In this document: positions 1 to 64,000 of the stretch, in pieces
Layout: each line of letters opens with the position of its first letter
How positions within the stretch are numbered: position 1 is the first letter of the stretch
NCBI GenBank assembly: GCA_964464595.1
Contig: CAYXGW010000002.1
Coordinates: 753-64,752 of the forward strand
DNA from: an uncultured Deferribacteres bacterium
Lineage (GTDB): Bacteria > Zhuqueibacterota > JdFR-76 > DREG01
Length of the DNA: 64,000 nt
Reading direction: 5' to 3'
Translations under genes and position numbers: made by a program
Notes under the pieces: model-generated
The model's input: the letters and a program-made list of their open reading frames with translations, nothing else
Told to the model about the DNA's origin: nothing
The model's database searches: none

Positions 1-1525
1 TGCCATCCGGAAATTTGAAGCCGCCTGTCCTCGATTCAATGGTGCCCGCAACAGAAAGCATTTCAGTTGGGAAATTGGTACCAATACCAACACCCCCGGC
101 GGCGCGAATTAAGAATTGGCTATCTGCCGAAGAGCCAAAAACGCCTCCGGAAGAATCAGACCATACAAATGCCCCGGTATGGTTTGCTTCGGCCTTTCGT
201 CCGGCAGCGAAACTGTAATTACCCCTGGCAAAATTAAATAACCCTCCGGGAACAGTTGAATGTTTTCCAGTAGCACCATTGACGCTCCCTCCTGAAACAG
301 TAGCCAGGAGGCCAGATGCTACGTTTCGCGTCCCACCCCCTATTGTTGAGAGCTCACCGCTAGCTTTATTGTTTAAGCCCCCACCGACTGTAGCAATCTG
401 GGCGGAGAATAAATCGGTATCCCCATCGCCAGCCTGGTTGTCTAGACCTCCCCCAATTGTACCGTAATGATCTGTAACTATGTTAGGTGAAATGCTACTT
501 CCTCCTCCGCCTATACTCACTCCTCCGGCCCCGTTTGTCGCCAAGTTAGTTGCGCCACCTCCAATGACATTGACAAAATCGTCTGCTGACGATTCCAAAC
601 GAAGTGCTTGTCGACCAAATACACGGAATACCAAAGGTATGTTGTCGATTGTGCCCACGAAATTGCTGTCAGGATTGGTTCCGCTGTTGCCGTTCAGGGA
701 CCAACTGGTATTGTTATCGCTGTTGGCAGCCGGCTGCCAGGTGCCCGTACCGGAAGCATCAGAAGTCAGCACAAAACCGCTGGATGCGCCCGTTGGCAAT
801 TTGAAGCCCAGCGTTTGGGTGGTTCCGGCAACATCGAGCCTATGGGCAGGAGTGGTCGTCCCAATGCCAACATTGCCGCCGGTATCAATCGTCATTCTTG
901 TTCCTGTAAGTCCCTTGAAATGCAATCTGCTTTCAAATCCGATGGTTAATTCATCAGACGCCACTATTCTCTGATGTTGACTATCGTTAGAAAACATCTG
1001 TAGAGTCTGGGATAATGGATTTGTTTTGCTTACCAACTTAAGGGTACCATTGGTTTTGATACCTCCTGCGACATCGAGTTTGCTATTTGGGTCTGGAGAA
1101 GTAGTGCCAATACCAACGGTGCCTTCGGAAGGAAAAACGTTGGAATTACCGAGCACTGACAATGAAGAAAAACTATAGGCGGAAGAAGTAAGCTCTGTGC
1201 GAGGCTGCAATTCAGTGCCGCCATCGATTGATATTCCGAGCCAGTATTGCTTGTCGAAAGCCAAATCTATCGGATTCACGCTGCCCAGGATTACGTCTAG
1301 AATTCCGTCAACCAGATCCAAGGATTGCGTTTCCGTCCAGATTGACGTTCCGCCCGTATTCACGTCATAAAAGTTAAAAGTGATCTGGAAGCTGCCATCA
1401 GGCACAACAGTGCCACTGTCATCAGTCAATACGGCCTGGTAGCTAATGGTTTTCGGAATCTGGCCAAAAACACTCATTATGAAAACAGCTAAAAGAAAAA
1501 CTATGGTTAAGTTGATTTTTCTCAT
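1..1525 (-). CDS. Glycine-rich tail-fibre-like / collagen-like cell-surface protein with an N-terminal signal peptide. The 5' end (ATG at 1523-1525) is complete; the 3' end runs off the window.
   Basis: The uninterrupted minus-strand frame translates as MRKINLTIVFLLAVFIMSVFGQIPKTISYQAVLTDDSGTVVPDGSFQITFNFYDVNTGGTSIWTETQ..., followed by repeated IGTTSP / LDVAGG / TIGGG motifs typical of Bacteroidetes 'tail fiber domain' surface proteins. It is absent from the ORF track only because it runs off the window edge. The plus-strand ORFs at 15-974 are shadow ORFs of this gene. Confidence 0.6.
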   Translation of the reverse strand, partial: MRKINLTIVFLLAVFIMSVFGQIPKTISYQAVLTDDSGTVVPDGSFQITFNFYDVNTGGTSIWTETQSLDLVDGILDVILGSVNPIDLAFDKQYWLGISIDGGTELQPRTELTSSAYSFSSLSVLGNSNVFPSEGTVGIGTTSPDPNSKLDVAGGIKTNGTLKLVSKTNPLSQTLQMFSNDSQHQRIVASDELTIGFESRLHFKGLTGTRMTIDTGGNVGIGTTTPAHRLDVAGTTQTLGFKLPTGASSGFVLTSDASGTGTWQPAANSDNNTSWSLNGNSGTNPDSNFVGTIDNIPLVFRVFGRQALRLESSADDFVNVIGGGATNLATNGAGGVSIGGGGSSISPNIVTDHYGTIGGGLDNQAGDGDTDLFSAQIATVGGGLNNKASGELSTIGGGTRNVASGLLATVSGGSVNGATGKHSTVPGGLFNFARGNYSFAAGRKAEANHTGAFVWSDSSGGVFGSSADSQFLIRAAGGVGIGTNFPTEMLSVAGTIESRTGGFKFPDG

Positions 1526-1598
1526 TTTCTCCTCCGGCGGAAGTTAATTAAGTTAAATTTATATTCACATATACCAACATTTATGCCAAAGCCAATCA

Positions 1599-1634
1599 AA
1601 AACAAAAAACCCTTTAAGCAATTAGCCTAAAGGG
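1599..1634 (-). terminator. Rho-independent terminator downstream of the GAF/sigma-54 activator gene
   Basis: The hairpin CCCTTTA(N11)TAAAGGG is flanked by an A-run on the plus strand, which gives a stem followed by TTTTTTGTTTTT on the minus strand. Confidence 0.5.
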
Positions 1635-1746
1635 TTATTTTAATTGAAGTTACTATTCTTAACCTAGCTTATCATCTTTTTCAAATCATCAGCTAAATTA
1701 TATTCTATTTGATATAATTATATCTTAATTGATATAAAATAGGTAG

Positions 1747-3336
1747 TCATTTTTCTGACTTAAACATAGAAGGTTCAATACCATATTTAACCATTTTATC
1801 ATAATAATTTTTATAGGTCATCTTTGAGATTTGCGCTGCGGCACTGATGTTGCCTTTAGCTTTACTTAAATTCGCAATGATGTAATCCTTCTCGAAAGTT
1901 TCCATAATTTGTTGTTTTGCTTCTTTAAATGATAAATTAATTTTTGATTCTGTTGGTACTTGTGAAATATTGAATACATTTTCCGGCAGGAGTTTTGGAA
2001 CGATACATTTATCTTCTGTTAAAACCACTGCTCGTTGAATAATATTTTCTAATTCACGTATATTTCCAGGGTAATCATAATCCATTAACATTGATTCTGT
2101 CTCATGGGATAACTGCAAATTCTTCTTGTTCGATTTATCTCCAAATAATTTTAGAAAATGTTGAATGAGAAGAGGAATATCGCTTTTCCGGTCACGTAAT
2201 GGCGGAATCTCAATTTCAATCACCTTTAAGCGGTAGTACAGATCTTCTCTGAAGCCACTATTATTTATTAATTGTGTTAGATCTTTATTCGTTGCCGTTA
2301 CAATCCGTACATCTGATGAATGAATGGATGTATCTCCGACCTTGCTATATTCTCCCGTTTGTAGTACCCGCAATAATTTAACTTGTAATGCAGGCGACAT
2401 TTCACTAATTTCGTCCAGGAAGATGGTACCGCCATCGGCGCTTTCGAACCAGCCAATTTTATCTTTAATAGCCCCGGTAAATGCGCCGTGAACATGGCCG
2501 AAAAGCTCAGATTCCAAAATATTCTCAGGAAGAGCGCCGCAATTAATGGGTACGAACGGCATATTGCTGCGATTGCCATTAAAATGAAGCGCCCGGGCAA
2601 CCAGTTCTTTTCCCGTGCCGCTTTCTCCCAGGATCATAATCGTTGTATCTGCATCTGCAATTTGAGTGATAAGCTTAAGAATCTCCACCATTTTAGGATG
2701 ATGGCTTACTATATTGCCAAATTGATATTTCCGTCGTAATTCTTTTTCCAAGGCTTGCACATGGTTATGCAGCATTTTTCGGGTCAATGCATGGTGCGCT
2801 GCAAGTGAAACAAAATCTGCAAACATTTCTACGAAAGTAAAGGTTTCGCGCTTAAAAGCGCCTTTAACGGTTCGATTTTCAAGATAGATTACGCCAAATA
2901 CATCCTGGCTGTGCATCATAGGTAAACAGATTACTGAAAGGATTTTTAGCCGCGTTGCACTTTTACTCTGTAGTTCAGGATCTTCCAAAGCATTGCGCAG
3001 GCAGATTTGCTTATGTTGTGTTTTTACTTTGTTTATAATTGTCCTGCTGATCTCAAATTCAGGATGATCAATATTTTCTTTGCGAAGATTCCTGGCTGTT
3101 TCAAATAGATTATTTCCGTCATCATCGAAAAGGATGATCATCCCACGCTCGGCTCCGGAAATTTCTACGACCTGATCCATCGCAACTGCCAATAAGCGAT
3201 TCACATCAGATTCAGTTAATAGTAGTTTACCAATTTCAAGAAGATGTTGGAGCATTGCAGATTCATCAGTTCCGGAATTATCAACACGCCGTTCTACTTG
3301 ATTTTTTTTTGAACCAATCCTAAATTTCATCATCAA
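1747..3336 (-). CDS. Sigma-54-dependent transcriptional activator (bacterial enhancer-binding protein) with an N-terminal GAF sensor domain
   Basis: The central AAA+ domain has the Walker A motif GESGTGKE and the sigma-54 contact motif GAFTGA. The N-terminus is GAF-like (LLEIGK...ERGMIILFDDDGN). The C-terminus is a Fis-type HTH (AAAQISKMTYKNYYDKMVKYGI). Confidence 0.85.
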   Translation of the reverse strand: MMMKFRIGSKKNQVERRVDNSGTDESAMLQHLLEIGKLLLTESDVNRLLAVAMDQVVEISGAERGMIILFDDDGNNLFETARNLRKENIDHPEFEISRTIINKVKTQHKQICLRNALEDPELQSKSATRLKILSVICLPMMHSQDVFGVIYLENRTVKGAFKRETFTFVEMFADFVSLAAHHALTRKMLHNHVQALEKELRRKYQFGNIVSHHPKMVEILKLITQIADADTTIMILGESGTGKELVARALHFNGNRSNMPFVPINCGALPENILESELFGHVHGAFTGAIKDKIGWFESADGGTIFLDEISEMSPALQVKLLRVLQTGEYSKVGDTSIHSSDVRIVTATNKDLTQLINNSGFREDLYYRLKVIEIEIPPLRDRKSDIPLLIQHFLKLFGDKSNKKNLQLSHETESMLMDYDYPGNIRELENIIQRAVVLTEDKCIVPKLLPENVFNISQVPTESKINLSFKEAKQQIMETFEKDYIIANLSKAKGNISAAAQISKMTYKNYYDKMVKYGIEPSMFKSEK

Positions 3337-3538
3337 TAAATAACAATTTAAATTTTGAGCCCTTTTTTTAGGAAAAAGAAACTATAGCAATATAACAATA
3401 TTTATTTGATATATCTCTACCATTTTTATCGGTTGTTATACCTTCAAATCAATATAGATTAACAAACCAATACCATTAATCTATATCTTTCCCTCAAAGG
3501 ATTGTTTCTCACCCTAAATATCTCACTTATTTACTTAT

Positions 3539-6500
3539 TTATTCCCGTTCACCTTCTACAATTTTCAGCATCTGGTTGACTGGTACGTCATCCAAGACTG
3601 TGACAATCCCGCTCGGCCATTTCACTTCGATTCGATCCACCCTATCCGCAGTTCCAAGGCCAAAATGAACCGGCTGGGAGCTTTGAAATCCCTCTCCCAA
3701 ATCCCCACCGTCAACATACCTCATCTGTGTTAAATCGCCGGCAGTAGCAATAATCCTGGCACCAAAACCGTCCCGGTTACTTTTCGTTCCAATCAATTTG
3801 ATCTTTAGCCAATGCTTTGACGTCGCTCTATTCCGGTAAAGAATTTTATTATCCCCGCTTAGAGCAAAGAGATCGAGAAAACCATCATTATTATAGTCCC
3901 CAAACGCGGCAATGTCCAGATGTAATGGGCTAGATACTCCAGCCAGTTTAGTAACATTTGTAAATGTTCCGTTGCCGTTATTGCGATAAAGTACATTTAC
4001 CTGGTTGTTCAAATTAGACACAAAAATGTCCAGATCGCCGTCATTGTCAAAATCGCCAAAAGCAGAGTTGGAGCCGTCTCCGCTATCACCAACCCCAGCT
4101 TCGGAAGTAACATCTGTAAAAGTGTAATCAGGTGCTCCTTCATTGCGGAAGAGAAAATTCGAATATGCCGTATGAAATACACCCCGGGTAACGTAAAGGT
4201 CCAAATCACCATCATTGTCATAATCGCCAAAAACTATTCCTCGGCTTCGGTCCCCTATTCCAAGACCCACAAGCAGGGTAACATCCGTGAAGGCGCCGTT
4301 GCCGTTGTTCTTGTACAAGACATTATTACCATAATAAACGGATATATAGATATCCTGATCGCCGTCATTGTCGTAATCCACAAAAACGCATCCATGAGCC
4401 CAACCCTTGAAAACGATGTTTGATTCTGCTGTAATGTCTGTAAATTGCCATTGCGGTGGGCCGTTATTCTTGTATAAGGCAGCTGCACGACTGGTATCAT
4501 TGGAGAGAAAAAGATCAAGATAACCATCGTTGTTATAATCGCCAAAGGCACTATGAGTAGATTTGTCTTCATTTGTGATTCCGGAAACTCCGGAAACATC
4601 AGAAACATCTTCAAAAGTTCCATTGCCTTTATTTCTAAATAGAATTTTGGGGCCAAAGGCTGTAACAAATATATCCACAAAACCATCTTTATCATAATCA
4701 ACAAAGCCCACTCCCGCATGTGCTCCCGATACTTTGTCTAATCCTGTTGAGGCTGAAGTATTCGTAAATGAGAACCCTTTGTTCTCACCATTATTTCGAT
4801 ATAGAATGCTGGGCACATCTTTCATTTGGATGTAGAGGTCCAGGTTGTCATCATTGTCAAAATCAAAGATTCCAAACATTGACCCTCCGGAAGAAGTATT
4901 TATCCCAACCTGGGAAATTACATTCGTGAAGATGGGTCTGCCAAAAACCTGAATACGGTTATTGGTTCCATCCGAAACCACAATATTTCCATAATCATCT
5001 ACTAGTGTGCTAGCCGGATTATTGAAATCCCCTTCCCCGGAGCCATGAACACCGAACTGATAGAGATAATTTCCGGATGAATCGAAAACCTGGATACGAT
5101 TATTGCCTGAATCCGTAACGATTATATTGTCCTCATTATCTAACGTGATTCCAGTAGGCAAATCAAATTGACCTTCACCGGAACCGGACTCACCGAATTT
5201 GAAGAGAAAACGGCCAGATGAATCGAACACCTGGACACGACGATTCTGAAACTCAAGAACAATGATATTACCGGAGTCATTCACAACCACACCACATGGA
5301 TTATAAAATTGTCCATCACCCAATTCCAAAGGACCTGAACCATCAGGATCGACACAAAGTCTGCCAGTGTCGATACTGCATGAATTACCGAATTTGAATA
5401 AAAGATTACCGGAAGAATCAAATACCTGGATGCGATTGTTAAAGAGATCTGCAACGAGAATATTATTTGAGTGGTCCACCGTTATACCGTATGGGCGGTC
5501 AAATTGGCCGTCGCCAATTTCGAGAGGGCCAGATCCATCCGGGTCAACACAGCTTTCATCTATTTCAATTGTACATTCACTACCAAATTCAAACAGGAAA
5601 TTTCCAAAGGAATCAAATACCTGGACACGATGATTGAAAGTATCTGCAATCAAAATATTACCTGAGCTGCTAATCGCAACTCCAGTGGGCTGATTAAAAT
5701 TACCATTCTCCGTTCCAAAAGCGCCAAACTCGGAGAGAACATTTCCCATCAAATCGAATACCTGGATTCGGTGATTCATTTTATCTGCAATGAGCAAATC
5801 GCCTGAATGATTAAAAGCAAGGCCCGCGGGTTGATCAAATTGTCCTTCACCATTTCCGGGGAAACCGAAATCGTATAAAAACTTGACGGATTGAGTTTCA
5901 ATCTTGTTTTGATCCTTAAACATAAAAAGGGCAACGTATAATGTTACAAAGAAAACAGCGGCAATTAGCGGCCAAAAAATCAATGATCTTTTTTTAGGGT
6001 GAGAGGTTTTCTTTTCCAATTTTTTAAGATCATTTATGAAACCTTGTAAGCTAGAATATCTTTCATCAACACTTTTTTTCAGTAGCATGTCTACCATTCC
6101 GGACATTTCAGGTGAGATATTTTTATTCTCAAGTTGAATATCCGACGGATCATCTTCGATGATTTTCGATAAAGTCGTGATATTCGTTTTCGCCTGAAAT
6201 GGTAATTTACCTGTTAAAGCTTCATACAAGACAACCCCAAAGGAAAAGATATCTGTTCGGGAATCCAGTGTCTTGCCTTGTGCCTGTTCAGGCGACATGT
6301 AAGAAACAGTCCCCATTATGCTGGTTAAGGCCAATGTATCTTTAGTAAAAGCCAGTTCCTTATTTATTTGGATATTATTTTTGCCACCGACATCGGATTC
6401 AATTGAATCGGAAGCAAGTTTAGCCAAACCGAAGTCCATAATTTTCACATAACCTTCCCGAGTCACCATTATATTATCCGGTTTGATGTCCCTATGAATA

Positions 6501-6883
6501 ATCCCTTTATTGTGTGCGGCTTCTAAAGCAGAACAAATTCTAAAACTCAGGTTTATCACTTCGGATTCCGACAAGAAATTTCGGTCAAGCAATATTTCCC
6601 GCAAGGTTTTTCCATCTACAAATTCCATAACAATATAATTGATCCCCTTTTGATGACCGACATCATAAACCGTGCAAATATTTGGATGATTTAAAGCCGA
6701 TGCCGCCTGAGCCTCGTGCATAAATCCGGTTCGATTCTCTTCATTTTTAAGTAAATTAGAAGACAATATTTTGATAGCGACAGAGCGAAGTAAACGTGTA
6801 TCATTGGCCAGGTAAACCTCACTCATTCCTCCTTCACCAATTTTCTTTTCTATGACGTAATGGTTAAGCTTAGTCCCAATCAT
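3539..6883 (-). CDS. Receptor Ser/Thr protein kinase (PknD-like) with a single TM helix and a large ectodomain: 6 NHL repeats, 7 FG-GAP repeats and an UnbV/ASPIC C-terminal domain
   Basis: The N-terminus has Hanks kinase motifs (GEGGMSEVYLA, VAIK, HRDIKPDNIM, DFGLAK, SPE). A hydrophobic segment LIFWPLIAAVFFVTLYVALFMF follows. There are six N(H/N)R(I/V)QVFD NHL repeats and seven FG-GAP-type repeats (FGDYDNDGDLDLYV etc.). The C-terminus RDGFGARIIATAGDLTQMRYVDGGDLGEGFQSSQPVHFGLGTADRVDRIEVKWPSG matches the ASPIC/UnbV domain of CRTAC1-like proteins. Confidence 0.85.
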   Translation of the reverse strand: MIGTKLNHYVIEKKIGEGGMSEVYLANDTRLLRSVAIKILSSNLLKNEENRTGFMHEAQAASALNHPNICTVYDVGHQKGINYIVMEFVDGKTLREILLDRNFLSESEVINLSFRICSALEAAHNKGIIHRDIKPDNIMVTREGYVKIMDFGLAKLASDSIESDVGGKNNIQINKELAFTKDTLALTSIMGTVSYMSPEQAQGKTLDSRTDIFSFGVVLYEALTGKLPFQAKTNITTLSKIIEDDPSDIQLENKNISPEMSGMVDMLLKKSVDERYSSLQGFINDLKKLEKKTSHPKKRSLIFWPLIAAVFFVTLYVALFMFKDQNKIETQSVKFLYDFGFPGNGEGQFDQPAGLAFNHSGDLLIADKMNHRIQVFDLMGNVLSEFGAFGTENGNFNQPTGVAISSSGNILIADTFNHRVQVFDSFGNFLFEFGSECTIEIDESCVDPDGSGPLEIGDGQFDRPYGITVDHSNNILVADLFNNRIQVFDSSGNLLFKFGNSCSIDTGRLCVDPDGSGPLELGDGQFYNPCGVVVNDSGNIIVLEFQNRRVQVFDSSGRFLFKFGESGSGEGQFDLPTGITLDNEDNIIVTDSGNNRIQVFDSSGNYLYQFGVHGSGEGDFNNPASTLVDDYGNIVVSDGTNNRIQVFGRPIFTNVISQVGINTSSGGSMFGIFDFDNDDNLDLYIQMKDVPSILYRNNGENKGFSFTNTSASTGLDKVSGAHAGVGFVDYDKDGFVDIFVTAFGPKILFRNKGNGTFEDVSDVSGVSGITNEDKSTHSAFGDYNNDGYLDLFLSNDTSRAAALYKNNGPPQWQFTDITAESNIVFKGWAHGCVFVDYDNDGDQDIYISVYYGNNVLYKNNGNGAFTDVTLLVGLGIGDRSRGIVFGDYDNDGDLDLYVTRGVFHTAYSNFLFRNEGAPDYTFTDVTSEAGVGDSGDGSNSAFGDFDNDGDLDIFVSNLNNQVNVLYRNNGNGTFTNVTKLAGVSSPLHLDIAAFGDYNNDGFLDLFALSGDNKILYRNRATSKHWLKIKLIGTKSNRDGFGARIIATAGDLTQMRYVDGGDLGEGFQSSQPVHFGLGTADRVDRIEVKWPSGIVTVLDDVPVNQMLKIVEGERE

Positions 6884-7316
6884 TGCCGATATTTTGCCCT
6901 TGCTTATGTTCCAAGTTTAAATAAAGGTAATCAATATTTGAATTAGATTATGATTTTGTTGATCCCCACTTATCGTTTTCTATGCGTTTCAGATTAACTT
7001 TTCCGTTGCAGCAGGGTTCAACAACAACTTTACAGTATTCGCATTGACCAACAATAAATAACTTAATACTAATTGACCAGAAATAATATACTGTCTAGAT
7101 GGTAGAATGGCGAGATATTCTTTAATAAATTGACAATTTTGGGTGCTATGGTGTTGCTGTTCCTGAAACAGTTTACTAGATTTTAAGCAAAAAATCTGAA
7201 GTTCTCTTATTGGAAATAAGAATCAAAAGGTAATATTTATAAAGATAAGTCATTAACTCAACAGCAAAAATCGGACAGTCAAAGTTGAGTCGGCGAATGA
7301 GTTTATTAGTTCCCAA

Positions 7317-7814
7317 TCAAGTAAGATTGAATTGTTTATATAATGTTTCCCAAACTTCGTCTAAGCCTACTGAGATAACTTTTGTTTCCCCAATCACCGG
7401 CATAAAATTTATGTCGCCATTCCATCGCGGAACGATATGATAATGCAAATGATCTTTTATTCCCGCACCAGCGACTCTGCCAAGATTCATTCCAATGTTA
7501 TACCCATGAGGTTCAAAGGTATTTTCAAAAGCTTTCATAGAATCCTCGAGCAAATTCATGAGTTCCAATTTTTCATCCGAATTTAGCTCATCAAAACGAT
7601 TCGTATGCTTGTATGGAACAATCATTAAATGGCCGCTATTATAGGGAAATTTGTTCATAATTACGAAAGAATGTGTTGCGCGTTGGAGGATTAAATTTTC
7701 TCGATCCTTTTCCGGGTCTTGAGCAGGAAGATCACAAAAAATGCAACCATCCTCATTGATGCGATCAGCAGATTTAATGTATTGGAGTCGCCATGGAGCC
7801 CACAATATATCCAT
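7317..7814 (-). CDS. HIT-family nucleotide hydrolase/transferase (Ap4A phosphorylase / GalT-like branch)
   Basis: It has the histidine triad HLHYHIVPRW and a CIFC motif. It sits immediately downstream (3-bp gap) of the EF-G-like gene. Confidence 0.7.
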   Translation of the reverse strand: MDILWAPWRLQYIKSADRINEDGCIFCDLPAQDPEKDRENLILQRATHSFVIMNKFPYNSGHLMIVPYKHTNRFDELNSDEKLELMNLLEDSMKAFENTFEPHGYNIGMNLGRVAGAGIKDHLHYHIVPRWNGDINFMPVIGETKVISVGLDEVWETLYKQFNLT

Positions 7815-7816
7815 AA

Positions 7817-9907
7817 TTATTTTTCTGACTCTTTCTCTTCTTTAGCAGCTTGAATTATTTTTTCTGCGACATCACCCGGGACTTCTTCGTAACTCGAAAA
7901 TTTGCGTTTATGGAAACCCCTACCTTGCGTTAATGATCGCAAACTTGTGGAATATCGATACAATTCAGCCAATGGGACTTTTGCATTAACGATTTGAAAA
8001 TTTCCTTCGGAATCAACGCCCATTATTTTTCCACGTCTACTGGAAAGATCTCCCATAACATCACCCAGGTAATCTTCTGGAACACGTACTGTCACATCAT
8101 AAAAGGGCTCCAATAACAATGGCCTTGATTCCATGAATGCCTTTTTAAAAGCCATTGATCCGGCAATTTTAAAAGCCATATCCGAAGAATCTACATTATG
8201 GTAAGAACCATCATAAAGAGTAGCCTTTAAATCCACAACATTACAACCCGCCAATGGACCTTCCACCAAGGATTCTTGAATCCCCTTATCCACTGCAGGT
8301 ATAAACTTACTTGGGATAACACCTCCAACAATTGCATTCACAAACTCATATCCTTTTCCATGGCCTTGTGGTTCTAATTTAATATAGACCTCACCAAATT
8401 GACCACGGCCTCCAGATTGTTTTTTATGTTTATATTGTGTTTGTGAGGTTCCTTTGATTGTTTCACGATAAGGAATTTTTGGTTCTATTAATTCCACTTC
8501 CACACCGAATTTTTCCTTCAATCGTTTTAATACGATAGCAAGATGAAGTTCTCCCAGGCCCTGAATAATTGTCTGCCGTAATTCCGGATCATACCCGGCA
8601 ACAAAAGTGGGATCTTCTTCATGCAAAGTTGTAAGTCCGGTTGAGATTTTTTCTTCATCTCCTTTTGATTTTGTCACAACAGCTGCACGAATACTTGGCA
8701 ATGGATATTTTATGTCGGTCAATTGGATAGGATCGTTTTTCGAGCATAAAGTATCTCCGGTATGCGTATTTTTCAATTTAACCACAGCACCTATATCTCC
8801 TGCAGGCACTTTGTTCATATCATTTCGGCTATGGCCATTAATCAAAAATAGTTGCCCTATTTTTTCACCTGATTTTCTGTTTACGTTATAAACTTCTTCT
8901 CCAACTTTAATAACACCACCATATACTCTTATAAATGAAAACTCTCCTACATGAGGCTCTGATTCAGTTTTAAAAACCAATGCAGCTTGTGGTGAATCGG
9001 TAGAAATAGGATGGCTAATTTCAGCACCTGAAACCGGATTAGTACCTTGGTATTCTTTCACATCGATGGGCGAAGGCGCAAATTTCACAATAAAATCTAA
9101 CAACTCATGAGTCCCGATATTTTCTGTGGCAGCACCACAAAGAACAGGGTAAATATTGCCGCTGACCAGCCCTGCTTTAAGTCCTTGCACTATTTCGTCT
9201 TCGGTAAGTTCGCCAACATCAAAAAACCTTTCTAGTAAAGTATCATCACTTTCAGCTGCAGACTCGACCAATTTTTCACGTAATTCGTTCGCTTTGTTTT
9301 GCAAATCAGCAGGAATTTCAGCCGATGACCGTTTTCCTGAACCACCTTTTTCATAGGTTACCAATTTCATTCTAAATAAATCGACAAACTGATTGAAACT
9401 TTCCCCACTGTTCACCGGGAATTGAACTGCAACAACACCTGTTCCATAATTTTTTTGTAAAGAGTCAAGAATATTCTCAAAATTTGCATGTTCCCTATCC
9501 AATTGATTCACAAAAAATAATTTTGAAGAATTTACTTCGCTAGCTGCTTCCCAAACGTGTTCTGTACCAACTTCAATACCTGAAACAGCATTTAGCAAAA
9601 CCAGGGAGGTTTCAACCACTCTTAAAGAACCAATAACTTCACCGATAAAATCGGAATAGCCAGGAGTATCTAGTATGTTTATTTTTGATTCACCCCACTC
9701 TACATTCATTAATGATGATGTAATCGAAATTTTGCGCTCAATCTCATCCGGATGGTAATCAGAAATTGTTGTTCCATCCTCTACTCTACCAAGGCGGTTG
9801 GACGCTCCCGATGTAAATACCATGGCTTCAGCCAAAGAAGTTTTACCAACCCCACCGTGGGAGATTAAAGCAATATTTCTTAATCTTTCAGTTGAATACT
9901 CCTTCAC
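7817..9907 (-). CDS. Elongation factor G paralog (EF-G-like translational GTPase) with a divergent G1 motif
   Basis: It has the EF-G domain order with DTPGYSDF (G3) and NQLD (G4). The P-loop reads SHGGVGKTS instead of the canonical AHIDAGKTT, so this is a paralog rather than the housekeeping fusA. Confidence 0.75.
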   Translation of the reverse strand: MKEYSTERLRNIALISHGGVGKTSLAEAMVFTSGASNRLGRVEDGTTISDYHPDEIERKISITSSLMNVEWGESKINILDTPGYSDFIGEVIGSLRVVETSLVLLNAVSGIEVGTEHVWEAASEVNSSKLFFVNQLDREHANFENILDSLQKNYGTGVVAVQFPVNSGESFNQFVDLFRMKLVTYEKGGSGKRSSAEIPADLQNKANELREKLVESAAESDDTLLERFFDVGELTEDEIVQGLKAGLVSGNIYPVLCGAATENIGTHELLDFIVKFAPSPIDVKEYQGTNPVSGAEISHPISTDSPQAALVFKTESEPHVGEFSFIRVYGGVIKVGEEVYNVNRKSGEKIGQLFLINGHSRNDMNKVPAGDIGAVVKLKNTHTGDTLCSKNDPIQLTDIKYPLPSIRAAVVTKSKGDEEKISTGLTTLHEEDPTFVAGYDPELRQTIIQGLGELHLAIVLKRLKEKFGVEVELIEPKIPYRETIKGTSQTQYKHKKQSGGRGQFGEVYIKLEPQGHGKGYEFVNAIVGGVIPSKFIPAVDKGIQESLVEGPLAGCNVVDLKATLYDGSYHNVDSSDMAFKIAGSMAFKKAFMESRPLLLEPFYDVTVRVPEDYLGDVMGDLSSRRGKIMGVDSEGNFQIVNAKVPLAELYRYSTSLRSLTQGRGFHKRKFSSYEEVPGDVAEKIIQAAKEEKESEK

Positions 9908-10203
9908 TATTTCCTCCGATCTTAATAACCAGTCCTAAGTTTTTAATGAAATCATATTATCTTGAGATCATAATTTTATTTGTGGTAATAGTTTCTTCAG
10001 GTAAGGTTTGTCATTACAAATTAATTTTTGTATTCGCTCATCATTTTGGATAAAATTAGTGGAACTGTTAATTTTAAGAAATCAGTATCTATAAATCAAT
10101 AAAATTATAAACCCCAATAAGATTTCAAAAAACAAAATCTCAACAATAAACAATATTTAAATGTGGTGTGGGATAAAATAAACTTTAAGAATTGTAATTT
10201 AGC

Positions 10204-11523
10204 TTACTCATTATCATTAACTTTAATAACAATCAAAGTTAAATCGTCTTCAACTCTATTGATCATACTAAACTTGTAGATTTCGGAGGTAATTTTATTA
10301 ATTAATTCAGCAGCACTTAAATGTGAGTTTTCTTGAATAATTTCAATCACATTATTCAGCTCAAAAAAATCACCGTTCGGATTTTGAGCTTCGATAAGTC
10401 CATCCGTATAAAAAAGGGCGATATCTCCAGGGATTAGTTGAACTTTAGATTCGGTGTATGGCATATTCTGAATAAATCCAAGTACAGTACCGCCTAGTTT
10501 CAATTCAATGAGACCGCCGTTTTTCCGAATAATAACTGGTGGAAAATGTCCTGCATTCGTGTAAACAAAATCTCGAGTTTTGGGATTTAATTCGCCATAA
10601 AAAAAGGTAGCATACGTATCCGCGATTGTAGTTTCATAGATCAAGTTATTCAATGATACCATGGTATCCTGCACAGAAAACGTCTCATGCAATAGGCTTT
10701 TGTATGTCGAAAATAAGGATGCCATTAAAATAGCTGCCGGAGTTCCTTTTCCGGAAACATCGCCAATCGCAACTCCGATATTTCCACTGGCAAGGCGAAC
10801 CAAATCATACAAATCACCACTTACCGTTTTGGAAGGCAGGTTAAAACTTGCAAACTCAAAACCATTTTCTTGTGGCAAAGATTTGGATAAAATCGCCTCC
10901 TGTATTTGTCTCGCAATTAATAGGTCTCTTTCCAAGTCCCTTGATTTTAACAATTCCCGGTGCAAGCGAGCATTATCCAGAGCAATCGCAGCATGATTTG
11001 CAAAAGCTGTTAAAAGTTGAAAATCCTTTTGGTTAAACGCATTTAATCGATCTGATTCAAGATTTAAAACTCCAATCAATTTTTCCTTTGCAAATAGAGG
11101 TACCAGCATTGCAGACTGAGTTTCATTTTTCACGTTTACATATAGCCGGTCTTTGGAAGTATCCGGACAAATCTTCCCCTTTCCTTCTCTCGCGACCACT
11201 CCTGTAAGCCCTCTTCCTACTTTTAAATGCGCTCTTTTTACAGTTTCTTCATCATATCCACGGATTGCCTCGGGGATAAGTTTATTGGTAGTTGGATCTA
11301 TTAAGAAGATTCCAGCAGCATCAAAAGGAATTACCCGGTTCAAATAATCAAATATTAAATTGAGGACATTATTTAAATTCAAAGTTGAATTGATATTCTT
11401 GCTTAGTTCAAGAAGCATAGATTTCTCAAGAGATTCCTTTTGCAATTCCTTTAAAAGGCTAGCAATCTCATCTGTTATATTTGGGGTGTCTTTCAGTAAT
11501 CTTTGAATATCTAGAGCAGCCAT
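10204..11523 (-). CDS. GAF-domain PP2C (SpoIIE/RsbU-type) serine phosphatase
   Basis: The N-terminus is GAF. The C-terminus is a PPM-type phosphatase with the typical SGDLYD, GDVSGKG and FYTDGLIEA motifs. Confidence 0.85.
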   Translation of the reverse strand: MAALDIQRLLKDTPNITDEIASLLKELQKESLEKSMLLELSKNINSTLNLNNVLNLIFDYLNRVIPFDAAGIFLIDPTTNKLIPEAIRGYDEETVKRAHLKVGRGLTGVVAREGKGKICPDTSKDRLYVNVKNETQSAMLVPLFAKEKLIGVLNLESDRLNAFNQKDFQLLTAFANHAAIALDNARLHRELLKSRDLERDLLIARQIQEAILSKSLPQENGFEFASFNLPSKTVSGDLYDLVRLASGNIGVAIGDVSGKGTPAAILMASLFSTYKSLLHETFSVQDTMVSLNNLIYETTIADTYATFFYGELNPKTRDFVYTNAGHFPPVIIRKNGGLIELKLGGTVLGFIQNMPYTESKVQLIPGDIALFYTDGLIEAQNPNGDFFELNNVIEIIQENSHLSAAELINKITSEIYKFSMINRVEDDLTLIVIKVNDNE

Positions 11524-11747
11524 TAAGACCTCTGGTACTTTCCTATCTGTTAGTCTAATTAAGTAATTCGGCTTGTTAATTAAAAGTGATAAGTATATTA
11601 ATAAACAACGAGATATTCAACAACAAAGTTCCCCAAAATCCGGTTAAAAAGTTTTTATTACAAATAAATTAAATTTGTTTAAAAAGACAGATAATTTAAG
11701 AAAATTGATAATTTTAACTATTTGGTGTTCTCTGTTCCCCTACCGTT

Positions 11748-12188
11748 TCATGTCAGGAAAGATGTATTCTTCCATTGCTTTTTTCCATCTATAAATATTT
11801 CCTCTTTCCAGACAGGTAGACTGACTTTTATTTCTTCAATAATAAATTTACAAGCAGCAAAAGTTTCAGCTCTATGGGCAGATGAAACCAAAATCATCAC
11901 ACTTGCTTCTTTTAATTTCAATAATCCAAGACGATGCTGCACAGCCACACGGTATACCGGCCATTTTTTCATTGCATTTTCACAAATTGAGGCAAGCTCT
12001 TTTTCGGCCATTTCAGGATACCCATGGTATTCAATAGCTTTGACTCTTTGCCCTTCTGCATGATCCCGAACAATGCCGATAAAAACATCTATTGCACCAC
12101 AGGAACTTGATTCAACAAAATTGTATAACTTTTGATAGTTTAATTCCTTTGCGGTGATTTCAATATATTTTTTTTGATCTTCAATCAT
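11748..12188 (-). CDS. moaE: Molybdopterin synthase catalytic subunit MoaE
   Basis: Sequence similarity to MoaE and its position after moaD. Confidence 0.8.
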   Translation of the reverse strand: MIEDQKKYIEITAKELNYQKLYNFVESSSCGAIDVFIGIVRDHAEGQRVKAIEYHGYPEMAEKELASICENAMKKWPVYRVAVQHRLGLLKLKEASVMILVSSAHRAETFAACKFIIEEIKVSLPVWKEEIFIDGKKQWKNTSFLT

Positions 12189-12221
12189 CCTTAAGAGTCC
12201 TACTCAAAATTATAAAATAAA

Positions 12222-12467
12222 TTATCCACCGCTTACCGGCGGAATAATACATATTTCATCACCATCATGTAATAGAACTGTAGCTTTAACATATTCTAGA
12301 TTTACAGCCAGCCGACCTTGTTTTCTAAAAGGCTCAAGTCGTGGAATTTTAGCAATGATTTTATCCCATAGAAATTCACCTGTTGCATCAATCGGCAAAT
12401 CAAGTGTTAATGATTCACAATCTGCGATATCACGACAAATAGCAAAAAACCGTACTTCTACTTTCAT
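12222..12467 (-). CDS. moaD: Molybdopterin synthase sulfur-carrier subunit MoaD
   Basis: An 81-aa ubiquitin-fold protein ending in a Gly-Gly C-terminus (PPVSGG). Confidence 0.8.
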   Translation of the reverse strand: MKVEVRFFAICRDIADCESLTLDLPIDATGEFLWDKIIAKIPRLEPFRKQGRLAVNLEYVKATVLLHDGDEICIIPPVSGG

Positions 12468-12500
12468 TTGAAAATTAATCGTTGGAAATGAAGTTTTTTT

Positions 12501-13409
12501 TCAATGACCACCACCATGAATAATTGAAAATGCATGTAATATCCCTGGGAAAATAGCCTGTAAACTTTCTTCAACCCCTTTTGGACTGCCGGGTAAATTG
12601 ATTATCATACTTTGATTCCGGACTCCACATATTTCTCGAGAGAGCATAGCATACGGAGTCCTTTCCTTTCCGTGTCTCCTAATGGTTTCTGCAATACCCG
12701 GAATTGATTTGTGAATTATGTCTTTAGTTGCTTCCGGAGTAACATCACGAGGGCCTAATCCTGTCCCGCCGGTTGTAAAAACCAAATCAATTTTGTGATT
12801 ATCAACTAAATCAATGAGTTTTTCCTGAATCTGGCCAATTTCATCAGGAAGAATCTGGTAGTCATCCACTATAACAGGCTGGCTACTCAAGAATTCTTGT
12901 ATTATTTTACCCGATTTATCTTCACGTTTTCCGGAAAACGTGCTATCTGATATGACTAAAACCGCAGCTTTCAAGGGAATTTCAAATAAATCCTTAAAGT
13001 CGGATTTCCCACCTTGTTTTTGCAATAATTTTATGTCACCTAAAAAAAGCGATTCATCCAAAGGTTTAAGCATATCATAAATGTTTAATAATGCAGCAGA
13101 TACGGCACTAAGCGCTTCCATTTCCACACCGGTTTTCCAAATTGATTTCACTTCTGCAATAACTTGAATCTGGTTCGACATAATTTCAAAAGAAATATCA
13201 ACCCAATCAATAGGTATGGGATGACAAAATACAATCCACTCGGAAGTCTTTTTAGCAGCTTGAATTCCAGCACTTCTTGCTGTTGCAAGAACATCACCTT
13301 TTGGTACAGTTTTTTCCTTTACCCTGAGAATAGTTTCCTTTCCAGCTGATAAGACACCACTTGCTTTCGCATACCTTAAAGTGTTAAATTTCGGACTTAC
13401 GTCAATCAT
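12501..13409 (-). CDS. moaC: Bifunctional cyclic pyranopterin monophosphate synthase MoaC fused to the MogA/MoaB molybdopterin adenylyltransferase domain
   Basis: The N-terminal half is MoaC-like (MIDVSPK...GVEMEALSAVSAALLNIYDM). The C-terminal half is MogA/MoaB-like (LVISDS...TTGGTGLGPRDVTPEAT). Confidence 0.8.
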   Translation of the reverse strand: MIDVSPKFNTLRYAKASGVLSAGKETILRVKEKTVPKGDVLATARSAGIQAAKKTSEWIVFCHPIPIDWVDISFEIMSNQIQVIAEVKSIWKTGVEMEALSAVSAALLNIYDMLKPLDESLFLGDIKLLQKQGGKSDFKDLFEIPLKAAVLVISDSTFSGKREDKSGKIIQEFLSSQPVIVDDYQILPDEIGQIQEKLIDLVDNHKIDLVFTTGGTGLGPRDVTPEATKDIIHKSIPGIAETIRRHGKERTPYAMLSREICGVRNQSMIINLPGSPKGVEESLQAIFPGILHAFSIIHGGGH

Positions 13410-13431
13410 ATTATCTTATTATTCTTGAAGT

Positions 13432-14421
13432 TTACCCACCTATTTCAGACATGGATTCGGACACTAGTCGTTGCTTGGTTCGATTTTTTTGTGCTTCAAA
13501 TCCATCCTTAAAGCGATTACCAATGCAATTGATTATCGATTGTTGAATTTCCAGATCATCACAACCGGATGTTAGCATTTTCCGCAAATCGAGAACTCCA
13601 TCATCATACAGGCAGGTTTTAAGCATACCTTTTGCGGTTATTCTCAATCGATTGCACGTTGCGCAAAACAACCGCGAAAATCCTGCAATAATACCAACCG
13701 TTCCAGCATGCCCTGGTATTTTATAAGTCATTGAAGTAGAATTTGGTTTTTCAGGTAATCGTGTCATTCCCTCAAAGTTTTCTTCCAGAGTATTAAGTAT
13801 TCTGTTTGAGTTCCATTGCAGTTTTTGAAAATCCTCAGAGGTGCCATTAAATGGCATCTCTTCAATAAACCTCATGTCAATTGGATATTTTTTAGAAAGA
13901 TTAGCAAGAGGTAGAATCTGTTCTGTATTGATCCCATCCATAATTACAGCATTTATCTTTAAGGGAATTCCATATTCAAGAATTTTGTGGAAACTGGCCA
14001 TCACCAGGGCATGTTCGTCTCTCCTGGTAATTTCTTTGAATTGTTTGGCATCCGTTGTATCTAGGCTTAAATTAATGCCGGCAATAGCCATTTTCTTAAG
14101 TTCCGGAACATGTTTTTCAGTCAAAACACCATTTGTCGTTATGTAAATTTCATCCAAACCATTTATCGAACTTATGGCTTTTAAGAAATCAATTAACCCC
14201 TTTCTAAGAAATGGCTCCCCCCCGGTAATTCGGACTTTATTAACTCCAATTTTCCCAAGCAGAATCACAAGCCGTTTCATTTCTTCATATGTCAGGATTT
14301 CTTTTCTTGGCAGGTAAGTGATACCATTTGCCGGCATGCAATAAGTACATCTCAGGTTACACCTATCTGTTACGGATAAGCGCAAGTAATTGACAGGTCT
14401 GTTATGATTATCCAAAATCAT
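13432..14421 (-). CDS. moaA: GTP 3',8-cyclase MoaA (radical SAM)
   Basis: It has the CNLRCTYCMP radical-SAM cysteine motif and the C-terminal Cys cluster CATCNRLRITAKGMLKTCL. Confidence 0.85.
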   Translation of the reverse strand: MILDNHNRPVNYLRLSVTDRCNLRCTYCMPANGITYLPRKEILTYEEMKRLVILLGKIGVNKVRITGGEPFLRKGLIDFLKAISSINGLDEIYITTNGVLTEKHVPELKKMAIAGINLSLDTTDAKQFKEITRRDEHALVMASFHKILEYGIPLKINAVIMDGINTEQILPLANLSKKYPIDMRFIEEMPFNGTSEDFQKLQWNSNRILNTLEENFEGMTRLPEKPNSTSMTYKIPGHAGTVGIIAGFSRLFCATCNRLRITAKGMLKTCLYDDGVLDLRKMLTSGCDDLEIQQSIINCIGNRFKDGFEAQKNRTKQRLVSESMSEIGG

Positions 14422-14445
14422 TATTAAATCCTTTGCAATCTTCCA

Positions 14446-16689
14446 TTATTTAATATTTTGTAAAGCCGTAATGATATCCAAGGTTCGTCTCCTGTATTCT
14501 TTTGCTGTTTGATTGGTTTGATCTAATTTGAGTATTTCATCAAATGAATCAGCAGCTGCTTGATATTGTTTTTGTGAATATAGTTGAATACCTCTTTGCA
14601 AGAGAATCGTAATTTGACGATTTTTTGCAGTTCTTATTGTACTTAGTAATGTAGTAATCTCTTGGCGCTCATGTTCCTCAGAAAGAAGTTGGATAGAAAG
14701 TTCTTCTGCTTTATTATACTGTTTGTTTGACAATGCTTTTTTTGCCTGCAACCATTTCCGGTCTCTTTCCATACGTAGTTTTGTTCTGGTTACCGCATTT
14801 GAATACATACTATTTCTCGGGTTAAATTCCCTTGCTTTCAAGTAATGTTTTAATGCTGTACTATCATCACCCTGATTATAGGCAACATCACCTAATGATT
14901 CAAATTTTTTTGCTAATTCAACACGTTCAATTTTGTTTTTCCGGATAAGATTTTTTGCCGGCAAATAATCTTTCTTTAAATTAAGAATTTCATTGCACAG
15001 TGACTCTGATAACTTAAAATTTTGATTTTTATTAGCGGATTGTGCTCTTTTTAGCAAATCATTCAAATGTCGATCAAATTGAGGCTTAAGCTGTTGAACG
15101 GCTTGAGAAGCCACTGGATTTTCCACATCCAAATTTAAAACCATTCCATATTTGTTTACTGCTTCAAGGTAATTCCCATTTGTTTCAAATTGGCTAGCTA
15201 TCTTAACCAGGCTATCGATTTGCGACTGTTTATTTTGAATGCGATTCCGAACATCTTTCAAATTTTCATTTATGGATGGATATTGAGGATCATATCTTTT
15301 AACATTCTCAAATTTACTTAAAGCAGATCGGTATTTTTTTTGAGAATAATAACCATGAGCCATGAGAGACTCTTTCTCTGCTAAGTACTTCAAAGTATCT
15401 TCTGTCATTTTTTTTGTATGCGAAATCAAGGTATCATTCGGAAATAGGTGGTGAATTCTACTAAGCACACGATTTGCATTTACGAAATCACTTTGTTCCA
15501 ACAATTCGTTAATTCTCTTTCTAACTGGATTCAATTCATTTGATGCTGAAGATCGTAATATGTTAAATTTTCTATTAGCTATTTCATTATGTGGGAATTG
15601 TTCTATAATGTTATCATATTGAATCAAGGCAAGTAATTTTTCTCCTTTTCTTTCATACTCTATCGCCGATCTTAACATCCTTTGCTCTTTTCTGGCTAAC
15701 GATTTGTACCTGTCTTCGACAATTTTGAATGTACGTTGATAGGTTTTATTCTCAGGTTGATACGCTATAGAATTACGGAAATGGAAGTATGCCTTCGCAA
15801 CTTCTTTTTTATCAAGAGAGTTCATACCCTGTTCATAATTTTTCTTTGCACGAACGGCCGGACTTTCTCCAAACTTTACATTTGCCGAGAATTGAATTTT
15901 TTCTTTGAATCTCTCATAAAAGATATCAAGCTGTAAAGATCCAAGAATCACTCCTACACCATACAACCATCTGTTTGAGTTAAAATTTGCAATGCCGGTT
16001 CGTAAAACTGTCGATTTAAAACTTTCTATTTCGATCCCTTGAATATAATCACTTCGGTTTTTTGTAAATTGAAGTTCAGAAAATGTTTGAAAAAATGAAG
16101 GTGTAATAACGTAAGAAATACCAAAATTAGCCTGCAAGGGTATTCCAAACCTACTCTTTGAAATAACCATATTTTGAATAGCAGCAGACAATCCTATTCT
16201 ATCCCAATAAATAAGCCCTCCGAAAATTCTTTCCCCAACCTTCTTAAAGGGAAAATAAGATATACCAACATTGAAGTGAGGTGAATAAGATCTTTCACGG
16301 TCAAATATCATTGAACTAAACCCTATTCTTAATCCGGATGTATAGGATTTTGCTAAACCAACACCCGCATAATCGATAGGAATCGGCCCCGGTATACGGC
16401 CAATTGTAAATCCGACAGAACCAATTCCGGGTATAAAATCTGCAATTGCAGCTTTACTGTAGAAAAAAGATTCATTCACATTTAGACTAAAACTTGGCTG
16501 TCTGGTAAAACTAAGATTGGCTGGATTCCATAAAAAAGAATATGCAGATTGCGTTAATGTAGAAGACAACCCTCCCAATGATTTTGACCTGGCATCAAAA
16601 AAAGTAAAATTATTGTATTGTCCATGCACTTCATTCAACAAAGAAAACAACAAGATTGTTGTCGCCAGTGTATTTAGTAACTTTTGCAT
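14446..16689 (-). CDS. Outer-membrane protein with a signal peptide, an N-terminal beta-barrel-like region and C-terminal TPR repeats
   Basis: The signal peptide is MQKLLNTLATTILLFSLLNEVHGQ. Residues 1 to about 270 have alternating aromatic/hydrophobic residues, typical of a beta-barrel. The C-terminal half has repeated TPR-like helical units (YNKAEEL..., YQAAADSF...). Confidence 0.55.
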   Translation of the reverse strand: MQKLLNTLATTILLFSLLNEVHGQYNNFTFFDARSKSLGGLSSTLTQSAYSFLWNPANLSFTRQPSFSLNVNESFFYSKAAIADFIPGIGSVGFTIGRIPGPIPIDYAGVGLAKSYTSGLRIGFSSMIFDRERSYSPHFNVGISYFPFKKVGERIFGGLIYWDRIGLSAAIQNMVISKSRFGIPLQANFGISYVITPSFFQTFSELQFTKNRSDYIQGIEIESFKSTVLRTGIANFNSNRWLYGVGVILGSLQLDIFYERFKEKIQFSANVKFGESPAVRAKKNYEQGMNSLDKKEVAKAYFHFRNSIAYQPENKTYQRTFKIVEDRYKSLARKEQRMLRSAIEYERKGEKLLALIQYDNIIEQFPHNEIANRKFNILRSSASNELNPVRKRINELLEQSDFVNANRVLSRIHHLFPNDTLISHTKKMTEDTLKYLAEKESLMAHGYYSQKKYRSALSKFENVKRYDPQYPSINENLKDVRNRIQNKQSQIDSLVKIASQFETNGNYLEAVNKYGMVLNLDVENPVASQAVQQLKPQFDRHLNDLLKRAQSANKNQNFKLSESLCNEILNLKKDYLPAKNLIRKNKIERVELAKKFESLGDVAYNQGDDSTALKHYLKAREFNPRNSMYSNAVTRTKLRMERDRKWLQAKKALSNKQYNKAEELSIQLLSEEHERQEITTLLSTIRTAKNRQITILLQRGIQLYSQKQYQAAADSFDEILKLDQTNQTAKEYRRRTLDIITALQNIK

Positions 16690-16694
16690 TGAAT

Positions 16695-18101
16695 TTAATA
16701 GGTAATACGGTAAATTGACACAGCATTTTTTCTACCGCTAAATTTTGCAGGTTCCATTTTAACTACAGAAAAAGACTTATCTAATTTTTGAATTACAGTT
16801 TTTGTAATCACAATATGGCCTGAACGTGCATAATTGCAAAGTTTACTGGCTAAATTTACAACATCACCAATAGCTGTATAGTCCATACGTGATTTAGCTC
16901 CCATACTACCCAAAATAGCAAACCCGAAATTAATGCCAATACCTACAGTTAAACATTCTTTCTTCTCATCTCTTCTCTCGTGATTAATTTCAATCAATCC
17001 CTTTTGAATTTGGATTGCGGCTTTAATTGCATCATCGGATGCATTCTCTCCTTGGAAAATAGCCATAAGCTGATCTCCGGCGAACTTATCAATAACGCCA
17101 TTATTATCAATAATATAACGAGATTGCATATTCAAATAAACATTTATAATATCAACAAGCGCTTCCGGTTCCATGCCTTCCGAAAGACTTGTAAAGCCTC
17201 GAATATCTGAGAACAAAACAGCAATCTCTTTCTTTATCATGGATGAAGTATCTGCATCTTGTCCGGAATGATTCTGAATCATATCGACAGTCAGAGAAGA
17301 TACAAATTTTTTCATTTGTATGTTTTCCCGGAGACTTCTCACCATACGGTTGAACTCATCGGCGAGCAATCCAATTTCATCTTTATTCTTTATTTTAATA
17401 ACTACATTCAAATTACCTTTTTCCAACTCTTTAACACCGTCGGATAGTTTCACTATATTTGATGATAATCGTTTGGAAAAGATGTTTACAATAAATACAC
17501 TTAGCAAAATTATACCTATCGTTAGCAGAAGGATTATATTTTTTGCAGTATTAAAAGCTGATTGAATCATAGCATGAGAAAAGACAATACCAGCCAATCC
17601 TGTAGTTATCTCTTCATCAATTCCATTCCGATTCGTGTTAATAACAATTTTATGTAAGTACTCTGATTTGTTATTATGTTCAATAACTTTTAAATCTTCC
17701 GTTAGAGATAAGTAATAATTATACTCGCTTTTTGTGGAGTTGATTTGTGAAAGATCAGAGTGCGCCACAATTACACTGTCTCTATCCATAACAAAAGCAC
17801 TCTCAAATCCTTCCATAACAATATCATTAATTACTTTCTGAATCGGTGCATGATTTTTTATGAGTAAATTCTCGCTGGCCACACTTGCCAAACTTTGAAT
17901 GGTTAGTCTATATATAGCTTCGACTTTTTCTCTTAGAACATATTTCCCAGCTTCCAAAACAGCCCAACTTAACAGTAGAATCATGACAATCGTAATAGAT
18001 CCAATAACAAGGATAAACTTGACTTGCAGGTTTAGGTGGAGATAAAAATCCCGAATTTTATTTTGAAGAGATTTCAAAAATAGAATTATTGAATGAATCA
18101 T
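16695..18101 (-). CDS. Membrane-anchored class III adenylate/guanylate cyclase with a periplasmic sensor region and a HAMP domain
   Basis: It has two TM segments and a HAMP region. The CYCc catalytic domain carries VLFSDIRGFTSLSE and KFAGDQLMAIF motifs. Confidence 0.8.
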   Translation of the reverse strand: MIHSIILFLKSLQNKIRDFYLHLNLQVKFILVIGSITIVMILLLSWAVLEAGKYVLREKVEAIYRLTIQSLASVASENLLIKNHAPIQKVINDIVMEGFESAFVMDRDSVIVAHSDLSQINSTKSEYNYYLSLTEDLKVIEHNNKSEYLHKIVINTNRNGIDEEITTGLAGIVFSHAMIQSAFNTAKNIILLLTIGIILLSVFIVNIFSKRLSSNIVKLSDGVKELEKGNLNVVIKIKNKDEIGLLADEFNRMVRSLRENIQMKKFVSSLTVDMIQNHSGQDADTSSMIKKEIAVLFSDIRGFTSLSEGMEPEALVDIINVYLNMQSRYIIDNNGVIDKFAGDQLMAIFQGENASDDAIKAAIQIQKGLIEINHERRDEKKECLTVGIGINFGFAILGSMGAKSRMDYTAIGDVVNLASKLCNYARSGHIVITKTVIQKLDKSFSVVKMEPAKFSGRKNAVSIYRITY

Positions 18102-18260
18102 TCTAGCTTGTCATTTCAACTTATGGTTTATTAATTATCCCGAATTAAATGTTAACTTGTTTGGATGCAATTATCAAGAAATATTAGTAAGAAACAAAGG
18201 AAAATGGATTAAAAAGGGAGGAAATACTTTATTTGAATTAAATAACAGATCAATTAGAAT

Positions 18261-20084
18261 TTAAAATACAGAAGAAACCTTTAAGGCTAATACTGTCATA
18301 TCATCAGCCTGGGGCATATTACCAACAAATTCTTCGATCTGATCATCTAGTTTGGCAACAATTTCCATTAATTTGTGGTTGGCCAAGCTACTAAGAAGTG
18401 GTTCTAATCTTTCTTCCCCATATTCTTCATTACTTGCATTCATGGCCTCGGTAATACCATCGGTAAACATGAACAAAACATCACCCATTTTTAATGTTAC
18501 TGTTGCTGACTGATAAGGTGCATCAGGCATAACTCCTAATATTAAACCACCGGTTTCCAAGGTCTCTAGGGATCCATCTGAATGAATTAAGTATGGAGGA
18601 TTATGACCTGCATTTGTGTATAAGATTGTTCTTTTTTTAACATCTAAAATACAATAGAAAAATGTAATAAATTTATCTAAAGTCGTATTTTTGTAAATGA
18701 TATTATTAATAATCGAAACCATTTCTTCAGGATTACGATAATCAATGGCAAGAGCCCTTAAGCTAGCTTGAAGATTTGCCATTAACATTGCTGCAGGTGT
18801 ACTTTTCCCCGAGACATCCGCAATTGCAATACCATAAATATCATCCGACAATTTAATACAATCATAATAATCTCCCCCAACTTCGCGACTGGAAACATTG
18901 CGGCCAAATATTTCGATACCGGAAATTTCAGGAAGATCGCTGGGAAGCAGTTGTTTTTGAATATCCCGGGCAATCATTAGTTCATCTTCTAGTCGTTGTT
19001 TCTCCAGCATCTCGTCAACTAATTGCGCATTCTCTATGGAAATAATGGTTTCATTGCCAAGAACTTCAAGAAATTCAAGCTCATCCTTGCTAACTTCTAG
19101 ATTATTAATTTTTTTGCCAATTCCAATAATCCCCAGGACTCGGTCCTTACTCACCATCGACAAAAGAATTTCGATCCCACCATTTATTAATATCTCTATT
19201 GACTCTTTGAGACCAGGCTGATCTTTAATATCCTCAAGTTTAATGTATTTTTTCCCTGAAGCAAAAACTTCAATAAGGTTTGATTTTATTGCACTAAAGT
19301 CTAATTCCTTGATTTCAAGGTTTGCTCCTTTAGCAACAACCATATTAAATTGGTCATGGCTGTCAATCATGATAATACATTTATTGATTAACAATTCCCC
19401 CATAATAGCAAATGATAGAACCTGCGCAATTTTATCTTCTTCAAGAGATGAATTCAATTCGCGGCTTATCTCGAACATTGTGTTTAATTCTTGAATTTTC
19501 TTGTCTAATTTTTTATTCGCTTCACGAACCTCATCAAACAACAAAGCCTTATCAACTGCAATTACAGCTAGATTAGCTAAGGACTCCAAAAAATCTATCT
19601 CATCTTGTGCAAAAGACATCTTACCAAATTTTTTACCATATACCAACATTCCAAGGTAGTTACTATCTGCAATCATCGGAATTATTATTTCTAATCCGTG
19701 TTTTCTGAACTCATCAAAGAATGGTTCACTGCGGTTTTCCAGTTTGTCTCTTGTTAGTGAGTTTTTTGGGATTTCCTGAAGTGAGAATTGCCTTCCTAAC
19801 AATTGAGTGGACAATCCTTTTACATTTTTTATATGTAAAATATTATTAGTATCCACTAGTAAGACCATTCCCTTACTTATCATCAACCTTCCCATTGGTG
19901 TTAACAAAACGTTATCCAAAATTGTCCTGAGTTCAAGACTGGAATTTAGAATTTTATTAATTTCAAAAAGGGAGGTTAATTCGAGGTATTTAATCTTGAG
20001 ATCATCAAACCCTTCAGATGTTTGTTTATGTATTTTGTTCTGCTTTCTCTGAGGATTGGGAATCGACTTATTTTCTTTTGCCAT
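18261..20084 (-). CDS. Tandem-GAF PP2C (SpoIIE/RsbU-type) serine phosphatase
   Basis: Two GAF-like regions are followed by a PPM phosphatase domain (GGDYYD, ADVSGKSTPAAMLMA, FMFTDGITEA). Confidence 0.85.
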   Translation of the reverse strand: MAKENKSIPNPQRKQNKIHKQTSEGFDDLKIKYLELTSLFEINKILNSSLELRTILDNVLLTPMGRLMISKGMVLLVDTNNILHIKNVKGLSTQLLGRQFSLQEIPKNSLTRDKLENRSEPFFDEFRKHGLEIIIPMIADSNYLGMLVYGKKFGKMSFAQDEIDFLESLANLAVIAVDKALLFDEVREANKKLDKKIQELNTMFEISRELNSSLEEDKIAQVLSFAIMGELLINKCIIMIDSHDQFNMVVAKGANLEIKELDFSAIKSNLIEVFASGKKYIKLEDIKDQPGLKESIEILINGGIEILLSMVSKDRVLGIIGIGKKINNLEVSKDELEFLEVLGNETIISIENAQLVDEMLEKQRLEDELMIARDIQKQLLPSDLPEISGIEIFGRNVSSREVGGDYYDCIKLSDDIYGIAIADVSGKSTPAAMLMANLQASLRALAIDYRNPEEMVSIINNIIYKNTTLDKFITFFYCILDVKKRTILYTNAGHNPPYLIHSDGSLETLETGGLILGVMPDAPYQSATVTLKMGDVLFMFTDGITEAMNASNEEYGEERLEPLLSSLANHKLMEIVAKLDDQIEEFVGNMPQADDMTVLALKVSSVF

Positions 20085-20116
20085 TTACTTTTCTATGTAA
20101 ATTTTGCCAAAGGATT

Positions 20117-20548
20117 TTATGAGGTAATGTATTTAGTCATCTCTATAACGTTCTTTTTAGTGGGCTGAATCGAAAACTTTACTTCGTCCATTAAAACTTT
20201 TATTAGATGAAGGCCAAGTCCACCTTTCCTAAATTCAGTAAGATAAGCACCCATGTCGTCAACACCAATATTATTATACTCAAATCCACTACCCTTGTCT
20301 ACAACAGAAACCACCATTTTTTTTGAGTTTAATTCTACATCGATATGGACATCTTTTGATTTTTCTCCTTTATAAGCGTGTTTCATAACGTTTGTGCAAG
20401 CTTCATCAACTGAGAGTTGTATTTTGTTAACGCTATCATCGTTAAAACCCGCTGTTTTGGCAATTTTCCCTACAAAATCACGAATTAAGTCAAGGAATTC
20501 ATCGTCACTTGGGATTACAAGTGAAAATTTTTTAACTTTACTCGGCAA
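20117..20548 (-). CDS. Anti-sigma regulatory factor-type Ser/Thr kinase (RsbW/SpoIIAB-like HATPase_c)
   Basis: It is 143 aa and carries an N-box (EACTNVMKHAY) and G-boxes (DKGSGF, GGLGLHLI). Confidence 0.75.
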   Translation of the reverse strand: MPSKVKKFSLVIPSDDEFLDLIRDFVGKIAKTAGFNDDSVNKIQLSVDEACTNVMKHAYKGEKSKDVHIDVELNSKKMVVSVVDKGSGFEYNNIGVDDMGAYLTEFRKGGLGLHLIKVLMDEVKFSIQPTKKNVIEMTKYITS

Positions 20549-20667
20549 AATCGAACCTCCGTTTAATCAAGTATTTTGCTTTGCAAATCATATATAGAAT
20601 TAGCACATCCAAATTACGGAACGGTATTAAAATAGTTACCAATAGAAGTTTCGTTTAGTTAGTGCTT

Positions 20668-21015
20668 CTATTTTCTAAAGTTTTGCACAGCTTCACTTTC
20701 ATCATCCACAATTTCGTACAAGCTTGGAAATCCTAACAAATCGAATATTTTAAACACTTTCTCAGACATGTTGGACATTTTGATATCACCATCATTCGAT
20801 CTGACATCTTCGATGAAACCCATAAAGACACCTAAACCTGCACTACTGATATAGGCTAATTTCTCACAATTTACGATGATCTTAAACCTGGTTTCATCAA
20901 CTAATTGTTTCAATGCTTCTTCAAAACTTGGCGCCGTGTGTGCATCTAAATATCCATCTAAATTCAAAACAGATATTTCATCAACATCTTTTCTCGTCAC
21001 AGCAAATTCACTCAT
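20668..21015 (-). CDS. STAS-domain anti-sigma-factor antagonist (RsbV/SpoIIAA-like)
   Basis: It is 115 aa with the STAS fold and a phosphorylatable serine region (ISSAGLGVFMG). Confidence 0.75.
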   Translation of the reverse strand: MSEFAVTRKDVDEISVLNLDGYLDAHTAPSFEEALKQLVDETRFKIIVNCEKLAYISSAGLGVFMGFIEDVRSNDGDIKMSNMSEKVFKIFDLLGFPSLYEIVDDESEAVQNFRK

Positions 21016-21033
21016 TTAATCCTCCGACAACGG

Positions 21034-23145
21034 TTAGGAATCAACTTTAACAACAATCATTGAGAGATCGTCGTGTTTTTTTGCATTTTTTGTAAATTTA
21101 GAAACATCATAAATTATTTTATTTAGAATTTCTCCCGCTGGCTTCTCATAGGTTTCATTGAGGACTTTCATTAAACGTTCCAATCCATATTCTTCTAACT
21201 TTGAATTTCTGGCTTCGTCTAGACCGTCCGTAAAAAATAGAAAAAAATCATTTTTATGCCAGCCTATTTCAATTTCCTCAAGAATTTTGTTAAATACAGT
21301 TCCACTATCAAGTGCGACTCCAATGCCAGGGGGTTGTAAGAATAAGGACTGTTTTTCCTTTGAAGAGAAATGAATAAACGGGCCATGCCCCGCCCGAGAA
21401 ATTGTTACTTTTTTCTCCTTTAAATCAAAAATAGCGTATATCATAGTTACGAATGTTTTTTGATCTAATGTTTCATATAAAGTTTTATTCACTTTTTCCA
21501 GCAAGATTCTTGGGGAATCGTAAAGGCTGGCATATGCACTTACTATTCCTTTTAATTCTGCCATATAAAATGCAGCAGAAAGCCCTTTTCCGGAAACATC
21601 TGCTATAACCACACCAAGTCTATCCTCACCAAGATCAATAAAATCAAAATAATCACCACCAACTTCGGTAGCCATTAAGCAATGTGCATCAATATCCAGT
21701 GAACCCTTTTCTGGCATTGCTTTTGGAAGAAGTCTCATTTGAGTATTACGGGCAACCATTAATTCTTGTTCTATCCTCTCCTTTTCAATCGATTGCTCAA
21801 TAAGCCTGGAATTTTCAATTGCCACAGAAGCTTGATTTGCAAAAGCTTGCAGCATTTCACGATCGTCCTGTTCGAAACCATATTCTTTTTCTTTCGTCGC
21901 ATACAAAATACCCATAACTCCATCCTTAGAAGTAAGCGGAACTCCTAAAATTGAACCTATGTTATTTTGATAATTTAAAATATATTCTGAACGACTATCT
22001 TTGGAAACATCATTCACTAAAACCGATTCTTTATTTTCGAAAATCCAACCGCTTAATCCTTCATTATTTTTGAAATGCATATTGGAAAGTTCTTTATTAG
22101 TGAGATTATGATATGATACAACACTTAGTTCGCCGTCTTCCTTTTTCATTTCAAGCCAGCTTGCGTCCGGGTTTAGAACATCATGTGTTAAGGTTGTCAC
22201 TTTTGATATCAACTCATCATAGCTCAAAACTGAACTAATATCTCTACTCAGGTTTTGTAAAGATTCAATCTCTCTAATTTTTTTCTCAAATATACTAGCT
22301 GTTGGTAAATGAAGCAATAAATTCAATTCCGCCAATACCAAGTAAGAACACATAAAATAAAAAGTAAAACTATTAAAGGACCCCAAAGTAAAACTATATG
22401 TATTAATCTCCTGAAAAATGTTGGATTCATAAACAAGAATCGCTCCCGGAATTAGAAACAATCCTGCCCAGCAAGCTATATACTTCTGTCTTTTATTTAG
22501 GTATGTCACCCAAGAAGTTCTAAAAGATAACAAAAATATTATTAAAAGCAGCAAGCTAAAAAACACCCATTCTAATGGCGTTTGACCTTGAAATGACCAG
22601 TCTGTTTTGAACATTTTAATTGTGTAATGCCTGTATAATACATACACAACAAATAAAAAAAGTCCGAACCGGAATAATTTATAAGTTTTTGCTTTACTTT
22701 TGTAATGAACTAAATCGCGCAGTAAGAAAAGTAAAACAATTAGAAATAAAGTAACAAAAACAGCAGTAAAAGTAGCACGAAAATCCAATTGAAGTGATCC
22801 AAGTAAATTTAAAGTACTTTCGGTGGATTTTTCGTTTTGGCTGGAAATAATCATTTTGGAAAGAGCTACTGAAATAAATAATCCCAAAGCTGCAAAAAAA
22901 GCAGTCTTAAGTTTATAAACGATATGCTGCTCCTGTTTACTGTGACGTTTATAAAGAAGAGATGTAGCCAATAAAAACACAGCTACTATTAGCGTTTCTC
23001 GCAGCCAATAAATAGGTGTTGGGAGTGTATCACGAAAAAGAAAAGGTAGATCAATAATGAAAATCAAAATGATTACGATCGAGATGGTTCCAATCAGAAA
23101 ATAATTACTTTTTTGTTGTAAAAACCGAATGATTGGTTTAATCAT
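21034..23145 (-). CDS. Polytopic-membrane (about 8 TM) GAF PP2C (SpoIIE/RsbU-type) serine phosphatase
   Basis: The N-terminal roughly 300 aa contain about 8 hydrophobic helices, followed by GAF and PPM domains (GGDYFD, ADVSGKGLSAAFYMA, FFTDGLDEA). The gene overlaps the upstream lipoprotein gene by 4 bp (ATGA). Confidence 0.8.
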   Translation of the reverse strand: MIKPIIRFLQQKSNYFLIGTISIVIILIFIIDLPFLFRDTLPTPIYWLRETLIVAVFLLATSLLYKRHSKQEQHIVYKLKTAFFAALGLFISVALSKMIISSQNEKSTESTLNLLGSLQLDFRATFTAVFVTLFLIVLLFLLRDLVHYKSKAKTYKLFRFGLFLFVVYVLYRHYTIKMFKTDWSFQGQTPLEWVFFSLLLLIIFLLSFRTSWVTYLNKRQKYIACWAGLFLIPGAILVYESNIFQEINTYSFTLGSFNSFTFYFMCSYLVLAELNLLLHLPTASIFEKKIREIESLQNLSRDISSVLSYDELISKVTTLTHDVLNPDASWLEMKKEDGELSVVSYHNLTNKELSNMHFKNNEGLSGWIFENKESVLVNDVSKDSRSEYILNYQNNIGSILGVPLTSKDGVMGILYATKEKEYGFEQDDREMLQAFANQASVAIENSRLIEQSIEKERIEQELMVARNTQMRLLPKAMPEKGSLDIDAHCLMATEVGGDYFDFIDLGEDRLGVVIADVSGKGLSAAFYMAELKGIVSAYASLYDSPRILLEKVNKTLYETLDQKTFVTMIYAIFDLKEKKVTISRAGHGPFIHFSSKEKQSLFLQPPGIGVALDSGTVFNKILEEIEIGWHKNDFFLFFTDGLDEARNSKLEEYGLERLMKVLNETYEKPAGEILNKIIYDVSKFTKNAKKHDDLSMIVVKVDS

Positions 23146-24416
23146 TGTGAAGATATCCTGATTAGATTAGGAGTCCCTAGCGCATTCCACTTTCCTATAA
23201 CTTTTCCATCTTCCGATATTTTTGTAACATTAAAATTACCCGCGTCTGAAACAATGCAACTTCCATCATATTCATCAACATCCAGAGATGTTGGATTCGT
23301 AAATCCGTCTAATTTAAGAATAATTGAACCATTCTTATCCAGTTTAACCAATTGGGAATTGTTGAAACCAGAACGCAAATCAAGCGCCCAACAATCTCCC
23401 GTTTTTTGATTTATATTAACTTGATGAACAAAATTAAAAGCTCCAACAGAAATAAGTAATTCTAAGTTGGAACTAAAATGTTTTACCATGGAAACATCTG
23501 CCACCCAAATAGAACCATCCTGGTAATTAATAGCTACATCTTCAGGTTGATCCAGATTCTCAATAGTGGATTTGGTAGTGTCAGTCAAATTAAATCCTGT
23601 AACTGTTTTGTCCAAAACGTCTGAAATCCAACAAATACCCGATGAAATATCGACCGAAATAGAAACCGGGTTAGAGAAATCTTCATCTATAACGAACAGA
23701 GTGCCTGATGTATCGCCAAAAGCTAGTTTTTTGGAATTTTGAAGAAGTATCCACAATCTATTTCTAGTTGGGTCAAAATCAAGGTCTAAAGGTGAATCAC
23801 TGATGTTAAACTTTTTTACTATTTCTCCATCCAGAGACATGTGCGCGACTTGGTTTAAGAAAAAATCGCTTACCCAAATTCCCTGTCCATTACCGATATT
23901 AGCCATTCCTGAAATATCAAAAAAATCACTTCTAGAAAAAAGGGTATGAGAAGCATCATGTGTTAATTGAAAAAGTTTACCAGTTGTTCTAATCCCAACC
24001 CACATACGAGATGGTCCGGGTGTAATGAAAACTTCATCAGATAGAGGGCCCTCATTAAATTCAGTAATTGCCTGAATTTTATACCTATGGGTAACATCAA
24101 ATAAAACTTCTTGATCATCATAGCGAGATGTATTACCAGGAACCACTGCAATTTCTACAAACCCGCTATCCTGCGATGTTTGCCTAAATATCTTAGTTCC
24201 AATATACCCGTTAATTTCGATATCATCCCAAGTTAAAGAAACGACTCTATCCAAAGAAATTACAGATAAACCTGTCAGCTTTCCCTGGGTAAATGGATTT
24301 TCCGGATCTAAAGGATTGTCGTGCTCACGATCTGCACAACCGTTTATTGCGACAATGAACAATCCTGCGTAAAATAAATAATGTGATTTTTTAAATTTGA
24401 ATAAATTCATCAGCAT
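23142..24416 (-). CDS. Lipoprotein with an Fn3-like domain and a beta-propeller (NHL/YVTN-like) domain
   Basis: It has a signal peptide and a lipobox-like AINGC. Repeated DxSG/IWV blades follow. Its stop overlaps the start of the membrane PP2C gene. Confidence 0.55.
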   Translation of the reverse strand: MLMNLFKFKKSHYLFYAGLFIVAINGCADREHDNPLDPENPFTQGKLTGLSVISLDRVVSLTWDDIEINGYIGTKIFRQTSQDSGFVEIAVVPGNTSRYDDQEVLFDVTHRYKIQAITEFNEGPLSDEVFITPGPSRMWVGIRTTGKLFQLTHDASHTLFSRSDFFDISGMANIGNGQGIWVSDFFLNQVAHMSLDGEIVKKFNISDSPLDLDFDPTRNRLWILLQNSKKLAFGDTSGTLFVIDEDFSNPVSISVDISSGICWISDVLDKTVTGFNLTDTTKSTIENLDQPEDVAINYQDGSIWVADVSMVKHFSSNLELLISVGAFNFVHQVNINQKTGDCWALDLRSGFNNSQLVKLDKNGSIILKLDGFTNPTSLDVDEYDGSCIVSDAGNFNVTKISEDGKVIGKWNALGTPNLIRISSQ

Positions 24417-24715
24417 AATAATACGATTTAAGGTATTTTTGGTTTCCTAGCATTAATTATTAAATAAAATGTACGAAAATCGATGATATAAATCCTGAAC
24501 ACTTTATTTAATCTCGATTCCATTTCAATAAACTTGTATTTTTACTTTATGAAGTTCTTCTTTTTTTTAGATTCAATTTACAAAAAAGTTAATAGCTATA
24601 AAAATAATTAAAAATAATTCAGATTATTAACTTAAAAATTATTATGTAGATAAGGCAGGTAATTTTGAAGTTAATTTAAGGTAGGCTGCAGAATTAAAAT
24701 CCTTTTTAGAGGAAA

Positions 24716-26707
24716 TTAAGACAAATTCATTCTTTTCAACACCTCTTTTATTCTGCCTGAACGTGTTTTATTTCCATTTGAATTCTTGCGACTGCGATAT
24801 AACAATTGTAATCTTTGATAATCGCTTTTAATTTTTGCATATATTAATTTATTTTCTATAGTCACTGCAACTAGCCGAGCGATTTTTTCAAGAATTTGAA
24901 CTAATTCTGTATAGGGTCTTAGTTTATTGGTTGGGTCATCTAATATAAAAAATCCGATAATTTTCTTTTTCCGTGTTGTGATTGGGATAAGTAAAATATC
25001 TTCACAATGCCACATTTTCGGATCGGTTACGGATGTAATAGGCGTCCCATAAATTCTTTTAATAATATTCAGAGGATTATTACGTTCTTGCACAAGATAT
25101 GAATGTGAAATTCGGCATTTCTGTTTCAAAAGCGGAATAATTTCTTCAATAGAAAAATGCAACCTACTTAATATTCTGGCCTTTTCTTTATTCTCTAAAG
25201 CAATTGATTTTAAATTTAATCGGTGGGTGGATTTACTAAAAATTGCGAGAATGGGCAAATTATAACCCAATGAAAGTTTAATGGTCCAAACGATCTCCCG
25301 AAGTAGATTTTCCAACGGCAAATCGATGCAAAATGTTTCCAAAATTGTAAAGATTTGCTTAAAATGTTTATGCTTATTTTCCAATTTTGAAAAGCGCGTA
25401 TGGAATTCATAAAGACCGGAAATGTAATTGGATAATATTTCCGCTCGTTCCAAAATTTGGGTAGATGGGGTTTTGCCTGTTTCAGGGTTCTCAAGAATAA
25501 TAAAACCCAGGCAATTTTCATCGGAAGTCCGCAAATTTATAAAAAGACGATCCCCTTTTTCCCAATTATTACCTTCTTTCCATAGTTTGGATTGAAACAA
25601 TTCCACACCAGGCTTTCGTTCTGTTTCATTCAGCACACTTTGGTGAACAAATCGAACAAATTCCGATCTTGGAAATAATTTTCGCACTTCTTTTTCTGTG
25701 AAAAAATCCGAGCGAATTTCTGTTTTATCTCCGTGGATTTTAGCGCCAATTTCTATTTCATTTTGATATTGGTGCTTAGTTGTATGATACAAAAATAAAG
25801 ATGCATACCCGAACTTAAAATTTCTTTTCGGAATTTCAGCTAATTTCATATGAAATAGCTGAATTAAATTTTTGCGAAAGTAATTATTTAATTGATATAA
25901 CTCATGAAATAAAGGTTTTATATCGGTTACTCGTCTTTCTGTTGCTTGTGATTCTTCTTTCGACAATACTTTAAAATAACCACGGAAACCTGAGAAGAGA
26001 GCTTCCGGCCGTGTATATGGGGTTAATTGAAGTTCAACCGGAATAATACCTCTTGTTTTATGGATAACTTCCGTGTCAATCATTAATGTATCCTGACGGC
26101 CTTCTATAGAAGAATGCCATTGGTAGAATATTTCTCGATCTTCGTCGGCAATAAAATCCATCAAATAGGTTTTGTAGAATTCACTAGAGGAAAGCCCAAG
26201 GATATTTTGTAGATTATCATCAAAAGAAATAAAGCGGCCACTTTCGTTAATTTCAAAAAAGGAAGTTATATGAGATAAAGTTGATTCAACTTGAAAATCA
26301 AATGCAATATTTTTTGTTGATACATTTTGTTCTTTTGCTCGATCTAAAGTAAAAGGAATTGCAGTTACGGCACCCTCAACCTTTACAATATAATCAAATA
26401 CTCCACTCTTTACTGCATCCTCCGCTATCCGCTCCTGTTTTTCATCTACAAGGAGTACAAGGGGTATCTTTTTGGCGAAATCCAGTATATTCTCATAGAA
26501 CTGATTGCCGTTGGTTTTAATTAATTCAGCATCAAAAAGAAATGCATGATAATTATTTTGATCAAGAGAATTTTTTATCTCTTTAAGACTGCTAGCCTTC
26601 TCTAATTTATATTTGTTTTGATGAAATTGTAATACTCGGACAATAGAGCTTAGAAATGCCTTGTCATGGCCGATATAGAGTACATTGGTTGGTTGTTCAG
26701 ATGGCAT
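24716..26707 (-). CDS. Receiver-like (REC) - PAS - GAF-like regulatory protein with no recognisable output domain
   Basis: The N-terminus has a receiver-like fold (VLYIGHDK...FLFDAEL). A PAS-like middle region and a GAF-like C-terminus follow. Confidence 0.45.
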   Translation of the reverse strand: MPSEQPTNVLYIGHDKAFLSSIVRVLQFHQNKYKLEKASSLKEIKNSLDQNNYHAFLFDAELIKTNGNQFYENILDFAKKIPLVLLVDEKQERIAEDAVKSGVFDYIVKVEGAVTAIPFTLDRAKEQNVSTKNIAFDFQVESTLSHITSFFEINESGRFISFDDNLQNILGLSSSEFYKTYLMDFIADEDREIFYQWHSSIEGRQDTLMIDTEVIHKTRGIIPVELQLTPYTRPEALFSGFRGYFKVLSKEESQATERRVTDIKPLFHELYQLNNYFRKNLIQLFHMKLAEIPKRNFKFGYASLFLYHTTKHQYQNEIEIGAKIHGDKTEIRSDFFTEKEVRKLFPRSEFVRFVHQSVLNETERKPGVELFQSKLWKEGNNWEKGDRLFINLRTSDENCLGFIILENPETGKTPSTQILERAEILSNYISGLYEFHTRFSKLENKHKHFKQIFTILETFCIDLPLENLLREIVWTIKLSLGYNLPILAIFSKSTHRLNLKSIALENKEKARILSRLHFSIEEIIPLLKQKCRISHSYLVQERNNPLNIIKRIYGTPITSVTDPKMWHCEDILLIPITTRKKKIIGFFILDDPTNKLRPYTELVQILEKIARLVAVTIENKLIYAKIKSDYQRLQLLYRSRKNSNGNKTRSGRIKEVLKRMNLS

Positions 26708-26893
26708 TTATTTTCCTAATTTATTTTTAGTTAATATAAATAAAATAACTTAAATAACCAAGAACATTCTCACTTAAATATTTTCAGATTTACATGGAAT
26801 GGCGAATTATTCCTTAATATTATTAAATAGATTAAAAGGGTTTTTACTCACAACGCAATTTTGTAACAAAAACAGATTACATGCCAAGTAAAA

Positions 26894-28531
26894 CTATGCG
26901 TAAGAATACTCTTGATTTGAAATGATAGAAGTACTTTGTATCGCTATCGTTTTTAAAACATTCTGAACATCTTCGATAATATTTTCCTGAATTATGCTGT
27001 TACCCAGTTTATTATTTGCATTTTTAATATCTTCAAAGAGAATTTTTTCTTCTGATTTCAATCGGTCTAGCAATAAATCCACACTTTGATTAATCTCAAT
27101 AAGTGATTTCATTTTTGTTCTCATTGACTTAATCTCATTCTCAATGTAAGAGTAATGAGAAATAGAACATGAGTTATTCTCAGAAATTAATTTCTTTCCA
27201 AAAGAGCTAACTTCATCCAACCTTTTAAAAACCTCATTCGTTAGATGATGAGCATCCAATGAGAGTTTGTGAATTTCTTCGGCAAGTACACCAATTGCCC
27301 TACCTTTCTCTCCAGCGCTTGCTGCTTTTATCTGTGCATTCACACCAATTAGTTCTAAACTCGAACCAATTTCATTAATTGAACCAATGTAAGAAGAAAG
27401 ATTAGCTGCCTTTTTTGCTAACGTAGACAAGGTAGCAGATATTTCCTGCTCTACTTTGTCATTTTTAAAAGCAAATTCAGCAATCTCCTGTATTTCTTTT
27501 TCGACTTCCATCAAGAATGATGTTTCAGATTCGAAACTAGCATTCAAGGATTCTTGTACTTGATTGTCCTCTTTTAGAAAATCTTTTATCTCAAAAAATG
27601 TAATGGCGACTTGATCATTTGTATGTTGTCTATTATTCCAAATGTTTATTAACTCATTTGACTGCAATTCACATTGACTAATGGCATGTTGGACTTCATT
27701 AGAAAATTTGACCGGATCGTCACCATAAAGCGGCAATTCATTAAATCGCTTCGACATCTCCTGCAAAGAAGAAACTAAAGTATTTGTTTTCTGAACACAG
27801 GGTTTATCTATCTCAACAAAGCTTAGAACTTTTGCTGTTGTTTCATGAATTTTCTTTGTCAATTTTGAAATGTATTTTGCAAACCTAATTCTTGTATCTT
27901 GACTATTAATAACAGATTCCAGATCTTTTTGAGCAGTTTCAAGCATTCCATCTATACTAACATTTTGTTTACTAACGGAATCGTACAATCTCTCAAGAGA
28001 TTTACCAATATGCTCTGTTATTTCTTCAGATTGGGACTGCATTTCCGGATATTTCAATTTAATCTGATCTGCTAATTTTTCCACGTCTTCTGCAATCTTC
28101 ACGAAGCCATTATTCTCAATATTCAATCTGGTGCCTTCTACTCTTGTGAATGTACCGAGCATTTTTAGCATTTTTACAATATTGCTGAATCCTTCCAATG
28201 AAGTGGAGAAATCAGAGAGGTATTCAGTAATTTTCACCAAAAGTTTTAAATTTTCCTCTGCTTTTTCCTGAGTAAGCATAAAATGAATACAGATAGAATT
28301 TAAAATGCTCCAAATACCATCTAACGCTGTTTGGACCCCTTCCCCGGATATCCTTTCTGCAGTAATGGAAGATAGCGTCGATAACTCTTTTGATCGAAAC
28401 TCAATATCTTGCAAATCTGATCTACCGGAAAGCAATTCCTCTATATATTTAGAAACCATGTTCTTTAGACGATTTGCTAGTGTAGAACTTTCCTGGCTTG
28501 ATTCCGCACAGAACTTGTTGATAGCTTCCAT
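26894..28531 (-). CDS. Soluble coiled-coil protein carrying a methyl-accepting chemotaxis protein (MCP) signalling domain
   Basis: NAQIKAASAGEKGRAIGVLAEEIHKLS matches the highly conserved MCP signalling core ([27 protein letters not shown]). There are no TM segments and the rest is predicted coiled coil. Confidence 0.6.
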   Translation of the reverse strand: MEAINKFCAESSQESSTLANRLKNMVSKYIEELLSGRSDLQDIEFRSKELSTLSSITAERISGEGVQTALDGIWSILNSICIHFMLTQEKAEENLKLLVKITEYLSDFSTSLEGFSNIVKMLKMLGTFTRVEGTRLNIENNGFVKIAEDVEKLADQIKLKYPEMQSQSEEITEHIGKSLERLYDSVSKQNVSIDGMLETAQKDLESVINSQDTRIRFAKYISKLTKKIHETTAKVLSFVEIDKPCVQKTNTLVSSLQEMSKRFNELPLYGDDPVKFSNEVQHAISQCELQSNELINIWNNRQHTNDQVAITFFEIKDFLKEDNQVQESLNASFESETSFLMEVEKEIQEIAEFAFKNDKVEQEISATLSTLAKKAANLSSYIGSINEIGSSLELIGVNAQIKAASAGEKGRAIGVLAEEIHKLSLDAHHLTNEVFKRLDEVSSFGKKLISENNSCSISHYSYIENEIKSMRTKMKSLIEINQSVDLLLDRLKSEEKILFEDIKNANNKLGNSIIQENIIEDVQNVLKTIAIQSTSIISNQEYSYA

Positions 28532-28579
28532 TTAATTATTTTTTTCGAATCTGTTTTTGTTTAATTTTTTCCAAACTAT

Positions 28580-29515
28580 TTATGTATAAAAATATTTACG
28601 AATTGTTACTCTATTGCCTTGTTGATTAAATCTAACCTCATCCATAAGGTTTTTTATCATTTTCAAACCTAGTCCATGGATAGCCCCCACCTCCTCATCG
28701 CTAGTGTCAAATGAAGCCACTCCAGAACCCTCATCTTCAACCGAAAACTGTACGAAAGATTGATCAATTGTCATTTGGATATTAATTTGCCGATCTGCAT
28801 AAAATGCATCATTCAATCTTTCCTGCTTAGCTTTTTCAAACATTGTGCAATTATCTTTAACTAGAAATTCTTCTTTCCATTCGGATTTTAAAGCGAGGTT
28901 ACCATGCTCCTGGGCATTTTGAACAGTTTCCTGAAATGCAAGCAGCACATTTTGAATTCCCAAATAATTCATTTTTGTATATTTCTGCAATAAATCTACT
29001 AATTTAATATTCATTGTATCTATATCTAAATTACCTGAACGAACAGTAAAATTTACATTTAGGTGATTTACTAAAGGTTCAAACCCAGCACTTACCTGCT
29101 TTTGATTCTCTAATTTGTTTATTTTAAATAGAAGTTCCTCCAACTTTGAATCGCTGAAAGGCGGTTCCAGAAAATGAATAGCATTGAAAATACTACCTTC
29201 TAAATTCGAATCATAATTTGAAACAGAATCAATCAAAATAATTTCCAGGTCTGGATTAATCGATCCAATTATTTTAAGGAATTCCAAACAATCCAAATTT
29301 TGTGTCTCAGCATCATATAAAACAAGATTCACATCTCGAGTTACTTCCAGATGATAAATCGCATCCTTACAACTTTTAATGTTCTCAATATGGCAGCCAT
29401 TCTGCTTTAGAGTTTTATTAAGAAAAACACTTCTTTTTAATCCGTCTGCACTAATTACAAGGATGTTTTTTGATAGTTTTGTGGGTTCATTTAAAAATAA
29501 TTCAAAGCATTTCAT
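28580..29515 (-). CDS. Receiver domain fused to an anti-sigma-factor-type HATPase kinase (RsbW-like)
   Basis: The N-terminal REC-like fold is ILVISADG...LVLYDAETQNLD...IILID. The C-terminal HATPase_c has an N-box (ETVQNAQEHGN) and G-boxes (DEGSGV, HGLGLKMI). Confidence 0.65.
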   Translation of the reverse strand: MKCFELFLNEPTKLSKNILVISADGLKRSVFLNKTLKQNGCHIENIKSCKDAIYHLEVTRDVNLVLYDAETQNLDCLEFLKIIGSINPDLEIILIDSVSNYDSNLEGSIFNAIHFLEPPFSDSKLEELLFKINKLENQKQVSAGFEPLVNHLNVNFTVRSGNLDIDTMNIKLVDLLQKYTKMNYLGIQNVLLAFQETVQNAQEHGNLALKSEWKEEFLVKDNCTMFEKAKQERLNDAFYADRQINIQMTIDQSFVQFSVEDEGSGVASFDTSDEEVGAIHGLGLKMIKNLMDEVRFNQQGNRVTIRKYFYT

Positions 29516-29604
29516 AATATTTTTCTTATTTGTAAGTGTTTATATACAAATAAGTTATTGCCTTAACTTTTTTCATTAATTACAAAATATAATTAATAAA
29601 GCTC

Positions 29605-29913
29605 TCAAACGTGTCGGATCTTAATTAGCTTGTCCAAATTTATTGAACTGAACAAAGTATGTAAATTATTATGTATACCCGCCACAGCTAATTCACGGTT
29701 TTGTTTTTTGAGCTGATGTAGAAGAACCAAAATTTTACTGATACCGGAACTAGTTATTGTAGGTACGTAAGTCAAGTCCACGACCACATTCTTCCCTGAT
29801 TCATTCAGTGCATTATTAAATGCATTCTTAAGATTTTCTCCGTCAGATTCATTTATTGGCCCGGATATTTTTACCTGCACCTCAGATTCTGATTTTGAAA
29901 TAGATATATCCAT
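29605..29913 (-). CDS. STAS-domain anti-sigma-factor antagonist
   Basis: It is 102 aa with the STAS fold and a conserved Ser region (ITSSGISKILVLL). Confidence 0.7.
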   Translation of the reverse strand: MDISISKSESEVQVKISGPINESDGENLKNAFNNALNESGKNVVVDLTYVPTITSSGISKILVLLHQLKKQNRELAVAGIHNNLHTLFSSINLDKLIKIRHV

Positions 29914-29921
29914 AACTTCTC

Positions 29922-31250
29922 CTAGTTTTTCAACTCTAATAGCTGTTGATGTTTATTTGCCTTAGATATTTCGTTCGATTTTATTTTACCGGTTATTTCT
30001 AATGCCAATAGAGACGCATCGTCATCTAAACTTGAATTTCCATGCCAAGTTGTAACTTCCTTCAGTAACTTGGGTAGAGAATTTTCAAAACTCGTTTTGC
30101 GGTTTTCGTTTAGGAACTTGACAAAACGAATAAGACCAAACTCCTCACCATTGGATTCTTTAGCCTCTGTAATGCCGTCTGAGTACAAAAAAAGCCGATC
30201 CCCTGGTTCTAGACAAACTTTGTAATCATTGTAAGCAACCTCCTCCGTAAATCCTATGGGAAAATTAGACGACTTTAAAGTGGTTGGATTACTTGAATTC
30301 CGGATTAAAACAGGGTCCGGATGACCGGCTGAGGAAAATATAAATTCGTAAGTTTCAATGTTTAGAATTCCATAAATGAGAGTAAAAAATTGACCGGTTT
30401 CCATATCGACTGGAAATTGTTGGTTTAATTGATGCAATACTTTAGCAGGAGAATTAATTTGAAAGGTTGAGGACCCTTTGATTTTCTTTCTTAAAATAGA
30501 TGATTGATTTTGAACAGGAGACAAAAGATGGCTTAGAGTAACAGATTTTAATGCAGAAGCTACGCCATGACCACTTACATCTAATACAAAAAAGCCGATG
30601 TGTTTATTATCGAGCCAATATAAATTTAGAATATCACCCGCTAGTTCTGTACAGGGTTTAAATTGCCAATCAAATTTAATCCCTTCGACTTCAGGAAGGG
30701 CTTTTGGCAAAAGCGCTTCTTGTATCTTGGCAGCAGCTTCAAGATCTTTTTTCATCCGATTATTGGCTTCGGTAATAATATGAATGTTTTTTTCTTCCAG
30801 CTCTTTGTTCTTGTATGCAAGTGTACGCTCCAGGTTTGTGATTCGCTCTCCGGCACGCACTCTTGCAAGTAACTCACTATGATTAAATGGTTTTGTTAAA
30901 TAATCATCTACTCCCAGGTCAATAGCCTGAACAACATCCTTTTTCTCTCCTTTTGCAGTGATCATGATAATGTAAACATAGTGATTCAATTTAGATGAAC
31001 GAATTCGCCGAGTTAGCTCTAAGCCATTTAATTTCGGCATCATCCAATCAACAACCATTAATTGAGGAGGATCAGGTTTTTGCATCTCTTGCCAAGCTTC
31101 TAATCCATTTCGCGCTAAAACAATATTATACCCTTTATTTTCAAAAATAATTTTCAACACTTGCAAAATCGTTGGTTCATCGTCAGCAATTAATATTTTA
31201 AGTTTACTACTAAAATCTTTATATTCTGCATTAGAATTTGAATCCGTCAT
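29922..31250 (-). CDS. Response-regulator PP2C phosphatase (REC + SpoIIE/PPM; RsbY/RssB-like)
   Basis: The N-terminal REC domain has the conserved ILIADDE ... VVDWMMPKLNG ... K motifs. The C-terminal PPM domain follows (AGDILN, LDVSGHGVASALKS, LYSDGITEA). Confidence 0.85.
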   Translation of the reverse strand: MTDSNSNAEYKDFSSKLKILIADDEPTILQVLKIIFENKGYNIVLARNGLEAWQEMQKPDPPQLMVVDWMMPKLNGLELTRRIRSSKLNHYVYIIMITAKGEKKDVVQAIDLGVDDYLTKPFNHSELLARVRAGERITNLERTLAYKNKELEEKNIHIITEANNRMKKDLEAAAKIQEALLPKALPEVEGIKFDWQFKPCTELAGDILNLYWLDNKHIGFFVLDVSGHGVASALKSVTLSHLLSPVQNQSSILRKKIKGSSTFQINSPAKVLHQLNQQFPVDMETGQFFTLIYGILNIETYEFIFSSAGHPDPVLIRNSSNPTTLKSSNFPIGFTEEVAYNDYKVCLEPGDRLFLYSDGITEAKESNGEEFGLIRFVKFLNENRKTSFENSLPKLLKEVTTWHGNSSLDDDASLLALEITGKIKSNEISKANKHQQLLELKN

Positions 31251-31547
31251 AAACCCCTTTTCCTTAGAAAATCAATAAATTAAAATTGCTCATATTATAA
31301 ATCGACTACTATTTTTAGAATCTTTAGCGGATGTTAATTCCCTTTTATCTAAAGAATAGAGTCTAAACGAATATTAATAATAATTTCATTTTGGGTAAAA
31401 TGGCGGTTTTTCCCCTCAGATTTTTTACAATGGAATTAGATAACATAAGTCTAAACAACTGAAATATTTGATTTTTAAATTCTCAAGTGTCATAATCATA
31501 ATCTGAATTGTTTTTGTATTATTTTTAGATAATAAATTGGAGTCCAA

Positions 31548-32132
31548 ATGATAAAAATTGCCACAATCTTAGGAACCGTAAGACCTGGTAATTACACAGG
31601 TAAAGCATTGGCATTGGTGCAAGATGAGATTAAAAAAAACAAAGACATTGAGTTAAATATAATAGATCCTGCTAAACTCAATTTGGCATTGCCGGGACAA
31701 TCAAATGATTCATCTGATAGTAATCGAATCAAGGAAGTAATTTTGAATTCAACAGGTATTGTGATTTCAACACCGGAATATCACGGCAGTTTCAGCGCCG
31801 CCGTTAAACTAATTATTGAGAATTTAGGATTTCCGTCATCTTTAGCAACTAAACCGGTGGCTTTATTGGGTGTAGCCGCTGGACAAATAGGCGCCATAAA
31901 GTCCCTGGAACAATTGAGAAGCGTTTGTTCACATGTGGGAGCTATTGTGTTGCCTGGACCGGTTTCAATTGCTAATGTGAGATCAGTTTTTGATAAAGAT
32001 GGCAATTGTCTTGACGATAAACTAGAAAAGCGTATTCGTGGTGTTGCAAACAATTTAATTGATTTTATTCACAATAATATTTGTCCAAGGTATGCTCTTG
32101 AACAATTTGTAAGGGAAAAAGTAGTTACTTAA
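31548..32132 (+). CDS. NAD(P)H-dependent FMN reductase (flavodoxin-like fold)
   Basis: It matches the NADPH-dependent FMN reductase family (ILGTVRPG...STPEYHGSFSAAVK). Confidence 0.75.
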   Translation: MIKIATILGTVRPGNYTGKALALVQDEIKKNKDIELNIIDPAKLNLALPGQSNDSSDSNRIKEVILNSTGIVISTPEYHGSFSAAVKLIIENLGFPSSLATKPVALLGVAAGQIGAIKSLEQLRSVCSHVGAIVLPGPVSIANVRSVFDKDGNCLDDKLEKRIRGVANNLIDFIHNNICPRYALEQFVREKVVT

Positions 32133-32155
32133 TAATCCATTGTTAATAGATTGAA

Positions 32156-32881
32156 CTATCTGGAAGGTTTTAGTTCTCTGCAAAGTGATAATAAATCGGT
32201 GATGCGTTCACAATCCACATCAGGCCAATCATCAAAAGGATCCAGCAAAATAGCGGATAAACCAGCCGACCATGCTCCTACGATATCAACACTATAGATA
32301 TCGCCGACAAATAAAGTATGCTCAGGAACTGTCCTGGAAACTCGAAGGGCATACTCAAATATTTTGGGATCAGGTTTTGCAACACCAACTGTGTGTGAAT
32401 CAATAACACCGTCAAAATAATTAATAAGATTCTGATCGGTTAATTGCGCTTCCACTGTCCCATCTCCATTGCTAACCGCTATTATTTTTAGATTCATCTC
32501 TTTTAATTTTTGTAAAGCTTCACGGACTCCCGGCAAAACGTAGGACCAAAGACGGAGCGCATTTCCATCCGGGTATAGAATTGGAACCAGTTTTTCTGAA
32601 ATTTGGAGTATTTTAGCGTGGACCATTTTCTCCGGCAATTTGCTGAAAATCATTTCCAGGTATAAGGCATGAGCCTCTAAACTTTTCCTGCCTTTAAACT
32701 CATGAATTCGTTTAGAAATCACTGGGCGGGCTGAGGCTTCCGCCCTTTGTAGCTGTCCTGTATCACATTGGATTCCCAGCTTTTTTAGTTCTGAACATAC
32801 CCAAACAAAATCAATAGAGATGAGGGTATTTCCTACATCCAGAAAGAGAGTATTAATATTCTCATAGATTATTTTGGACAT
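32156..32881 (-). CDS. HAD-superfamily hydrolase
   Basis: It has HAD motif I (FLDVGNTLI) and motifs III-IV (VGDIYSVDIVGAWSAG). Confidence 0.7.
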   Translation of the reverse strand: MSKIIYENINTLFLDVGNTLISIDFVWVCSELKKLGIQCDTGQLQRAEASARPVISKRIHEFKGRKSLEAHALYLEMIFSKLPEKMVHAKILQISEKLVPILYPDGNALRLWSYVLPGVREALQKLKEMNLKIIAVSNGDGTVEAQLTDQNLINYFDGVIDSHTVGVAKPDPKIFEYALRVSRTVPEHTLFVGDIYSVDIVGAWSAGLSAILLDPFDDWPDVDCERITDLLSLCRELKPSR

Positions 32882-32890
32882 AATTCTTTT

Positions 32891-33331
32891 CTATGTATTT
32901 GATTCGCTATTAATATTTTGAATAACAAAATGATGTGATGCGATGATCATTTTCTTTCTTAAATAAAAACGATGCGCGGCAAAGCGTTGAACTCCTGAAT
33001 CCAGGTGAAACTGATGACAAGAATTCTCTTTAGCATGATTAACCAGCCAATCAAATAATTGATCTCCATACCCTTTTGATCGATTTTTAGCATTAGTAAC
33101 CAAATCATCTACGTAAAAAAACTTTCCCCAGGCTAAACATTCCGAAACGCGGAAACCGGCAACTGCTTTTATTTCATTTTCCTCTTCCAAATAAACAAGA
33201 CGATATCCTAAAGAAATTTGTCTGTTAACTTGTTTTAAGTAATCAAATTCGGAAAGGTGTGTCCGCAATTGCCCCATTGTGGGGTAACATTCTAATATTT
33301 GTTGTTCAGATTCTGCGAATTCGATAGGCAT
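32891..33331 (-). CDS. GNAT-family N-acetyltransferase
   Basis: It has the acetyl-CoA binding motif region (KNRSKGYGDQLFDWLVNHA). Confidence 0.7.
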   Translation of the reverse strand: MPIEFAESEQQILECYPTMGQLRTHLSEFDYLKQVNRQISLGYRLVYLEEENEIKAVAGFRVSECLAWGKFFYVDDLVTNAKNRSKGYGDQLFDWLVNHAKENSCHQFHLDSGVQRFAAHRFYLRKKMIIASHHFVIQNINSESNT

Positions 33332-33454
33332 TAATCCTCCGAATAAGGGATAATATCAAACCAAAAAATAAAATATTTATGATTAGAAACTTCATCTAAC
33401 ACTTTACTCGAAATCGATGATATAAAAAATCAAGGCTAACATTTAACAAGTACA

Positions 33455-33483
33455 TAAAAAACCCCGCCTGAATAACAGGCGAG
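33455..33483 (-). terminator. Rho-independent terminator (minus strand)
   Basis: The minus strand reads GCCTG-TTATT-CAGGC-GGGG followed by TTTTTTAT. Confidence 0.6.
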
Positions 33484-33776
33484 GTTAATTCTTATTGGAG
33501 CTTCCGAAGCCCGATGCTAACAAGCTTCCTTGGAGGCTCCTATTTTACAGTGACTACAAATAGGACCACCTCCTTTCTTCAGGGCATTCATCATCGCTCA
33601 GAATTACTTCCCTGGTTAAGTATCCGAGCAGCTTTAATTAATAAATGTAATGTAAATAATAAAGGTTGAAAAATCAATAAATAAATCTGTTAGGTTGATT
33701 GTGATATTTTCCTTGACTTAATAATAATTCTTAGATAATTAAGGCATTGAAGTTTGCGCAATTATTTAAATGAAAT

Positions 33777-35456
33777 CTAATAACCTTCCGCAATACCCTT
33801 ACCTCTTGGATCGGCACCTCCGGTAAATCGAATCGGTTTGCCATTTTCATATTCAATAGCAAGTCCATGAGCATTTCCCAATCCTTTTACAACTTGGACA
33901 TTATGTCCTAATTTAATAAGTTGATCCCGGATTGATTCTGCAATTCCTGTCTCTACTGCAATCCTATCAGGCTCAATAAAGCTTATGCGAGAAGCTGCGA
34001 TTGCTTGCTGGATATTCATACCAAATTCAATCATGTTTAGCACCATTTGAGGAACAGTCTGGCCAATTGTATGTCCACCAGGGGTACCAATAGCAACCCG
34101 TGGTTTACCGTTTTTAAAGATTAGTGTGGGACAATCACCGGAGAGTTTATGACGTCCGGCATGAGCGTCCATAGGATTGCCTTTCGGTTCGAATGTGCAG
34201 TAAGCTAAAGAATTATTCAACCAGATACCTGTGCCTTTTGGCATGATTTTACTGCCAAACGAATTACCTAAAGTTTGAGTTGCACTTACGATATTTCCCC
34301 ATTTATCTGCAACAACAAAATGTGTTGTATTGATACCATCATTTGCAAAATTGCTAGGAGGAACGAATTGTTTCGCTTCATCAGGCGAAATAGCCAAAAT
34401 CTGCCGGCTCCAATATTCATTCGATAAAAGTGTTTCAAGGGGTGGAGGATTCTTTTCAGGATCTCCGGCATACCGAAGCCGACACCAAAAAGCGTGTTTC
34501 GTTACTTCAGCAAACCTGTGAAGATATTCGGAGCTATTGTGACCGACTGCCTGGTTATCATACAAACTCATCATTCCCAATCGAATTAGTGACGGAAAAG
34601 CCGTTGAAGGCGGAGAGGCGGTTATCACCTGATATTCATGATAATCAATCCGGATAGGATCATACCATTCAGCCTCATTGATCTTCATATCTTCGATTGA
34701 AAGAAATCCTCCGGCTTTTTGCATGGCTGCATCAATAGCTTGTCCAATCTCTCCACCATGAACAACTTTTGCTCCCTGTTTTGCAATTTTCCGAAAAGAA
34801 TCAGCGAGGTCTTTTTGGATAAGCAACTCTCCAGTACTTAATGGTACATTGTCTTTACCATAAAATTCTTTTGCATGATCAGGAAAATTTGGATACGCGC
34901 TTTTGATTAGCCGGGCTGTCCTGTCATTTAGAATCACCCCATTTTCGGCAGTCTTTATTGCTGTTTCGAATAGTTCTTCCCAGCCTATGGACCCAAAACG
35001 TTTCCACATAGACTCCCAGGCAATTACATTTCCTGGAGTGGAGACTGCCTTTGCCCCCCGTCTATTTTTCTTATAATTCGGTGTTGGAGCACGATAAACA
35101 TCTGAGTCCACGTTTTTTGGAATTCGTCAGCTGCAATTTAAAAACAGAGCTTGTTCTTTTTCGGCATCATAAACAAGTACAGTCCCATAGCCGCCAATTC
35201 CTGACATCATGGGTTCTACAACATTGAGCATTGCTGCGATAGAAACAGCCGCATCGAAAGCATTTCCACCGGATTTTAAAATATCTAGACCAGCTTTTGT
35301 CGCCAATGGATGAGCCGAACTAACCATACCAAGGGTTCCAATGGCCGGTACCGTATTAGAATTTTGAGTTGAATATACTGTACTACTTCGATCACAAGAA
35401 GTGCTAAGAAACAATATTTGAAGAAATAGAAAAAGAACTATTCGTCTCATGAGCAT
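33777..35456 (-). pseudogene. ggt: Gamma-glutamyltranspeptidase gene interrupted by a single in-frame TGA (signal peptide plus N-terminus in 35127-35456, the rest in 33777-35111)
   Basis: Both ORFs are in the same frame and together cover a complete GGT (MLMRRIVLFLFL... signal peptide, then the Thr-nucleophile region TGIWLNN and the GG motif TPGGHTIGQ). The minus-strand codon at 35127-35129 is TGA. Confidence 0.75.
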
Positions 35457-35593
35457 TTCCTTTCCGAAGTCAAATTCTCAAATCTGTAATTTGCATCTTA
35501 AGCCTGTATAATAATAATTCCTTCATATCCGGAACTGATGACCATAAAATCAAACCATCGACAGGTTGATCTTTTACCGTAAGTATTGCCGTC

Positions 35594-35663
35594 GCATCGT
35601 CAACCCCAATCTTTACACGTAAAACATAGCCTATCATTAAATTGGGTGACTAGGACTCGAACG
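35594..35663. repeat. Partial copy (C) of an intergenic repeat family, ending in a tRNA-3'-end-like motif GGTGACTAGGACTCGAAC
   Basis: GCATCGTCAACCCCAATCTTTACACGTAAAACATAGCC is near-identical to 37731-37767 of copy A. Confidence 0.6.
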
Positions 35664-35690
35664 GCTCACTTTGCTAATTCTGAGCCGTTC
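35660..35690. repeat. Perfect 10-bp-stem palindromic hairpin GAACGGCTCA-N11-TGAGCCGTTC (REP-like)
   Basis: Read directly from the sequence. A related half-site GGAGCCGTTCAGCTC-TTTTTT occurs at 35762-35781 and a second hairpin at 37404-37435. Confidence 0.65.
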
Positions 35691-35994
35691 ACCGACAATA
35701 ACCGACAATAAAGAACACTTGCATTTTCAAATGAGTTAAATAATTGTCTTTTGATAAATAGGAGCCGTTCAGCTCTTTTTTGAAATTATCTATGTAATAT
35801 GTTAGAAGCTGTGGATCGGACGGACATAACAATCCGGCTAACCCGCAAGCGATGAAATACTACAAAACACTGAAAAACCACTAAACTAATTTGAAAACCA
35901 AATCTCGAAAATCACTCTATGACAAGCTTGACGGGTTAAGCCAAGAGTTAGGCCAAGGATGAAAAAAACGGCTTTCCAAATAACGTAAAAATAA

Positions 35995-37290
35995 CTATTG
36001 CAACAGCACCATCTTGCGAGTTTCAACAAACGAGCCTGCCTCTAAGCGGTACAGATAGACCCCGCTCGCCAACTGTCTTCCCGCATGGTCTCGTCCATCC
36101 CACTCAATCTGATACGCACCAGCGGGCTTTCTTTCCGTGAGCAGTGTTCTAACTTCCTGGCCCAACTGGTTGTAAACTGTTACTTCGACATCACTGACCG
36201 TTGAAAGCTGATAGGTGATGACTGTGGACGGATTAAAGGGATTTGGATAATTCTGATCTAGCGTAAATGAAGACGAGATTCTTGTGGAAATCTCCTCGAC
36301 CGAGGTTGTGGACTCTACGCTCCGAAATACACGGCTAGAAGCCCCGGCAAAAATGTCGCCGCTACTATTGATGGCAAAAGTTTTGACATTATTAAAACCC
36401 TTCAAGCCGGTATTGATTTGGATCCAGTTGTCGCCGTTGTCGATGGAACGAAACACACCACCGGTACGAGTCCCGGCAAAAATGTCACCGCTGCTATTGA
36501 TGGCAAGAGCTTGGACATAGGTATTTTTCAAGACGGTATTATTGGTTTGGATCCAGTTGTCGCCATTATTGTTGGAGCGAAACACACCCCACGAAGAAAG
36601 CCCGACAAAAATGTCACCGCTTCTATTGATTGCAAGAGCTTGGACAAAATTAAAACTCTTCAAGCAGTTATTGATTGGGATCCAGTTATCGCCGTTGTCC
36701 GTGGAGCGAAACACACCACCGACAAAAAAATTTGTCCCGGCAAAAATGTCGCCGCTGCTATTGATGGCAAGAGCAACGATACTACGATATATAATATCTG
36801 TCAAGCCGTTATTGATTTGGATCCAGTTTTCGCCGTTGTCCGTGGAGCGAAATACGCCGTAAAGATGTGTCCCGGCAAAAATGTCACCGCTGCTATTGAT
36901 GGCAAGAGCTGGGATATCAGCATTATATGTAAATCCATTATTGAATTCTGTCCAGTTATCACCGTTGTCGGTGGAGCGAAACACACCGCCTAAATGAGTC
37001 CCGACAAAAATGTCGCCGTTGCTATTGATGGCAAGGGACCTGACCCAAGTATTTTCCAAGACGGTATTATTGGTTTGGATCCAGCTATCGCCGTTGTCCG
37101 TGGAGCGAAACACACCGCCATAATAAGTCCCGGCGAAAATGTCGTCGCTGCTATTAATGGCAAGTTCATATATAGACGATCCAACGGGTTGATTGGTTTG
37201 CTGCCAGAAATTCGGCTGTGAATATCCAAGACTACTAATGAATGATACTGTGAGCAGCGTAATAAGCGGCTTGAATGTGTTTTTTTTCAT
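35995..37290 (-). CDS. T9SS-secreted protein with 8 BNR/Ycf48-like propeller repeats (STDNGDNWIQ...) and a C-terminal T9SS type-A sorting domain
   Basis: It has a signal peptide and repeats of about 42-50 aa with a DNGDNW core. The C-terminus LDQNYPNPFNPSTVITYQL...GVYLYRLEAGSFVETRKMVLLQ is a typical Por secretion-system CTD. Confidence 0.8.
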   Translation of the reverse strand: MKKNTFKPLITLLTVSFISSLGYSQPNFWQQTNQPVGSSIYELAINSSDDIFAGTYYGGVFRSTDNGDSWIQTNNTVLENTWVRSLAINSNGDIFVGTHLGGVFRSTDNGDNWTEFNNGFTYNADIPALAINSSGDIFAGTHLYGVFRSTDNGENWIQINNGLTDIIYRSIVALAINSSGDIFAGTNFFVGGVFRSTDNGDNWIPINNCLKSFNFVQALAINRSGDIFVGLSSWGVFRSNNNGDNWIQTNNTVLKNTYVQALAINSSGDIFAGTRTGGVFRSIDNGDNWIQINTGLKGFNNVKTFAINSSGDIFAGASSRVFRSVESTTSVEEISTRISSSFTLDQNYPNPFNPSTVITYQLSTVSDVEVTVYNQLGQEVRTLLTERKPAGAYQIEWDGRDHAGRQLASGVYLYRLEAGSFVETRKMVLLQ

Positions 37291-37403
37291 AACTCATCTT
37301 CATAGTTCAATTGTCCACCGCACAACAGCTAGAAAGAGCCTACAGTATGGGAGCCCTAACTTATTATTGACTAGCCATTATAGTAAATTTTAAAATGTAT
37401 CTC

Positions 37404-37435
37404 GAACGGCCGCTTTTATCTATTTTGAGCCGTTC
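37404..37435. repeat. Palindromic hairpin GAACGGC-N18-GCCGTTC, the same family as 35660-35690
   Basis: It shares CTCGAACGGC ... GAGCCGTTC with the element at 35658-35690. Confidence 0.55.
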
Positions 37436-37619
37436 GTTTATATTATGAAATATACTGTATTTACAGGAATTAGTCAATGATTTAAAGATATACTATTAGC
37501 TGAGCGGCTCACTTGATGCTGATTTTGAGGTATTCTTGAAAGTGACTTTGACGACGGTTCGATACCATAATAATTTACGTTGTAAAATAATTTCAACGAT
37601 CAATCGCCTGATACATATT

Positions 37620-37799
37620 GGATTTTTACCTCCCCAATCAACTTGTTTTTTATTGAATAGATTCTAAAAACTTGCCATCTATACACGTAAATTAAGCTTA
37701 ACAATCAATGAATTTAGCAGAGCCATCGTTGCATCGCCAACCCCAATCTTTACACGTAAAAACAGCCAATATTTACAGCAGGTGATGAGACTCGAACCC
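37620..37799. repeat. Intergenic repeat copy A (about 180 bp). The first 100 bp are about 88% identical to copy B and the 3' part matches copy C, including the tRNA-3'-like GGTGATGAGACTCGAACC.
   Basis: Alignment of 37620-37719 with 38897-38996, and of 37731-37799 with 35594-35663. Confidence 0.7.
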
Positions 37800-38000
37800 G
37801 CGCATATTACTTAACGTAACGGCTGTTGCGCGCCTGTGTTTATGTACTTAATTAAATTAAGACCACTAAATCTTGCTGACTCACCAAAGCCAAATATCGT
37901 GCACCCTGATAGGTGTCACAACCAGCCACATGTTAGGGCATGAATCGTAGTGGTACTCCACAGTACCACAGGCGACAGCTTTATTGTGTTAAATAGTTTT

Positions 38001-38696
38001 TTACCTATCAGCCTTTGGCAATAATGCCGCAGGAACTTGCTGCCCGTACTCTTTATCTTCAATCTTTACATAATTTACTAATACTAATCTAGATTTAGTT
38101 AAAGAGCCTATATGTCCAATTCCTTTTGCATAATAGACTTTAGCAGTGTCTGCGGATATTGTATCAAAATACTGATAATTAAAGACATCTTGAAAAACCC
38201 CAGCAGGTGTTGTCATTTGTCCGATATAATGAGCAGTGAATGATGTTGCTTTCGAATCATATATACGCCAGTTGTGTCCATCTTCAGCGAATACTTCTGC
38301 AATACGCGTTTCATTATATGGATTTTCGTATGTGTCTCTTTTTACCAAAGATGTCGCATACAAATACCCATCTCTTACAAAGAGATAGCTGAAATGAATT
38401 GAATTGTTTGTTGAAGAAGTATTACTTTCTTTAATATAAACTTCTTGACCGTCCTCCCTAGATGCTCTTCCAGAAATTTTCGTGTTTTGGTAAGTACCAT
38501 CTGAATTGTTGACATATTGTTTTAAGATCCCTACTTTTAATGGAGTGTATGACTCTCCTGTTTCGTCAACTTCAGAAAAGTCTGTGGGTGAAGAACAACT
38601 GTGCCCGAAGATTAAAATAGATGTTAATAACACAAAACGACAAATTAATTTATCCATTTTATTACCTTCCTTTTTTAGTGAATAAAACGAAAACAC
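38001..38696 (-). CDS. Hypothetical secreted/lipoprotein. The likely start is the internal Met at about 38657 (MDKLICRFVLLTSILIFGHSCSS).
   Basis: It has a signal peptide with Cys, a Tyr/Asn-rich mature part, and no recognisable domain. Confidence 0.45.
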   Translation of the reverse strand: MFSFYSLKKEGNKMDKLICRFVLLTSILIFGHSCSSPTDFSEVDETGESYTPLKVGILKQYVNNSDGTYQNTKISGRASREDGQEVYIKESNTSSTNNSIHFSYLFVRDGYLYATSLVKRDTYENPYNETRIAEVFAEDGHNWRIYDSKATSFTAHYIGQMTTPAGVFQDVFNYQYFDTISADTAKVYYAKGIGHIGSLTKSRLVLVNYVKIEDKEYGQQVPAALLPKADR

Positions 38697-38896
38697 TATT
38701 AGGCATGTTTTTGTTCACCAATCAAACGATTTCACAAAATCTCCAAGGATTCAACGGCTTAAGTGTGTTCAGCGATTAACAAGTTATTCTATAATTTTTA
38801 GATAACACCCCAAACTTATAAGATTTTTAATTGACTCGCAAGAGAAACTTAACTTCTTACAAGGTTGGATGCACCTTTAAACTTCTCTACGTTATT

Positions 38897-38996
38897 GGGT
38901 TTTCACCTCCCTAACAGTTTGTTTTTTATTAAATAAAATTCTGAAAACTTGCCAGCTATACACGTAAATTAAGCTTAGCAATGAATAAATTTAGCG
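38897..38996. repeat. Intergenic repeat copy B
   Basis: GGGTTTTCACCTCCCTAACAGTTTGTTTTTTATTAAATAAAATTCTGAAAACTTGCCAGCTATACACGTAAATTAAGCTTAGCAATGAATAAATTTAGCG aligns with copy A. Confidence 0.7.
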
Positions 38997-39314
38997 TGCT
39001 AACGTTGCAGCCCCCATGCTTATACCTAAAACAACGAATCTTTTAAATCCTCTATTCCGGATACGATAAATAGCGTCTCTTAAATTTTGCATATTTATAT
39101 TGATTCGCGATTCGTGAAACTCACCCGAACTGTCGCCAGTTCCGAAAAAATCAAAACGCTCCACATAGAAGTCTGCCTTGGCAAAGCTCCTTGCAGATTC
39201 CACAAATAAGCGATTACTTTCGGATTTGTTTCCTGTAAAACCATGACACATCAGGATGCATGTGTTATTTTCTTGAATCGGATGATTAGCAATTCCTACT
39301 AATTGTTTGTTCAA
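38991..39314 (-). pseudogene. Alpha/beta-hydrolase gene truncated after the nucleophile elbow (107 aa; GISMG). The stop codon is supplied by repeat copy B.
   Basis: It has HGFTGNK (oxyanion region) and GISMGAA (GxSxG) but lacks the Asp/His half of the catalytic triad. The ORF ends exactly at the boundary of the 100-bp repeat. Confidence 0.6.
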
Positions 39315-39491
39315 ACTTTCAAATGTGAAAGGAGATTAAAGCATAAATTGGATTTCCGATTTAGAATAACTGATAAAATAATTATTGAAATAATTAGAAA
39401 GTTATCTTTTCTATTCCACAATTATTTAGGACGTTTAGATGAATGTAGATTCAAAAAATCAAAGGGCATTGTTTCTTGAGATCAGGATGTT

Positions 39492-40055
39492 TTATTCAAT
39501 TACATACTTTGAAAAATATTTTGAAGTAAGTTTTTGATATGTGAAGAGAATTAGCCAAGCTAATAAAATACCCAAAACACCTCCGCAAATTACATCAAAT
39601 GGATAATGGACTCCAACATAAGACCGGGAATAACCCACCGCTCCGGCAAAGATAAAAACAAACAGGTTTGTTTTCGGGTAAAGTCTGGAAAAAAAGAAAG
39701 CTGCACCAAATATATTGGTTGCATGAGAAGATGTAAATGAGAAAGCCTTTGAACATGAAACCAACAACCGAACTCCTTCTAGCACATTGCAGGGTCTTAT
39801 TCGCTCTACTAATGGTTTTATAACTGAACTACTGACATAATCCGTTAATATAATTAATGGAATAATGAGTGCTGCGGCAATCCTACCCCGTTTTCCTCCA
39901 AAAATAATTAATCCTATCCAAATGAGCAAAATCGGGATCCTAAAATTTTTATCATTTGTAATGAACGGCATAACCACATTAAATACAGGATTTGCCATTG
40001 ATTTATTGATCAAAAAAAAGAAATTTGTATCTAAAATCAAAATCCAATCAAACAT
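39492..40055 (-). CDS. PAP2-family (type 2 phosphatidic acid / undecaprenyl-PP) phosphatase, integral membrane
   Basis: It has the PAP2 motifs KPLVERIRP, SFTSSHA and SRSYVGVHYPFDV. Confidence 0.75.
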   Translation of the reverse strand: MFDWILILDTNFFFLINKSMANPVFNVVMPFITNDKNFRIPILLIWIGLIIFGGKRGRIAAALIIPLIILTDYVSSSVIKPLVERIRPCNVLEGVRLLVSCSKAFSFTSSHATNIFGAAFFFSRLYPKTNLFVFIFAGAVGYSRSYVGVHYPFDVICGGVLGILLAWLILFTYQKLTSKYFSKYVIE

Positions 40056-40136
40056 ATTATTTATTCTGGCGATTTTTACTAGTAAATGATATATAAAATT
40101 AGTAATAATTTTAATAATTTTGAAGCCAATAATATA

Positions 40137-40165
40137 TTGACTTTTTATGTTATTGCAATTATATT
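40137..40165 (+). promoter_or_regulatory. Candidate sigma-70-type promoter (TTGACT-17 bp-TATATT) upstream of efp
   Basis: Seen in the sequence about 54 bp upstream of the efp ATG. An AAGGA ribosome-binding site lies at -9. Confidence 0.25.
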
Positions 40166-40218
40166 CTCAAATATTTTTCTAAATTTACAATTTTATTAAT
40201 ATTAATTTAAGGATGTAA

Positions 40219-40776
40219 ATGGCACAAGCATCGAGTTTTCGGTCGGGTATGGTTCTCGAATTGGAAAATGAACTCTGGCAAATTACGGAGGCTCAACTTG
40301 TAATGCCCGGCAAAGGTGGTGCTTTCGTTCGAACAAAACTAAAACATATGAAATCAGGGCGAGTCGTCGAGCGGACATTTCGATCTGAAGAGAAATTAAA
40401 GGATGTTCGGGTTGAAAGAAAGTCGATGCAATATCTTTATAAGGATGGTGGTCACTTCTATTTCATGGATCAAAACACATATGACCAGGTTACTGTGGAT
40501 GCCGATTTCTTAGGAAATTCAGTAAACTATTTAAAGGAAGGAAATGATTCAGATTTACTTTTTCATGGATCTGAACCTATAGGTATTGAACTTCCAAATT
40601 TTGTCGAATTGAAAGTTGTTAAAACAGAACCGGGCTTAAAGGGAGATTCTGTGTCTGGTTCAACGAAACCGGCTCATCTGGAAACCGGAGCGATGGTTCA
40701 AGTCCCTTTATTTGTTGAAGAAGGGGACAAACTTAAAATTGACACTCGCACAAACGAATATGTTGAAAGAGTATGA
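40219..40776 (+). CDS. efp: Translation elongation factor P
   Basis: It is 185 aa with KPGKGGAFVRTKLK (the modified-Lys loop) and a VKTEPGLKGD C-terminal domain. Confidence 0.9.
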   Translation: MAQASSFRSGMVLELENELWQITEAQLVMPGKGGAFVRTKLKHMKSGRVVERTFRSEEKLKDVRVERKSMQYLYKDGGHFYFMDQNTYDQVTVDADFLGNSVNYLKEGNDSDLLFHGSEPIGIELPNFVELKVVKTEPGLKGDSVSGSTKPAHLETGAMVQVPLFVEEGDKLKIDTRTNEYVERV

Positions 40777-40818
40777 CATTTCAACTTTTAGATACAAAAT
40801 ACCCTATTGGGAGGGATC

Positions 40819-41316
40819 ATGAATGTTAAAATGATTCGCAATTTAATTAAGATAGTCGAAGAAAGTAATATTGCGGAATTGGAAGTTTCTCGTTGGGGAA
40901 GGAAAGTTAAAATTGTTAAAAATAGTAGCGATAATCATAAATTATCAACCTTAGTTCCGTCAGAAAACGTTATTATAACGGAGAAAGCAAATACTATTCA
41001 GGAAGAATTAATTTCGGAAGCCAGTATTTCAGAAACATCAGCAACAAAGCCTTCTATTTCTGATGAACAAGCAAAGGGCCATGTGATACGTTCTCCGATG
41101 GTTGGTACCTTTTATCGTAAACCGTCGCCGGAAAGTGATTTATATGTAGAAATAGGTGACCGGATTACTCCCGGTAAGATTTTGTGTATTATCGAAGCTA
41201 TGAAATTAATGAATGAAATTGAGGCAGAGGTAACTGGTACTATCGTTGAAATCCTAGTGGACAATGGAAATCCTGTTGAGTATAATCAACCTCTCTTTCG
41301 AGTAAAAGAAGAATAA
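40819..41316 (+). CDS. accB: Biotin carboxyl carrier protein of acetyl-CoA carboxylase. The likely start is the ATG at 40819; the ORF track starts at a TTG at 40807.
   Basis: It has the C-terminal biotinyl domain with [21 protein letters not shown] ribosome-binding site precedes 40819. Confidence 0.85.
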
Positions 41317-41348
41317 AATTCAAATAAGGGCTGATTTCCGGAGGAATT

Positions 41349-42722
41349 GTGTTTAATAAAATATTGGTCGCAAATCGCGGAGAAATAGCTCTTCGAGTCA
41401 TTCGGGCCTGTAAAGAACTTGGCATTAAAACAGTAGCAATTTATTCATCTGCAGATACTGACTCGCTGCATGTTCGTTTTGCTGACGAAGCTGTTTGTAT
41501 TGGGCCCCCACCCAGTTATGAAAGTTATTTAAATATCCCCCGCATAATAAGTGCAGCAGAAGTTACAAATGCAGACGCTATCCATCCTGGATATGGCTTT
41601 TTAGCTGAGAACGCCCATTTTGCTGACATTACCGAATCTTGTAATATGCAGTTTATTGGTCCACCTGCCAGTATTATCGATAAGATGGGGAATAAAGCCT
41701 TCGCTAAAACAACAATGAAGGAAGCCGGAGTACCCATTATACCCGGAAGCAAAGGAGTTCTAAAGAGCAGTGATGCAGCTAAAAAATAAGCCAAAATTAT
41801 TGGTTATCCCATCATTCTAAAGGCATCGGCCGGTGGTGGGGGCAAAGGTATGCGTGTTGTCCACAATGAAAACGAATTGGAAACCGCATATCAGTCAGCG
41901 CAAAATGAGTCCAACGCGGCATTTGGAAATTCCGATTTATATCTTGAAAAATTTCTTCAAAAACCGAGACATATTGAAGTTCAAATACTAGCAGACCATT
42001 ATGGAAATGTGATCACTCTTGGTGAAAGAGAATGTTCTATTCAGCGGAAACACCAAAAACTAATTGAGGAATCTCCCTCACCTGCAGTTGATGATGAATT
42101 ACGAAAAAAAATTACATCAGCTGCACTAGAAGGAGCAAAAGCTGCGAGTTATAGAAGTGCCGGTACGATCGAATTTTTACTTGAACCTGATAATAATTTC
42201 TACTTTATGGAAATGAACACCCGGATTCAGGTAGAGCACCCTGTTACTGAAAGTGTATTTGGCATTGACCTTATTAATGAGCAGATACGAATAGCAGCAG
42301 GTGAAAGGATTAATGAATTTTCTCAGAATTTAAAAATGCGTGGCCATGCAATTGAATGTCGCGTAAATGCAGAAAACCCGGATAAAAATTTTGCCCCATC
42401 ACCTGGTACAATTACATATTTCCATATACCAGGAGGATTTGGTATTAGAGTTGACACTCATGCGTATGCTCAGTATGTTATTCCTCCCTATTATGATTCT
42501 TTAATTGCTAAGCTAATAGTACAAGGAAAAACAAGGGAGGAAGCACTCAAAAGAATGGAAAGAGCGCTAGAAGAATTTGTAATTGAAGGTATTTCGACTA
42601 CAATTCCCTTACACCAGCGAATTATCAAAAATGAAGATTTTAGAAATGGCAATTTCGATATCAATTTTATGGATGCGTTTTTGGAGAATGGAAAACATTT
42701 GGAAATTCAAAAAGAGGAGTAG
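41349..42722 (+). CDS. accC: Biotin carboxylase (acetyl-CoA carboxylase subunit) with a GTG start. It contains an in-frame TAA at 41787-41789 that splits it into 146-aa and 290-aa ORFs.
   Basis: It is collinear with AccC over the whole length ([15 protein letters not shown]...[20 protein letters not shown]...[14 protein letters not shown]...). The stop falls between DAAKK and AKIIGYP inside the ATP-grasp domain. Confidence 0.8.
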
Positions 42723-42725
42723 GAA

Positions 42726-43103
42726 ATGGATATTCCCAAAGATTTAAACTATACGGAGGAGCATGAATGGGTGCTTTTCGAAGATAATGTTGCTACTATT
42801 GGCGTGACAGATTATGCCCAAAGCGAACTTGGGGACGTAGTATTTATAGAATTACCAAATGTAGGTGAACTGGTTCAACATATGGAACCTTTCGGAACAA
42901 TCGAAGCAGTTAAAACTGTTGCCGATCTCTTTGCTCCCGTCTCCGGTGAAGTTGTGGAAGTAAATACCTTACTGGAAGAAAATTCCCATTTAATCAATGA
43001 AGATCCATATGGAGAGGGTTGGATTATTAAAATCAAAGTATCAGATCCTGGTGAGGAAGAACACCTTTTAGATGCAGATGAATACGCTAAAATTATAGAG
43101 TAA
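42726..43103 (+). CDS. gcvH: Glycine cleavage system H protein
   Basis: It has the lipoyl-lysine motif EAVKTVADLFAPVSGEVVEVN. Confidence 0.9.
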   Translation: MDIPKDLNYTEEHEWVLFEDNVATIGVTDYAQSELGDVVFIELPNVGELVQHMEPFGTIEAVKTVADLFAPVSGEVVEVNTLLEENSHLINEDPYGEGWIIKIKVSDPGEEEHLLDADEYAKIIE

Positions 43104-43129
43104 GGGTTAAACCAATTACGAGGAGCTGA

Positions 43130-44479
43130 ATGCCGTTTATACCAAATACAGAGCAAAATGAAAAGAAAATTTTAAACACAATTGGAATTGATTCATTTGA
43201 ACAGCTGATTACCGAAATTCCCCAAAATGCCAGATTATCAGGCGAATTAAACTTACCGGCGCAACTATCTGAACTGGAAGCAGTTCGGTTATTGCAGAAC
43301 CTTGCAGAAAAAAATAAAAATATTAACCAATATTCTTGTTTTATTGGAGGGGGAGCATATGACCATTATGTTCCCAGTGCTGTTGATGATATTATATCCA
43401 GGTCAGAATTCTATACTGCATATACTCCTTACCAACCTGAAGTTAGTCAGGGTACTCTACAAGTTGCATTTGAATATCAAACATTGATCTGTGAGTTAAC
43501 CGGAATGGATATAACCAACGCATCTCTCTATGAAGGAGGGGCTTCTTTTGCTGAGGCTGTATTATTAACCAATAACTCAAAAGATTCAAAACGGATGTTG
43601 GTGTCCGCAGGAATTAATCCGTATTACAAAAAAGTTATGCAAACATATGCAGATGGCCAGCAAATTGAACTAATCAATATTCCACTCAATGAAAATGGTG
43701 TCACTGATTTAATTGCATTAAAATCTTTACTTTCCGAACCTACCGGCGGTGTCTTCATACAACATCCCAATTTTTTTGGTAATCTTGAGGTAGTATATGA
43801 ATTAGAATGTATCATTCATGACGCCAACAGTTTTTTCGTCGTTTCCATTGATCCAATTTCACTTGGAGTGATTTCTGCCCCAGGTGATTATGGAGCTGAT
43901 ATCGTTACCGGAGAAGGACAAGTATTTGGAAATTCCCTAAGCTTTGGCGGTCCGTACTTAGGTATTTTTTGTGTAAATAAAGAACTGGTCCGTAAGCTAC
44001 CTGGAAGATTAATTGGCGAGACTGTTGATATCGAAGGCCGTCGTGGATTTGTCATGACACTTAGAACCCGAGAACAAGATATTCGAAGAGAAAAAGCCAC
44101 ATCTAATATTTGTACAAATCAAGCCTTAAATGCCTTAGCGGCAACAGTTTACCTTTCATTGCTAGGAAAACAAGGAATTAAGGAAGTTGCTGAACATTGT
44201 CTACAAAAAAGTCATTATTTAGCTGAAAAGATTTCTCAACTTAAACATTTCAATCTTTTGAACAACAGTTTATTTTTTAAAGAGTTTGTTATAAAATGTC
44301 CTGTGGAAGCAGGTACTGTAATTCAAAAACTCAAACTTGAAGGGATACTTGCTGGCCTGGATTTGGGAAGAATTTATCCAAACCGAAGAGATCAGCTTTT
44401 GGTAGCCGTTACCGAAAAAAGATCAACGGATGAACTTGATACATTCGTATCTGCACTAAAAGCATATTTCGAAAATTAA
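43130..44479 (+). CDS. gcvPA: Glycine dehydrogenase (decarboxylating) subunit 1
   Basis: It is 449 aa. The N-terminus matches GcvPA family proteins (split P-protein). Confidence 0.8.
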   Translation: MPFIPNTEQNEKKILNTIGIDSFEQLITEIPQNARLSGELNLPAQLSELEAVRLLQNLAEKNKNINQYSCFIGGGAYDHYVPSAVDDIISRSEFYTAYTPYQPEVSQGTLQVAFEYQTLICELTGMDITNASLYEGGASFAEAVLLTNNSKDSKRMLVSAGINPYYKKVMQTYADGQQIELINIPLNENGVTDLIALKSLLSEPTGGVFIQHPNFFGNLEVVYELECIIHDANSFFVVSIDPISLGVISAPGDYGADIVTGEGQVFGNSLSFGGPYLGIFCVNKELVRKLPGRLIGETVDIEGRRGFVMTLRTREQDIRREKATSNICTNQALNALAATVYLSLLGKQGIKEVAEHCLQKSHYLAEKISQLKHFNLLNNSLFFKEFVIKCPVEAGTVIQKLKLEGILAGLDLGRIYPNRRDQLLVAVTEKRSTDELDTFVSALKAYFEN

Positions 44480-44496
44480 TTCCTGAAAATAGGCTT

Positions 44497-45378
44497 CTAA
44501 TAACTAAACTCATCATCGAGATTGAATACTTTTTTAGCAACCAGCATGTACCCCATGTGAAACCTCGAATCATTGTTCCTACCATTTATTTCACTTAATT
44601 CTTCCCCACAATAAATTGATTTTTCAGGTGTTACTTTCAATAATACTTTTTGTATTTTTCTTAACAATCGTTCAAACATCGCTAAAATAGTGTTTGGCTT
44701 TTGTATTTTATTCACTGGCTTTCTTAACAAATTTATTGCGTAGAAAATAGTCTGTACCATAGAATTAAAAAAATAAGGAATTCTTTTCCCTTTTGAATTA
44801 AGGACTTGAACATTAAACCCATTTTGTTCTGCAAGCATCCTTAAACCATCTGCCGTATAATTTGCAAATACTGGTCTATTAGTGAAAGAGAATTCATTTG
44901 AGACCATCACGACGAAATGACCATGACGCTTTAAAACCCTATTGGCCTCACGAAAAAGATGGGTTGGCGATTCAACTTTATTTAGCATATCCAGGGATAG
45001 TACAGTGTCAAATGATTCATATTTAAAAGGAAGCGTAAGTCCGTCGGCCCAACAGTCAGATTGATCTTTTTCAATCCAATTAGGCAAATCTATGCCGATA
45101 TATTGACTAACTAAAGAATTAATCAAAAGTGCATATGGTTTATTTCCGCAACCTATTTCCAAAAGATTATCATGAATAAAAGGCCATACTTCAACCAATG
45201 CTTTTGCCCCCAATTCCATAGAATAAAGTTTATTGGCTGGTATGGCAGATGGCTCAACAGAATATAAATTTAAGCCTGCATCATAACAAAGGGCTTGTCG
45301 GGCTATTTTCAGATTATTTCGAAATGTATTCGAAAATAGTTTTTCAGTCCAATAATTTCTAATACTAACGTCAGTCAC
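44497..45378 (-). CDS. Class I SAM-dependent methyltransferase
   Basis: It has motif I LEIGCGNKPY and a Rossmann-like fold region. Confidence 0.6.
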   Translation of the reverse strand: MTDVSIRNYWTEKLFSNTFRNNLKIARQALCYDAGLNLYSVEPSAIPANKLYSMELGAKALVEVWPFIHDNLLEIGCGNKPYALLINSLVSQYIGIDLPNWIEKDQSDCWADGLTLPFKYESFDTVLSLDMLNKVESPTHLFREANRVLKRHGHFVVMVSNEFSFTNRPVFANYTADGLRMLAEQNGFNVQVLNSKGKRIPYFFNSMVQTIFYAINLLRKPVNKIQKPNTILAMFERLLRKIQKVLLKVTPEKSIYCGEELSEINGRNNDSRFHMGYMLVAKKVFNLDDEFSY

Positions 45379-45394
45379 GGTTTGTTCTATGCTA

Positions 45395-46120
45395 TTATTC
45401 GTCAGAGATTTTGAGTGTTGTTTTTGTAAATATGTTGTTAGTTAAAGTATTAAAAAATCCATTTGAGACTTGTGGATTACTTGTTTGATTAAGCAAAAGT
45501 GTATCGATATTTTCTTGTGCCATTTTGGTCGTAACCTGTATGAGCTTTTCGGGATCAGCTTTACTATTAAGATTTGAACTAGTCATTTTGCCATTATCAA
45601 ATAGATGCACGAGCCAATTTTTATCAAACAAGCCATTTCGTAGTAGGGCTAATTTGTTCAATTTTATTAAATCTACCGGATTGCTTAAATTTCCATTACC
45701 ATTATGTGCCACTTCGTGTTGTGAGACCAAACCTGTTACACCAATAACATTTTCTTTAACAAATTTTGTAATCGCTTCTCTTAACCATTTGGTTTCCAAG
45801 TTTAAGCAAGCATCCATAAATTGGATATATTTCCCTTTTGCTAATGACAACCCTTCAAACCTGGCTTCTTCCTTATTCCATTCTATTCCGCAATCAAACT
45901 GGATAACATTAAGCCTGGATTCAATTTGTGGTACTTTTGGTACTGGCCTTAAGGGGGACATAATTAACAGGAATTCCAATTTATCTTTCGGATATTTCAA
46001 TTGAGTCAATGATCTTAGACTTTGCTCAATTTGAGGAAGTGGACAATCAGCTGTTATTATTATGCTTATTAACGGGTAATTTATCATCCAAACCTTAGTT
46101 TTTCGGATTGCTTTATTCAA
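45395..46120 (-). CDS. GT2-like glycosyltransferase domain protein. The track ORF starts at a TTG at 46120; the true start may be the ATG at about 46087.
   Basis: ISIIITA...EFLLIM... and a FMDAC (DxD-like) motif resemble the GT2 N-terminal half. Confidence 0.4.
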   Translation of the reverse strand: MNKAIRKTKVWMINYPLISIIITADCPLPQIEQSLRSLTQLKYPKDKLEFLLIMSPLRPVPKVPQIESRLNVIQFDCGIEWNKEEARFEGLSLAKGKYIQFMDACLNLETKWLREAITKFVKENVIGVTGLVSQHEVAHNGNGNLSNPVDLIKLNKLALLRNGLFDKNWLVHLFDNGKMTSSNLNSKADPEKLIQVTTKMAQENIDTLLLNQTSNPQVSNGFFNTLTNNIFTKTTLKISDE

Positions 46121-46283
46121 GAAATGACAAATGCCTATATAAAGGCAAATCGCATACCATAAAACATCGATATTGGTATATCCCTAATTATCTGATTTTA
46201 ATAAGGTTATCTTATCCTCCTATTTTCTAAAGATTGAAATAAGTGTATCAATAAGAAACAATAGTAATCAATGAGACAGAAAA

Positions 46284-46302
46284 TAGTAATTAATTGACCC
46301 AG
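46284..46302. promoter_or_regulatory. Perfect palindrome TTGACCC-AGTTA-GGGTCAA in the divergent promoter region upstream of the beta-oxidation operon
   Basis: Seen in the sequence. It has the geometry of a dimeric transcription-factor operator. Confidence 0.3.
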
Positions 46303-46722
46303 TTAGGGTCAAAACCTGGGAAAGATGAAGATTAAACAAACCATGAAGGAAACAACAATCTGCGATAGCCATTTATTTCTGTATTTACTCCCATTAGAAA
46401 TCCTGAAGAAAAACACCGAAAGACATCAAGAATATAAAAACAATGAAATATTTTGAAATTAATTAAAAATTATGAGTGTGAATTTATGCAGAACTTAATA
46501 TTCAAATATTGTCTTAACCTCTTGTTTTTATTCAATAAATGTTTCCGTTTTTTGATTATTGAATAATCCAGTTTAATAATCAAAAAGCAGAGTTAATTTT
46601 ACGGAAACCCAAATCGAATAACTTTTACTGTTTTAAAAATAAATATTTAATAATGTATATTTAATTCCCAAAAGAATAACTAATCGATAAGTATTCAATA
46701 ATATTTTTAAAGAAAATGCTTT

Positions 46723-48024
46723 ATGAAAACTTATAGGCAAGGAATACGAAGAGCAGTTTTGGTTGATGGTTGCCGCATTCCTTTTCTACGTTCCAGCACT
46801 GAATATCAAGATCTAACATCATACGATCTTGCGAGGTATGCAATGAAGGGTTTAATTGACATTACAGGAATCAATAAAAAAACTGTAGACCAGGTCATCA
46901 TGGGAACTGTTATTTCGAATATTCAAACCAGCAATGTAGCTAGAGAAGCCGCATTAGCTGTTGGTTTACCTCATAATATTCCCGCCTTCACAGTAACCTT
47001 GGCATGTATATCCTCAAACCAAGCAATAACCAGTGGTGTAGACTTAATTCAAACAAATCAAGCGGATGTTGTAATTGCTGGTGGCACTGAATGTATGTCT
47101 GACATACCCATTCGTTTCAGAAAGAAATTCAGAAAAAAGTTGATAGAAACCCAGAAATACAAAAAGACAACAGATTACTTAAAATTTATTAAAGGACTTG
47201 GTTTTAGCGATTTATTGCCAGAAATTCCATCCATTTCGGAATATTCCACCGGCCGGACAATGGGAATGGACTGTGACCGTCTAGCAGCTAGATTGGGTAT
47301 TTCGAGGGAAGAACAGGATGAATATGCACTTCGGTCACATTTGGGTGCTGCAAATGCAATTGAAAACGGACTATTCAATGAAGAGATCCAACCGGTTATG
47401 GCACCACCTCAATTCATACCAATTCTTAAAGACAATGGCCCTCGGGCAGATTCAACCATTGAAAAATTGCAGAAATTGAAACCGGCTTTTATGAAACCTC
47501 ATGGCACTTTAACTGCGGCGAATTCCTCTTTTTTAACCGACGGTGCAAGCGCTGTGCTCTTAATGGGCGAGGACACAGCAATTAGCTTAGGGTTTAAACC
47601 TAAAGCCGCAATTAATGCGTATACTTATACAGCTCAAGATCCAAAGGAAGAATTATTATTAGGACCGGCTTATGCAACCCCTAAACTTCTAGATATGATA
47701 GGATTAACCATTAAGGATATTGACGTATTCGAGTTTCACGAAGCTTTTGCAGCACAAATTCTTGCTAATTTAAAATGTCTTGATTCCACTCAATTTGCTA
47801 AAGACAAATTAGGCAAAAGCAAAAAAATTGGCCTAATACCAATGGAAAAATTCAATACACTGGGTGGGTCACTTTCCCTGGGGCACCCTTTTGGAGCCAC
47901 TGGCGCAAGGCTGGCAACAACTGCAGCAAATCGACTTATTCGTGAAGACGGTCAACTTGGGTTAATCGCTTCTTGTGCTTCCGGTGCAATTGGTAATGCA
48001 ATTTTATTGGAACGATTAAACTAA
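46723..48024 (+). CDS. fadI: Acetyl-CoA C-acyltransferase (3-ketoacyl-CoA thiolase, FadI-like)
   Basis: It has the thiolase fold with an active-site Cys region (ACISSNQAI) and C-terminal GAIGNAILLERL. Confidence 0.75.
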   Translation: MKTYRQGIRRAVLVDGCRIPFLRSSTEYQDLTSYDLARYAMKGLIDITGINKKTVDQVIMGTVISNIQTSNVAREAALAVGLPHNIPAFTVTLACISSNQAITSGVDLIQTNQADVVIAGGTECMSDIPIRFRKKFRKKLIETQKYKKTTDYLKFIKGLGFSDLLPEIPSISEYSTGRTMGMDCDRLAARLGISREEQDEYALRSHLGAANAIENGLFNEEIQPVMAPPQFIPILKDNGPRADSTIEKLQKLKPAFMKPHGTLTAANSSFLTDGASAVLLMGEDTAISLGFKPKAAINAYTYTAQDPKEELLLGPAYATPKLLDMIGLTIKDIDVFEFHEAFAAQILANLKCLDSTQFAKDKLGKSKKIGLIPMEKFNTLGGSLSLGHPFGATGARLATTAANRLIREDGQLGLIASCASGAIGNAILLERLN

Positions 48025-48066
48025 GCTATTATAATACACATGGCATGAGTTCTTGAGGAATTATTA

Positions 48067-50202
48067 ATGTCGTTCACTCATATAAACAAAGAGGACAATG
48101 TTGCCTTTGTTTGGTTAGATCATCCGCATGATAAAATCAATAAAATATCATTCGATTTGATCATTGAATTTGAAACCTTGTTAAATACTTTGGAAAATGA
48201 TGGTGATGTAAAGTCTATTGTTTTGATTAGTAGAAAACCGGACAATTTTATTGCTGGTGCGGATATCGATGCTTTCACAACAATTACCGATGCAACCCAA
48301 GCTGAAGAAGCCAGTCGTAATGGGAATCAACTTTTAAGCCGATTGGCAGATTTCCCAAAACCGGTCGTTGCGGCAATACATGGAGCAGCTCTTGGTGGTG
48401 GATTAGAAATTGCACTAGCTTGTCATTACCGAATTGCAAGCGATGACCCTAAAACCATTTTTGGGCTACCTGAAGTTAAGCTTGGGCTTCTACCAGGTGG
48501 TGGAGGTACACAACGATTACCGCGTTTAGTTGGAATTCAAAAAGCTTTGAACATTATGCTTACGGGAAAAAACGTTTACCCCCGTCAGGCAAAAAGAATG
48601 GGATTGATTGATGAACTCCATCACCCTTATGGATTAGATGTTGCCGCAAAAAAAGCTGCTCTTTCTCTAATTGGAAGAAAGCCTCGTAAAGCAAAAAAAT
48701 CGACCTTTATAAAACTGCTAGAAGGAACGCCATTTGGAAGAAACTTAATTTTTTCCAAGGCAAGGCAAACTGTTGCAAATAGTACTAAAGGAAACTATCC
48801 TGCCCCATTAAAAATTATTGATTGCGTTGAAATTGGTCTATCCAAAGGAATGCAAGAAGGGTTAAGTGCTGAATCTAAGAAATTCGGTGAGCTAATGGTT
48901 TCACCGGAATCAAAACAGTTGGTCAATCTTTTTTTCAGTATGAATGCTGTCAAAAAAAATCCGATTAAAGAAAAGGCTAAGTCGGTGGAAAAAGTTGGCA
49001 TTATTGGCGCCGGTTTAATGGGTTCGGGAATTGCAATGGTCAGCGCGAATGGCGGAATGGAGGTTGTACTCAAAGACATCAACTATGACTCTATAGGCAA
49101 AGGCACAAAAATAATCTGGAATGAATTAAACGGAAAAGTCCGTAAAAAAGCTTTGACCCATTTTGAAAGAGATCTAATTATGAGTCGAATTTCTGGATCG
49201 ATAAACCAAGACGCATTTAAAAATGCCAATTTGATCATTGAAGCAGTATTTGAAGATTTAAAATTAAAACAAACGATTTTGAAAGAAACTGAAGAAATTT
49301 CTGATGAAAATGTAATATTTGCCAGTAATACCTCCTCACTGCCCATTTCAGATATTGCAAAAAACGCGATAAATCCAGGACAAGTGATTGGTATGCACTA
49401 TTTTTCCCCGGTTCATAAAATGCCTTTGCTCGAAATTATTAAAACCAAACAAACAGCTGCTTGGGTGGTTGCAACAGCGGTAGAGACTGGAATCAAACAA
49501 GGAAAGACTGTGATTGTGGTCGGAGATGGCCCAGGTTTTTATACCACCCGGATATTAGCACCGATGTTAAATGAAGCAATGCTTCTATTAGAAGAAGGAG
49601 GGAATATTCAGCAGATTGATGATGCCATGAAGAAATTCGGATTTCCAGTTGGACCATTTACCTTAATGGATGAAATAGGGATTGATGTTTGTGCTCACGT
49701 TACGCAGGTATTGGCAAATCTCTTTGCAAAAAGAGGTGTTGAGGGTAGTAAGAAAATGAAAGATCTATTCAAAGCAGGATACAAGGGTAAGAAAAATAAA
49801 ACAGGATTTTACCGATATAGGGACAAATCAAAAGTTGACTTTCTCACTAGAAATAAGAGGAAAAGTGTAAATCCCACAGTTTATGCTTTCTTTGGTGGAG
49901 TAAACAGAAAATCTATTGATTATAAGGATATTCACCAAAGATTAACATGGGCAATGGTTAATGAAGCTGCTTATTGCTTACAGGAAGATATATTATATTC
50001 ACCTCGAGATGGCGATCTAGGCGCTATTTTTGGCCTTGGATTCCCTCCTTTCCTGGGAGGTCCTTTCAGATATTTGGACTCTTTAGAAAACAAAGAAGTT
50101 CTTTCTGTTATGGGAAGCCTGGAATCTAAATATGGCAAACGATTCGAAATCGCAAAGATTATCCAAGATTATTCGAAAAAAGGAAAGCTATTCTATAATT
50201 GA
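48067..50202 (+). CDS. fadJ: Fatty-acid oxidation complex alpha subunit (enoyl-CoA hydratase + 3-hydroxyacyl-CoA dehydrogenase)
   Basis: The N-terminal crotonase fold has AAIHGAALGGGLEIALAC. The C-terminal 3HCDH has the NAD-binding motif IGAGLMGSGIA. Confidence 0.85.
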   Translation: MSFTHINKEDNVAFVWLDHPHDKINKISFDLIIEFETLLNTLENDGDVKSIVLISRKPDNFIAGADIDAFTTITDATQAEEASRNGNQLLSRLADFPKPVVAAIHGAALGGGLEIALACHYRIASDDPKTIFGLPEVKLGLLPGGGGTQRLPRLVGIQKALNIMLTGKNVYPRQAKRMGLIDELHHPYGLDVAAKKAALSLIGRKPRKAKKSTFIKLLEGTPFGRNLIFSKARQTVANSTKGNYPAPLKIIDCVEIGLSKGMQEGLSAESKKFGELMVSPESKQLVNLFFSMNAVKKNPIKEKAKSVEKVGIIGAGLMGSGIAMVSANGGMEVVLKDINYDSIGKGTKIIWNELNGKVRKKALTHFERDLIMSRISGSINQDAFKNANLIIEAVFEDLKLKQTILKETEEISDENVIFASNTSSLPISDIAKNAINPGQVIGMHYFSPVHKMPLLEIIKTKQTAAWVVATAVETGIKQGKTVIVVGDGPGFYTTRILAPMLNEAMLLLEEGGNIQQIDDAMKKFGFPVGPFTLMDEIGIDVCAHVTQVLANLFAKRGVEGSKKMKDLFKAGYKGKKNKTGFYRYRDKSKVDFLTRNKRKSVNPTVYAFFGGVNRKSIDYKDIHQRLTWAMVNEAAYCLQEDILYSPRDGDLGAIFGLGFPPFLGGPFRYLDSLENKEVLSVMGSLESKYGKRFEIAKIIQDYSKKGKLFYN

Positions 50203-50270
50203 ATAATTATCACTGAATAATATCGTATCGTTAGGCATCCTTCAGTATTTATTTCGAAGGGAAAAACCTT

Positions 50271-51206
50271 TTAAAGCTGATTTTGTAAAGGGAGATTTTG
50301 GATATTTGATTTTACTTCGTCAGCAGAATTTTGGAGCGCAGTAATATCGTCATCAGACAAAGGAATTTCTAATATTTCTTCAATACCGCTAGCACCCAGT
50401 TTCACAGGAACACCTACGAATGTATCGGAAATTCCATATTGACCTGTCAACCAGGCTGCACAAGGCAATACTCTATGATTATTTTTAGCGATTGCCTCTA
50501 CCATTTCTGCTGCAGCAGAACCAGGAGCATAATACGCGCTACCACTTTTTAGTAGCGATACAATTTCTCCACCGCCTTTTCGGGTTCGTTCGATAATTTC
50601 ATTGATCCTATTTTCAGACAAGAAATGCTTTAAAGGAATTCCAGCTATAGTTGTATAATCAGGAAGTGGAACCATACTATCTCCATGCCCACCCAGCACC
50701 ATAGCTTGAATATCTCTTACTGATACATTTAATTCCATAGCAAGAAATGACCGGTATCGTGCAGTGTCTAGAATTCCAGCCATTCCCATTACCTTGTTGT
50801 AAGAAAATCCACTCACCTTATAAGCAACGTAAGTCATTACATCAAGTGGATTTGAAACGACTATTATAATGGAATTGGGGGATTTTTCAACTACACTTTT
50901 TGTTACAGATTTTACAATATTTGTATTCGTATTTATCAAATCATCGCGGCTCATCCCTGGCTTTCTAGGAATACCGGCAGTAATTACAACAACATCGGAA
51001 TTCGTTGTTTCCTCATAACCATTTGTACCCACGATACGTGTGTCAAACACCTCAATCGGAGCCGATTCCCACATATCAAGACCTTTTCCTTGAGGGATAC
51101 CTTCCAAAATATCAACTAAAACGACTTCCTCAGCGATATGTTTATCAGCGACTCTTTGGGTAACAGTAGCACCAACATGCCCTGCACCAATAACTGTAAC
51201 TTTCAT
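50271..51206 (-). CDS. mdh: Malate dehydrogenase (LDH-like type)
   Basis: [10 protein letters not shown] (NAD-binding), [16 protein letters not shown] and GGHGD motifs. Confidence 0.9.
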
Positions 51207-51246
51207 TGTTATAACTCCGATAGGGAAATAAAATGAGAGGATTTCT

Positions 51247-51501
51247 TTAAGCTGTTATAACACTTACAATTTTTTTATAACGTCCTATCTGTCTAAACTC
51301 TACCACACCGTCTTCTTTGGCGAAGAGAGTATCATCATTCCCCTTTCCTACATTTAACCCCGGGTGAATTCTTGTTCCCCGTTGCCGAATAATAATTCCT
51401 CCAGCTGTTATTTTTTGACCGCCGTATACCTTTACTCCTAACCGCTTAGATTCACTATCCCGGCCGTTTCTTGTACTGCCGCCACCTTTTTTATGAGCCA
51501 T
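51247..51501 (-). CDS. rpmA: 50S ribosomal protein L27 (start at [10 protein letters not shown])
   Basis: The N-terminus [16 protein letters not shown] is canonical for L27. The track ORF extends upstream to an in-frame TTG. Confidence 0.9.
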
Positions 51502-51832
51502 CTTTTGCTCCCTTCGATACAACTGCTGTAATTTTGTCTATTTGTATTTTTGTGAAATGTTGTCTATGACCCCTCGTGACCTTATAGCCTTTCCGTCGTT
51601 TTTTCTTAAAAACGATAATTTTCTTCTCACGGTCGTGGCCTAAAATACTCGCTTTCACTTTTGCACCGCTTACAACTGGTTGTCCAATCTCTATCCCCTT
51701 GTCAGAAGAGACAAGTAATATCCGGTCAAATTCGACTTTCTTACCCTCATCCTCATCTAACAACGGCACTGAAACAACATCATTCTCAGAAATTTTAAAT
51801 TGTTTTCCTGATATTTCTACTATTGCATACAT
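51491..51832 (-). CDS. rplU: 50S ribosomal protein L21
   Basis: It has [16 protein letters not shown]...[24 protein letters not shown]. Confidence 0.9.
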
Positions 51833-51920
51833 TAAGAAGATATCTCCTCTTCAATCGTCTTTTAATTAACATTATAGAATAAAATTCAACTGCTGAATAT
51901 ACAAATCACCTCCACTTATA

Positions 51921-53456
51921 TCAAGTTTTTATACCGTTTGTTAACTCCTCACCAGTTTTTTTTGAAAGGATTTTAAAATCGCTGTAAACCAATTCCAAAT
52001 CTGACTTCAACTGAATTCTAACAAAATATTTCACCATAATTTTTCGTAATCGATTCCACATACCATTATTTAAATAATTTTCAAGGATAGGGTGAACAAC
52101 CAGTTTAATACTTCTCTCCTTTGTTCTACTTCGTAAACGTCTAATAGCATGCTCAATTTTTGTTGTGATTGTCGGAATTGAAGGGACCTGCCCTATTCCG
52201 TTACATGTTGAACAAGTTTCGGAAAAGGAATTAATTAAACTCGGCCTCACCCGTTCCCGGGTCATTTCGACTAAACCGAAATTAGATAAATCTGAGATGC
52301 TTGTTTTGGCCCGATCCTTTTTCAACTCTCTACGAAAAAGAGTGACAAGTTTTTTCTTTCTTTGAGTATCAATCATGTCAATAAAATCAACAATGATTAA
52401 ACCGCCAAGGTCTCGCAATCGAAGCTGTCTGGCAATTTCTTGCGCTGCTTCAGAATTAATTTTATAGGATGTTTCGTCATGTTCTTTGTGGCTTACATGT
52501 CTGCCACTATTAACATCTATTGCAACTAGTGCTTCAGCTTGATCAAAAACGATGTGGCCTCCGCTTTTCAGCCATACCTTTCGAGAAAGACCTTTTTCCA
52601 CTTCTTTTTCAATATTGTATTCATCAAAAATCGGATTCATACCTTTATAATGTTCTACCTTCTTGGCAAGCTCGGGCGATACCTCTCGCAAGTATTTACT
52701 TATCTCACGAAATAATCTACGCGAATCGACTACAACTTGTGATATGTCCGATGTAAAAAGATCGCGGATAATTGAAGAAACCATCCCCATATCTTTATAT
52801 AGAATAACAGGGCCATTCTCCCTTATCGCCTGATGCTCGATTTTGGACCAATTTCGTAATAGATTTTCTAAATCAGATTTCAGATCTTTTTGGGCTTTTC
52901 CCTCAGCGACTGTTCGAACGATTAGGCCAAATCCATTTGGGCGAAAGCTATAAACAAGTTTTTTTAATCGACTCTTTTCCTTCACATTGGTAATTTTCTT
53001 AGAAATACCAACATGCTTTGAATGTGGCACTAAAACAAGAAAGCGACCCGGCAAAGTAACCTCTGAAGTTACTCTTGCTCCTTTTGTTCCGAGTGGTTCT
53101 TTTGTAATTTGAACAAGGATATTTTGATCAGTTATGAGGGGAACTTCACTTCTCTTCTTTTCTTCCTTATTAAATTTCCTGGGTTTATCGTTTTTGCCAC
53201 TTTCACCAATAGGACCGTAACTTTCAAAAAATTCACCGATATCCGAAAACCTCAAAAATGCGTTTTGCTGTAAACCAATATCGACAAACGCAGCGCCCAT
53301 ACCTTTTATAACATTTTCAACAATGCCCTTATAAATACTACCAACCATTCTTTCTTGCTCTGGTAGTTCAACATATAATTCAGCCAGCCTACTTCTTTCC
53401 AGAATTGCTATTCTAGCTCCGGAGACAGACGAATTGATAATAATTTCTTTACTCAT
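51921..53456 (-). CDS. rng: Ribonuclease G/E-family endoribonuclease
   Basis: It has an S1 domain and the RNase E/G catalytic core (VDFIDM, DQAEALVAIDVNSG). Confidence 0.8.
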   Translation of the reverse strand: MSKEIIINSSVSGARIAILERSRLAELYVELPEQERMVGSIYKGIVENVIKGMGAAFVDIGLQQNAFLRFSDIGEFFESYGPIGESGKNDKPRKFNKEEKKRSEVPLITDQNILVQITKEPLGTKGARVTSEVTLPGRFLVLVPHSKHVGISKKITNVKEKSRLKKLVYSFRPNGFGLIVRTVAEGKAQKDLKSDLENLLRNWSKIEHQAIRENGPVILYKDMGMVSSIIRDLFTSDISQVVVDSRRLFREISKYLREVSPELAKKVEHYKGMNPIFDEYNIEKEVEKGLSRKVWLKSGGHIVFDQAEALVAIDVNSGRHVSHKEHDETSYKINSEAAQEIARQLRLRDLGGLIIVDFIDMIDTQRKKKLVTLFRRELKKDRAKTSISDLSNFGLVEMTRERVRPSLINSFSETCSTCNGIGQVPSIPTITTKIEHAIRRLRSRTKERSIKLVVHPILENYLNNGMWNRLRKIMVKYFVRIQLKSDLELVYSDFKILSKKTGEELTNGIKT

Positions 53457-54121
53457 ATAGTAGATATAATTATTTAATTTTAATTTTTAGTTTCGAAGTT
53501 TAGTAGTCATTTTATTAACTATGGAGAGAATATAGGACTATTGAAAAAATAATCTCACATTAAGATATTGAACAAATACGCATAACATCCACCTTTAGTG
53601 CAAAATTAAACAATGACTAGATATGAATTTCCAAATCTATATATTATTTTCTTTGGGTGATATCGGAGGGATATACTAGATTAAAGTCAAGCAATTTATA
53701 GTGGATATTCAAACACACTATCCATCCAAGATTAATCAAACAATAAAATATTTACCCGCCTAATTAAAAAAAATCAATAAAACCTAGCTTAATCTTTTGA
53801 CCCTAGATTCACTAACCACAGTTAAATTTCCAAAGAACAAATTAAGAGAATGGAGATTTCTAAATATTTTTATTCTAACTAAGGTATTTAATTTAATAGA
53901 ATATTGAATATTATTCAATCTAATCTTTTAAGCAGTTTATCTCAATTTAATTAGTTGCATTATATCTTATCATTAGAATGCACAATAGTTTTTGACCGAT
54001 ATTTGAACATTTCAAACAAAATTAATCTAAATTATCTCCCAGGTATTTTTCATTGGGATATATGTCCAAATAGCAATTCCAAAATTGCTGCAATATTCAG
54101 CTGAGATATAACAAATAAACC

Positions 54122-54997
54122 TTAAAAATGGAAAGGGACGGGAGTAAAAGTAAGTATAAATATTAGGAGCATAAAAAACCCAAGCATTCTTCGATTTGAA
54201 TCCAAAAGTGTAATGTCATCCCAGGTTGGAGGATGCCTATAAAATAAAAAGGCCAATAGAATTAACATAGGTATCCAGCCGTAAAAAAAAAATGAACAAA
54301 TGGCAAAAAATACAAACGCGACTGCGAAAACGTACCTACTCTTTTTACCAAACATTGCATACGCAATATGCCCGCCATCGAGCTGTCCAATCGGCAACAG
54401 GTTTAGTGCGGTTACAAAAAGTCCAACCCAGCCGGCATATGCCATTGGGTGAAGAAAGACATCCATTCCTTCGGGTAATGGTCCAAAAATATAATGTCGA
54501 ATAAACTGAAAAATAATAGGCTCTCCCATACTCCATGAGCCCTGTAATGTGCTAATTTCCTTTACTTCAGAAAGTTGCAAGCCGTATAGTATTGCCGGAA
54601 ATGCAATCACTAGGCCGGCTAAAGGTCCAGCAACAGCCACATCAAATAAAGCTTTCCTATTTGGAATCCTCTGTTGCATAGCAATCACGGCTCCAAATGT
54701 ACCAAATAGACTTTTAGGAAAAGGAATAAAATAGGGCAAAGTGGCAGCGATATTATGTCTTCGACACATTAAATAATGACCCATTTCATGAGCCAATAAA
54801 ATACTCATAATTGTAACAGAATAAACCATACCCCCTACGCTATAAGTTGATCCGATAGTCAAGATAAATAAAATAATTTGGAGATTGTTATTTTTTCGTT
54901 GGAATATTCTTTGAAGAAAAGTCGGACGATTTCTATTGTGTGCCCCATAATTATCATAATTTGTATCACCCGAAGGATTGTTTATACTATCATCCAT
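54122..54997 (-). CDS. Site-2 protease family (peptidase M50) integral membrane metalloprotease
   Basis: It has the HEMGHYL zinc motif inside a TM helix, multiple TM segments, and LDGGH. Confidence 0.7.
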   Translation of the reverse strand: MDDSINNPSGDTNYDNYGAHNRNRPTFLQRIFQRKNNNLQIILFILTIGSTYSVGGMVYSVTIMSILLAHEMGHYLMCRRHNIAATLPYFIPFPKSLFGTFGAVIAMQQRIPNRKALFDVAVAGPLAGLVIAFPAILYGLQLSEVKEISTLQGSWSMGEPIIFQFIRHYIFGPLPEGMDVFLHPMAYAGWVGLFVTALNLLPIGQLDGGHIAYAMFGKKSRYVFAVAFVFFAICSFFFYGWIPMLILLAFLFYRHPPTWDDITLLDSNRRMLGFFMLLIFILTFTPVPFHF

Positions 54998-55802
54998 TTA
55001 ACCTCACGATTTCAACCCGATCTCCTTTTGTCAACCCTAACTTTTCCGCAGCATTTTGGCCATTCATTGCAAATGACAAAAACTTACTGCTGTCTACATA
55101 GGCAATAAGTTCTCCACTATGACCTAAATAAAACGAGCCGGATATTTTACCTATTTCATTACCGGCAAAGCGAATATGAAAACTGGTTTCTTTACTTATT
55201 AAATCCAATATCAGATTCTGAGATATATTACTTACCAGGTTGCCATAATGATCAATATAAACAATTTCACCTCTGATAGTTGTATCCTCCATAACTGGCC
55301 TGGGAGGTAGATCCATTATGAAATCACGAAATGGCTCTCCCAATTTTAGAGGATCAAGTCCATTTACAAGATGTGCCGCGACAGGTGCAAATAGATCTCT
55401 GCCATAGAATGTACTGCTTTGTGCTGGTAAGAAATAATTTCTATTACTTACTTCAATCACTCGTTTGAATTCTTCACGAAAATGAACATATTGCAATATA
55501 GAATTATCTGGTGCCAAAAATCGATATTTATCTGTTTCAGCATAGATTATTTTTCTTTCACTTCCTACAGTTGTGTCGATGATCACGACGTGCAATGTAT
55601 TCTCAGGAAAGTAGTGATAAGATTGTCCCAAAACAAAAGCTGCACTATGTATATCATACGGGTTAATTTCATGGCTGATATCAACGAAATTTATACCTTC
55701 ACAAATATTTAACATCACGGCTTTCATAATTCCGACAAATCCATCCCGGTTGCTAAAATCCGTAATTAATGTAATAATTCGGTTTTGATTATTAGTATTC
55801 AT
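54990..55802 (-). CDS. SAM hydroxide adenosyltransferase (DUF62; fluorinase/chlorinase-like SAM hydrolase)
   Basis: The N-terminal ITLITDFSNRDGFVGIMKAV motif is diagnostic of DUF62. Confidence 0.7.
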   Translation of the reverse strand: MNTNNQNRIITLITDFSNRDGFVGIMKAVMLNICEGINFVDISHEINPYDIHSAAFVLGQSYHYFPENTLHVVIIDTTVGSERKIIYAETDKYRFLAPDNSILQYVHFREEFKRVIEVSNRNYFLPAQSSTFYGRDLFAPVAAHLVNGLDPLKLGEPFRDFIMDLPPRPVMEDTTIRGEIVYIDHYGNLVSNISQNLILDLISKETSFHIRFAGNEIGKISGSFYLGHSGELIAYVDSSKFLSFAMNGQNAAEKLGLTKGDRVEIVRLNG

Positions 55803-55978
55803 TGATTCAAGGGATTATGAATTTTGGTACATCTCTATAATTGGAGATTTACAAGTTCTAATTATAAATCTGGTTTCAATTGTGGAAAATATAAATTCAA
55901 ACTTGGAGAATTTCAAGCCGAATTAAAAGAAGATTAGCTTGTTATTTTTTGATTTACTCTCAAATAGCTAGTATTGGC

Positions 55979-57355
55979 CTAACTTGGTATTTCAATACCC
56001 ATCTCACGGAAATCACGTATCTTATTTCGCAAAGTACGGACTGATATCCCTAATTCTCCTGCTGTTTTTGTACGATTCCCACCATTTTCTCCAAGAACGT
56101 GCAATATCATTGTTTTCTCAATTTCGCCAAGATTTTTTACATTTCCGTTCAAATTATTATTGTTTTGTGCGGTTTTGTAATCATAAGGCACTAAAAAATG
56201 ATCTGGTTCAATTGTATCGCCTTTGCAAATAACAACCGCCCTTTCGATCGCGTTTTCAAGTTCACGGACATTTCCTGGCCAATCGTAATTCATTAGCATT
56301 TTTATTGCTTCATCTGAAATGTTATCAACTTTCCTAGCGTTTTCTTCTGTATATCTTTTTCTAAAATGCTCTGCTAAAAGTAGAACATCTTCCTTTCTTT
56401 CTTTTAGAGCTGGCAACTTAATCGGAACAACGTTAAGGCGATAAAATAGATCCTCTCTAAATTCACCTTTATCTATTAATTCCTTCAAGTCACAATTTGT
56501 TGTAGCAATAACACGGACATCTACTTCCATCGTTTCAGTGCCACCAACCTTCTCAAACTCTTTTTCCTGCAAAACCCTTAACAATTTAGCCTGTAAATTA
56601 AGATTCATTTCACTAATCTCATCGAGTAGTAAAGTACCTCCATCCGCAAGTTCAAACCTGCCTTTTGTCCGTTTAATTGCACCAGTAAAAGCACCTTTTT
56701 CATGGCCAAAGAGCTCACTTTCCACCAAGCCATCAGGAATTGCAGCACAATTTGTTTTTATAAAGGAATTTTTCCTTCTTGGGCTATTAAAATGAATTGC
56801 TTTCGCAACTAATTCTTTTCCAGTACCACTTGGACCTTGAATTAATATTGTGGCTTTGGAATCGGCAACCATTTGTATTACATCAAATACTTCCTTGATT
56901 TTTAGGCTCTTGCCAATTATGTTGTCAAATCCTTCTAATTTTCCAAGCTGAGATTTTAAGAATTTATTTTCTGATTTTAGTTCATGGTAATCAAAATATT
57001 TTTCGATAACCATTTCTATCTCATCAGCTGAGAATGGTTTTGTCAGGTAGTCAAAAGCTCCAACTTTCATTGCTTCCACTGCATTCTCAACTGTTCCATA
57101 AGCTGTAATTACAATAACGCCTGTATCAGGATAGTTCTTTTTTACTTTATTTAAAACAACTAATCCATTGTCGTCTGGCAGTCTTAGGTCGGTAATTACG
57201 AGGTCATAATTGTTTTCATCCAGTTTGTTTTTAGCAGATTGAACATCCTCAGCACTATCAAACTCAATATGCTTGCGTCTTAATATTTCCAATAAAAATT
57301 CATGCAACAGATGATCGTCGTCTACAACTAATATTTTCTTCACTTTTAACACCAC
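55979..57355 (-). CDS. Sigma-54-dependent response regulator (NtrC family: REC + AAA+ + HTH)
   Basis: It has a REC domain (ILVVDDD...VITDLRLPDDNG), the Walker A motif GPSGTGKE, the GAFTGA motif, and a C-terminal Fis-type HTH. Confidence 0.9.
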   Translation of the reverse strand: MVLKVKKILVVDDDHLLHEFLLEILRRKHIEFDSAEDVQSAKNKLDENNYDLVITDLRLPDDNGLVVLNKVKKNYPDTGVIVITAYGTVENAVEAMKVGAFDYLTKPFSADEIEMVIEKYFDYHELKSENKFLKSQLGKLEGFDNIIGKSLKIKEVFDVIQMVADSKATILIQGPSGTGKELVAKAIHFNSPRRKNSFIKTNCAAIPDGLVESELFGHEKGAFTGAIKRTKGRFELADGGTLLLDEISEMNLNLQAKLLRVLQEKEFEKVGGTETMEVDVRVIATTNCDLKELIDKGEFREDLFYRLNVVPIKLPALKERKEDVLLLAEHFRKRYTEENARKVDNISDEAIKMLMNYDWPGNVRELENAIERAVVICKGDTIEPDHFLVPYDYKTAQNNNNLNGNVKNLGEIEKTMILHVLGENGGNRTKTAGELGISVRTLRNKIRDFREMGIEIPS

Positions 57356-57364
57356 ACCACTCCA

Positions 57365-58597
57365 CTAATTTACTAAAAACTCAAGGTGTAACTTTGTACC
57401 TTTGTCCTCATTACTATAAATCTTTATATTACCTGTATGTAAATCTACAATCTTTTTAACGATCGATAAACCCAGACCGGGTTTTTTTGATTTATCACCT
57501 GAGAAAGGATTGTAAATGCTTTCCCTCATATAATTCGGGATGCCCCTGCCGTTATCTACCAAAGTGACATAAACTTTTTCTTCATTTTTTTTTAATTCAA
57601 TTTCAATCTCGCCACTCTTTTCAATTGATTCAATTGAGTTTCTAAATATGTGAAGAAACATTTGTTGAAATAATTGAGGGTCTGCCATCAATGTGACTGG
57701 GTATTTAGGGAACTTCCGATTCACGTCTACTTTTTTACCATCCTCATTGGTTTGAAATAAAACAGACTCAACAATATCATTTAACATTAATTTTAAGTTT
57801 AGCTCTCTTTTATTGGGAGTTACCGGACGTGCAAGAAATACCAAGTTCCCGATAATCTTATCCATGTTCCCCACTGCTTCCAATATTTTTTTCACTAACC
57901 GTTGTCTTGGATCTCCATATCCCAAGTCTCTTTCAAGTAAAGCACCAAATCCGGCAATTGCACCTAATGGATTACGAATTTCATGCGCCACATCTCCAGC
58001 CATTTCACCAAGCGCAGACAATGTTTTTATCTGGTGAATTTCGTTCTCTAATGTACGAATCTCCGATAGATCTTCAAAAACTTCCACCACACCAATTGGA
58101 TATCCCTGGTTTGATTGCAAAAGGCACATACTGAAATTAACGGGAATCACACTCCCATCTGATCTGGTAATGTTCTTTTGCTGGTGAACAATTTGTTTAC
58201 CAGATTCAACAATCTTTCCTGGGTAAAACTCTTTATTATCAGGGTCGAAAAAACTGTGGTAAGCTTTGTTAAGAACACTGGTTCTGGAGTAACCTGTTAA
58301 TTCCTCTGCAGCGTTATTAAACATTGTAATTTTGTTTTTAAGATCGATACAAATCACCCCTGCATTCATACTGGTCAATATATTATCAAGGTAATTTTTT
58401 AATGAATCCGTCTCTTTAAGACTGGACTGTAGTTCTTTATTTTTCTCTTCTAACTCCAAATTCAGCTTGGATACTTGTTCTTTGAGTTTCCCATAGGCAA
58501 CTTGAAACTCATTGGTGGCATTGGTGAAGTATTCTACAGCCTGTGTTAGTGAGTATATTTGTTCTATGTTTTGATTTTGCAATCCGGCTGAACTCAT
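57365..58597 (-). CDS. PAS-domain sensor histidine kinase (NtrB-like, cytoplasmic)
   Basis: It has a PAS region, the H-box HEIRNPLGAI, and a HATPase domain with N- and G-boxes (DNGRGIP, GLGLSIVKKIV). Confidence 0.85.
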   Translation of the reverse strand: MSSAGLQNQNIEQIYSLTQAVEYFTNATNEFQVAYGKLKEQVSKLNLELEEKNKELQSSLKETDSLKNYLDNILTSMNAGVICIDLKNKITMFNNAAEELTGYSRTSVLNKAYHSFFDPDNKEFYPGKIVESGKQIVHQQKNITRSDGSVIPVNFSMCLLQSNQGYPIGVVEVFEDLSEIRTLENEIHQIKTLSALGEMAGDVAHEIRNPLGAIAGFGALLERDLGYGDPRQRLVKKILEAVGNMDKIIGNLVFLARPVTPNKRELNLKLMLNDIVESVLFQTNEDGKKVDVNRKFPKYPVTLMADPQLFQQMFLHIFRNSIESIEKSGEIEIELKKNEEKVYVTLVDNGRGIPNYMRESIYNPFSGDKSKKPGLGLSIVKKIVDLHTGNIKIYSNEDKGTKLHLEFLVN

Positions 58598-60219
58598 AGA
58601 ACGGTTTTTCTCTCGACACCATTTGGTTTCATCATGAATTTAACCGAGTTCAATTGATTTTTTATTTCTTCAACATATTGATTCATAACAATCATAACAC
58701 CCGGGTAAACTTTGTAGTTTGCCTGGATAAATGGCAATTCTTCGAAATCTGAATTTCCTGAATTCGATTTTATCAAAGTACCCCTTTCCTTTTCCAAAGC
58801 CTCAATTCTTGTCCGAATTTGATCTTGTTTGTTTTTAAATTCTTGCATTTCAGACATTTTCTGAGGATTCAATCCTTTTAATCGCTGTTCAAGAACAACG
58901 AGAAATGAAATATTGTCTTTTATTTTGTCAAATTCTTTCGTTAAGTCTTTGATTTTTTTACTTATTCGTTGAGCTTCCAACCATGCCTCAGTATCAATTG
59001 ATAATCCCATTGCAATTCGCGTTTTAACATTTTTGGGGGTTCCAATCTCGCGAGCGATGATTCCTCGTTCACTATGAACTGCTCCACCTATTATTTGACC
59101 TTTGGGAATCTTTACGAATCCTTCAGCATCAATTTCGCAATCTAAAACATATTTATTAAATTCTGCATCCTTTCCAACAGATATTTGTGCATGCTGAGCA
59201 AATTCAGCAGACAGATTATTTTTTGCGGTTAAGTTTGCCTTATATTTCCCCAGTATCCCACCTCTAATAATTATATCACCCTCTTTAGATTTGATTGTCG
59301 CTCCCTCAACACTCCCATTGATTAATATATTTCCATCGGTTACTACGGTAAAACCCGTTTTTACATCCCCATTTATTATCACTTCACCATTGTAATGGAT
59401 ATCCCCCGATGTAAAATCAACATCATGTGACAAAACATAGACTTGCTCAATATTGATCAAACCATTAGATGAGTACTGATGGCCGCTTATTTTTGAATAA
59501 AGGTCACAAGAATCCGCCGAATAATAAGTATTTAGTCCACGCGGTAGTTTTAGTTCTTTGCCTACTTTGCAAGTGATAGATTCATTAAAAACATTTAAGC
59601 CTGGTTTGCCAACTTTTGCAGGAATTAGATGCGCCAAGTGTTGATCTTTTTCAACACAACTAATTACATTTGATCTGTGATAATCAACTTTTCCATCTTC
59701 TTTTATTAATGGTTTAACACTTTTATTGATATCCACCATATAAACGATTTGTGCATCAGTCCCGTTTACCGGTGACACCCCGGAACAAATAATTTCATTA
59801 ACAACAATGCTCTTATTTTGAATGATCTTTTTGATTTTATCAAAATTTATAGGCATTCGAATCTTTAACTGATTTAATTTGTAAAAAATGTCATTTTCAG
59901 AAATTGTTAGATCATTGTCATTCGGGAATCTTACTGTTAAGTAGGCATGTAATCCGTCTTCAGGTACGCGAACGTGGATGTATTTATCTTTAAGTTTGTT
60001 ATATTTTTGAAAGATAGGTCCAACCCTAATTGGTTCCGTACTTTTCATAGACATGACCTGGCTAATTTTTTTGATATCCGCGTTAATCACTCCGGATTTT
60101 ATTAGTTCGTCTCTAATTTCATCGATTGATGCTATCCCTCTAAAATCGGAATTCATACTTAAATAAACACCATCATTCTTGAACTCAAACTTCAGTTGTT
60201 TTATATAAAGATTTGCCAT
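58594..60219 (-). CDS. FapA/DUF342-family protein (beta-helix, flagellar-assembly-protein-A-like)
   Basis: It has GDI-x-Y-x-G-x-V-x-I-x-G-x-V beta-helix repeats (GDIHYNGEVIINGDVKTGFTVVTDGNILINGSVEGATI) and a C-terminal coiled coil. It overlaps the histidine kinase start by 4 bp. Confidence 0.6.
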   Translation of the reverse strand: MANLYIKQLKFEFKNDGVYLSMNSDFRGIASIDEIRDELIKSGVINADIKKISQVMSMKSTEPIRVGPIFQKYNKLKDKYIHVRVPEDGLHAYLTVRFPNDNDLTISENDIFYKLNQLKIRMPINFDKIKKIIQNKSIVVNEIICSGVSPVNGTDAQIVYMVDINKSVKPLIKEDGKVDYHRSNVISCVEKDQHLAHLIPAKVGKPGLNVFNESITCKVGKELKLPRGLNTYYSADSCDLYSKISGHQYSSNGLINIEQVYVLSHDVDFTSGDIHYNGEVIINGDVKTGFTVVTDGNILINGSVEGATIKSKEGDIIIRGGILGKYKANLTAKNNLSAEFAQHAQISVGKDAEFNKYVLDCEIDAEGFVKIPKGQIIGGAVHSERGIIAREIGTPKNVKTRIAMGLSIDTEAWLEAQRISKKIKDLTKEFDKIKDNISFLVVLEQRLKGLNPQKMSEMQEFKNKQDQIRTRIEALEKERGTLIKSNSGNSDFEELPFIQANYKVYPGVMIVMNQYVEEIKNQLNSVKFMMKPNGVERKTVL

Positions 60220-60273
60220 AACCTACTCTACTCCAACCTCTATCATTTAATTCCTTTAAAATTATGCATTTAT

Positions 60274-60552
60274 CTATTTGATGCCAGACTTTGGTTTATT
60301 CTCATCGTATTCAAGCAGAATCTGAGTTGATTTGCCGCATGAGCAATTCACTTTAATCATTTCAATAAAATCACCTTCTCGTTGAATCTCAACAGTAGAA
60401 TCCTCGGGATGAGAATTATCTTTCACCACATTACTGGAATTAGTTAGAGGAATAAAATTCGCTTTAATTAAGTTTTTACTTTTTCTAATCGGAACTAATT
60501 TTTTAATCGCTTCTGTTTGAGCTGATAAATCAATGAATTGATCTGATTTCAT
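60274..60552 (-). CDS. Small hypothetical protein (92 aa) with a CSCGKS motif
   Basis: An ORF with plausible spacing upstream of the DUF342 gene. No recognisable domain. Confidence 0.35.
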   Translation of the reverse strand: MKSDQFIDLSAQTEAIKKLVPIRKSKNLIKANFIPLTNSSNVVKDNSHPEDSTVEIQREGDFIEMIKVNCSCGKSTQILLEYDENKPKSGIK

Positions 60553-60916
60553 TTACTACTGGATCCTATAACTCAATTTGAACATTCCAGTTATTATCAT
60601 ACAAAGACTATACCAGAAAAACAAAAGGAGAATAATTTTCCTACTTAATAATTATTTGTCTACTTTAAGCTTATTTAATTTCAATATGTTTCAAAATTTT
60701 TACGATTGTGAAGATTTGACAATTAAAATGTCTACTTGAGACGGAATAATTTGCCACATTCTTCAATAGAACCGGCAACTTTTTTACCAATGGTAAAAAA
60801 CTACCACCAGAATAAAACTCTGACAGGAATAGAAGGTTGAAACCGGACAAGTATTAGAGACAAAGATTCTTGTTTATGTTTGATAGATTCAGGCCTGATG
60901 TGAATATTTTATTGAT

Positions 60917-63900
60917 CTAAACAGCAAAATATTCTTGTAAACTTTTAACATTAAAATCAGAATGTTTTAAAGCGGTAATTGCTTCTACGACTGCGTTTGC
61001 AGCAGATAAAGTTGTGAAAGAAGAAATATTATAATCGATCCCGGCACGGCTTAACGCGTATTCATCATACCTGGATTTTTTACCTAATGGCGTATTAATA
61101 ATCATCTGGACTTCACCATTAATGATTCGATCCACGATATTGGGTCTACCCTCTCCTACTTTAAATACAAATATTCCATTAATACCAGCTCGTTCTAAAG
61201 TCTTTAAAGTTCCGGAAGTAGCATAAATTCCAAATCCTAGTTTTTGTAAGTCTTTTGAAATCGGTACTATCTTTTTTTTGTCATTATCATTTACGCTTAT
61301 AAACACGTTGCCAAAGAGAGGTAAACCTGCTTGGGTTGCCATTTGAGCTTTAGCAAAAGCCTCCCCAAAACTCTCACCTAGTCCCATGACTTCTCCGGTC
61401 GATTTCATTTCTGGCCCCAAAAAAGAATGTGTTCCCGGAAACTTATTAAAAGGGAAAACGACAGATTTTACAGAATGATGTTTGGCGATTGGATCTTCTT
61501 TGATTTGTAGATCAGCAAGAGTTTTACCGATCATTAGTTTTGCTGCGATTTTTGCCATAGGAAAATTTATGGATTTACTCACAAACGGAACTGTTCGAGA
61601 TGCCCGTGGATTAACTTCCAGGACATAAATGAGACCATCCTTTATTGCAAACTGTAAATTTATCAAGCCAATCACATTTAATGCGAGAGCAATTTTACGG
61701 GTTCGCTTTTTAATTTCAGCTATTTGATCATCAGTTATCCAATACGGTGGCATAACACACGAGCTGTCACCTGAATGTATTCCGGCTTCTTCTATATGTT
61801 GCATAACCCCACCGATTATTACTTCCTCTCCGTCACATAAGGCCTCTACATCTACCTCAAAAGCATCCTCAAGAAACCGATCGATAAGAATCGGATGTTC
61901 TTTTGATATTTTGAGAGCATTTACCATATAAGTTTCAAGAGATTTTTGATCATAAACGATTTCCATGGCCCTACCACCTAATACGTAAGATGGACGGATT
62001 AGTAATGGATAACCAATCTCATTCGCAATTTTCAATGCTTCCTTTGTCGTTTTCGCTGTTCCATTTTCAGGCTGCCGGATTTCGAGTTTATTAAGCAAAC
62101 GGCCAAATCGCTTTCTATTTTCGGCAAGGTCTATACTATTTGGTGAAGTTCCCAATATCTTCACTCCTGCCTTTTCTAGCGGTATAGCCAATTTCAAAGG
62201 CATTTGCCCTCCAAATTGGACAATAACTCCATTTGGTTGTTCAAGCTCTACAATATTCATTACATGTTCAAATGTTATGGGCTCAAAATAAAGGCGATCA
62301 GAAGTATCGTAGTCAGTACTTACAGTTTCCGGATTGCAATTAACCATTATAGCTTGATAGCCTTCTTCTTTCAAAGCTTGTACAGCGTGAACAGAAGAAT
62401 AATCAAACTCGATTCCCTGTCCAATACGATTTGGACCACTCCCCAATATAATTATTTTTTTTTGCTTACTCGGAATTGCTTCGTTTTCCTGATCATAAGT
62501 GGAATAGTAATAAGGAGTTTCAGCCACAAATTCAGCAGCACAAGTATCCACTGTTTTGAAGGATGTAGTAATCCCTAGATCTTTCCGCAAATTGTATACA
62601 GTCGTTTCATCCACATCAACTAAACTTGCCAGTTGAGAATCGGATATTCCGTTCTTCTTTATAGAACGTAATTGTTGTTGTGACACCTGATCAAGTTTTC
62701 CACGGTATTTTGTAATCTCTTTTTCAATATTTATAATTTCATTAATTTGATTTAAAAACCACCGATCGATTCCTGTGATTGAGTATAATTCGTCATATGA
62801 ATATCCTAATCTTAAAGCCATTGCTAAGTAATTTAATCTACGATCACTGGGATACTTGAGATTTTTTTCCAAAGTTTCTCTAAGTTCTATTTTCTTTTCA
62901 TTTGTTTCATCCAGCCCTTCCATTGACCCATTAGAATCCCAAAGTAACAGCTCGGTATCTAAAGAGCTAATGGCTTTGCCTAACGCTTCTTTAAAACTGC
63001 GACCAATAGACATCACCTCGCCAACAGACTTCATTTGGGTCCCAAGGGTTGGATCTACCCCAGGAAATTTTTCAAAATTCCAGCGTGGTATTTTAACCAC
63101 CACATAATCCATCGTGGGTTCAAAACAAGCAGGTGTCTTTTTTGTAATGTCATTTGGAATCTCGTCAAGGCTAAGCCCAATTGACAATTTAGCTGCTATT
63201 TTAGCAATTGGAAAACCAGTAGCTTTAGAAGCTAAAGCTGAGCTTCTCGAGACCCGTGGATTCATTTCAATGACAACCATTCTGCCTGTTTCCGGGTGAA
63301 TAGCGAACTGGATATTGGACCCGCCTGTTTCCACACCAATCGCACGAATAATCTCAATTGATGCATTACGGAGAAGTTGATATTCCTTATCTGTTAAAGT
63401 CTGAGCTGGTGCTACAGTTATACTATCGCCAGTATGAATTCCCATTGGATCCAGGTTTTCTATAGAACAAATAATAACTACATTATCCTGCAAGTCACGC
63501 ATCACTTCTAATTCATATTCTTTCCATCCAACTATTGATTCTTCAATCAAAATTTCTGATATAGGACTATTATGAAGTCCCCAAGAAACTTGGTCTTCAA
63601 ATTCTTTTATATTGTAAACAACGCTTCCTCCGGTACCTCCAAGAGTAAAAGCTGGACGGATAATCATTGGAAATTCAATAACTTCGCGTAATTTATGAGC
63701 TTCATGAACTGATCGGGCAAATCCACCAAGAGGAGTTTCAAGACCAATTTGTTCTATGACTTTTTTAAACAACTCTCTGTCTTCAGCTTTTTGAATTGCA
63801 TCCAGTTTTGCGCCAATTAACTCCACACCCATTTCATCTAAAAAACCACTCTCTGCTAAATCCACAGCAATATTTAAGCCTGTTTGCCCCCCCATAGTAG

Positions 63901-64000
63901 GTAGTAGTGCTTCGGGTTTTTCTTTAATAATTATTTTTTTGACAAATTCCGGAGTAATTGGTTCTATGTAGGTCCTATCGGCCAATTCCGGATCCGTCAT
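60917..64000 (-). CDS. carB: Carbamoyl-phosphate synthase large subunit, 3' (C-terminal) about 1027 codons. The true start lies beyond the window end.
   Basis: [15 protein letters not shown] aligns to the internal CarB motif IMTDPEMADATYIEPI (about 45 aa from the true N-terminus). Two ATP-grasp halves and a C-terminal MGS-like domain follow. Confidence 0.95.

Follow-up and report, generated by a model that had tools for sequence, protein, structure and literature searches.

A conserved seven-gene array places a partner-switching cassette without a sigma factor gene beside a receptor-type class III adenylate cyclase

The partner-switching genes and the adenylate cyclase gene of the window (the whole 64-kb stretch of DNA that was analysed) belong to a conserved array of seven genes. 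The best reading of this array, which we hold tentatively, is a composite: a switch that stands alone and has its target encoded elsewhere and, at the same locus, an independent receptor cyclase. It builds on what is established here: which genes are present, their catalytic and phospho-site motifs, their synteny and the separability of the modules.

Four genes lie on the minus strand from 21015 to 16695. The first encodes a STAS protein and the second an RsbW-like kinase; they are followed by the genes for a GAF-GAF-PP2C phosphatase and for a class III adenylate cyclase with two transmembrane (TM) helices and a HAMP domain. All genes that the initial annotation listed here are found at the positions and on the strand it gave, and the next gene does begin 5 bp after the cyclase stop. 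The full unit is larger than these four genes, and PP2C_A and the NHL gene, both part of the conserved unit, had been missed. The array order is NHL lipoprotein, membrane GAF-PP2C, STAS, kinase, GAF-GAF-PP2C, cyclase and secreted beta-rich/TPR protein. Identical or near-identical proteins carry the source name 'candidate division KSB1 bacterium', which contradicts the earlier placement in Ignavibacteria/Bacteroidota. The features are as follows.

24716-26707, minus strand: REC-PAS protein, 663 aa (Response_reg, 37.7 bits; weak PAS matches)
23142-24416, minus strand: NHL-repeat protein, 424 aa (Pfam NHL, E=1.3e-6)
21034-23145, minus strand: PP2C_A, polytopic membrane domain, one GAF and SpoIIE-type PP2C (SpoIIE, 143 bits; GAF_2, 60.7 bits)
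20668-21015, minus strand: single-domain STAS protein of the RsbV/SpoIIAA type, 115 aa (PF01740, 67.6 bits)
20117-20548, minus strand: RsbW-like serine kinase/anti-sigma-type HATPase, 143 aa (PF13581 HATPase_c_2, 94.9 bits)
18261-20084, minus strand: PP2C_B, cytoplasmic GAF-GAF-PP2C phosphatase, 607 aa (SpoIIE/PP2C, 168.3 bits)
18149-18177, minus strand: promoter-like element TTGATA-N17-TAACAT (consensus scan)
16695-18101, minus strand: receptor-type class III adenylate cyclase (HAMP, 41 bits; Guanylate_cyc, 78.9 bits)
14446-16689, minus strand: secreted 747-aa protein with signal peptide, beta-rich part and TPR-like region (TPR Pfam matches)
10204-11523, minus strand: PP2C_C, a further GAF-PP2C phosphatase, 439 aa (SpoIIE, 158.7 bits; GAF_2, 66.5 bits)

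The STAS protein scores 73.1 bits against TIGR00377 (cutoff 53.45) and its best PDB match is RsbV (6m36_B, E=2.2e-12). Its predicted phospho-site is Ser58 in the motif YISSAGLG, which aligns with Ser58 of SpoIIAA and Ser56 of RsbV. No other protein of the array is as well conserved (58-99% identity, compared with 41-92% for the cyclase). The kinase gene starts with TTG preceded by GGAGG, and the best PDB match of its product is RsbW (6m36_A, E=2.6e-19); scores against the NCBIfam RsbW models (103 and 97.5 bits) are under the cutoffs of 145 and 155. The kinase lacks the basic C-terminal tail present in most orthologues. Across 20 homologues, its N-box (DEACTN..KHAY), G1 (DxGxGF) and G2 (GGLGxHL) motifs vary little or not at all.

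The PP2C_A gene is 18 bp upstream of the STAS gene, a position kept in 48 metagenome loci, and its start is overlapped by the last 4 bp of the NHL gene. Hydropathy places about 6-7 hydrophobic segments in residues 1-280 of PP2C_A. Direct reading gives the motifs GGDYFD, DVSGKG, TDG and DD in PP2C_A and GGDYYD, DVSGKS, TDG and DD in PP2C_B. The SpoIIE match of PP2C_B spans profile positions 2-191 of 192, the best PDB matches are the PP2C domains of RssB, Rv1364c and SpoIIE, and the GAF regions occupy approximately residues 35-187 and 192-357 (two stretches of Pfam GAF_3; NifA- and DgcA-type GAF models of NCBIfam). Against the SiaA model PP2C_B reaches 48.5 bits (cutoff 700), which rules it out as a SiaA orthologue.

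At the upstream end of the array, the NHL protein has a lipoprotein-type N-terminus as read from the sequence (…AINGC). Its gene is kept at the same position in eight of nine distinct related loci, L004 ending here with its contig, and is also found in seven cassette loci that have no cyclase. At the downstream end, the 747-aa protein consists of a beta-rich N-terminal part of ~250 aa and an all-helical TPR-like region of ~470 aa. AF2 models residues 277-747 as helical (pLDDT 80-94) and predicts strands, at a pLDDT below 50, in residues 1-276. Residues 32-73 give a weak match to the PorV/PorQ family (E=1.8e-4), and the beta-rich part is possibly an outer-membrane barrel.

The cyclase has TM helices at residues 30-48 and 189-207 and the domain order TM1, periplasmic PAS/Cache-like domain (~residues 50-185), TM2, HAMP, catalytic domain. 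The periplasmic alpha/beta domain has a pLDDT of 80-90 in the AF2 model, and PF17203 is on record for several homologues. By sequence and fold, the catalytic domain is best matched by the class IIIb enzyme CyaB of P. aeruginosa (3r5g; E=7.6e-28, 35% identity, TM-score 0.86 normalised to target). The catalytic residues are D299, D343, K339, T409 and N416; at the position of the transition-state Arg, which is present in CyaB and in the deeper orthologues, the window enzyme has K420. Both proteins share the Lys/Thr substrate pair and the motif MDYTxIG..VNLAS. The window cyclase differs in having a two-TM periplasmic Cache-like sensor and HAMP, in place of which CyaB has an N-terminal membrane domain. 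These predicted extracytoplasmic and HAMP domains suggest that the cyclase is a self-contained module.

The seven-gene order is kept in 10 loci (nine distinct relatives), and the STAS-kinase-PP2C-cyclase order that the initial annotation singled out for comparison holds in them down to 41% cyclase identity. Cyclase identity ranges from 92 to 41%, and at L007 EF-G is just 68% identical. The outer flanks, both upstream and downstream, differ between related loci. Both outer boundaries have been rearranged several times, while the PP2C_B-cyclase junction is unbroken in all nine distinct related loci. The two halves of the array are also found apart. There are 48 metagenome loci with the PP2C-STAS-kinase-PP2C cassette, and in none of the 28 with at least 2.5 kb of downstream sequence is it followed by a cyclase; unrelated housekeeping genes such as peptidase M28, ComM-like, MetH and LeuRS lie there. 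The TPR gene is 3' of the cyclase gene in all related loci and also in Caldithrix-type genomes, which carry the cyclase-TPR pair (35% identity) without the switch. No STAS or kinase neighbours were found in 78 other cyclase-homologue loci. As no other sampled HAMP-cyclase lineage has such neighbours, the association arose once. Because each part also occurs alone elsewhere, a direct link between switch and cyclase is only plausible, and unproven.

The absence of a sigma factor from the 64-kb window, as claimed initially, is borne out. Pfam scans of candidate ORFs of at least 100 aa (those left out being mostly antisense-overlap ORFs, plus two Moa genes) give no Sigma70 or Sigma54 domain in the window, and phmmer and HMM searches with SigB, RpoE, FliA and ECF queries give no match in six-frame ORFs of at least 50 aa. 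The ~6 kb past the right window edge likewise lack sigma genes. A sigma gene beside the cluster in close relatives, which would have spoken against a non-sigma output, is absent within ±10 kb of the array in related loci. The one exception in the cassette family is a distant sub-branch that adjoins an ECF sigma gene; those loci are not close relatives, and the ECF sigma has an anti-sigma-like neighbour of its own.

The gap between PP2C_B and the cyclase (18102-18260) is 159 bp. The initial annotation suggested that it may hold a promoter, and the TTGATA-N17-TAACAT element, which ends 48 nt upstream of the cyclase ATG, may have this function. It is common to the four closest loci while the rest of the gap diverges, being kept in L002 and L004 and taking the form TTGAAT-N16-TAATAT in L005; consensus-scan promoter-like sites are not enriched in the region overall. 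The element is absent from the gaps of deeper relatives. No terminator-like site was found in the 159-bp gap. Deep relatives have just 31-43 bp here, and their TPR gene overlaps that of the cyclase; such spacing resembles a single operon and speaks for a closer link in function. The proposal that the four genes form a single operon is thus uncertain, with the promoter-like element against it and the lack of a terminator and the short gaps of deep relatives in its favour.

A closer tie could mean that the STAS protein acts on the cyclase. By analogy with SiaC-SiaD, HsbA-HsbD and BgrV-BgrR, whose logic would be moved to a class III cyclase, the STAS protein would be the output: binding to the cytoplasmic HAMP/catalytic part, dependent on Ser58 phosphorylation, would switch cAMP synthesis, and the kinase and GAF-PP2C phosphatases would merely set the phosphorylation state. 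In three described partner switches a nucleotide cyclase is under a STAS or STAS-like protein; siaD is co-transcribed with its switch genes and hsbD is near the hptB cluster (PMC8457831, PMC5085249). The lack of a cis sigma factor and the unbroken PP2C_B-cyclase junction, with its 31-43 bp in deep relatives, are consistent with this, as is the high conservation of STAS, which is expected of a hub with more partners than the kinase and phosphatases and so argues against the composite. However, in most lineages the same cassette functions without a neighbouring cyclase, the association arose only once and the cyclase, unlike SiaD, has its own sensor. Moreover, SiaABCD, HptB-HsbR-HsbA-HsbD (P. 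aeruginosa) and BgrSTUWV-BgrR (S. meliloti) contain GGDEF diguanylate cyclases making c-di-GMP, whereas the window enzyme is a class III adenylate cyclase with a Cache-like sensor and HAMP; switch-cyclase interaction has been demonstrated for those systems and is hypothetical here. We consider a STAS output unlikely.

Signal flow in the opposite direction also seems improbable. The Cache-HAMP cyclase and its TPR partner would sense an envelope cue, and cAMP, thereby raised, would bind GAF domains of at least one PP2C and activate it, so that phosphorylated STAS is dephosphorylated and the switch flips. Three GAF-PP2C phosphatases, one with tandem GAFs, are in or beside the array, the cyclase-phosphatase linkage is conserved, and the tandem GAF domains of Anabaena CyaB2 bind cAMP (PMC4411481). 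In sequence, however, the array GAF domains are not specifically related to GAFs that bind cNMPs (those of PDE and CyaB2 give marginal scores only), their nearest solved relatives being a sensor-protein GAF (3o5y) and the Nlh1/NifA-type, DevS/DosT and PtsP GAFs. GAF-GAF-PP2C is already present in every cyclase-less cassette, so this architecture was not acquired together with the cyclase. The initial annotation suggested a kinase that may sequester the cyclase or another non-sigma target, here one encoded in the array, to be freed when unphosphorylated STAS binds the kinase. The conserved gene order and the near-complete lack of cis sigma genes in the cassette family would allow this, but nothing points to it. 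It has no precedent in the literature searched, known cyclase-controlling switches act via the STAS-like protein, and the closest kin of the kinase are true RsbW and SpoIIAB. Kinase orthologues show the same 47-50% identity with and without a cyclase, and the kinase fold is therefore not visibly specialised for a cyclase partner. Sequestration of the cyclase or of another such protein is very unlikely.

The composite reading is favoured by the kept order, the cassette alone, the cyclase-TPR pair alone, the lack of STAS or kinase neighbours at the 78 other cyclase-homologue loci, the cyclase's own sensor, the promoter-like element and the lack of a cis sigma gene; the unbroken PP2C_B-cyclase junction and the 31-43 bp spacing count against it. 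All interactions in this reading are inferred, as are the way the signal runs and the location of the target in trans. Two signalling modules, separable elsewhere, would have been kept side by side in one lineage (KSB1 and neighbouring uncultured groups). In the first, a partner-switching cassette that lacks a cis-encoded sigma factor, the RsbW-like kinase would phosphorylate STAS on Ser58 and the flanking GAF-PP2C phosphatases would dephosphorylate it. These would be PP2C_A, a polytopic membrane phosphatase translationally coupled to the periplasmic NHL lipoprotein, and the cytoplasmic PP2C_B with its two GAF domains, with a third GAF-PP2C nearby. Unphosphorylated STAS would capture the kinase and release its held target, which would be encoded elsewhere in the genome and most simply be a sigma factor or another regulator. 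The second module would be an adenylate cyclase that works as a receptor in its own right, with a periplasmic Cache-like sensor, HAMP and a class IIIb catalytic domain. It is paired with the secreted beta-rich/TPR protein, and the cue it reports is probably extracellular or one from the envelope. Read-through would probably account for the co-expression of the modules, helped in the sub-lineage of the window by an internal promoter. Both modules probably serve one physiological response, for which mutual contact would not be required.

The switch resembles the RsbU/RsbP-RsbV-RsbW-sigmaB system of B. subtilis in that RsbV and RsbW (6m36) are the best solved relatives, the phospho-serine aligns and more than one PP2C input phosphatase serves a STAS/kinase pair, the multiple inputs in B. 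subtilis being RsbU and RsbP. In contrast, the kinase gene is not followed by a sigma gene, nor do the 64 kb contain one, the kinase falls under the RsbW equivalog cutoffs, the phosphatases have GAF and polytopic membrane inputs and the array runs on into the adenylate cyclase and TPR genes. RsbU/V/W-type components of Bordetella, Chlamydia and Vibrio fischeri have outputs other than sigmaB (review PMC8256260). Like the window switch, Bordetella BtrU/V/W, Chlamydia RsbU/V/W and V. fischeri SypE/SypA have no adjacent cognate sigma factor, but they belong to other phyla, have other input domains and lie among other genes (T3SS, syp locus). In the literature searched, there is no description of such a non-canonical switch beside a class III cyclase.

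Two genes outside the array recur near it. The tie of PP2C_C is loose: in L002, L004, L006, L007, L008 and L010 a homologue lies downstream of the TPR gene at a distance of 0-5 genes. Homologues of the REC-PAS protein are recurrent neighbours upstream of the NHL gene (L002, L005, L006, L007, L009 and L089).

The run of genes from 24416 to 14446 in the window forms an array of seven genes, all on the minus strand:

23142-24416 (-), NHL gene, NHL-repeat lipoprotein-like protein
21034-23145 (-), PP2C_A, polytopic-membrane GAF-PP2C; 4-bp overlap with the NHL gene
20668-21015 (-), STAS protein; 18 bp after PP2C_A
20117-20548 (-), HATPase_c_2 kinase; 119-bp gap after STAS; TTG start preceded by GGAGG
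18261-20084 (-), PP2C_B, GAF-GAF-PP2C; 32-bp gap after the kinase
16695-18101 (-), two-TM HAMP class III cyclase; 159-bp gap after PP2C_B
14446-16689 (-), 747-aa signal-peptide/TPR protein; 5 bp after the cyclase

The initial annotation had described an operon of STAS, kinase, PP2C and cyclase genes. These four genes are present as named and every one of their domains scores well above the Pfam/NCBIfam threshold, but the span reported cut off two upstream members of the unit, the NHL gene and PP2C_A. The organism had been placed with the Ignavibacteria/Bacteroidota; NCBI assigns identical or near-identical proteins to candidate division KSB1, so it is of the KSB1 type.

Relatives were gathered through cyclase homologues at graded distance and by scanning genome contigs. 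The same seven genes are found in the same order and orientation at 10 loci, which represent nine distinct relatives.

Loci with the seven-gene order, with the identity of their cyclase to that of the window
L002 and L003, 92%; two copies of one relative
L004, 73%; contig ends within PP2C_A, NHL position not covered
L005, 61%
L006, 54%
L007, 52%
L009, 44%; KSB1 4484_219
L008, 42%; bacterium BMS3Abin05
L089, 42%; Calditrichaeota-labelled MAG
L010, 41%

The relatives rank alike in identity for all seven proteins; conservation is highest for STAS (58-99% identity) and lowest for the TPR protein (23-87%). EF-G of the window is only 68% identical to that of L007, which is near the 56-61% seen with Caldithrix-type genomes, so a deep divergence is spanned by the array. 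The outer flanks vary by locus: REC-PAS, Memo/AMMECR1 or spermine synthase genes are found upstream, and Moa genes, an integrase, NusG_II or a GAF-PP2C downstream. The REC-PAS gene of the window (24716-26707, minus strand; 663 aa, with no Pfam match in the C-terminal 430 residues) recurs upstream of the array in L002, L005, L006, L007, L009 and L089, at some loci separated from it by one to three unrelated genes.

There is no sigma factor gene in the 64-kb window, either by Pfam scans or by six-frame HMM search, in agreement with the initial annotation. Pfam gave no sigma-70 or sigma-54 protein among candidate ORFs of at least 100 aa (two Moa genes and others that are mostly antisense overlaps were left aside), the approximately 6 kb past the right edge of the window contain none either, and no called gene within ±10 kb of the related loci has a Sigma70 domain on record. 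A search by phmmer and HMM from SigB, RpoE, FliA and ECF queries found no sigma gene in the window or related loci, although this home-made search, which recovered no more than 9 sigma genes across 173 loci, has limited sensitivity for divergent ECFs. The check on conserved gene order that the initial annotation had proposed thus turns out positive, with STAS, kinase, PP2C and cyclase linked in 10 loci without a local sigma factor.

An ECF sigma gene does lie upstream of the cassette (PP2C_A, STAS, kinase and PP2C_B, with or without the NHL gene), but only in a distant sub-branch of seven loci, L090 and the metagenome loci L151, L156, L159, L168, L171 and L172. Here a divergently oriented extra STAS gene, the ECF gene and a gene of approximately 530 aa (absent in L172) directly precede the cassette, and an additional PDZ/GAF-PP2C gene follows it; in L172 the contig stops at the kinase, and this last gene is not seen. 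The 530-aa product has an anti-sigma-like N-terminus (…LSAYLDGEL…). The sub-branch does not count against the proposal of the initial annotation, since none of its loci is a close relative and the ECF has a likely anti-sigma factor of its own.

Judged from their sequences, the components of the array look functional. STAS is above the curated family cutoffs (PF01740, 67.6 bits, cutoff 22.6; TIGR00377, 73.1 bits, cutoff 53.45) and below that of the spore_II_AA equivalog (55.1 bits, cutoff 114.75). Its best solved relative is RsbV (6m36; E=2.2e-12), and Ser58 (YISSAGLG) aligns with Ser58 of SpoIIAA and Ser56 of RsbV in alignments to 6m36_B, 1th8_B and 1auz. The kinase matches PF13581 (HATPase_c_2) with 94.9 bits and has intact N-box, G1 and G2 ATP-binding motifs, and E49, N53, H57, D84, G86, G88, G109, G110 and G112 vary little or not at all across 20 homologues. 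Its best solved relative is RsbW (6m36; E=2.6e-19). It falls under the RsbW/SpoIIAB equivalog cutoffs (NF003144, 103.1 against 145 bits; TIGR01924, 97.5 against 155.05; TIGR01925, 59 against 135) and by these scores is RsbW-like and not an RsbW equivalog. Most orthologues have a basic C-terminal tail of approximately 22 aa that is absent from the window kinase. The STAS and kinase genes are adjacent and co-conserved in approximately 90 loci.

All three phosphatases, PP2C_A, PP2C_B and PP2C_C (a further GAF-PP2C at 10204-11523, minus strand), match PF07228 over profile positions 2-191 of 192, with 143, 168.3 and 158.7 bits respectively, and their translations keep the metal-binding aspartate motifs GGDY(Y/F)D, DVSGK, TDG and DD. 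By hydropathy, PP2C_A has approximately six to seven hydrophobic segments and the cyclase has two.

The cyclase catalytic domain (PF00211, 78.9 bits) has the residues of a class III (IIIb) enzyme, and its best match by both sequence and fold is CyaB of P. aeruginosa. D299, D343, K339, T409 and N416 are the same in all 15 orthologues compared and line up with CyaB (3r5g); we take these to be the two metal-binding aspartates, the substrate-defining lysine and threonine (a pair typical of class IIIb) and the transition-state asparagine. The transition-state arginine (motif N-x-A-S/A-R) is missing from the window cyclase and from all homologues of at least 52% identity, which have NLASKL with K420, whereas arginine is kept at this position in orthologues of approximately 40-42% identity and in CyaB. 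Catalytic activity may therefore be lowered or altered in the sub-lineage of the window, with the fold unaffected. A confident model of the periplasmic part (approximately residues 50-185) shows a long helix and a PAS/Cache-like alpha/beta domain, and PF17203 is on record for several homologues; the cyclase is therefore a receptor that carries its own sensor. In the AlphaFold2 model of the TPR protein the C-terminal 470 residues are confidently helical. The N-terminal 250 or so residues are beta-rich with a weak PorV/PorQ-type match, and could possibly form an outer-membrane barrel; the model, built from only five sequences, has a pLDDT below 50 for residues 1-276.

The initial annotation had allowed that the gap before the cyclase may hold a promoter and that the cyclase may belong to a separate transcription unit. 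There is no terminator-like site in any intergenic gap of the array, and hexamer pairs resembling promoters occur no more often than in shuffled sequence. The 159-bp gap does contain TTGATA-N17-TAACAT at 18177-18149 (minus strand), 48 nt before the cyclase ATG, which is conserved in L002 and L004; L005 has TTGAAT-N16-TAATAT, and the remainder of the gap diverges. This element is probably an internal promoter in the sub-lineage of the window, where the gap between PP2C_B and the cyclase ranges from 159 to 493 bp (about 460-490 bp in L006 and L007, with no conserved ORF). In L008 and L089, on the other hand, the cyclase follows PP2C_B after just 43 and 31 bp and is overlapped by the TPR gene, so the array looks like a single operon. 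The simplest reading is read-through combined with an internal promoter; the evidence leans neither towards nor away from a separate cyclase unit.

The 119-bp gap between STAS and the kinase (20549-20667, minus strand) contains a block, GTAACTATTTT…CGTAA, that is kept in L002, L004 and L005. A Shine-Dalgarno sequence, AACGGAGGT, is also kept 5-7 nt ahead of the start codon of the kinase gene, which is TTG in the window, L002 and L004. Deeper relatives have just 25-60 bp between STAS and the kinase. No Rfam match was found at E<=0.1 across 14000-25000.

The two halves of the array also occur apart. Only 26 proteins came up in a word-index search with the kinase, and the family became visible through a DNA-pattern scan of metagenomes with the kinase alignment, which gave 80 loci. 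The full cassette of membrane GAF-PP2C, STAS, kinase and GAF-PP2C is present at 48 of these, with the NHL gene too in seven. No cyclase follows the cassette at any of the 28 metagenome loci with at least 2.5 kb beyond the downstream phosphatase; the genes that follow are unrelated housekeeping genes (peptidase M28, ComM-like ATPase, methionine synthase, LeuRS). All-against-all clustering of the neighbours for a conserved cis-encoded output gave only lineage-specific housekeeping genes. The best kinase identity in cyclase-less loci (47-50%) is at the level of the deep cyclase-linked loci. Conversely, downstream of Caldithrix-type cyclase homologues (35% identity) come the TPR gene, NusG_II and a heptaprenyl-diphosphate-synthase gene, a block also kept in L006 and L007, and no switch genes adjoin these homologues. 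STAS or kinase neighbours were found at none of 78 further cyclase-homologue loci in other phyla. The locus is therefore a composite of a switch cassette and a cyclase-TPR pair, and since the modules occur apart and no sampled locus from other phyla combines them, the juxtaposition came about once and has been kept since. Caldithrix-type loci have an ORF of approximately 90 aa ahead of the cyclase, to which nothing corresponds in the window or in the long L006 and L007 gaps. The cyclase-less loci L097, L098, L102, L105, L106 and L109 carry a tandem duplication of the membrane GAF-PP2C gene ahead of STAS (two genes, approximately 700-820 aa).

From what is known of the family, we can propose with confidence that the kinase would phosphorylate STAS on Ser58. 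Two or three GAF-PP2Cs would strip this phosphate, each answering its own input: for PP2C_A the membrane domain coupled to the periplasmic NHL protein, and for the others cytoplasmic GAF ligands. STAS without phosphate would then titrate the kinase. The target of the kinase or STAS is encoded locally in none of the approximately 90 loci. It may well lie in trans, with the cyclase and TPR protein an independent receptor module that is co-expressed, perhaps for the same envelope response; we give this reading not quite an even chance.

That the switch directly gates the class III adenylate cyclase in the KSB1-type lineage is doubtful, and if it does, the most likely route would be the phosphorylation state of STAS, the kinase being less likely. 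Bordetella, Chlamydia and Vibrio provide well-known examples of partner switches that lack a local sigma factor (PMC8256260). Three described partner switches control diguanylate cyclases, and in SiaC-SiaD, HsbA-HsbD and BgrV-BgrR a STAS or STAS-like protein controls the enzyme (PMC8457831, PMC5085249). The PP2C, kinase, STAS and cyclase genes of the window form one conserved cluster, an arrangement expected of a switch of the SiaABCD, HsbA-HsbD or BgrV-BgrR type; the cyclase, however, is class III whereas those of the three systems are GGDEF (c-di-GMP) enzymes. By this analogy STAS might act on the cyclase, which we consider unlikely. It is equally improbable that cAMP made by the cyclase acts on the GAF phosphatases: comparison with solved structures found no specific affinity of the PP2C GAF domains to cNMP-binding GAFs, and the GAF-PP2C architecture is identical in cassettes that lack the cyclase. 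The initial annotation had suggested that the kinase sequesters the cyclase; we found neither a precedent in the literature searched nor specific evidence for this, and regard it as very improbable.

Known outputs of partner switches include sigma factors, type III secretion and biofilm regulators. Every component of the array is an ordinary member of a known family, and what sets this variant apart is its genomic context, a known type of switch beside a class III cyclase. In the literature searched, whose coverage was incomplete, we came across no partner switch described as linked to a class III adenylate cyclase or to cAMP. If direct gating is true, this would be the first partner switch with cAMP synthesis as its output, and two or three GAF-phosphatase inputs would be integrated with the periplasmic sensor of the cyclase. 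If the adjacency reflects a real interaction, the principle of a STAS protein as output would be extended from c-di-GMP to cAMP, and signalling in an uncultured phylum would become more accessible. Whatever the role of the cyclase, the data define a widespread cassette of four to five genes (NHL lipoprotein, membrane GAF-PP2C, STAS, RsbW-like kinase and GAF-GAF-PP2C) with no sigma gene in cis.

There is a second partner-switch-like set at 26894-31250 (minus strand). It consists of a REC-PP2C (29922-31250), a second STAS protein (29605-29913) and a kinase of REC-HATPase_c_2 type (28580-29515), after which comes a protein that carries an MCP signalling domain (26894-28531). The arrangement resembles a switch that is driven by a response regulator and tied to a chemoreceptor-like protein. 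Three genes in the window appear to be split. A gamma-glutamyltranspeptidase is divided into two ORFs (35127-35456 and 33777-35111, minus strand), a biotin carboxylase is divided between 41349-41789 and 41850-42722 (plus strand) with approximately 50 profile positions missing between them, and there is an alpha/beta hydrolase fragment at 38991-39314 (minus strand) within the listed region 38001-39314. These (33777-35456, 41349-42722 and 38001-39314) could be frameshifts, pseudogenes or assembly errors. Finally, other signalling genes abound in the window (all minus strand): a GAF sigma-54 activator (1747-3336), a PAS histidine kinase and REC sigma-54 activator adjoining a FapA-family gene (55979-60219), and a Ser/Thr kinase of 1114 aa that has NHL and FG-GAP repeats (3539-6883).

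What the first reader, a model, noticed from the sequence alone, without database searches (positions are those of the whole stretch)
21034..24416. Extracytoplasmic beta-propeller lipoprotein translationally coupled (ATGA overlap) to an 8-TM GAF-PP2C phosphatase
The lipoprotein has a signal peptide and lipobox followed by Fn3-like and beta-propeller domains. Its stop overlaps the start codon of a polytopic-membrane SpoIIE-type phosphatase. This looks like a two-protein sensor in which a periplasmic or cell-surface binding protein feeds a membrane RsbU-like phosphatase. That is an input route into partner-switching not seen in the classic Bacillus systems.
Basis: partly seen in the sequence, partly recalled or inferred. 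Interest (0 to 1): 0.55.

Follow-up and report, generated by a model that had tools for sequence, protein, structure and literature searches.

The report
Propeller lipoprotein paired with membrane phosphatase
A predicted lipoprotein with a propeller-shaped domain outside the cytoplasm is always encoded directly in front of a membrane-embedded protein phosphatase that heads a phosphorylation-switch signalling cassette in KSB1/Calditrichota-type bacteria, so it is probably an accessory outside sensor for that switch, though no contact between the two has been shown.

Summary
ORF 23142..24416(-) has a signal helix, a family-conserved lipobox Cys27, a beta-sandwich and a 7-bladed NHL/YVTN propeller (AF2 pLDDT 91). 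Its TGA overlaps the ATG of ORF 21034..23145(-), an 8-helix membrane domain plus GAF plus an intact PP2C domain.

The pairing is not chance. In all 10 distinct loci with a lipoprotein homologue and readable downstream DNA (87% to 19% identity), the next gene is a polytopic membrane PP2C. Five have the same ATGA overlap. STAS, an RsbW-like kinase and a cytosolic GAF-PP2C usually follow.

The lipoprotein also stays with a different membrane PP2C type (about 810 aa, with its own periplasmic domain). It is not universal: two stand-alone paralogues of the 8TM phosphatase and two Bacteroidota cassettes lack it.

The 8TM domain has no Pfam family and no PDB structural relative, and its periplasmic loops are only 7-14 residues long.

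Physical coupling and its sign are untested. Separate precedents exist: accessory lipoproteins (LpqB-MtrB) and the extracytoplasmic NHL propeller of PknD, whose kinase phosphorylates a STAS protein. I rate it a new variant of a known kind, of moderate interest.

The parts
23142..24416 (-). Predicted lipoprotein, 424 aa. It has a signal helix, lipobox Cys27, the conserved linker C-A-D-R-x-H/R-x-N-P-L-D-P-x-N-P-x-T-x-G (27-49), a beta-sandwich (51-131) and a 7-bladed NHL/YVTN propeller (137-422). H153-D154-x-x-H157 is invariant.
23142..23145 (-). ATGA junction: the lipoprotein's TGA stop overlaps the phosphatase's ATG start by 4 nt. An AGGA lies about 10 nt upstream.
   Evidence: the same overlap is in L001, L002, L013 and L018
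21034..23145 (-). Membrane phosphatase, 703 aa. It has an 8-helix membrane domain (aa 1-295, no Pfam family, no PDB relative), GAF (308-444) and SpoIIE/PP2C (507-701). The motifs GGDY, DVSGKG, TDG and HDD are intact.
20668..21015 (-). STAS anti-sigma-antagonist-type protein, 115 aa. The I-S-S-A-G-L-G motif is likely to carry the phosphorylatable Ser. It starts 18 nt after the phosphatase stop.
20117..20548 (-). RsbW/SpoIIAB-type Ser kinase (HATPase_c_2), 143 aa.
18261..20084 (-). Cytosolic GAF-GAF-PP2C phosphatase, 607 aa. It is a probable second input branch onto the same STAS protein and is conserved in most related cassettes.
16695..18101 (-). TM-HAMP class III nucleotide cyclase, 468 aa. 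It is conserved after the cassette in the closer relatives (L001, L002, L013) and replaced by REC-PP2C in L004 and L008.
24716..26707 (-). REC-PAS(-GAF) protein, 663 aa. It lies upstream and is orthologous in L001, L004 (24% identity over 615 aa, E 2e-52), L008 and L013, so it is probably part of the same conserved island.

Best explanation
The pair is the membrane-proximal input stage of a STAS/RsbW-type partner-switching cassette found in KSB1/Calditrichota-like bacteria.

The lipoprotein is exported and lipid-anchored through Cys27. It presents a beta-sandwich and a 7-bladed NHL/YVTN propeller in the periplasm.

The phosphatase has a dedicated 8-helix membrane domain with almost no periplasmic surface, followed by cytoplasmic GAF and PP2C domains.

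Proposed mechanism (inferred):
1. The propeller binds a ligand or reports an envelope state.
2. Through its membrane-proximal part, it changes the conformation of the phosphatase's helical bundle. The nearly invariant linker after the lipid anchor is a candidate contact.
3. The signal passes along the long TM8-to-GAF helix to the PP2C domain.
4. The PP2C dephosphorylates the phosphorylated form of the adjacent STAS protein.
5. STAS then sequesters the RsbW-like kinase, or acts on a non-sigma target such as the neighbouring cyclase.

The cytosolic GAF-GAF-PP2C probably provides a second, intracellular input onto the same STAS protein.

Shown here: the domain anatomy, the gene overlap and the conserved adjacency. 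Inferred: physical contact, the sign of regulation, the ligand and the output.
For: Anatomy.

Adjacency: 10 of 10 distinct loci with a lipoprotein homologue and readable downstream DNA have a polytopic membrane PP2C as the next gene. These are the window, L001, L002, L004, L006, L008, L013, L016, L018 and L020. Gaps range from -4 to +35 nt, and the ATGA overlap occurs in 5 loci. Four further lipoprotein/phosphatase pairs share contig lengths, which suggests shared contigs.

Context: the flanking genes differ between loci, while the order lipoprotein, PP2C, STAS, kinase, GAF-PP2C persists.

Partner swap: the lipoprotein stays directly in front of a second PP2C type of about 810 aa, with 1 TM, a periplasmic domain of about 220 aa, further TMs and no GAF (L004, L006, L016). 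That type shares only the PP2C domain with the window protein. The constant factor is therefore a membrane PP2C, not one particular membrane fold.

Only exported component: every other gene in the cassette is a signalling protein, and the lipoprotein is the only one with a globular extracytoplasmic domain.

Sensor-less phosphatase: its periplasmic loops are 7-14 aa. Its membrane domain occurs almost only in proteins of about 660-715 aa, the length of this architecture (88 representative clusters).

Precedent for a sensor role: the propeller's closest natural PDB relative by sequence is the extracellular sensor domain of M. tuberculosis PknD (1rwi, E 7.8e-18).

Competent switch parts: the PP2C catalytic motifs are invariant across orthologues and the STAS protein has the Ser motif.
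Against: No interaction was tested. No multimer prediction was available, and model coordinates could not be inspected.

The lipoprotein is absent next to several 8TM-GAF-PP2C orthologues:
- L014 and L017, which are stand-alone.
- L015 (Bacteroidota) and L019 (Flexithrix), which keep STAS and the kinase.
The phosphatase can therefore work without it.

Periplasmic loop lengths do not clearly separate phosphatases with and without the lipoprotein. Only one loop is shorter, in the Bacteroidota forms.

The window's lipobox has an atypical Asn at position -2.

Whether the lipoprotein sits in the inner or the outer membrane is unknown.

Propellers of this class can also be enzymes: Vgb lyase and SGL give weak Pfam hits in relatives.
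Confidence: 0.55

Rival explanations
1. The lipoprotein is an accessory modulator rather than a ligand sensor. It would be a constitutive inhibitor, stabiliser or localisation factor of the membrane phosphatase, as LpqB is for MtrB or YycH/YycI are for WalK. Alternatively it would report lipoprotein trafficking or envelope integrity, as NlpE and RcsF do. The primary signal would then be sensed in the membrane or by the GAF domain.
For: The same genomic evidence as for the main explanation. The 8TM domain is conserved and works without the lipoprotein in Bacteroidota, so it may be the real sensor. The most conserved part of the lipoprotein is the membrane-proximal linker just after the lipid anchor, which suits a tether or docking role. 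LpqB is described as an accessory lipoprotein that reduces MtrB activity (PMC5845573).
Against: A 7-bladed propeller with an invariant H-D-x-x-H motif, related to the PknD sensor domain, is more elaborate than a simple tether would need. No data here distinguish this reading from ligand sensing.
Confidence: 0.22
2. The lipoprotein is a co-transcribed periplasmic enzyme or binding protein of the lyase, lactonase or YncE type. It would be an output or a metabolic companion of the pathway and would not talk to the phosphatase directly.
For: Relatives give weak Vgb_lyase, SGL and NHL Pfam hits. PDB profile hits include streptogramin B lyase. The invariant H153, D154 and H157 could be catalytic or metal-binding residues.
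Against: The conserved cassette contains no other metabolic or transport genes. Overlap with the start of the phosphatase gene, or a very short gap, is kept across deep divergence and across a swap of the PP2C membrane module. That pattern is typical of stoichiometric partners. The Vgb_lyase score in the relative tested (L013, 49.1 bits) is below Pfam's cut-off of 50.
Confidence: 0.15
3. The adjacency has no functional meaning and reflects inherited gene order in a few closely related genomes.
For: The family is small (23 clusters in 5.8 billion proteins). It is confined to a few related, mostly uncultured lineages.
Against: Adjacency holds down to 19-26% protein identity, with differing flanking genes and with two different PP2C architectures.
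Confidence: 0.05

Closest known systems
MtrAB-LpqB 'three-component system' of Actinobacteria. Similar cases recalled from my own knowledge are KinB-KapB, CseA-CseBC and NlpE-CpxA.
   Same: An accessory lipoprotein is encoded in the same operon as a membrane signalling enzyme and modulates it from outside the cytoplasm. LpqB interacts with MtrB and reduces its activity (PMC5845573). From my own knowledge, LpqB also has a propeller domain.
   Different: The partner there is a histidine kinase, not a PP2C phosphatase. LpqB is a different family, and no homology was found here. The gene order differs: lpqB lies downstream of mtrB.
M. tuberculosis PknD (extracellular NHL propeller, kinase, STAS protein Rv0516c)
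   Same: The propeller is the closest natural PDB relative by sequence (1rwi, E 7.8e-18; the PknD-derived 'Pizza' designs score up to 5e-38). In PknD it is an extracytoplasmic sensor domain whose signal ends in phosphorylation of a STAS anti-anti-sigma homologue (PMC1847690).
   Different: In PknD the propeller has 6 blades and is fused through one TM helix to a Hanks-type kinase. Here it has 7 blades, sits on a separate lipoprotein with an extra beta-sandwich, and is paired with a PP2C phosphatase. The similarity is at the level of NHL repeats, not orthology.
RsbU/RsbV/RsbW and RsbP/RsbQ of Bacillus subtilis
   Same: The core is a PP2C phosphatase, a STAS protein and a GHKL Ser kinase. Two phosphatases probably converge on one STAS protein. 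One phosphatase, RsbP, is co-transcribed with an accessory sensor protein, RsbQ (my own knowledge).
   Different: The Bacillus inputs are cytoplasmic (the stressosome with RsbT, and RsbQ). No sigma factor is encoded in this island. The phosphatase here is polytopic and carries a GAF domain.
Chlamydia RsbU and Pseudomonas SiaA (SiaABCD)
   Same: Both are membrane PP2C phosphatases that bring extracytoplasmic or membrane signals into a kinase/phosphatase/STAS-like switch. SiaABCD has a nucleotide cyclase output (SiaD). This is reminiscent of the HAMP-cyclase conserved downstream here.
   Different: Those phosphatases carry their own periplasmic domain, and no separate lipoprotein is described. 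The NCBIfam SiaA model hits only the cytosolic paralogue, and far below cut-off (48.5 bits against a cut-off of 700).

Membership tests
Bacterial lipoprotein (Lgt/LspA substrate) | N-terminal signal peptide with a positively charged n-region and a hydrophobic h-region | tested here: met
   K8, K9 and K10 are followed by YLFYAGLFIVAI. AF2 models a helix at 8-26.
Bacterial lipoprotein (Lgt/LspA substrate) | Lipobox [LVI][ASTVI][GAS]C with an invariant Cys | tested here: inconclusive
   The window has I-N-G-C, where Asn at -2 falls outside the standard patterns. Cys is conserved in 20 of 21 relatives, position -1 is almost always G, A or S, and 12 of 20 pass a PROSITE-like rule. SignalP and LipoP were not available.
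NHL/YVTN-type beta-propeller | Repeated four-stranded blades forming a closed propeller, with an NHL sequence signature | tested here: met
   Pfam NHL scores E 1.3e-6, above its cut-off. AF2 gives 28 strands, which make 7 blades, at pLDDT >90. Foldseek matches 1l0q, YncE and BtuG2. The PDB profile search hits PknD and the Pizza designs.
PPM/PP2C phosphatase of the SpoIIE/RsbU type | SpoIIE domain with the metal-binding Asp motifs (GGDY, DVSGKG, TDG, HDD) | tested here: met
   PF07228 scores E 1.4e-41. D498, D516, D640 and D692/D693 are invariant in 38 orthologues.
Partner-switching module (RsbU-RsbV-RsbW type) | PP2C phosphatase, STAS protein with a phosphorylatable Ser, and a GHKL Ser kinase encoded together | tested here: met
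   PF07228, PF01740 and PF13581 are found in consecutive genes. The STAS protein has the motif ISSAGLG.
Partner-switching module (RsbU-RsbV-RsbW type) | A target (classically a sigma factor) that the kinase/anti-sigma factor sequesters | tested here: not met
   No sigma-factor gene lies in the 16.7-31.2 kb island or in the related cassettes. The target may be encoded elsewhere or may not be a sigma factor.
Accessory-lipoprotein 'three-component' sensor (LpqB-MtrB type) | Physical interaction of the lipoprotein with the membrane enzyme, and an effect on its activity | not testable with these tools
   Only conserved gene order and translational overlap are available.
Known membrane sensor modules (7TMR-DISM, 5TMR-LYT, MASE and others) | A match of the TM domain to a curated family or a solved fold | tested here: not met
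   No Pfam hit better than E 1. No PDB sequence hit. No Foldseek hit with E <= 0.001, and TM-scores are below 0.21.

The most novel reading that the evidence does not exclude
A previously undescribed three-part input device for PP2C partner switching. A lipid-anchored propeller protein docks, through its nearly invariant post-anchor linker (C-A-D-R-x-R-x-N-P-L-D-P-x-N-P), onto polytopic membrane phosphatases. It thereby turns an extracellular ligand or envelope cue into STAS dephosphorylation. The 8-helix domain would be a new signal-transducing membrane fold. The output may be a nucleotide cyclase rather than a sigma factor.
Probability: 0.35. Interest if true: 0.6.

Novelty: new variant of a known kind. 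Interest (0 to 1): 0.5.

Why it matters
Partner-switching cascades are widespread, but for most of them the input is unknown. Here a rigidly conserved gene pair points to a specific and testable input: an extracytoplasmic propeller lipoprotein acting on a membrane PP2C that has no sensor domain of its own.

If confirmed, the 'accessory lipoprotein' principle, known for histidine kinases, would extend to PP2C/STAS switches. It would also give a function to an uncharacterised 8-helix membrane domain. And it would offer a first handle on signalling in poorly known FCB-related phyla (KSB1, Calditrichota).

The interest is limited in three ways. The idea recombines known principles, the lineage is largely uncultured, and nothing beyond genomic association supports the coupling.

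Tried and rejected
1. Genome survey by motif scan. The first attempt, with the full alignment, failed because it had no conserved stretch. A smaller alignment found only 4 loci in GTDB representative genomes, 3 of them cut at contig ends and uninformative. The metagenome scan found one locus. Most of the survey therefore rests on look-ups of exact proteins.

2. A word-indexed search with the TM domain alone found only 3 proteins and missed the query itself. It was replaced by the exhaustive phmmer search and a full-length search.

3. The promoter and terminator scan of 16-32 kb gave no more sites than shuffled sequence and was not used.

4. I tested whether periplasmic loop lengths of the 8TM domain separate phosphatases with and without the lipoprotein. 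They do not, apart from one shorter loop in the Bacteroidota forms. A cruder hydropathy comparison had hinted at a difference.

5. I looked for the post-anchor NP-x-DP motif in other ORFs of the window and of the fetched loci. It occurs only in this family, so nothing suggests a general sorting signal. The sample is small.

6. I considered a linker-fusion pseudo-multimer AF2 job and dropped it.

7. I considered SiaA/SiaABCD membership and rejected it, because the scores are far below cut-off.

8. Literature searches for a lipoprotein combined with PP2C partner switching found nothing directly relevant.
Full report
**1. Observation**

All genes discussed are on the minus strand. ORF 23142..24416 encodes 424 aa and ORF 21034..23145 encodes 703 aa. 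The junction reads ...tcacaATGAtt..., so the TGA of the first gene overlaps the ATG of the second by 4 nt, and an AGGA lies about 10 nt upstream. The phosphatase start is real, because its first residues align with 37 orthologues.

The 424-aa protein begins MLMNLFKFKKSHYLFYAGLFIVAINGC. This gives a basic n-region, a hydrophobic h-region and Cys27. The window's lipobox (I-N-G-C) fails the strict patterns at position -2. However, Cys followed by A-[D/E]-R is present in 20 of 21 relatives, 12 of 20 pass a PROSITE-like rule, and extending mis-called homologues upstream gives LTGC, LFSC and STGC.

The AF2 model is confident (pLDDT 91.3, pTM 0.84). It shows a signal helix at 8-26, an extended linker at 27-50, a beta-sandwich at 51-131, and 28 strands that form a 7-bladed propeller at 137-422.

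Foldseek gives the following matches:
- YVTN propeller plus PKD domain of an archaeal S-layer protein (1l0q)
- FN3-plus-propeller ectodomains (Sevenless, ROS1)
- YncE
- the surface lipoprotein BtuG2

A profile search of PDB sequences gives the NHL propeller of the M. tuberculosis PknD sensor domain (E 7.8e-18) and the PknD-derived Pizza designs.

The 703-aa protein has 8 hydrophobic segments with K/R-rich alternate loops, consistent with N-in/C-in. AF2 models 8 long helices at pLDDT 85.7. GAF covers residues 308-444 and SpoIIE/PP2C covers 507-701, and the catalytic Asp motifs are invariant. The one caveat is the atypical -2 residue of the lipobox.

**2. Context**

The pair sits in a signalling island at about 16.7-31.2 kb. 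Downstream of the pair, in order:
- STAS protein (20668..21015, motif ISSAGLG)
- RsbW-type kinase (20117..20548)
- cytosolic GAF-GAF-PP2C (18261..20084)
- TM-HAMP class III cyclase (16695..18101)
- TPR protein (14446..16689)

Upstream of the pair:
- REC-PAS(-GAF) protein (24716..26707)
- soluble MCP-signal protein
- a second small switch made of REC-HATPase_c_2, STAS and REC-PP2C (28580..31250)

No sigma factor is encoded in the island. The closest named relative belongs to a candidate division KSB1 MAG. Its lipoprotein is 87% identical and its phosphatase falls in the same 90%-identity cluster as the window's.

**3. Is the pairing conserved?**

The lipoprotein family is small: 23 clusters among 5.8 billion proteins.

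I examined neighbourhoods of homologues at 87, 38, 34, 30 and 26% identity. I also examined neighbourhoods reached from the phosphatase side. In two of those, unannotated upstream ORFs proved to be family members by profile comparison, with probabilities of 99.4 and 100. One further metagenomic locus was added.

In all 10 distinct loci the gene immediately downstream is a polytopic membrane PP2C. The gap is -4 nt (ATGA) in five loci and 3-35 nt in the others. Four more lipoprotein/phosphatase pairs share contig lengths. Flanking genes differ between loci. In most loci, STAS, the kinase and a GAF-PP2C follow. A REC-PAS-GAF orthologue is often upstream.

In L004, L006 and L016 the gene that follows the lipoprotein is a different PP2C of about 810 aa. 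It has one TM helix, a periplasmic region of about 220 aa, then 8-9 further TM helices, and no GAF domain. It shares only the PP2C domain with the window protein. The lipoprotein therefore tracks membrane PP2Cs as such.

**4. The pairing is not universal**

The 8TM-GAF-PP2C family is larger than the lipoprotein family. It has about 45 full-length clusters and 88 representative clusters, almost all of 660-715 aa.

- Orthologues in L014 and L017 stand alone, with no lipoprotein and no STAS gene.
- A Bacteroidota MAG (L015) and the cultured Flexithrix dorotheae (L019) keep PP2C, STAS and the kinase, but have no lipoprotein.

The lipoprotein is thus an accessory acquired in a KSB1/Calditrichota-like subgroup.

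**5. The membrane domain**

It has no Pfam hit, no PDB sequence hit and no structural relative (no Foldseek hit at E <= 0.001, TM-scores below 0.21). The most conserved residues lie in the cytoplasmic loops (LRDLIxYKxK and SFRTxWVNYLNKRQK) and in the TM8-GAF connector (LLHLPTA). The periplasmic loops are 7-14 residues long. The phosphatase therefore has no extracytoplasmic sensor domain of its own.

**6. Mechanism**

The best-supported reading is a two-protein input stage. The lipid-anchored propeller senses something outside the cytoplasm, either a ligand or an envelope state. It then modulates the helical bundle of the phosphatase, which sets PP2C activity towards the phosphorylated STAS protein. 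The cytosolic GAF-GAF-PP2C would give a second input, much as RsbU and RsbP converge on RsbV (my own knowledge).

The nearly invariant post-anchor linker C-A-D-R-x-R-x-N-P-L-D-P-x-N-P-x-T-x-G is the most conserved stretch of the lipoprotein. Among the sequences held, it occurs only in this family. It is kept with both PP2C types. It is a candidate docking element, and the invariant H153-D154-x-x-H157 in blade 1 is a candidate ligand or metal site.

All of this is inference from anatomy and gene order. Contact, the sign of regulation, the ligand, inner- versus outer-membrane location and the output are untested.

The rivals are:
- a non-sensing accessory modulator or tether of the LpqB, YycH/I or NlpE type;
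- a co-transcribed periplasmic enzyme;
- meaningless inherited synteny, which the data disfavour.

**7. Comparison with known systems**

Accessory lipoproteins that modulate membrane sensors are known. LpqB reduces MtrB activity (PMC5845573).

Extracytoplasmic input into PP2C/STAS switches is known where the phosphatase carries its own periplasmic domain. Examples are Chlamydia RsbU and SiaA of SiaABCD.

An extracellular NHL propeller on a kinase that phosphorylates a STAS anti-anti-sigma homologue is known in M. tuberculosis PknD (PMC1847690). That propeller is the nearest natural PDB relative by sequence.

I did not find a separate lipoprotein dedicated to membrane PP2C phosphatases in the literature searched. 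I therefore classify this as a new variant of a known kind.

**8. Verdict**

Interest is about 0.5.

Noticed in passing
window 28580..31250 (-), plus 26894..28531 (-): A second, smaller partner-switch-like set lies upstream. It comprises REC-PP2C (29922..31250), STAS (29605..29913), a REC-like protein fused to an RsbW-type HATPase_c_2 domain (28580..29515), and a soluble MCP-signal-domain protein with no hydrophobic segments noted. The same order is present in the KSB1 relative L001.
   Followed up: partly
L004:9249-11684, L006:9311-11743, L016:2527-4974: A second family of membrane PP2C phosphatases of about 810 aa has one TM helix, a periplasmic region of about 220 aa with no Pfam match, 8-9 further TM helices and no GAF. 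It follows the same lipoprotein. Its multi-TM part gives a weak Rce1-like/CPBP hit (PF02517, E 0.007). A relative, P0113, carries PF02517 plus SpoIIE in the precomputed annotation.
   Followed up: partly
window 24270..24338 (-), lipoprotein aa 27-49: The stretch just after the lipid-anchor Cys (C-A-D-R-x-R-x-N-P-L-D-P-x-N-P-x-T-x-G) is nearly invariant in relatives that share only 26-40% identity overall. This is unusual for a lipoprotein tether. Its role (docking, sorting or something else) is unknown.
   Followed up: partly
window 16695..18101 (-) and 14446..16689 (-): A TM-HAMP class III nucleotide cyclase and a 747-aa TPR protein are conserved directly after the cassette in L001, L002 and L013. 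In L004 and L008 a REC-PP2C takes the cyclase's place. This hints at a cyclic-nucleotide output similar to SiaABCD rather than a sigma factor.
   Followed up: no
window 10204..11523 (-): A further soluble GAF-PP2C phosphatase (439 aa) lies beyond a molybdenum-cofactor gene pair (MoaA-like at 13432..14421, MoaC-MoaB fusion at 12501..13409). Together with the three in the island and the REC-PP2C at 29922..31250, this makes five PP2C genes in 21 kb.
   Followed up: no
L002:5574-7956, L013:2160-4676, L020 upstream: In one subgroup, a DUF362 gene and a Memo-AMMECR1 fusion gene are inserted between the REC-PAS gene and the lipoprotein gene. The arrangement recurs in three loci and is unexplained.
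   Followed up: no
proteins P0084, P0092, P0117, P0126: Calditrichota-type metagenomes also encode PP2C phosphatases of about 930 aa that carry PDZ domains. These may be another kind of extracytoplasmic input to PP2C signalling in the same lineages.
   Followed up: no

Follow-up and report, generated by a model that had tools for sequence, protein, structure and literature searches.

The locus studied here, from an uncultured KSB1 bacterium, may encode a partner switch in which a chemoreceptor-like protein stands where a sigma factor would be expected. We put at about 45% the probability that genes A to D constitute a single operon-encoded partner-switching module that takes two-component input and whose conserved fourth component, D, is not a sigma factor, and the best reading of the sequences has D as a non-sigma partner or scaffold of this phosphorelay-gated switch. 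The case draws on the domain content of the genes, their catalytic and phospho-site motifs, a degenerate receiver, the conservation of the operon, and the family membership of D together with what D has lost, which suggest that a protein of chemotaxis arrays has come to operate within a stress-type protein switch. What is new is a combination of known parts and not a new kind of system.

Table 1. Positions of the operon genes and the neighbouring intergenic region in the window, the whole 64-kb stretch of DNA that was analysed.
Feature	Positions	Strand	Length	Description
Gene A	29922..31250	-	442 aa	REC fused to PP2C (SpoIIE-type) phosphatase
Gene B	29605..29913	-	102 aa	single-domain STAS, anti-sigma-antagonist type
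Gene C	28580..29515	-	311 aa	degenerate receiver (~15-135) + RsbW/SpoIIAB-type GHKL serine kinase (~155-311)
Gene D	26894..28531	-	545 aa	soluble, sensor-less; two tandem MCP-signalling-like helical hairpins
Gene E	24716..26707	-	663 aa	receiver + PAS-like + probably two GAF-like regions
Intergenic region 5' of A	31251..31547	.		likely operon promoter region; FMN reductase gene divergent on other side

The original prediction had described five consecutive minus-strand genes, and the list of open reading frames returned the same five, A to E, coordinate for coordinate. Its domain calls (REC-PP2C, STAS, REC-like plus kinase, MCPsignal and REC-PAS-GAF) were also right, with the PAS of E sub-threshold and its GAF faint. 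Genes A and B are separated by 8 nt, B and C by 89 nt, and C and D by 48 nt, and no terminator-like sites were found between A, B, C and D. The intergenic region upstream of A held only weak sigma-70-like matches (43 matches over the region against 32 expected). Elsewhere in the window lay several other SpoIIE, STAS and RsbW genes, and there were no sigma factor genes among the window ORFs of at least 100 aa. CheA and CheW were absent from the window and from about 6 kb past its end. No Hpt, FlgM or CheY genes lay near the operon, and neither an Hpt protein, a hybrid kinase nor a CheA that could provide an encoded input was present in the window.

Pfam searches matched gene A to Response_reg (106 bits) and SpoIIE (147 bits, profile positions 2-191 of 192), and its nearest solved structure was P. 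aeruginosa RssB (3eq2, E=1e-40). The receiver of A is canonical, with the equivalents of CheY D12, D13, D57, T87 and K109 all kept, such that the phospho-acceptor Asp and conserved Lys that the original prediction had singled out for inspection are both in place. A is probably the phosphorylation-gated phosphatase of the switch. Gene B matched STAS (50 bits) and keeps a phosphorylatable serine, Ser55 in TITSSG, whose SSG aligns with the DSSG/DSTG phospho-site such that Ser55 corresponds to SpoIIAA Ser58 and RsbV Ser56. This serine is conserved in the relatives L001 and L005. Together with the kinase domain of C, the kinase, phosphatase and STAS set is complete and its motifs are intact.

Gene C matched HATPase_c_2 (47 bits) with no HisKA, and its kinase domain has the N-box (ExxxNAxEHGN), G1 (DEGSG) and G2 (HGLGL), with a subfamily-specific insertion after the N-box (LxLxSEWKEE) that is common to P0009 and P0010. 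The ATP-lid region is short relative to SpoIIAB, so kinase activity of C is not certain. The N-terminal region scored 26.7 bits for Response_reg, just below the cut-off of 30.2, and matched the NtrC1 receiver in a PDB search (E=7e-6). The residue check divided here: the phospho-acceptor Asp is kept and the conserved Lys is not, with Pro at K109, Ala at D12 and Asp at T87, while in the ortholog from L005 the acidic pair reads T,Q and K109 is Leu. We regard C as carrying a pseudo-receiver, since the conserved Lys is missing and the acidic pocket incomplete. The joining of a receiver to an RsbW-type kinase had been called unusual, a view that does not stand, as HsbR, CrsR and SypE have both (PMC6482189, PMC9855816, PMC10120452); what is distinctive here is the split two-gene form and the degenerate receiver.

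Gene D matched MCPsignal above threshold (51.6 bits, cut-off 34.6) over residues 352-485, and the peptide quoted in the original prediction, AGEKGRAIGVLAEEIHKL, corresponds to residues 406-423. A second, sub-threshold MCPsignal match lies in the N-terminal half (18.7 bits, E=0.0017, residues 91-225). An AF2 model (pLDDT 85, pTM 0.61) was all-helical, with hairpins at 2-135/142-265 and 273-405/407-544 and tips at about 136-141 and 406, so that D, described earlier as having a single signalling core as its only domain, is instead predicted to consist of two tandem hairpins. The best fold matches were chemoreceptors, and D also had PDB hits to TM1143, TM14 and Tsr. We found no transmembrane or hydrophobic segment in D (maximum KD19 of 1.29), no strict or relaxed match to the methylation consensus ([ASTG][ASTG]xx[EQ][EQ]xx[ASTG][ASTG]), no sensor or ligand-binding domain, and no other Pfam or NCBIfam domain. 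Lacking both a sensor domain and methylation sites, D looks like a scaffold or target and not a receptor. In Tsr we take F373, E385, R388 and F396 to be the conserved tip residues for trimer, CheW and CheA contacts; at these positions the C-terminal tip of D reads S, K, S and I in an alignment to TM1143. The N-terminal tip has retained equivalents of E, R and GF, and its consensus, IESARLG....GFxxLAxDVxKLA, clearly resembles an MCP tip. Both tips stay close to the consensus of a wider family, described below, which suggests that D still binds the partners of that family's che-operon members, probably CheW/CheA or other receptors.

That family, FAM, is a large uncharacterised group of soluble double-hairpin proteins (at least 576 clusters at E<=1e-30) set in the che operons of Geobacter and relatives (Desulfuromonadota), with the gene order CheY, family member, CheS-like STAS, CheY, CheA. 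A profile built from the D clade only gave single full-length alignments to all 149 of 149 FAM representatives (median E=9e-39 at Z=1e6), while ordinary MCPs from FAM loci matched it little beyond the tip (E ~1e-3 or worse); D is a divergent, tail-less member. An HDxxRQ motif occurs in 128/149 representatives and a C-terminal acidic-hydrophobic tail (GDNVELF) in 126/149. D has neither, and both are missing from P0001, P0002 and P0004; of the motif, D keeps the Asp and not the Gln. The pattern of the window, with RsbW/PP2C present and CheA absent, is the opposite of that at FAM loci, where CheA lies within 8 kb in 64/80 and an RsbW or PP2C match occurs in 1/80. A STAS-fold protein (hhalign probability 91%) adjoins the family member in 46/77 loci, and since CheA is a GHKL kinase, the association of an MCP-like protein with STAS and GHKL-kinase partners is ancestral. 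The HDxxRQ motif is itself CheZ/HisKA_3-like, and the family deserves its own study.

Evaluating the locus in relatives revealed that the order A-B-C-D is kept in KSB1 bacteria with D at 86% and 55% identity, a co-conservation seen in just two lineages other than that of the window; no further D-clade members turned up in two metagenome scans. In the 55% relative, L005, C and D overlap by 4 nt and have diverged to 49% and 55% identity, respectively, against 73% for each of A and B. Of the two outcomes that would have refuted the original prediction, a sub-threshold MCPsignal match and a lack of co-conservation, neither was obtained, the co-conservation being that of A-B-C-D. It does not extend to E, which the 86% relatives have and L005 lacks. 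At the position upstream of A, L001 has three extra two-component genes (REC-PAS-HK, REC-HK and REC-HDOD) that the window lacks. In close relatives the operon has hybrid kinase genes as neighbours.

In the rsbV-rsbW-sigB and spoIIAA-AB-AC operons the target sigma factor follows the STAS protein and the kinase, and by analogy D, which fills the same slot, may be the target of this switch. The protein-protein contacts, direction of signal flow and cellular output that we infer would run as follows. An unlinked histidine kinase or phosphorelay would phosphorylate the canonical receiver of A, activated A would dephosphorylate B at Ser55, and C would re-phosphorylate it. The hub would be C, binding either unphosphorylated B or D, such that the phosphorylation state of B would determine whether C retains or releases D, and the pseudo-receiver of C would serve as a docking module and not as a phospho-acceptor. 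No CheW-like domain that could explain binding to an MCP tip was found in C. STAS proteins with non-sigma partners are known, e.g. HsbA (PMC6482189), and the STAS protein CheS binds CheA in S. meliloti (PMC12654446). A bolder version, which we think rather improbable, has a chemoreceptor-array protein leaving chemotaxis to fill the sigma-factor slot, with the pseudo-receiver of C docking on the ancestral CheY-binding, CheZ-like surface of D, whose catalytic Gln is lost, and B~P/B toggling the C-D complex. In that version D would be the first MCP hairpin to function with no CheA/CheW, regulated as the partner of an RsbW-type Ser kinase, and, as a corollary, the Desulfuromonadota parent family would be an array-integrated CheY-P phosphatase in organisms without an annotated CheZ.

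A link between partner switches and chemoreceptors, as in the hybrid pathway of the original prediction, is not without precedent: it has been described for Shewanella che1 and predicted for Nautilia profundicola (Mo et al., mBio 2022, PMC9239204). By domain content, A and C resemble a split HsbR/CrsR. The HsbR/HsbA and CrsR/CrsA systems share a receiver-gated PP2C, an RsbW-type kinase and a STAS antagonist, and are linked to flagellar/chemosensory genes; in Shewanella their transcription unit also encodes a cytoplasmic chemoreceptor (PMC6482189, PMC9855816). A comparable che/flagellar cluster, in L007, encodes the nearest relatives found for A and C, with an Hpt and a FlgM-like gene, and the phosphorylatable receiver expected on such a phosphatase has its five residue equivalents in A. 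Inputs of this type would be available in L001, where the three two-component genes lie directly upstream, and in L007, which has Hpt and CheA. In contrast, HsbR and CrsR are single REC-PP2C-kinase polypeptides, while here A and C are separate with the STAS gene between them and a degenerate receiver forms part of C, the neighbourhood lacks genes for CheA, CheW, CheY, Hpt, FlgM and sigma factors, and the MCP-like D has no sensor domain. In N. profundicola a REC-PP2C-kinase and a STAS protein were predicted to act on a neighbouring chemoreceptor from gene neighbourhood, a computational prediction in another phylum with a fused bifunctional enzyme, to which we liken the locus by description and not by sequence.

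The Firmicutes switches RsbU/RsbY-RsbV-RsbW and SpoIIE-SpoIIAA-SpoIIAB have the same PP2C, STAS and GHKL kinase with Ser, N, G1 and G2 motifs and the same order of antagonist, kinase and third partner, and A is a REC-PP2C like B. cereus RsbY; they differ in that the third gene here is MCP-like and not a sigma factor, and that C has an N-terminal pseudo-receiver and the insertion after the N-box. SypE of Vibrio fischeri likewise joins an RsbW-type kinase to a receiver and acts on a STAS protein, SypA, with non-sigma output (PMC10120452), but it is a single kinase-REC-PP2C chain with a functional receiver and no chemoreceptor-like partner. On the chemotaxis side, alpha-proteobacterial che operons encode a soluble MCP (IcpA/MCP514) followed by a STAS-only cheS, cheY and cheA (PMC12654446, PMC8466855), the gene order also seen for FAM in Desulfuromonadota. 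IcpA/MCP514 differs in its protoglobin sensor and in having just one signalling domain, of 36H type, and CheS is not known to be phosphorylated, whereas B has a dedicated Ser kinase and phosphatase and no CheA. DosM of Vibrio cholerae F9 arrays is soluble and sensor-less with two tandem signalling hairpins and is regarded as a structural scaffold (PMC7534058, PMC9321776); we liken D to it by description of architecture and not by the VC1403 sequence, the N-terminal hairpin of D being below the Pfam threshold. The triple-CheW gene (CheW3) of the DosM context is absent from the window and from FAM loci, where CheW-like ORFs measured 100-313 aa and mostly ~160 or ~300 aa (80 loci).

It is possible, if somewhat unlikely, that D plays an ordinary structural part in a cytoplasmic chemoreceptor array whose CheA/CheW are encoded elsewhere, such that CheA or a hybrid kinase phosphorylates A, the three switch proteins form a chemosensory output, and C controls an unlinked sigma factor or FlgM-type protein, as proposed for Shewanella Che1-CrsR/CrsA and Pseudomonas HptB-HsbR-HsbA (PMC9855816, PMC6482189). 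The closest relatives of A (48% identity over its full length) and of the kinase domain of C (39%) sit side by side in the L007 cluster, which reads MCP, MCP, CheW, CheA, then divergently CheR, kinase, REC-PP2C and Hpt, followed by FlgM-like, FliD and FliS, and the S. oneidensis che1 locus combines CrsR/CrsA with Che proteins and two MCPs in a single unit (PMC9855816). The two tips of D, close as they are to the consensus of a che-operon family, fit this too. Genes for CheA and CheW may lie in another part of the genome: MCP genes as a rule stand apart from che clusters (PMC2577667), and some KSB1 clades have chemotaxis and flagellar genes (PMC9012183). Taken alone, the absence of CheA/CheW genes was weak evidence for the co-option of a chemoreceptor hairpin that the original prediction drew from it; that D's family is at home in che operons, with D detached from them here, fits the idea. 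Against an array role, however, the operon is free of che genes for ~27 kb to one side and ~39 kb to the other, D has lost the motif and tail that 85-86% of family representatives keep and has no methylation sites or sensor domain, and the coupling of C to D is tighter than expected for a receptor serving a distant kinase.

That D and E are functionally independent neighbours, merely co-transcribed, would suit the many partner-switch modules encoded away from their targets, e.g. HsbR/HsbA with RpoS and FlgM (PMC6482189), the other SpoIIE/STAS/RsbW genes of the window, which point to a lineage-specific expansion of such modules, and the dispensability of E in the L005 lineage. We consider this quite unlikely. 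D directly follows C across lineages differing by 45% in D, with a start/stop overlap, and the family to which D belongs is itself associated with genes for STAS proteins and GHKL kinases. Far less probable still is that D, as a catalytically dead relative of CheZ-like phosphatases, acts on receivers alone, binding those of A, C or E to read or protect their phospho-state without any involvement in partner switching. The FAM consensus [AS]xQFHDITRQQ resembles the CheZ active-site motif AxxFQ-DxxxQ (PMC7750401), one family member had a weak NCBIfam CheZ match (E=0.0045), the acidic-hydrophobic tail recalls the CheY-binding peptide of CheZ, CheY genes flank family members, and D keeps the motif Asp. 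But hhalign of FAM against E. coli CheZ lent no support, with a probability of 0.4 and a different region aligned, the motif is equally like the HisKA_3 H-box, and with neither the Gln nor the tail in D there is little left to argue from.

Partner switches are usually viewed as controlling sigma factors, and chemoreceptor hairpins as CheA/CheW-dependent array parts. If the partner-switch reading is true, the two signalling architectures would be able to exchange parts, with a STAS protein and a GHKL kinase as common link, as in CheS-CheA and RsbV-RsbW. It would also offer an experimentally simple four-protein system for MCP-hairpin function outside arrays.

Gene E is an accessory neighbour outside the conserved core. 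Its single-sequence AF2 model was unusable (pLDDT 33). It matched Response_reg at 37.7 bits and PAS_9 at 20.6 bits, below the cut-off of 27, with a faint GAF match (E=0.054) that covers just the C-terminal half of that profile and a weak PDB match to a GAF-like region. Its receiver keeps D57 and K109, so that Asp and Lys both stand here, while D12 is replaced by His, and 8 extra residues precede the KP-equivalent Pro.

Pfam searches on each ORF recovered the domains originally predicted for five consecutive minus-strand genes (A to E, in the direction of transcription), and these genes lie at exactly the predicted coordinates, so the underlying observation is correct, with the GAF domain of E detected only faintly. 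The MCPsignal match in D scored 51.6 bits against a Pfam threshold of 34.6, and the N-terminal domain of C can be taken as a receiver because it matches the NtrC1 receiver in the PDB (E=7e-6). A single-sequence structure model of E reached a pLDDT of only 33, so its GAF assignment stays weak. The genes are separated by 8 nt (A-B), 89 nt (B-C), 48 nt (C-D) and 186 nt (D-E), with a further 299 nt from E to the next gene; none of these gaps contained a terminator-like site, and none of the five proteins a hydrophobic segment. Neither CheA nor CheW nor, among ORFs of 100 aa or more, a sigma factor is encoded in the window (G+C ~35%), the search for che genes having also taken in ~6 kb past the window end.

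Coordinates of the features in the window and in related loci, with Pfam scores for the operon genes.
Feature	Location	Strand	Remarks
A, REC-PP2C phosphatase	window 29922-31250	-	Response_reg 106 bits; SpoIIE/PP2C 147 bits
B, STAS protein	window 29605-29913	-	STAS 50 bits
C, receiver-like domain and RsbW-type kinase	window 28580-29515	-	HATPase_c_2 47 bits; Response_reg 26.7 bits, just under the 30.2 threshold
C, kinase domain	window 28580-29100	-	
D, soluble MCPsignal protein	window 26894-28531	-	545 aa
E, REC-PAS-(GAF-like)	window 24716-26707	-	Response_reg 37.7 bits; PAS sub-threshold; GAF signal faint
Second signalling block	window 16695-24416	-	directly downstream of A-E; conserved in relatives with the 86% identical D
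Additional GAF-SpoIIE	window 10204-11523		
Gamma-glutamyltranspeptidase gene	window 33777-35456	-	in-frame TGA at 35127-35129
BNR/sortilin-repeat protein	window 35995-37290	-	type IX secretion C-terminal sorting domain (Por_Secre_tail)
accC (biotin carboxylase)	window 41349-42722	+	in-frame TAA at 41787-41789
REC-PAS-HK, REC-HK, REC-HDOD	L001:2172-6119		relative locus with the 86% identical D
Sigma-54 activator, Fis-type HTH C-terminus	L006:1-96		directly upstream of P0005
P0005, distant D-family member	L006:346-2196		motif and tail intact
D-family member, example	L020:7995-9836		
~115-aa STAS-fold protein, example	L020:9849-10202		

Synteny revealed A-B-C-D to be co-conserved in KSB1 relatives whose D orthologs are 86% and 55% identical. 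The closer ortholog sits in GCA_022566355.1, labelled candidate division KSB1 by NCBI, and on four contigs that carry it synteny spans A-B-C-D-E together with the genes downstream. On the contig with the 55% ortholog the A-B-C-D order is retained and E is missing, followed by unrelated opposite-strand genes, so the conserved unit is the four genes A-B-C-D and E is accessory; there the predicted TTG start of D and the stop of C overlap by 4 nt, and identities between the two lineages are 73% for both A and B, 49% for C and 55% for D. Two JGI metagenome scans, one with automatic patterns and one with the hand-made pattern GVLAEEIHK, yielded no further members of the D clade, which is thus rare. 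In the locus with the 86% ortholog, three divergent genes that the window lacks (REC-PAS-HK, REC-HK and REC-HDOD) are inserted upstream of A, between it and an FMN reductase gene, and are candidates for A's input kinase.

Whether the receivers keep their acceptor Asp and conserved Lys had been raised with the original prediction, and alignment to CheY (for C also to the NtrC1 receiver) showed that A and E keep both and C only the Asp. In A the five signature residues are all present (DD, D57, T87, K109), and E retains D57 and K109, with D12 lost and an insertion ahead of the Pro that normally adjoins K109. In C the conserved Lys is replaced by Pro, one acidic-pocket Asp by Ala and T87 by Asp; in the ortholog of C with 49% identity the acidic pocket reads T,Q and Leu takes the place of the Lys, and P0010, a more distant REC-kinase, has lost the acceptor Asp as well. 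With these losses the domain in C is a pseudo-receiver, which more probably serves docking or dimerisation than phosphorylation. We also asked whether it came from the CheY genes linked to relatives of D; its best matches were the CheY upstream of cheA, and as A's receiver also scored highest there, the comparison does not discriminate. B retains its phosphorylatable Ser (Ser55 in TITSSG, aligned with SpoIIAA and RsbV), and the kinase domain of C its N, G1 and G2 boxes.

In D we found neither a sensor domain nor a methylation consensus. Its C-terminal hairpin tip (NAQIKAASAGEKGRAIGVLAEEI) aligns to the tips of TM1143 and Tsr, with S, K, S and I at what we take to be Tsr positions F373, E385, R388 and F396, and a second, sub-threshold MCPsignal match (18.7 bits, residues 91-225) in the N-terminal half includes another tip-like element. 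From a 63-sequence alignment AlphaFold built a confident, all-helical model (pLDDT 85, pTM 0.61) in which residues 2-135/142-265 and 273-405/407-544 form two long hairpins, and chemoreceptors are the structures that it matches best.

Word-indexed searches gave only 5-6 proteins for each of three queries, D, C and the 63-sequence family alignment, the last of which added nothing. It was an exhaustive profile search that brought the family of D to light: at E<=1e-30 it comprises 576 representative clusters, almost all of ~600 aa and aligned from one end to the other. When the profile was restricted to KSB1-clade sequences, each of the 149 representatives retrieved (P0012-P0160) still matched along its entire length (median E=9e-39), whereas with ordinary MCPs of the same loci the match hardly went past the tip (E ~1e-3 or worse). 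D thus belongs to a separate family of soluble MCP-like proteins with two hairpins, apparently not described before. The family's N-terminal tip consensus, IESARLG....GFxTLAxDVxKLA, keeps the canonical E, R and GF; 86% of representatives carry a strongly conserved SxQFHDITRQQxEHV motif and 85% a C-terminal ...GDNVELF tail. The KSB1 clade of D has lost the Gln of the HDxxRQ motif and the entire tail. Both motif and tail are intact in P0005, the most distant member from the word-indexed searches, which lies directly downstream of a sigma-54 activator; such activators are present in 21 of 80 family loci.

A genome scan with one genome per species and HDxxRQ as the search pattern, and so biased to motif-bearing members, revealed at least 527 relatives. 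The best 80 of these (L011-L090), almost all from Geobacteraceae, Desulfuromonadales and Desulfobulbales, share a uniform order of MCP, REC-HisKA-HATPase, CheY, family member, ~115-aa protein, CheY and CheA, then CheR/CheB/CheD/CheW/MCP. Of the 80, 64 have CheA within 8 kb and only one has an RsbW or PP2C match. In 46 of 77 loci the ~115-aa protein is encoded directly after the family member and before cheY-cheA. Its fold is that of STAS proteins (probability 91%, E=1e-6 by hhalign), with the canonical phospho-Ser replaced (DLTG), and its C-terminus carries a conserved Cys-rich motif, CKHNxxxxCIWxGG. The order is that of alpha-proteobacterial che operons, in which the soluble MCP icpA/MCP514, the STAS-only cheS, cheY1 and cheA follow one another and CheS binds CheA (PMC12654446, PMC8466855), the ~115-aa gene standing at the cheS position. 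Compared with these, the KSB1 operon still unites an MCP-like protein with a STAS protein and a GHKL kinase, but has an RsbW-type Ser kinase instead of CheA and adds a phosphorylatable STAS protein with a dedicated phosphatase.

CheY genes flank family members, and Geobacter has no annotated cheZ (PMC2577667, Table 1); the parent family could be an array-resident CheY-P phosphatase. The [AS]xQFHDITRQQxEH motif resembles both the CheZ AxxFQ-DxxxQ active site and the HisKA_3 H-box. CheZ likeness is limited to this motif and a weak NCBIfam match; hhalign against E. coli CheZ aligned a different region at probability 0.4 and gives no support for homology. The REC-HK genes upstream of family members are only 24-25% identical to the REC-HK upstream of A in L001, a generic similarity that we did not use as evidence.

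Outside KSB1 the closest relative of the C kinase domain is P0009 (39% identity), and the REC-PP2C directly downstream of it shares 48% identity with A from end to end. Their che/flagellar cluster runs MCP, MCP, CheW, CheA, then divergently CheR, kinase, REC-PP2C and Hpt, followed by FlgM-like, fliD and fliS, the layout of Pseudomonas HptB-HsbR-HsbA but with HsbR split in two; the closest solved structure to A is P. aeruginosa RssB. P0010 has a STAS gene just before it, and csrA, fliW and an HDOD gene adjoin. In their kinase domains C, P0009 and P0010 have in common an insertion of ~26 residues after the N-box (HGNLxLxSEWKEE...) and an ATP lid shorter than in SpoIIAB and the window's other RsbW-like protein, features that set them apart as a GHKL subfamily of their own with links to flagellar and che loci.

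We propose, with a probability of about 45% and with every contact inferred, a partner switch made up of A, B, C and D and gated by a phosphorelay. A histidine kinase, unlinked in the window and adjacent in L001, would phosphorylate the receiver of A; A would then dephosphorylate B-P and C re-phosphorylate B, with C alternating between unphosphorylated B and D. The gene for D occupies the slot that the sigma-factor gene holds in the rsbV-rsbW-sigB and spoIIAA-AB-AC operons, and in the che context the MCP-like and the STAS protein both relate to a GHKL kinase. The main counter-argument is that both tips of D stay near the family consensus, which suggests that D still binds the usual family partners and so leaves room for CheA and CheW encoded elsewhere, with D an array member and A, B and C the output of a Che pathway. 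Chemotaxis and flagella are encoded in some KSB1 clades (PMC9012183), MCP genes are usually scattered (PMC2577667), and a switch has been proposed as Che pathway output in Shewanella Che1-CrsR/CrsA (PMC9855816); we judge this second arrangement less likely than the first.

The partner switch that we favour is built from parts with precedents. A receiver with an RsbW-type kinase, originally described as unusual, is already known from HsbR (PMC6482189), CrsR (PMC9855816) and SypE (PMC10120452), as are a STAS protein in a che operon (CheS, PMC12654446) and a sensor-less receptor with two signalling domains (DosM; PMC7534058, PMC9321776), and in Nautilia a partner switch on a neighbouring chemoreceptor was predicted from gene neighbourhood (PMC9239204). 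What is new is the arrangement: an HsbR-like enzyme pair is split, with a pseudo-receiver on the kinase, and a single conserved operon joins this module to a che-operon family member lacking both tail and motif, in surroundings free of che genes. The parent family of D, a by-product of the analysis, is the more novel of the two.

PP2C partner-switch genes are strongly expanded in the KSB1 lineage of the window. In the second signalling block the genes for an NHL-repeat protein and a membrane GAF-SpoIIE phosphatase overlap by 4 nt; after them come STAS, an RsbW-like kinase, another GAF-SpoIIE and a HAMP-nucleotidyl cyclase. The Por_Secre_tail protein fits a source organism from KSB1, a lineage related to the FCB group. 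Two housekeeping genes within the 64 kb are interrupted: the accC stop (AAKK*AKIIGYP, Ile in relatives) falls at the end of an A-run and may be an assembly error or mark a pseudogene, and that in the gamma-glutamyltranspeptidase gene (FLNCS*RIPKN), both halves of which match the same Pfam family, could reflect error, decay or recoding.

Follow-up and report, generated by a model that had tools for sequence, protein, structure and literature searches.

Three repeats in the window, a 64-kb stretch of DNA from an uncultured KSB1 bacterium, probably mark where two single-gene cassettes were inserted in tandem at the same nucleotide of a hydrolase gene, with one repeat at the left junction, one in the middle and one at the right, a reading to which we give a probability of roughly 55%. 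The locus is flanked by a PAP2 phosphatase gene and ggt. On the minus strand, which is the gene strand, its order is X.L(B) - lipoprotein - R.L(A) - BNR/T9SS protein - R.Y(C), where X and Y are pieces of the hydrolase gene, L and R are the repeat halves, and A, B and C are the repeat copies. The hydrolase gene is split, the junctions share one breakpoint, the middle junction is a hybrid, and sister populations carry alternative cargo between the same ends. The pattern is that of the attL, attP-like hybrid and attR of two tandem integrated elements, and would most simply result from tandem accretion of integrase-less cassettes by site-specific recombination, their mobility being putative.

The disrupted gene belonged to the alpha/beta hydrolases. 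Its 5' half, X (39003..39332, minus strand; Hydrolase_4/S33-type, codons ~9-118), aligns with residues 9-118 of the full-length homologue P0032 (tblastn, 39332-39003, 55% identity, E 3e-37), and the called ORF (38991-39314), initially read as a hydrolase fragment, corresponds to the first 107 aa of the protein. The Pfam profiles Hydrolase_4 and Abhydrolase_1 are covered by X at profile positions 2-91 and no more; PDB homologues of the hydrolase are 250-270 aa long. X ends in FVVLGISMGAAT, directly after the nucleophile elbow. Y (35488..35589, minus strand), which starts with AILTVKDQPVDGLILWSSVPDMKEL next to copy C, takes up the gene at codon 119 and extends to codon 155 (AILTVKDQP...), where it is truncated: residues 108-155 of P0032 align with 35628-35488 (tblastn, E 5e-6). 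A complete 3' half is kept in the sister locus L014, where positions 614-1051 match P0032 residues 110-256 (E 4e-37). The two pieces rejoin seamlessly, X running to codon 118 and Y from codon 119, at a point where homologues read GISMGAAT and then AILT. X alone scores 31.9 bits against Hydrolase_4 and a chimera of X and Y 41-42 bits, a gain of ~10 bits, versus 0.6 bit when L(B), which is not hydrolase-like, is appended instead. Aligned with P0032, which is full-length, X and Y are the two halves of one ancestral hydrolase gene, cut at the 7-nt core TGCAACG. The insertion interrupts the gene midway and has left it dead. X still forms an open frame of 107 codons though the disruption is older than the 9% divergence between species, which is mildly unexpected for an old pseudogene.

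The repeats noted in the preliminary description are real and exceed chance expectation. Copy A (37616-37733) matches B (38893-39009) over 119 nt with 84.9% identity (E 2e-30), slightly below the ~88% first estimated, and A (37727-37797) matches C (35590-35662) over 73 nt with 80.8% identity (E 5e-12). However, the proposal of a single element in three copies does not stand: A (37616-37797) is a composite that resembles B in its left half and C in its right half, while half L occurs alone in B and half R alone in C. B and C overlap only in a 7-nt junction (CGTTGCA/CGTCGCA on the plus strand, TGCAACG on the gene strand), outside of which their similarity is at the level of shuffled sequence. 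On the L side of this heptamer, A and B are 83% identical, which falls to 54.5% across it; A and C are 76% identical on the R side, which falls to 49.6% across the heptamer, shuffled sequences giving ~48-52%. Hence, the switch point of identity is one heptamer in three of three junctions. In junction B (39003..39009, minus strand, TGCAACG), where A-B identity drops, it forms the X/L boundary, which is attL-like; in junction A (37727..37733, minus strand, TGCAACG), it forms the R/L boundary, an attP-like hybrid between the cassettes; in junction C (35590..35596, minus strand, TGCGACG with one substitution), it forms the R/Y boundary, which is attR-like. Divergence among copies reaches ~15% in L and ~19-24% in R, which favours separately acquired members of an element family over a recent local duplication.

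The left-end module of cassette 1, L(B) (38893..39002, minus strand), contains TTTACGTGTATAGCT and is 85% identical to its match L(A) (37616..37726, minus strand), the left-end module of cassette 2. In L(A), part of the R-proximal segment recurs over 34 nt, TTTACGTGTATAGAT (internal repeat of R vs L, p<0.002), and a 15-nt motif, TTTACGTGTAWAGAT, forms direct repeats that flank the core on both sides. The right-end module of cassette 1, R(A) (37734..37832, minus strand), shares 81% identity with R(C) across 73 nt, rising to 94% in the 35 nt that adjoin the core. It comprises in order a hairpin (37799-37804 with 37827-37832), GGTTCGAGTC...CACC and a degenerate copy of hydrolase codons ~108-118 (LRVKIGVGDAT) that includes TTTACGTGTAAAGAT; the local alignment of this hydrolase-like stretch with the end of X has a p of ~0.01. 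The right-end module of cassette 2, R(C) (35597..35690, minus strand), supported by the repeat match and tblastn, shows the same order: a 10-bp hairpin at 35656-35690 (GAACGGCTCA-N12-TGAGCCGTTC, z -2.4), then GTTCGAGTCC...CACCC, then degenerate hydrolase codons ~108-118, YVLRVKIGVDDAT. R therefore carries, directly upstream of the putative crossover, a degenerate copy of 33-39 nt of hydrolase sequence, ~65% identical to it. Homology to the target carried by the element is usual for integrative elements. Consequently, the first view of the repeats as intergenic has to be amended: a portion of R derives from the coding sequence of the hydrolase in degenerate form, and copy C is not strictly intergenic since it sits in what remains of the hydrolase gene. 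No dyad symmetry above that of shuffled sequences was found around the core with 14-nt arms, power being low for 7-9-nt arms.

Both units (1.3 and 2.1 kb) have the order L, leader, gene, 3' flank and R, with one gene each. The intergenic spaces of the locus measure 538, 710 and 294 nt, long as first reported; a 5' leader of 300-440 nt belongs to each cassette. Counting the window and the sister contigs, cargo genes have the same orientation as the disrupted hydrolase gene, with one exception. In cassette 1, a leader (38697..38892, minus strand, from blastn of sister loci against the window), whose part at 38784-38893 is 77% identical to the leader 5' of an unrelated HNH gene in the sister species, precedes a gene (38001..38696, minus strand) encoding a secreted or lipoprotein-like protein of 231 aa. 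Its N-terminus resembles a signal peptide with a lipobox on reading of the sequence, in agreement with the initial annotation as a lipoprotein; it has no family match in Pfam, NCBIfam or PADLOC. In cassette 2, the leader (37291..37615, minus strand, from blastn of sister loci) is 91% identical at 37574-37626 to the sequence found just past the deletion scar of the sister loci and includes a hairpin at 37401-37435, GAACGGC...GCCGTTCGAG (repeat family D7; fold analysis). It precedes a gene (35995..37290, minus strand) encoding 431 aa with a BNR/Sortilin-type beta-propeller and a T9SS C-terminal sorting domain (Pfam, NCBIfam), as described initially. This gene is compositionally foreign, with a GC content of 46.2% vs a mean of 36.5% (sd 2.5) for ORFs of the window (+3.9 sd), and its closest homologues show 35-48% identity. 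The cargo genes of the two units are unrelated and so are their flanks.

The same locus was found in at least 15 contigs of sister populations, which are ~91% identical to the window up to 39 nt beyond the PAP2 stop. There follow a 27-nt remnant of X, an L tail with an A-/B-type leader, an HNH gene unrelated to the cargo of the window, of which a paralogue is present or absent, and R.Y. Another cargo found between the same ends encodes a membrane coiled-coil protein. One contig, L004, crosses the entire locus and carries a single cassette. In L013 and L014, the array ends with another gene, followed directly by the 35-nt R-proximal segment and Y. Hence, orthologous loci of relatives vary in cargo and do not carry the same genes unchanged. 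Together with the split gene and the hybrid middle repeat, this variation sustains the original idea of an array of independently acquired cassettes, mobility itself being putative.

If this reading is right, an insertion hotspot in the now-dead hydrolase gene would take up circular cassettes, whose attachment site would be R-core-L, the chromosomal site being X-core-Y. Strand exchange would occur inside or adjoining the 7-nt core TGCAACG, and two successive conservative site-specific integrations at the same nucleotide position would leave attL in B, attR in C and, in A, a regenerated attP-like hybrid between the elements. Indeed, attB can be reconstructed from the flanks, and internal junction A consists of R as in C and L as in B. 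The recombinase would act in trans from a gene located elsewhere: in agreement with the preliminary description, no integrase, recombinase or transposase family was matched by ORFs of at least 100 aa in the 64-kb window, cassettes included. No additional copy of L or R was found elsewhere in the window. Furthermore, scans for exact words, a method of low sensitivity at 15-20% divergence, detected no other copy of an L 19-mer in GTDB species representatives or of L and R words in JGI metagenomes, IMG/VR, plasmids and phages. The element is thus seen only at this locus, within the reach of such scans.

The most serious alternative, possible although clearly less probable, involves no dedicated recombinase. 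An old insertion in the hydrolase gene would have been followed by unequal or microhomology crossing-over between the end of X and R, generating the R.L junction and a tandem unit, and cargo would then have been swapped by homologous recombination in the conserved flanks formed by leader and R.Y, in the manner of a "replacement" flexible island. Several features of the sister loci fit this scenario. Homologous recombination is evident: L004 results from recombination between the two paralogous genes present in L003, through a 400-nt repeat with 86% identity. In addition, leaders combine A-type with B-type segments in a mosaic. The left junction of the sister loci is a deletion scar with an 11-nt overlap. 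Moreover, sister breakpoints are not all at the core, R being only ~35 nt long in L013 and L014, which indicates that illegitimate and homologous recombination also shaped the locus. The lack of a recombinase gene in the window and of dispersed copies in the searched collections fits as well. However, perfect identity between the end of X and R is limited to 7 nt at the breakpoint, with ~65% beyond, a poor substrate for RecA. Unequal crossing-over would also duplicate the same cargo, whereas the units carry unrelated genes and flanks, and the distances between L copies (15%) and R copies (19-24%) are far beyond those of a recent duplication. If the degenerate R copy next to Y were instead a decayed target duplication of X, X would have had to stay open by luck. 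The replacement-island feature, i.e. the same site and conserved flanks with differing gene content in relatives, is present; by itself, variable content between flanks would leave the tandem hybrid junction unexplained.

The repeats might also be regulatory modules duplicated on either side of genes of secreted proteins, L and the leader acting as promoter and 5'-UTR and the R hairpin as terminator, with no role in mobility. This is unlikely, even though L and leader lie 5' of three unrelated genes, a TAnnTTTG box preceded by a TTG is kept between leader B and the sister leader, and hairpins are found 3' of cargo genes. Promoter-like consensus sites are not more frequent than in shuffled sequence, TAnnTTTG is not enriched in the window (84 found vs 76 expected), and the good hairpins (35 nt, continuous, without bulge, ~60-100 nt from the homology breakpoints) lack T-tracts. 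Folded as single-strand DNA, R.L junctions are weaker than shuffles (z +2.0, +1.7 and +0.7). Rfam yielded no match, tRNA and tmRNA being missing even at E up to 10, ARAGORN found 0 genes in the window, and the GGTTCGAGTC stretch of R does not form a T-arm when examined by eye. Regulation also leaves the position of the boundaries at the halves of a split gene and the hybrid nature of A unexplained. A family of promoter, terminator or sRNA modules, suggested at first, therefore lacks support as the main explanation. Nevertheless, a regulatory role could be compatible with the cassette model, in which L and leader may carry a promoter.

Mis-assembly of the metagenome, joining cassettes of different strains through their repeats, seems very unlikely. 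All contigs of sister populations break within the locus, on both sides, and an independent Logan assembly of the source sample (SRR9822615) ends 61 nt beyond L(B). However, junction B is present in this Logan contig with 100% identity, the breaks of the sister contigs are accounted for by their own 400-nt repeat, and A has exact words of at most 22 nt in common with B and at most 24 nt with C, lengths that would not lead a final large-k assembly astray. An integron-type array deprived of its integrase (CALIN), with the repeats as attC sites, is hardly credible despite single co-oriented genes between repeats, the absence of a nearby integrase and a GAAC/GTTC at the base of a hairpin stem, since R.L is unfolded, the good hairpins are unbulged and away from the breakpoints, the breakpoint heptamer differs from GTTRRRY, the site is in a hydrolase gene between a PAP2 gene and ggt and not in an attI, no Phage_integrase-type match exists in the window, and the repeats are situated mostly 5' and not 3' of the cargo genes. 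Transposons, IS and MITEs were rejected, as the repeated ends are direct, no pair of terminal inverted repeats was found at the ends of either unit and no transposase was found in the window; an island targeting a tRNA or tmRNA gene was rejected for want of such a gene or Rfam match in the window.

Accretion of two cassettes would have its closest known counterpart in the tandem accretion, of the ICESt1/ICESt3 type, of cis-mobilizable elements (CIMEs) and other islands that keep att sites after loss of the integrase (PMC5704250). The order attL - element - internal hybrid att - element - attR is the same, att sites are kept by elements that encode no integrase, and a protein-coding or RNA gene serves as target and is partly repeated at the element boundary. 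However, CIMEs are decayed ICEs or IMEs, and the units described here are far smaller (1.3 and 2.1 kb, one gene). Furthermore, CIMEs are found at the 3' end of genes, whereas the insertion reported here lies mid-gene and destroys the gene, the element-borne copy is only ~65% identical to the target, no cognate integrase or parental ICE or IME is known, and mobility is putative. Tandem islands bounded by direct repeats of the 3' end of their target, for instance the ssrA islands of Dehalococcoides (PMC3146451), and "additive" tRNA-adjacent islands likewise form strain-variable arrays at a fixed site, with units bounded by target repeats and integration genes missing from some of them. By contrast, the target is here the nucleophile-elbow region of a hydrolase and not a tRNA or tmRNA gene, and none of the units has a serine or tyrosine integrase module. 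As in integron cassettes and CALINs, units are small, mostly single-gene and co-oriented, at one site without adjoining integrase; unlike them, they have a 300-440-nt 5' leader, their sites are not attC hairpins, and there is neither attI nor intI. Replacement flexible islands, which homologous recombination within conserved flanks maintains (PMC4033161), share the feature of differing genes within conserved flanks at a common chromosomal position, but the R.L hybrid and the additive tandem would not be expected from flank-mediated replacement.

A bolder proposal, which we regard as speculative and rather improbable, is that the locus belongs to an undescribed integron-like gene-capture system of KSB1, in which small, single-gene, promoter-bearing cassettes with a composite ~190-nt non-hairpin site, R-TGCAACG-L, would be inserted directionally by an unlinked recombinase at the DNA encoding the conserved GxSxG elbow of the hydrolase, building strain-specific arrays of surface- or defence-type genes.

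If the cassettes are not mobile, the locus is nonetheless a clear worked example of "intergenic repeats" that are junction scars of a split gene, and of a variable islet that systematically breaks metagenome assemblies. If they are mobile, they would add a variant to the few known builders of single-gene arrays (integrons, CIME and island accretion), and their defined ~190-nt site would be usable in a hunt for the recombinase. The locus would then be a compact gene-capture site in an uncultured phylum, operating without linked integrase or attC hairpins and using the region of a conserved protein-coding motif as a landing pad.

With a probability of about 0.9, the repeats that punctuate this minus-strand array are the junctions of DNA inserted in a split alpha/beta-hydrolase gene and mark a site where cassettes vary. 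The genes were identified correctly in the preliminary description, as profile searches showed, and the spacers are as long as it claimed (538, 710 and 294 nt). Blastn of these three spacers against the whole window confirmed that repeats exist, with two significant pairs: A (37616-37733) with B (38893-39009) over 119 nt (84.9% identity, E 2e-30) and A (37727-37797) with C (35590-35662) over 73 nt (80.8%, E 5e-12). No further significant repeat pair was found in the 64 kb. Since one significant match pairs A with B and the other pairs A with C, copy A is composite, its left-end module (L) being common to B and its right-end module (R) common to C. The three repeats are thus not three copies of one element, as had been proposed, but two junctions, B and C, whose sole overlap is the heptamer TGCAACG (hereafter the core; it reads TGCGACG in C), and an L+R hybrid, A. 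In global alignments anchored on this heptamer, identity between A and B is 83% towards L and 54.5% in the other direction; for A and C it is 76% towards R and 49.6% in the other direction, versus 48-52% for shuffled sequences. A 15-nt motif, TTTACGTGTAWAGAT, occurs only four times in the window at up to one mismatch, each R and each L containing one occurrence. Inside L, it falls within a 34-nt stretch that partly repeats the R-proximal segment (p<0.002) and may be left over from an older junction or be a repeat to which a protein binds.

The disrupted gene is recognizable on both sides of the array. The ORF beside B (38991-39314, minus strand), which corresponds to the 5' half (X), matches only positions 2-91 of the Hydrolase_4 profile and ends just past the nucleophile elbow GISMG; solved homologues are 250-270 aa long. 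Full-length homologues had to be sought by exhaustive HMMER search because word-indexed protein searches with the ORFs of X and of the 3' half (Y) returned only the queries themselves. One of these relatives, P0032 (256 aa, 56% identical), aligned by tblastn over residues 9-118 with 39332-39003 (E 3e-37), terminating in ...GISMGAAT, and over residues 108-155 with 35628-35488, directly after C (YVLRVKIGVDDATAILTVKDQPVDGLILWSSVPDMKEL, E 5e-6). A sister-species locus, L014, retains the entire 3' half of the hydrolase, interrupted by a single stop (tblastn match to P0032 residues 110-256, E 4e-37). Since P0032 and two other full-length homologues, P0033 and P0034, read G[IL]SMGAAT|AILT across the junction, X, ending in AAT, connects seamlessly with Y, beginning in AIL, at the heptamer. 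The reconstructed X.Y empty site would read ...GGGGCTGCAACG|GCAATACT..., and the Hydrolase_4 score rises from 31.9 bits for X alone to 41-42 bits for X+Y. L is not a decayed continuation of the hydrolase, as it adds 0.6 bit versus about 10 bits for Y. Moreover, the 35-39 nt of R beside the core reproduce hydrolase codons about 108-118 in degenerate form, with RVKIG in place of GISMG and two extra codons (local alignment p about 0.01, also detected by tblastn). Distal R has no hydrolase likeness and consists of a hairpin followed by GGTTCGAGTC...CACC. No orthologous empty site (attB allele) was recovered, and P0032, the closest intact hydrolase, is surrounded by a different set of genes.

All genes of the locus are on the minus strand. 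From high to low coordinates, that is 5' to 3', the order is PAP2, X-core-L(B), a leader (the segment between L and the cargo gene), a lipoprotein-like gene (38001-38696), its 3' flank, R(A)-core-L(A), a second leader, a BNR/T9SS gene (35995-37290), its 3' flank, R(C)-core-Y and ggt. The core-to-core units measure 1276 and 2137 nt. Divergence is about 15% between L(A) and L(B) and about 19-24% between R(A) and R(C), and the BNR gene has a G+C content of 46.2% versus a mean of 36.5% (sd 2.5) for window ORFs (36% for the window). Therefore, the cassettes appear to be separately acquired members of one family rather than products of a recent local duplication. The BNR/T9SS gene contains tandem 129-nt (43-codon) blade repeats at 36340-37164, 76-78% identical at the DNA level, and its 431-aa product is about 60% as long as its roughly 700-aa homologues. 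PADLOC defence-system models gave no match to the cargo proteins.

Proteins at least 90% identical to PAP2, EF-P and GGT of the window are encoded by candidate division KSB1 MAGs (for instance, MCH8125936.1 in GCA_022566355.1), and at least 15 sister contigs were retrieved through PAP2 and GGT cluster mates. Samples of sister populations include SAMN17320292-98. Identity of these contigs to the window is about 91% over the stretch between 50057 and 39453, which ends 39 nt beyond the PAP2 stop, and they match it again on the ggt side from inside R (35624-35662) on through ggt. Between these limits, the sister insert begins with a 27-nt X remnant (FDFFGSGDS, 96% identical to 39155-39129). Next come the final ~10 nt of L and an A-type post-L segment (91% identical to 37626-37574), then a leader of B type (77% identical to 38893-38784) and an unrelated HNH-domain gene of 286 aa, in some cases accompanied by a paralogue. 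R-core-Y closes the array. The whole locus is spanned in L004, with one cassette. In L013 and L014, the array closes with a different small membrane/coiled-coil gene, which terminates a few bases short of the 35-nt R-proximal segment. Therefore, three or four unrelated cargos are found between the same ends, at the same position and in the same disrupted gene. Five R copies and two L copies were identified in all. In L013, the 5' part of the last cargo is replaced by a gene fragment coding for a 23S rRNA intervening-sequence (four-helix-bundle) protein (232-474, reverse strand), the only cargo in opposite orientation. In L003, a 400-nt, 86% repeat (11284-11680 and 11988-12394) is common to two paralogous genes, whose products, one with an HNH domain and the other of membrane/coiled-coil type, have their C-terminal domain in common; L004 carries a single recombinant gene (10811-11692) in their place. 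This repeat probably explains why sister contigs all end within the locus, at 0-2.5 kb beyond PAP2 or about 0-1.1 kb ahead of ggt. For the source sample (SRR9822615), the independent Logan assembly ends at 38832, 61 nt past L(B).

Other features of the window were noticed. In-frame stops interrupt ggt (35127-35129, minus strand, GGA (Gly) to TGA) and accC (41787-41789, plus strand, TCA (Ser) to TAA), both by G:C-to-T:A transversions at codons that are sense in the sister species. They split ggt into ORFs 35127-35456 and 33777-35111, and accC into 41349-41789 and 41850-42722. The accC stop is also present in the Logan assembly, and it is odd that a living population should have its biotin carboxylase gene interrupted by a nonsense codon. 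Gene content varies at a second spot too, immediately downstream of ggt (about 33000-33380 in the window, 3050-4800 in L013 and 3166-3439 in L014): the window has a GNAT acetyltransferase ORF (32891-33331), L014 lacks its 5' part, and L013 carries entirely different genes (response regulator, TPR/CHAT protein). At the window edge, 1-1200 (minus strand) belongs to a large repetitive surface-protein-like ORF extending beyond it; the first kilobase has 51% G+C versus the 36% average, and no RNA family matched this region.

As for the origin of the cassettes, we lean slightly towards their addition by conservative site-specific recombination at TGCAACG through a trans-acting recombinase, which is the most economical explanation because it accounts for a common breakpoint, a hybrid middle junction and the same ends around different cargo. 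Two circular elements carrying the site R-core-L would integrate successively into chromosomal X-core-Y, and attL, an attP-like hybrid and attR would be expected, as at B, A and C. The main rival, illegitimate or homologous recombination with no dedicated enzyme, seems unlikely to us. Ordinary recombination does occur at the locus: L004 is a deletion recombinant of L003 across the 400-nt, 86% repeat, and the left junction of the sister species is a deletion scar with an 11-nt overlap. No integrase, recombinase or transposase family matched window ORFs of at least 100 aa or the cargo proteins. The units have no terminal inverted repeats, and for 14-nt arms the core shows no dyad symmetry above that of shuffled sequences, a comparison with little power for arms of 7-9 nt. 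Searches for dispersed copies yielded one chance match of the exact L 19-mer, inside an unrelated gene, among GTDB representatives, none of the L motif or the degenerate R motif in JGI metagenomes, none of the R motif in IMG/VR (59 single matches of the short shared motif, none extending) and none of the whole locus by blastn in plasmids and phages. Dispersal beyond chance is thus not apparent in these collections, but these insensitive searches are weak negatives because copies differ by 15-20% and word scans would miss most relatives.

Structured sequences in the locus do not coincide with the breakpoints. The word GAACGGCTC/GAGCCGTTC occurs four times, versus 0.06 expected, is confined to this locus within the window and forms its only good hairpins, which are 35 nt long and away from the breakpoints (sites at 35656-35690, 35762-35775 and 37401-37435). 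Two 35-nt hairpins ending in ...CCGTTCGAG form direct repeats on either side of the BNR gene, 110 nt before it and 305 nt after it; the equivalent place in R(A) has a hairpin of different sequence, then GGTTCGAG. These hairpins may be a second layer of cassette boundaries. L with its leader and the R hairpin may also have a putative promoter/terminator role, compatible with either mechanism. Leader B and its sister counterpart share a conserved Bacteroidetes-type promoter box, TAnnTTTG, yet this motif is not enriched in the window, and sigma-70-like sites show no excess over shuffles. R.L is not attC-like since it does not fold as single-stranded DNA or as an RNA-like hairpin (z-scores +0.7 to +2.0, weaker than shuffles). 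A tRNA-fragment att site, suggested by the T-loop-like GGTTCGAGTC in R, was rejected, ARAGORN and Rfam being negative (no tRNA, tmRNA or Rfam family match) and the flanking bases lacking T-stem pairing, as was an RNA family or riboswitch in the long spacers, where snoRNA matches were at chance level only.

Tandem accretion of integrase-less elements has already been described (PMC5704250; PMC3146451), and the pattern of the locus agrees with it. Tandem islands bounded by target-gene repeats are a known kind. However, the present case is unusual in that each unit spans 1.3-2.1 kb and consists of a single gene with a long leader, the target is internal to a gene, at its nucleophile-elbow region, no integrase is evident and the sites are not hairpins. 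The boldest reading, which we regard as quite improbable, is that the locus belongs to a new integron-like capture system in KSB1.
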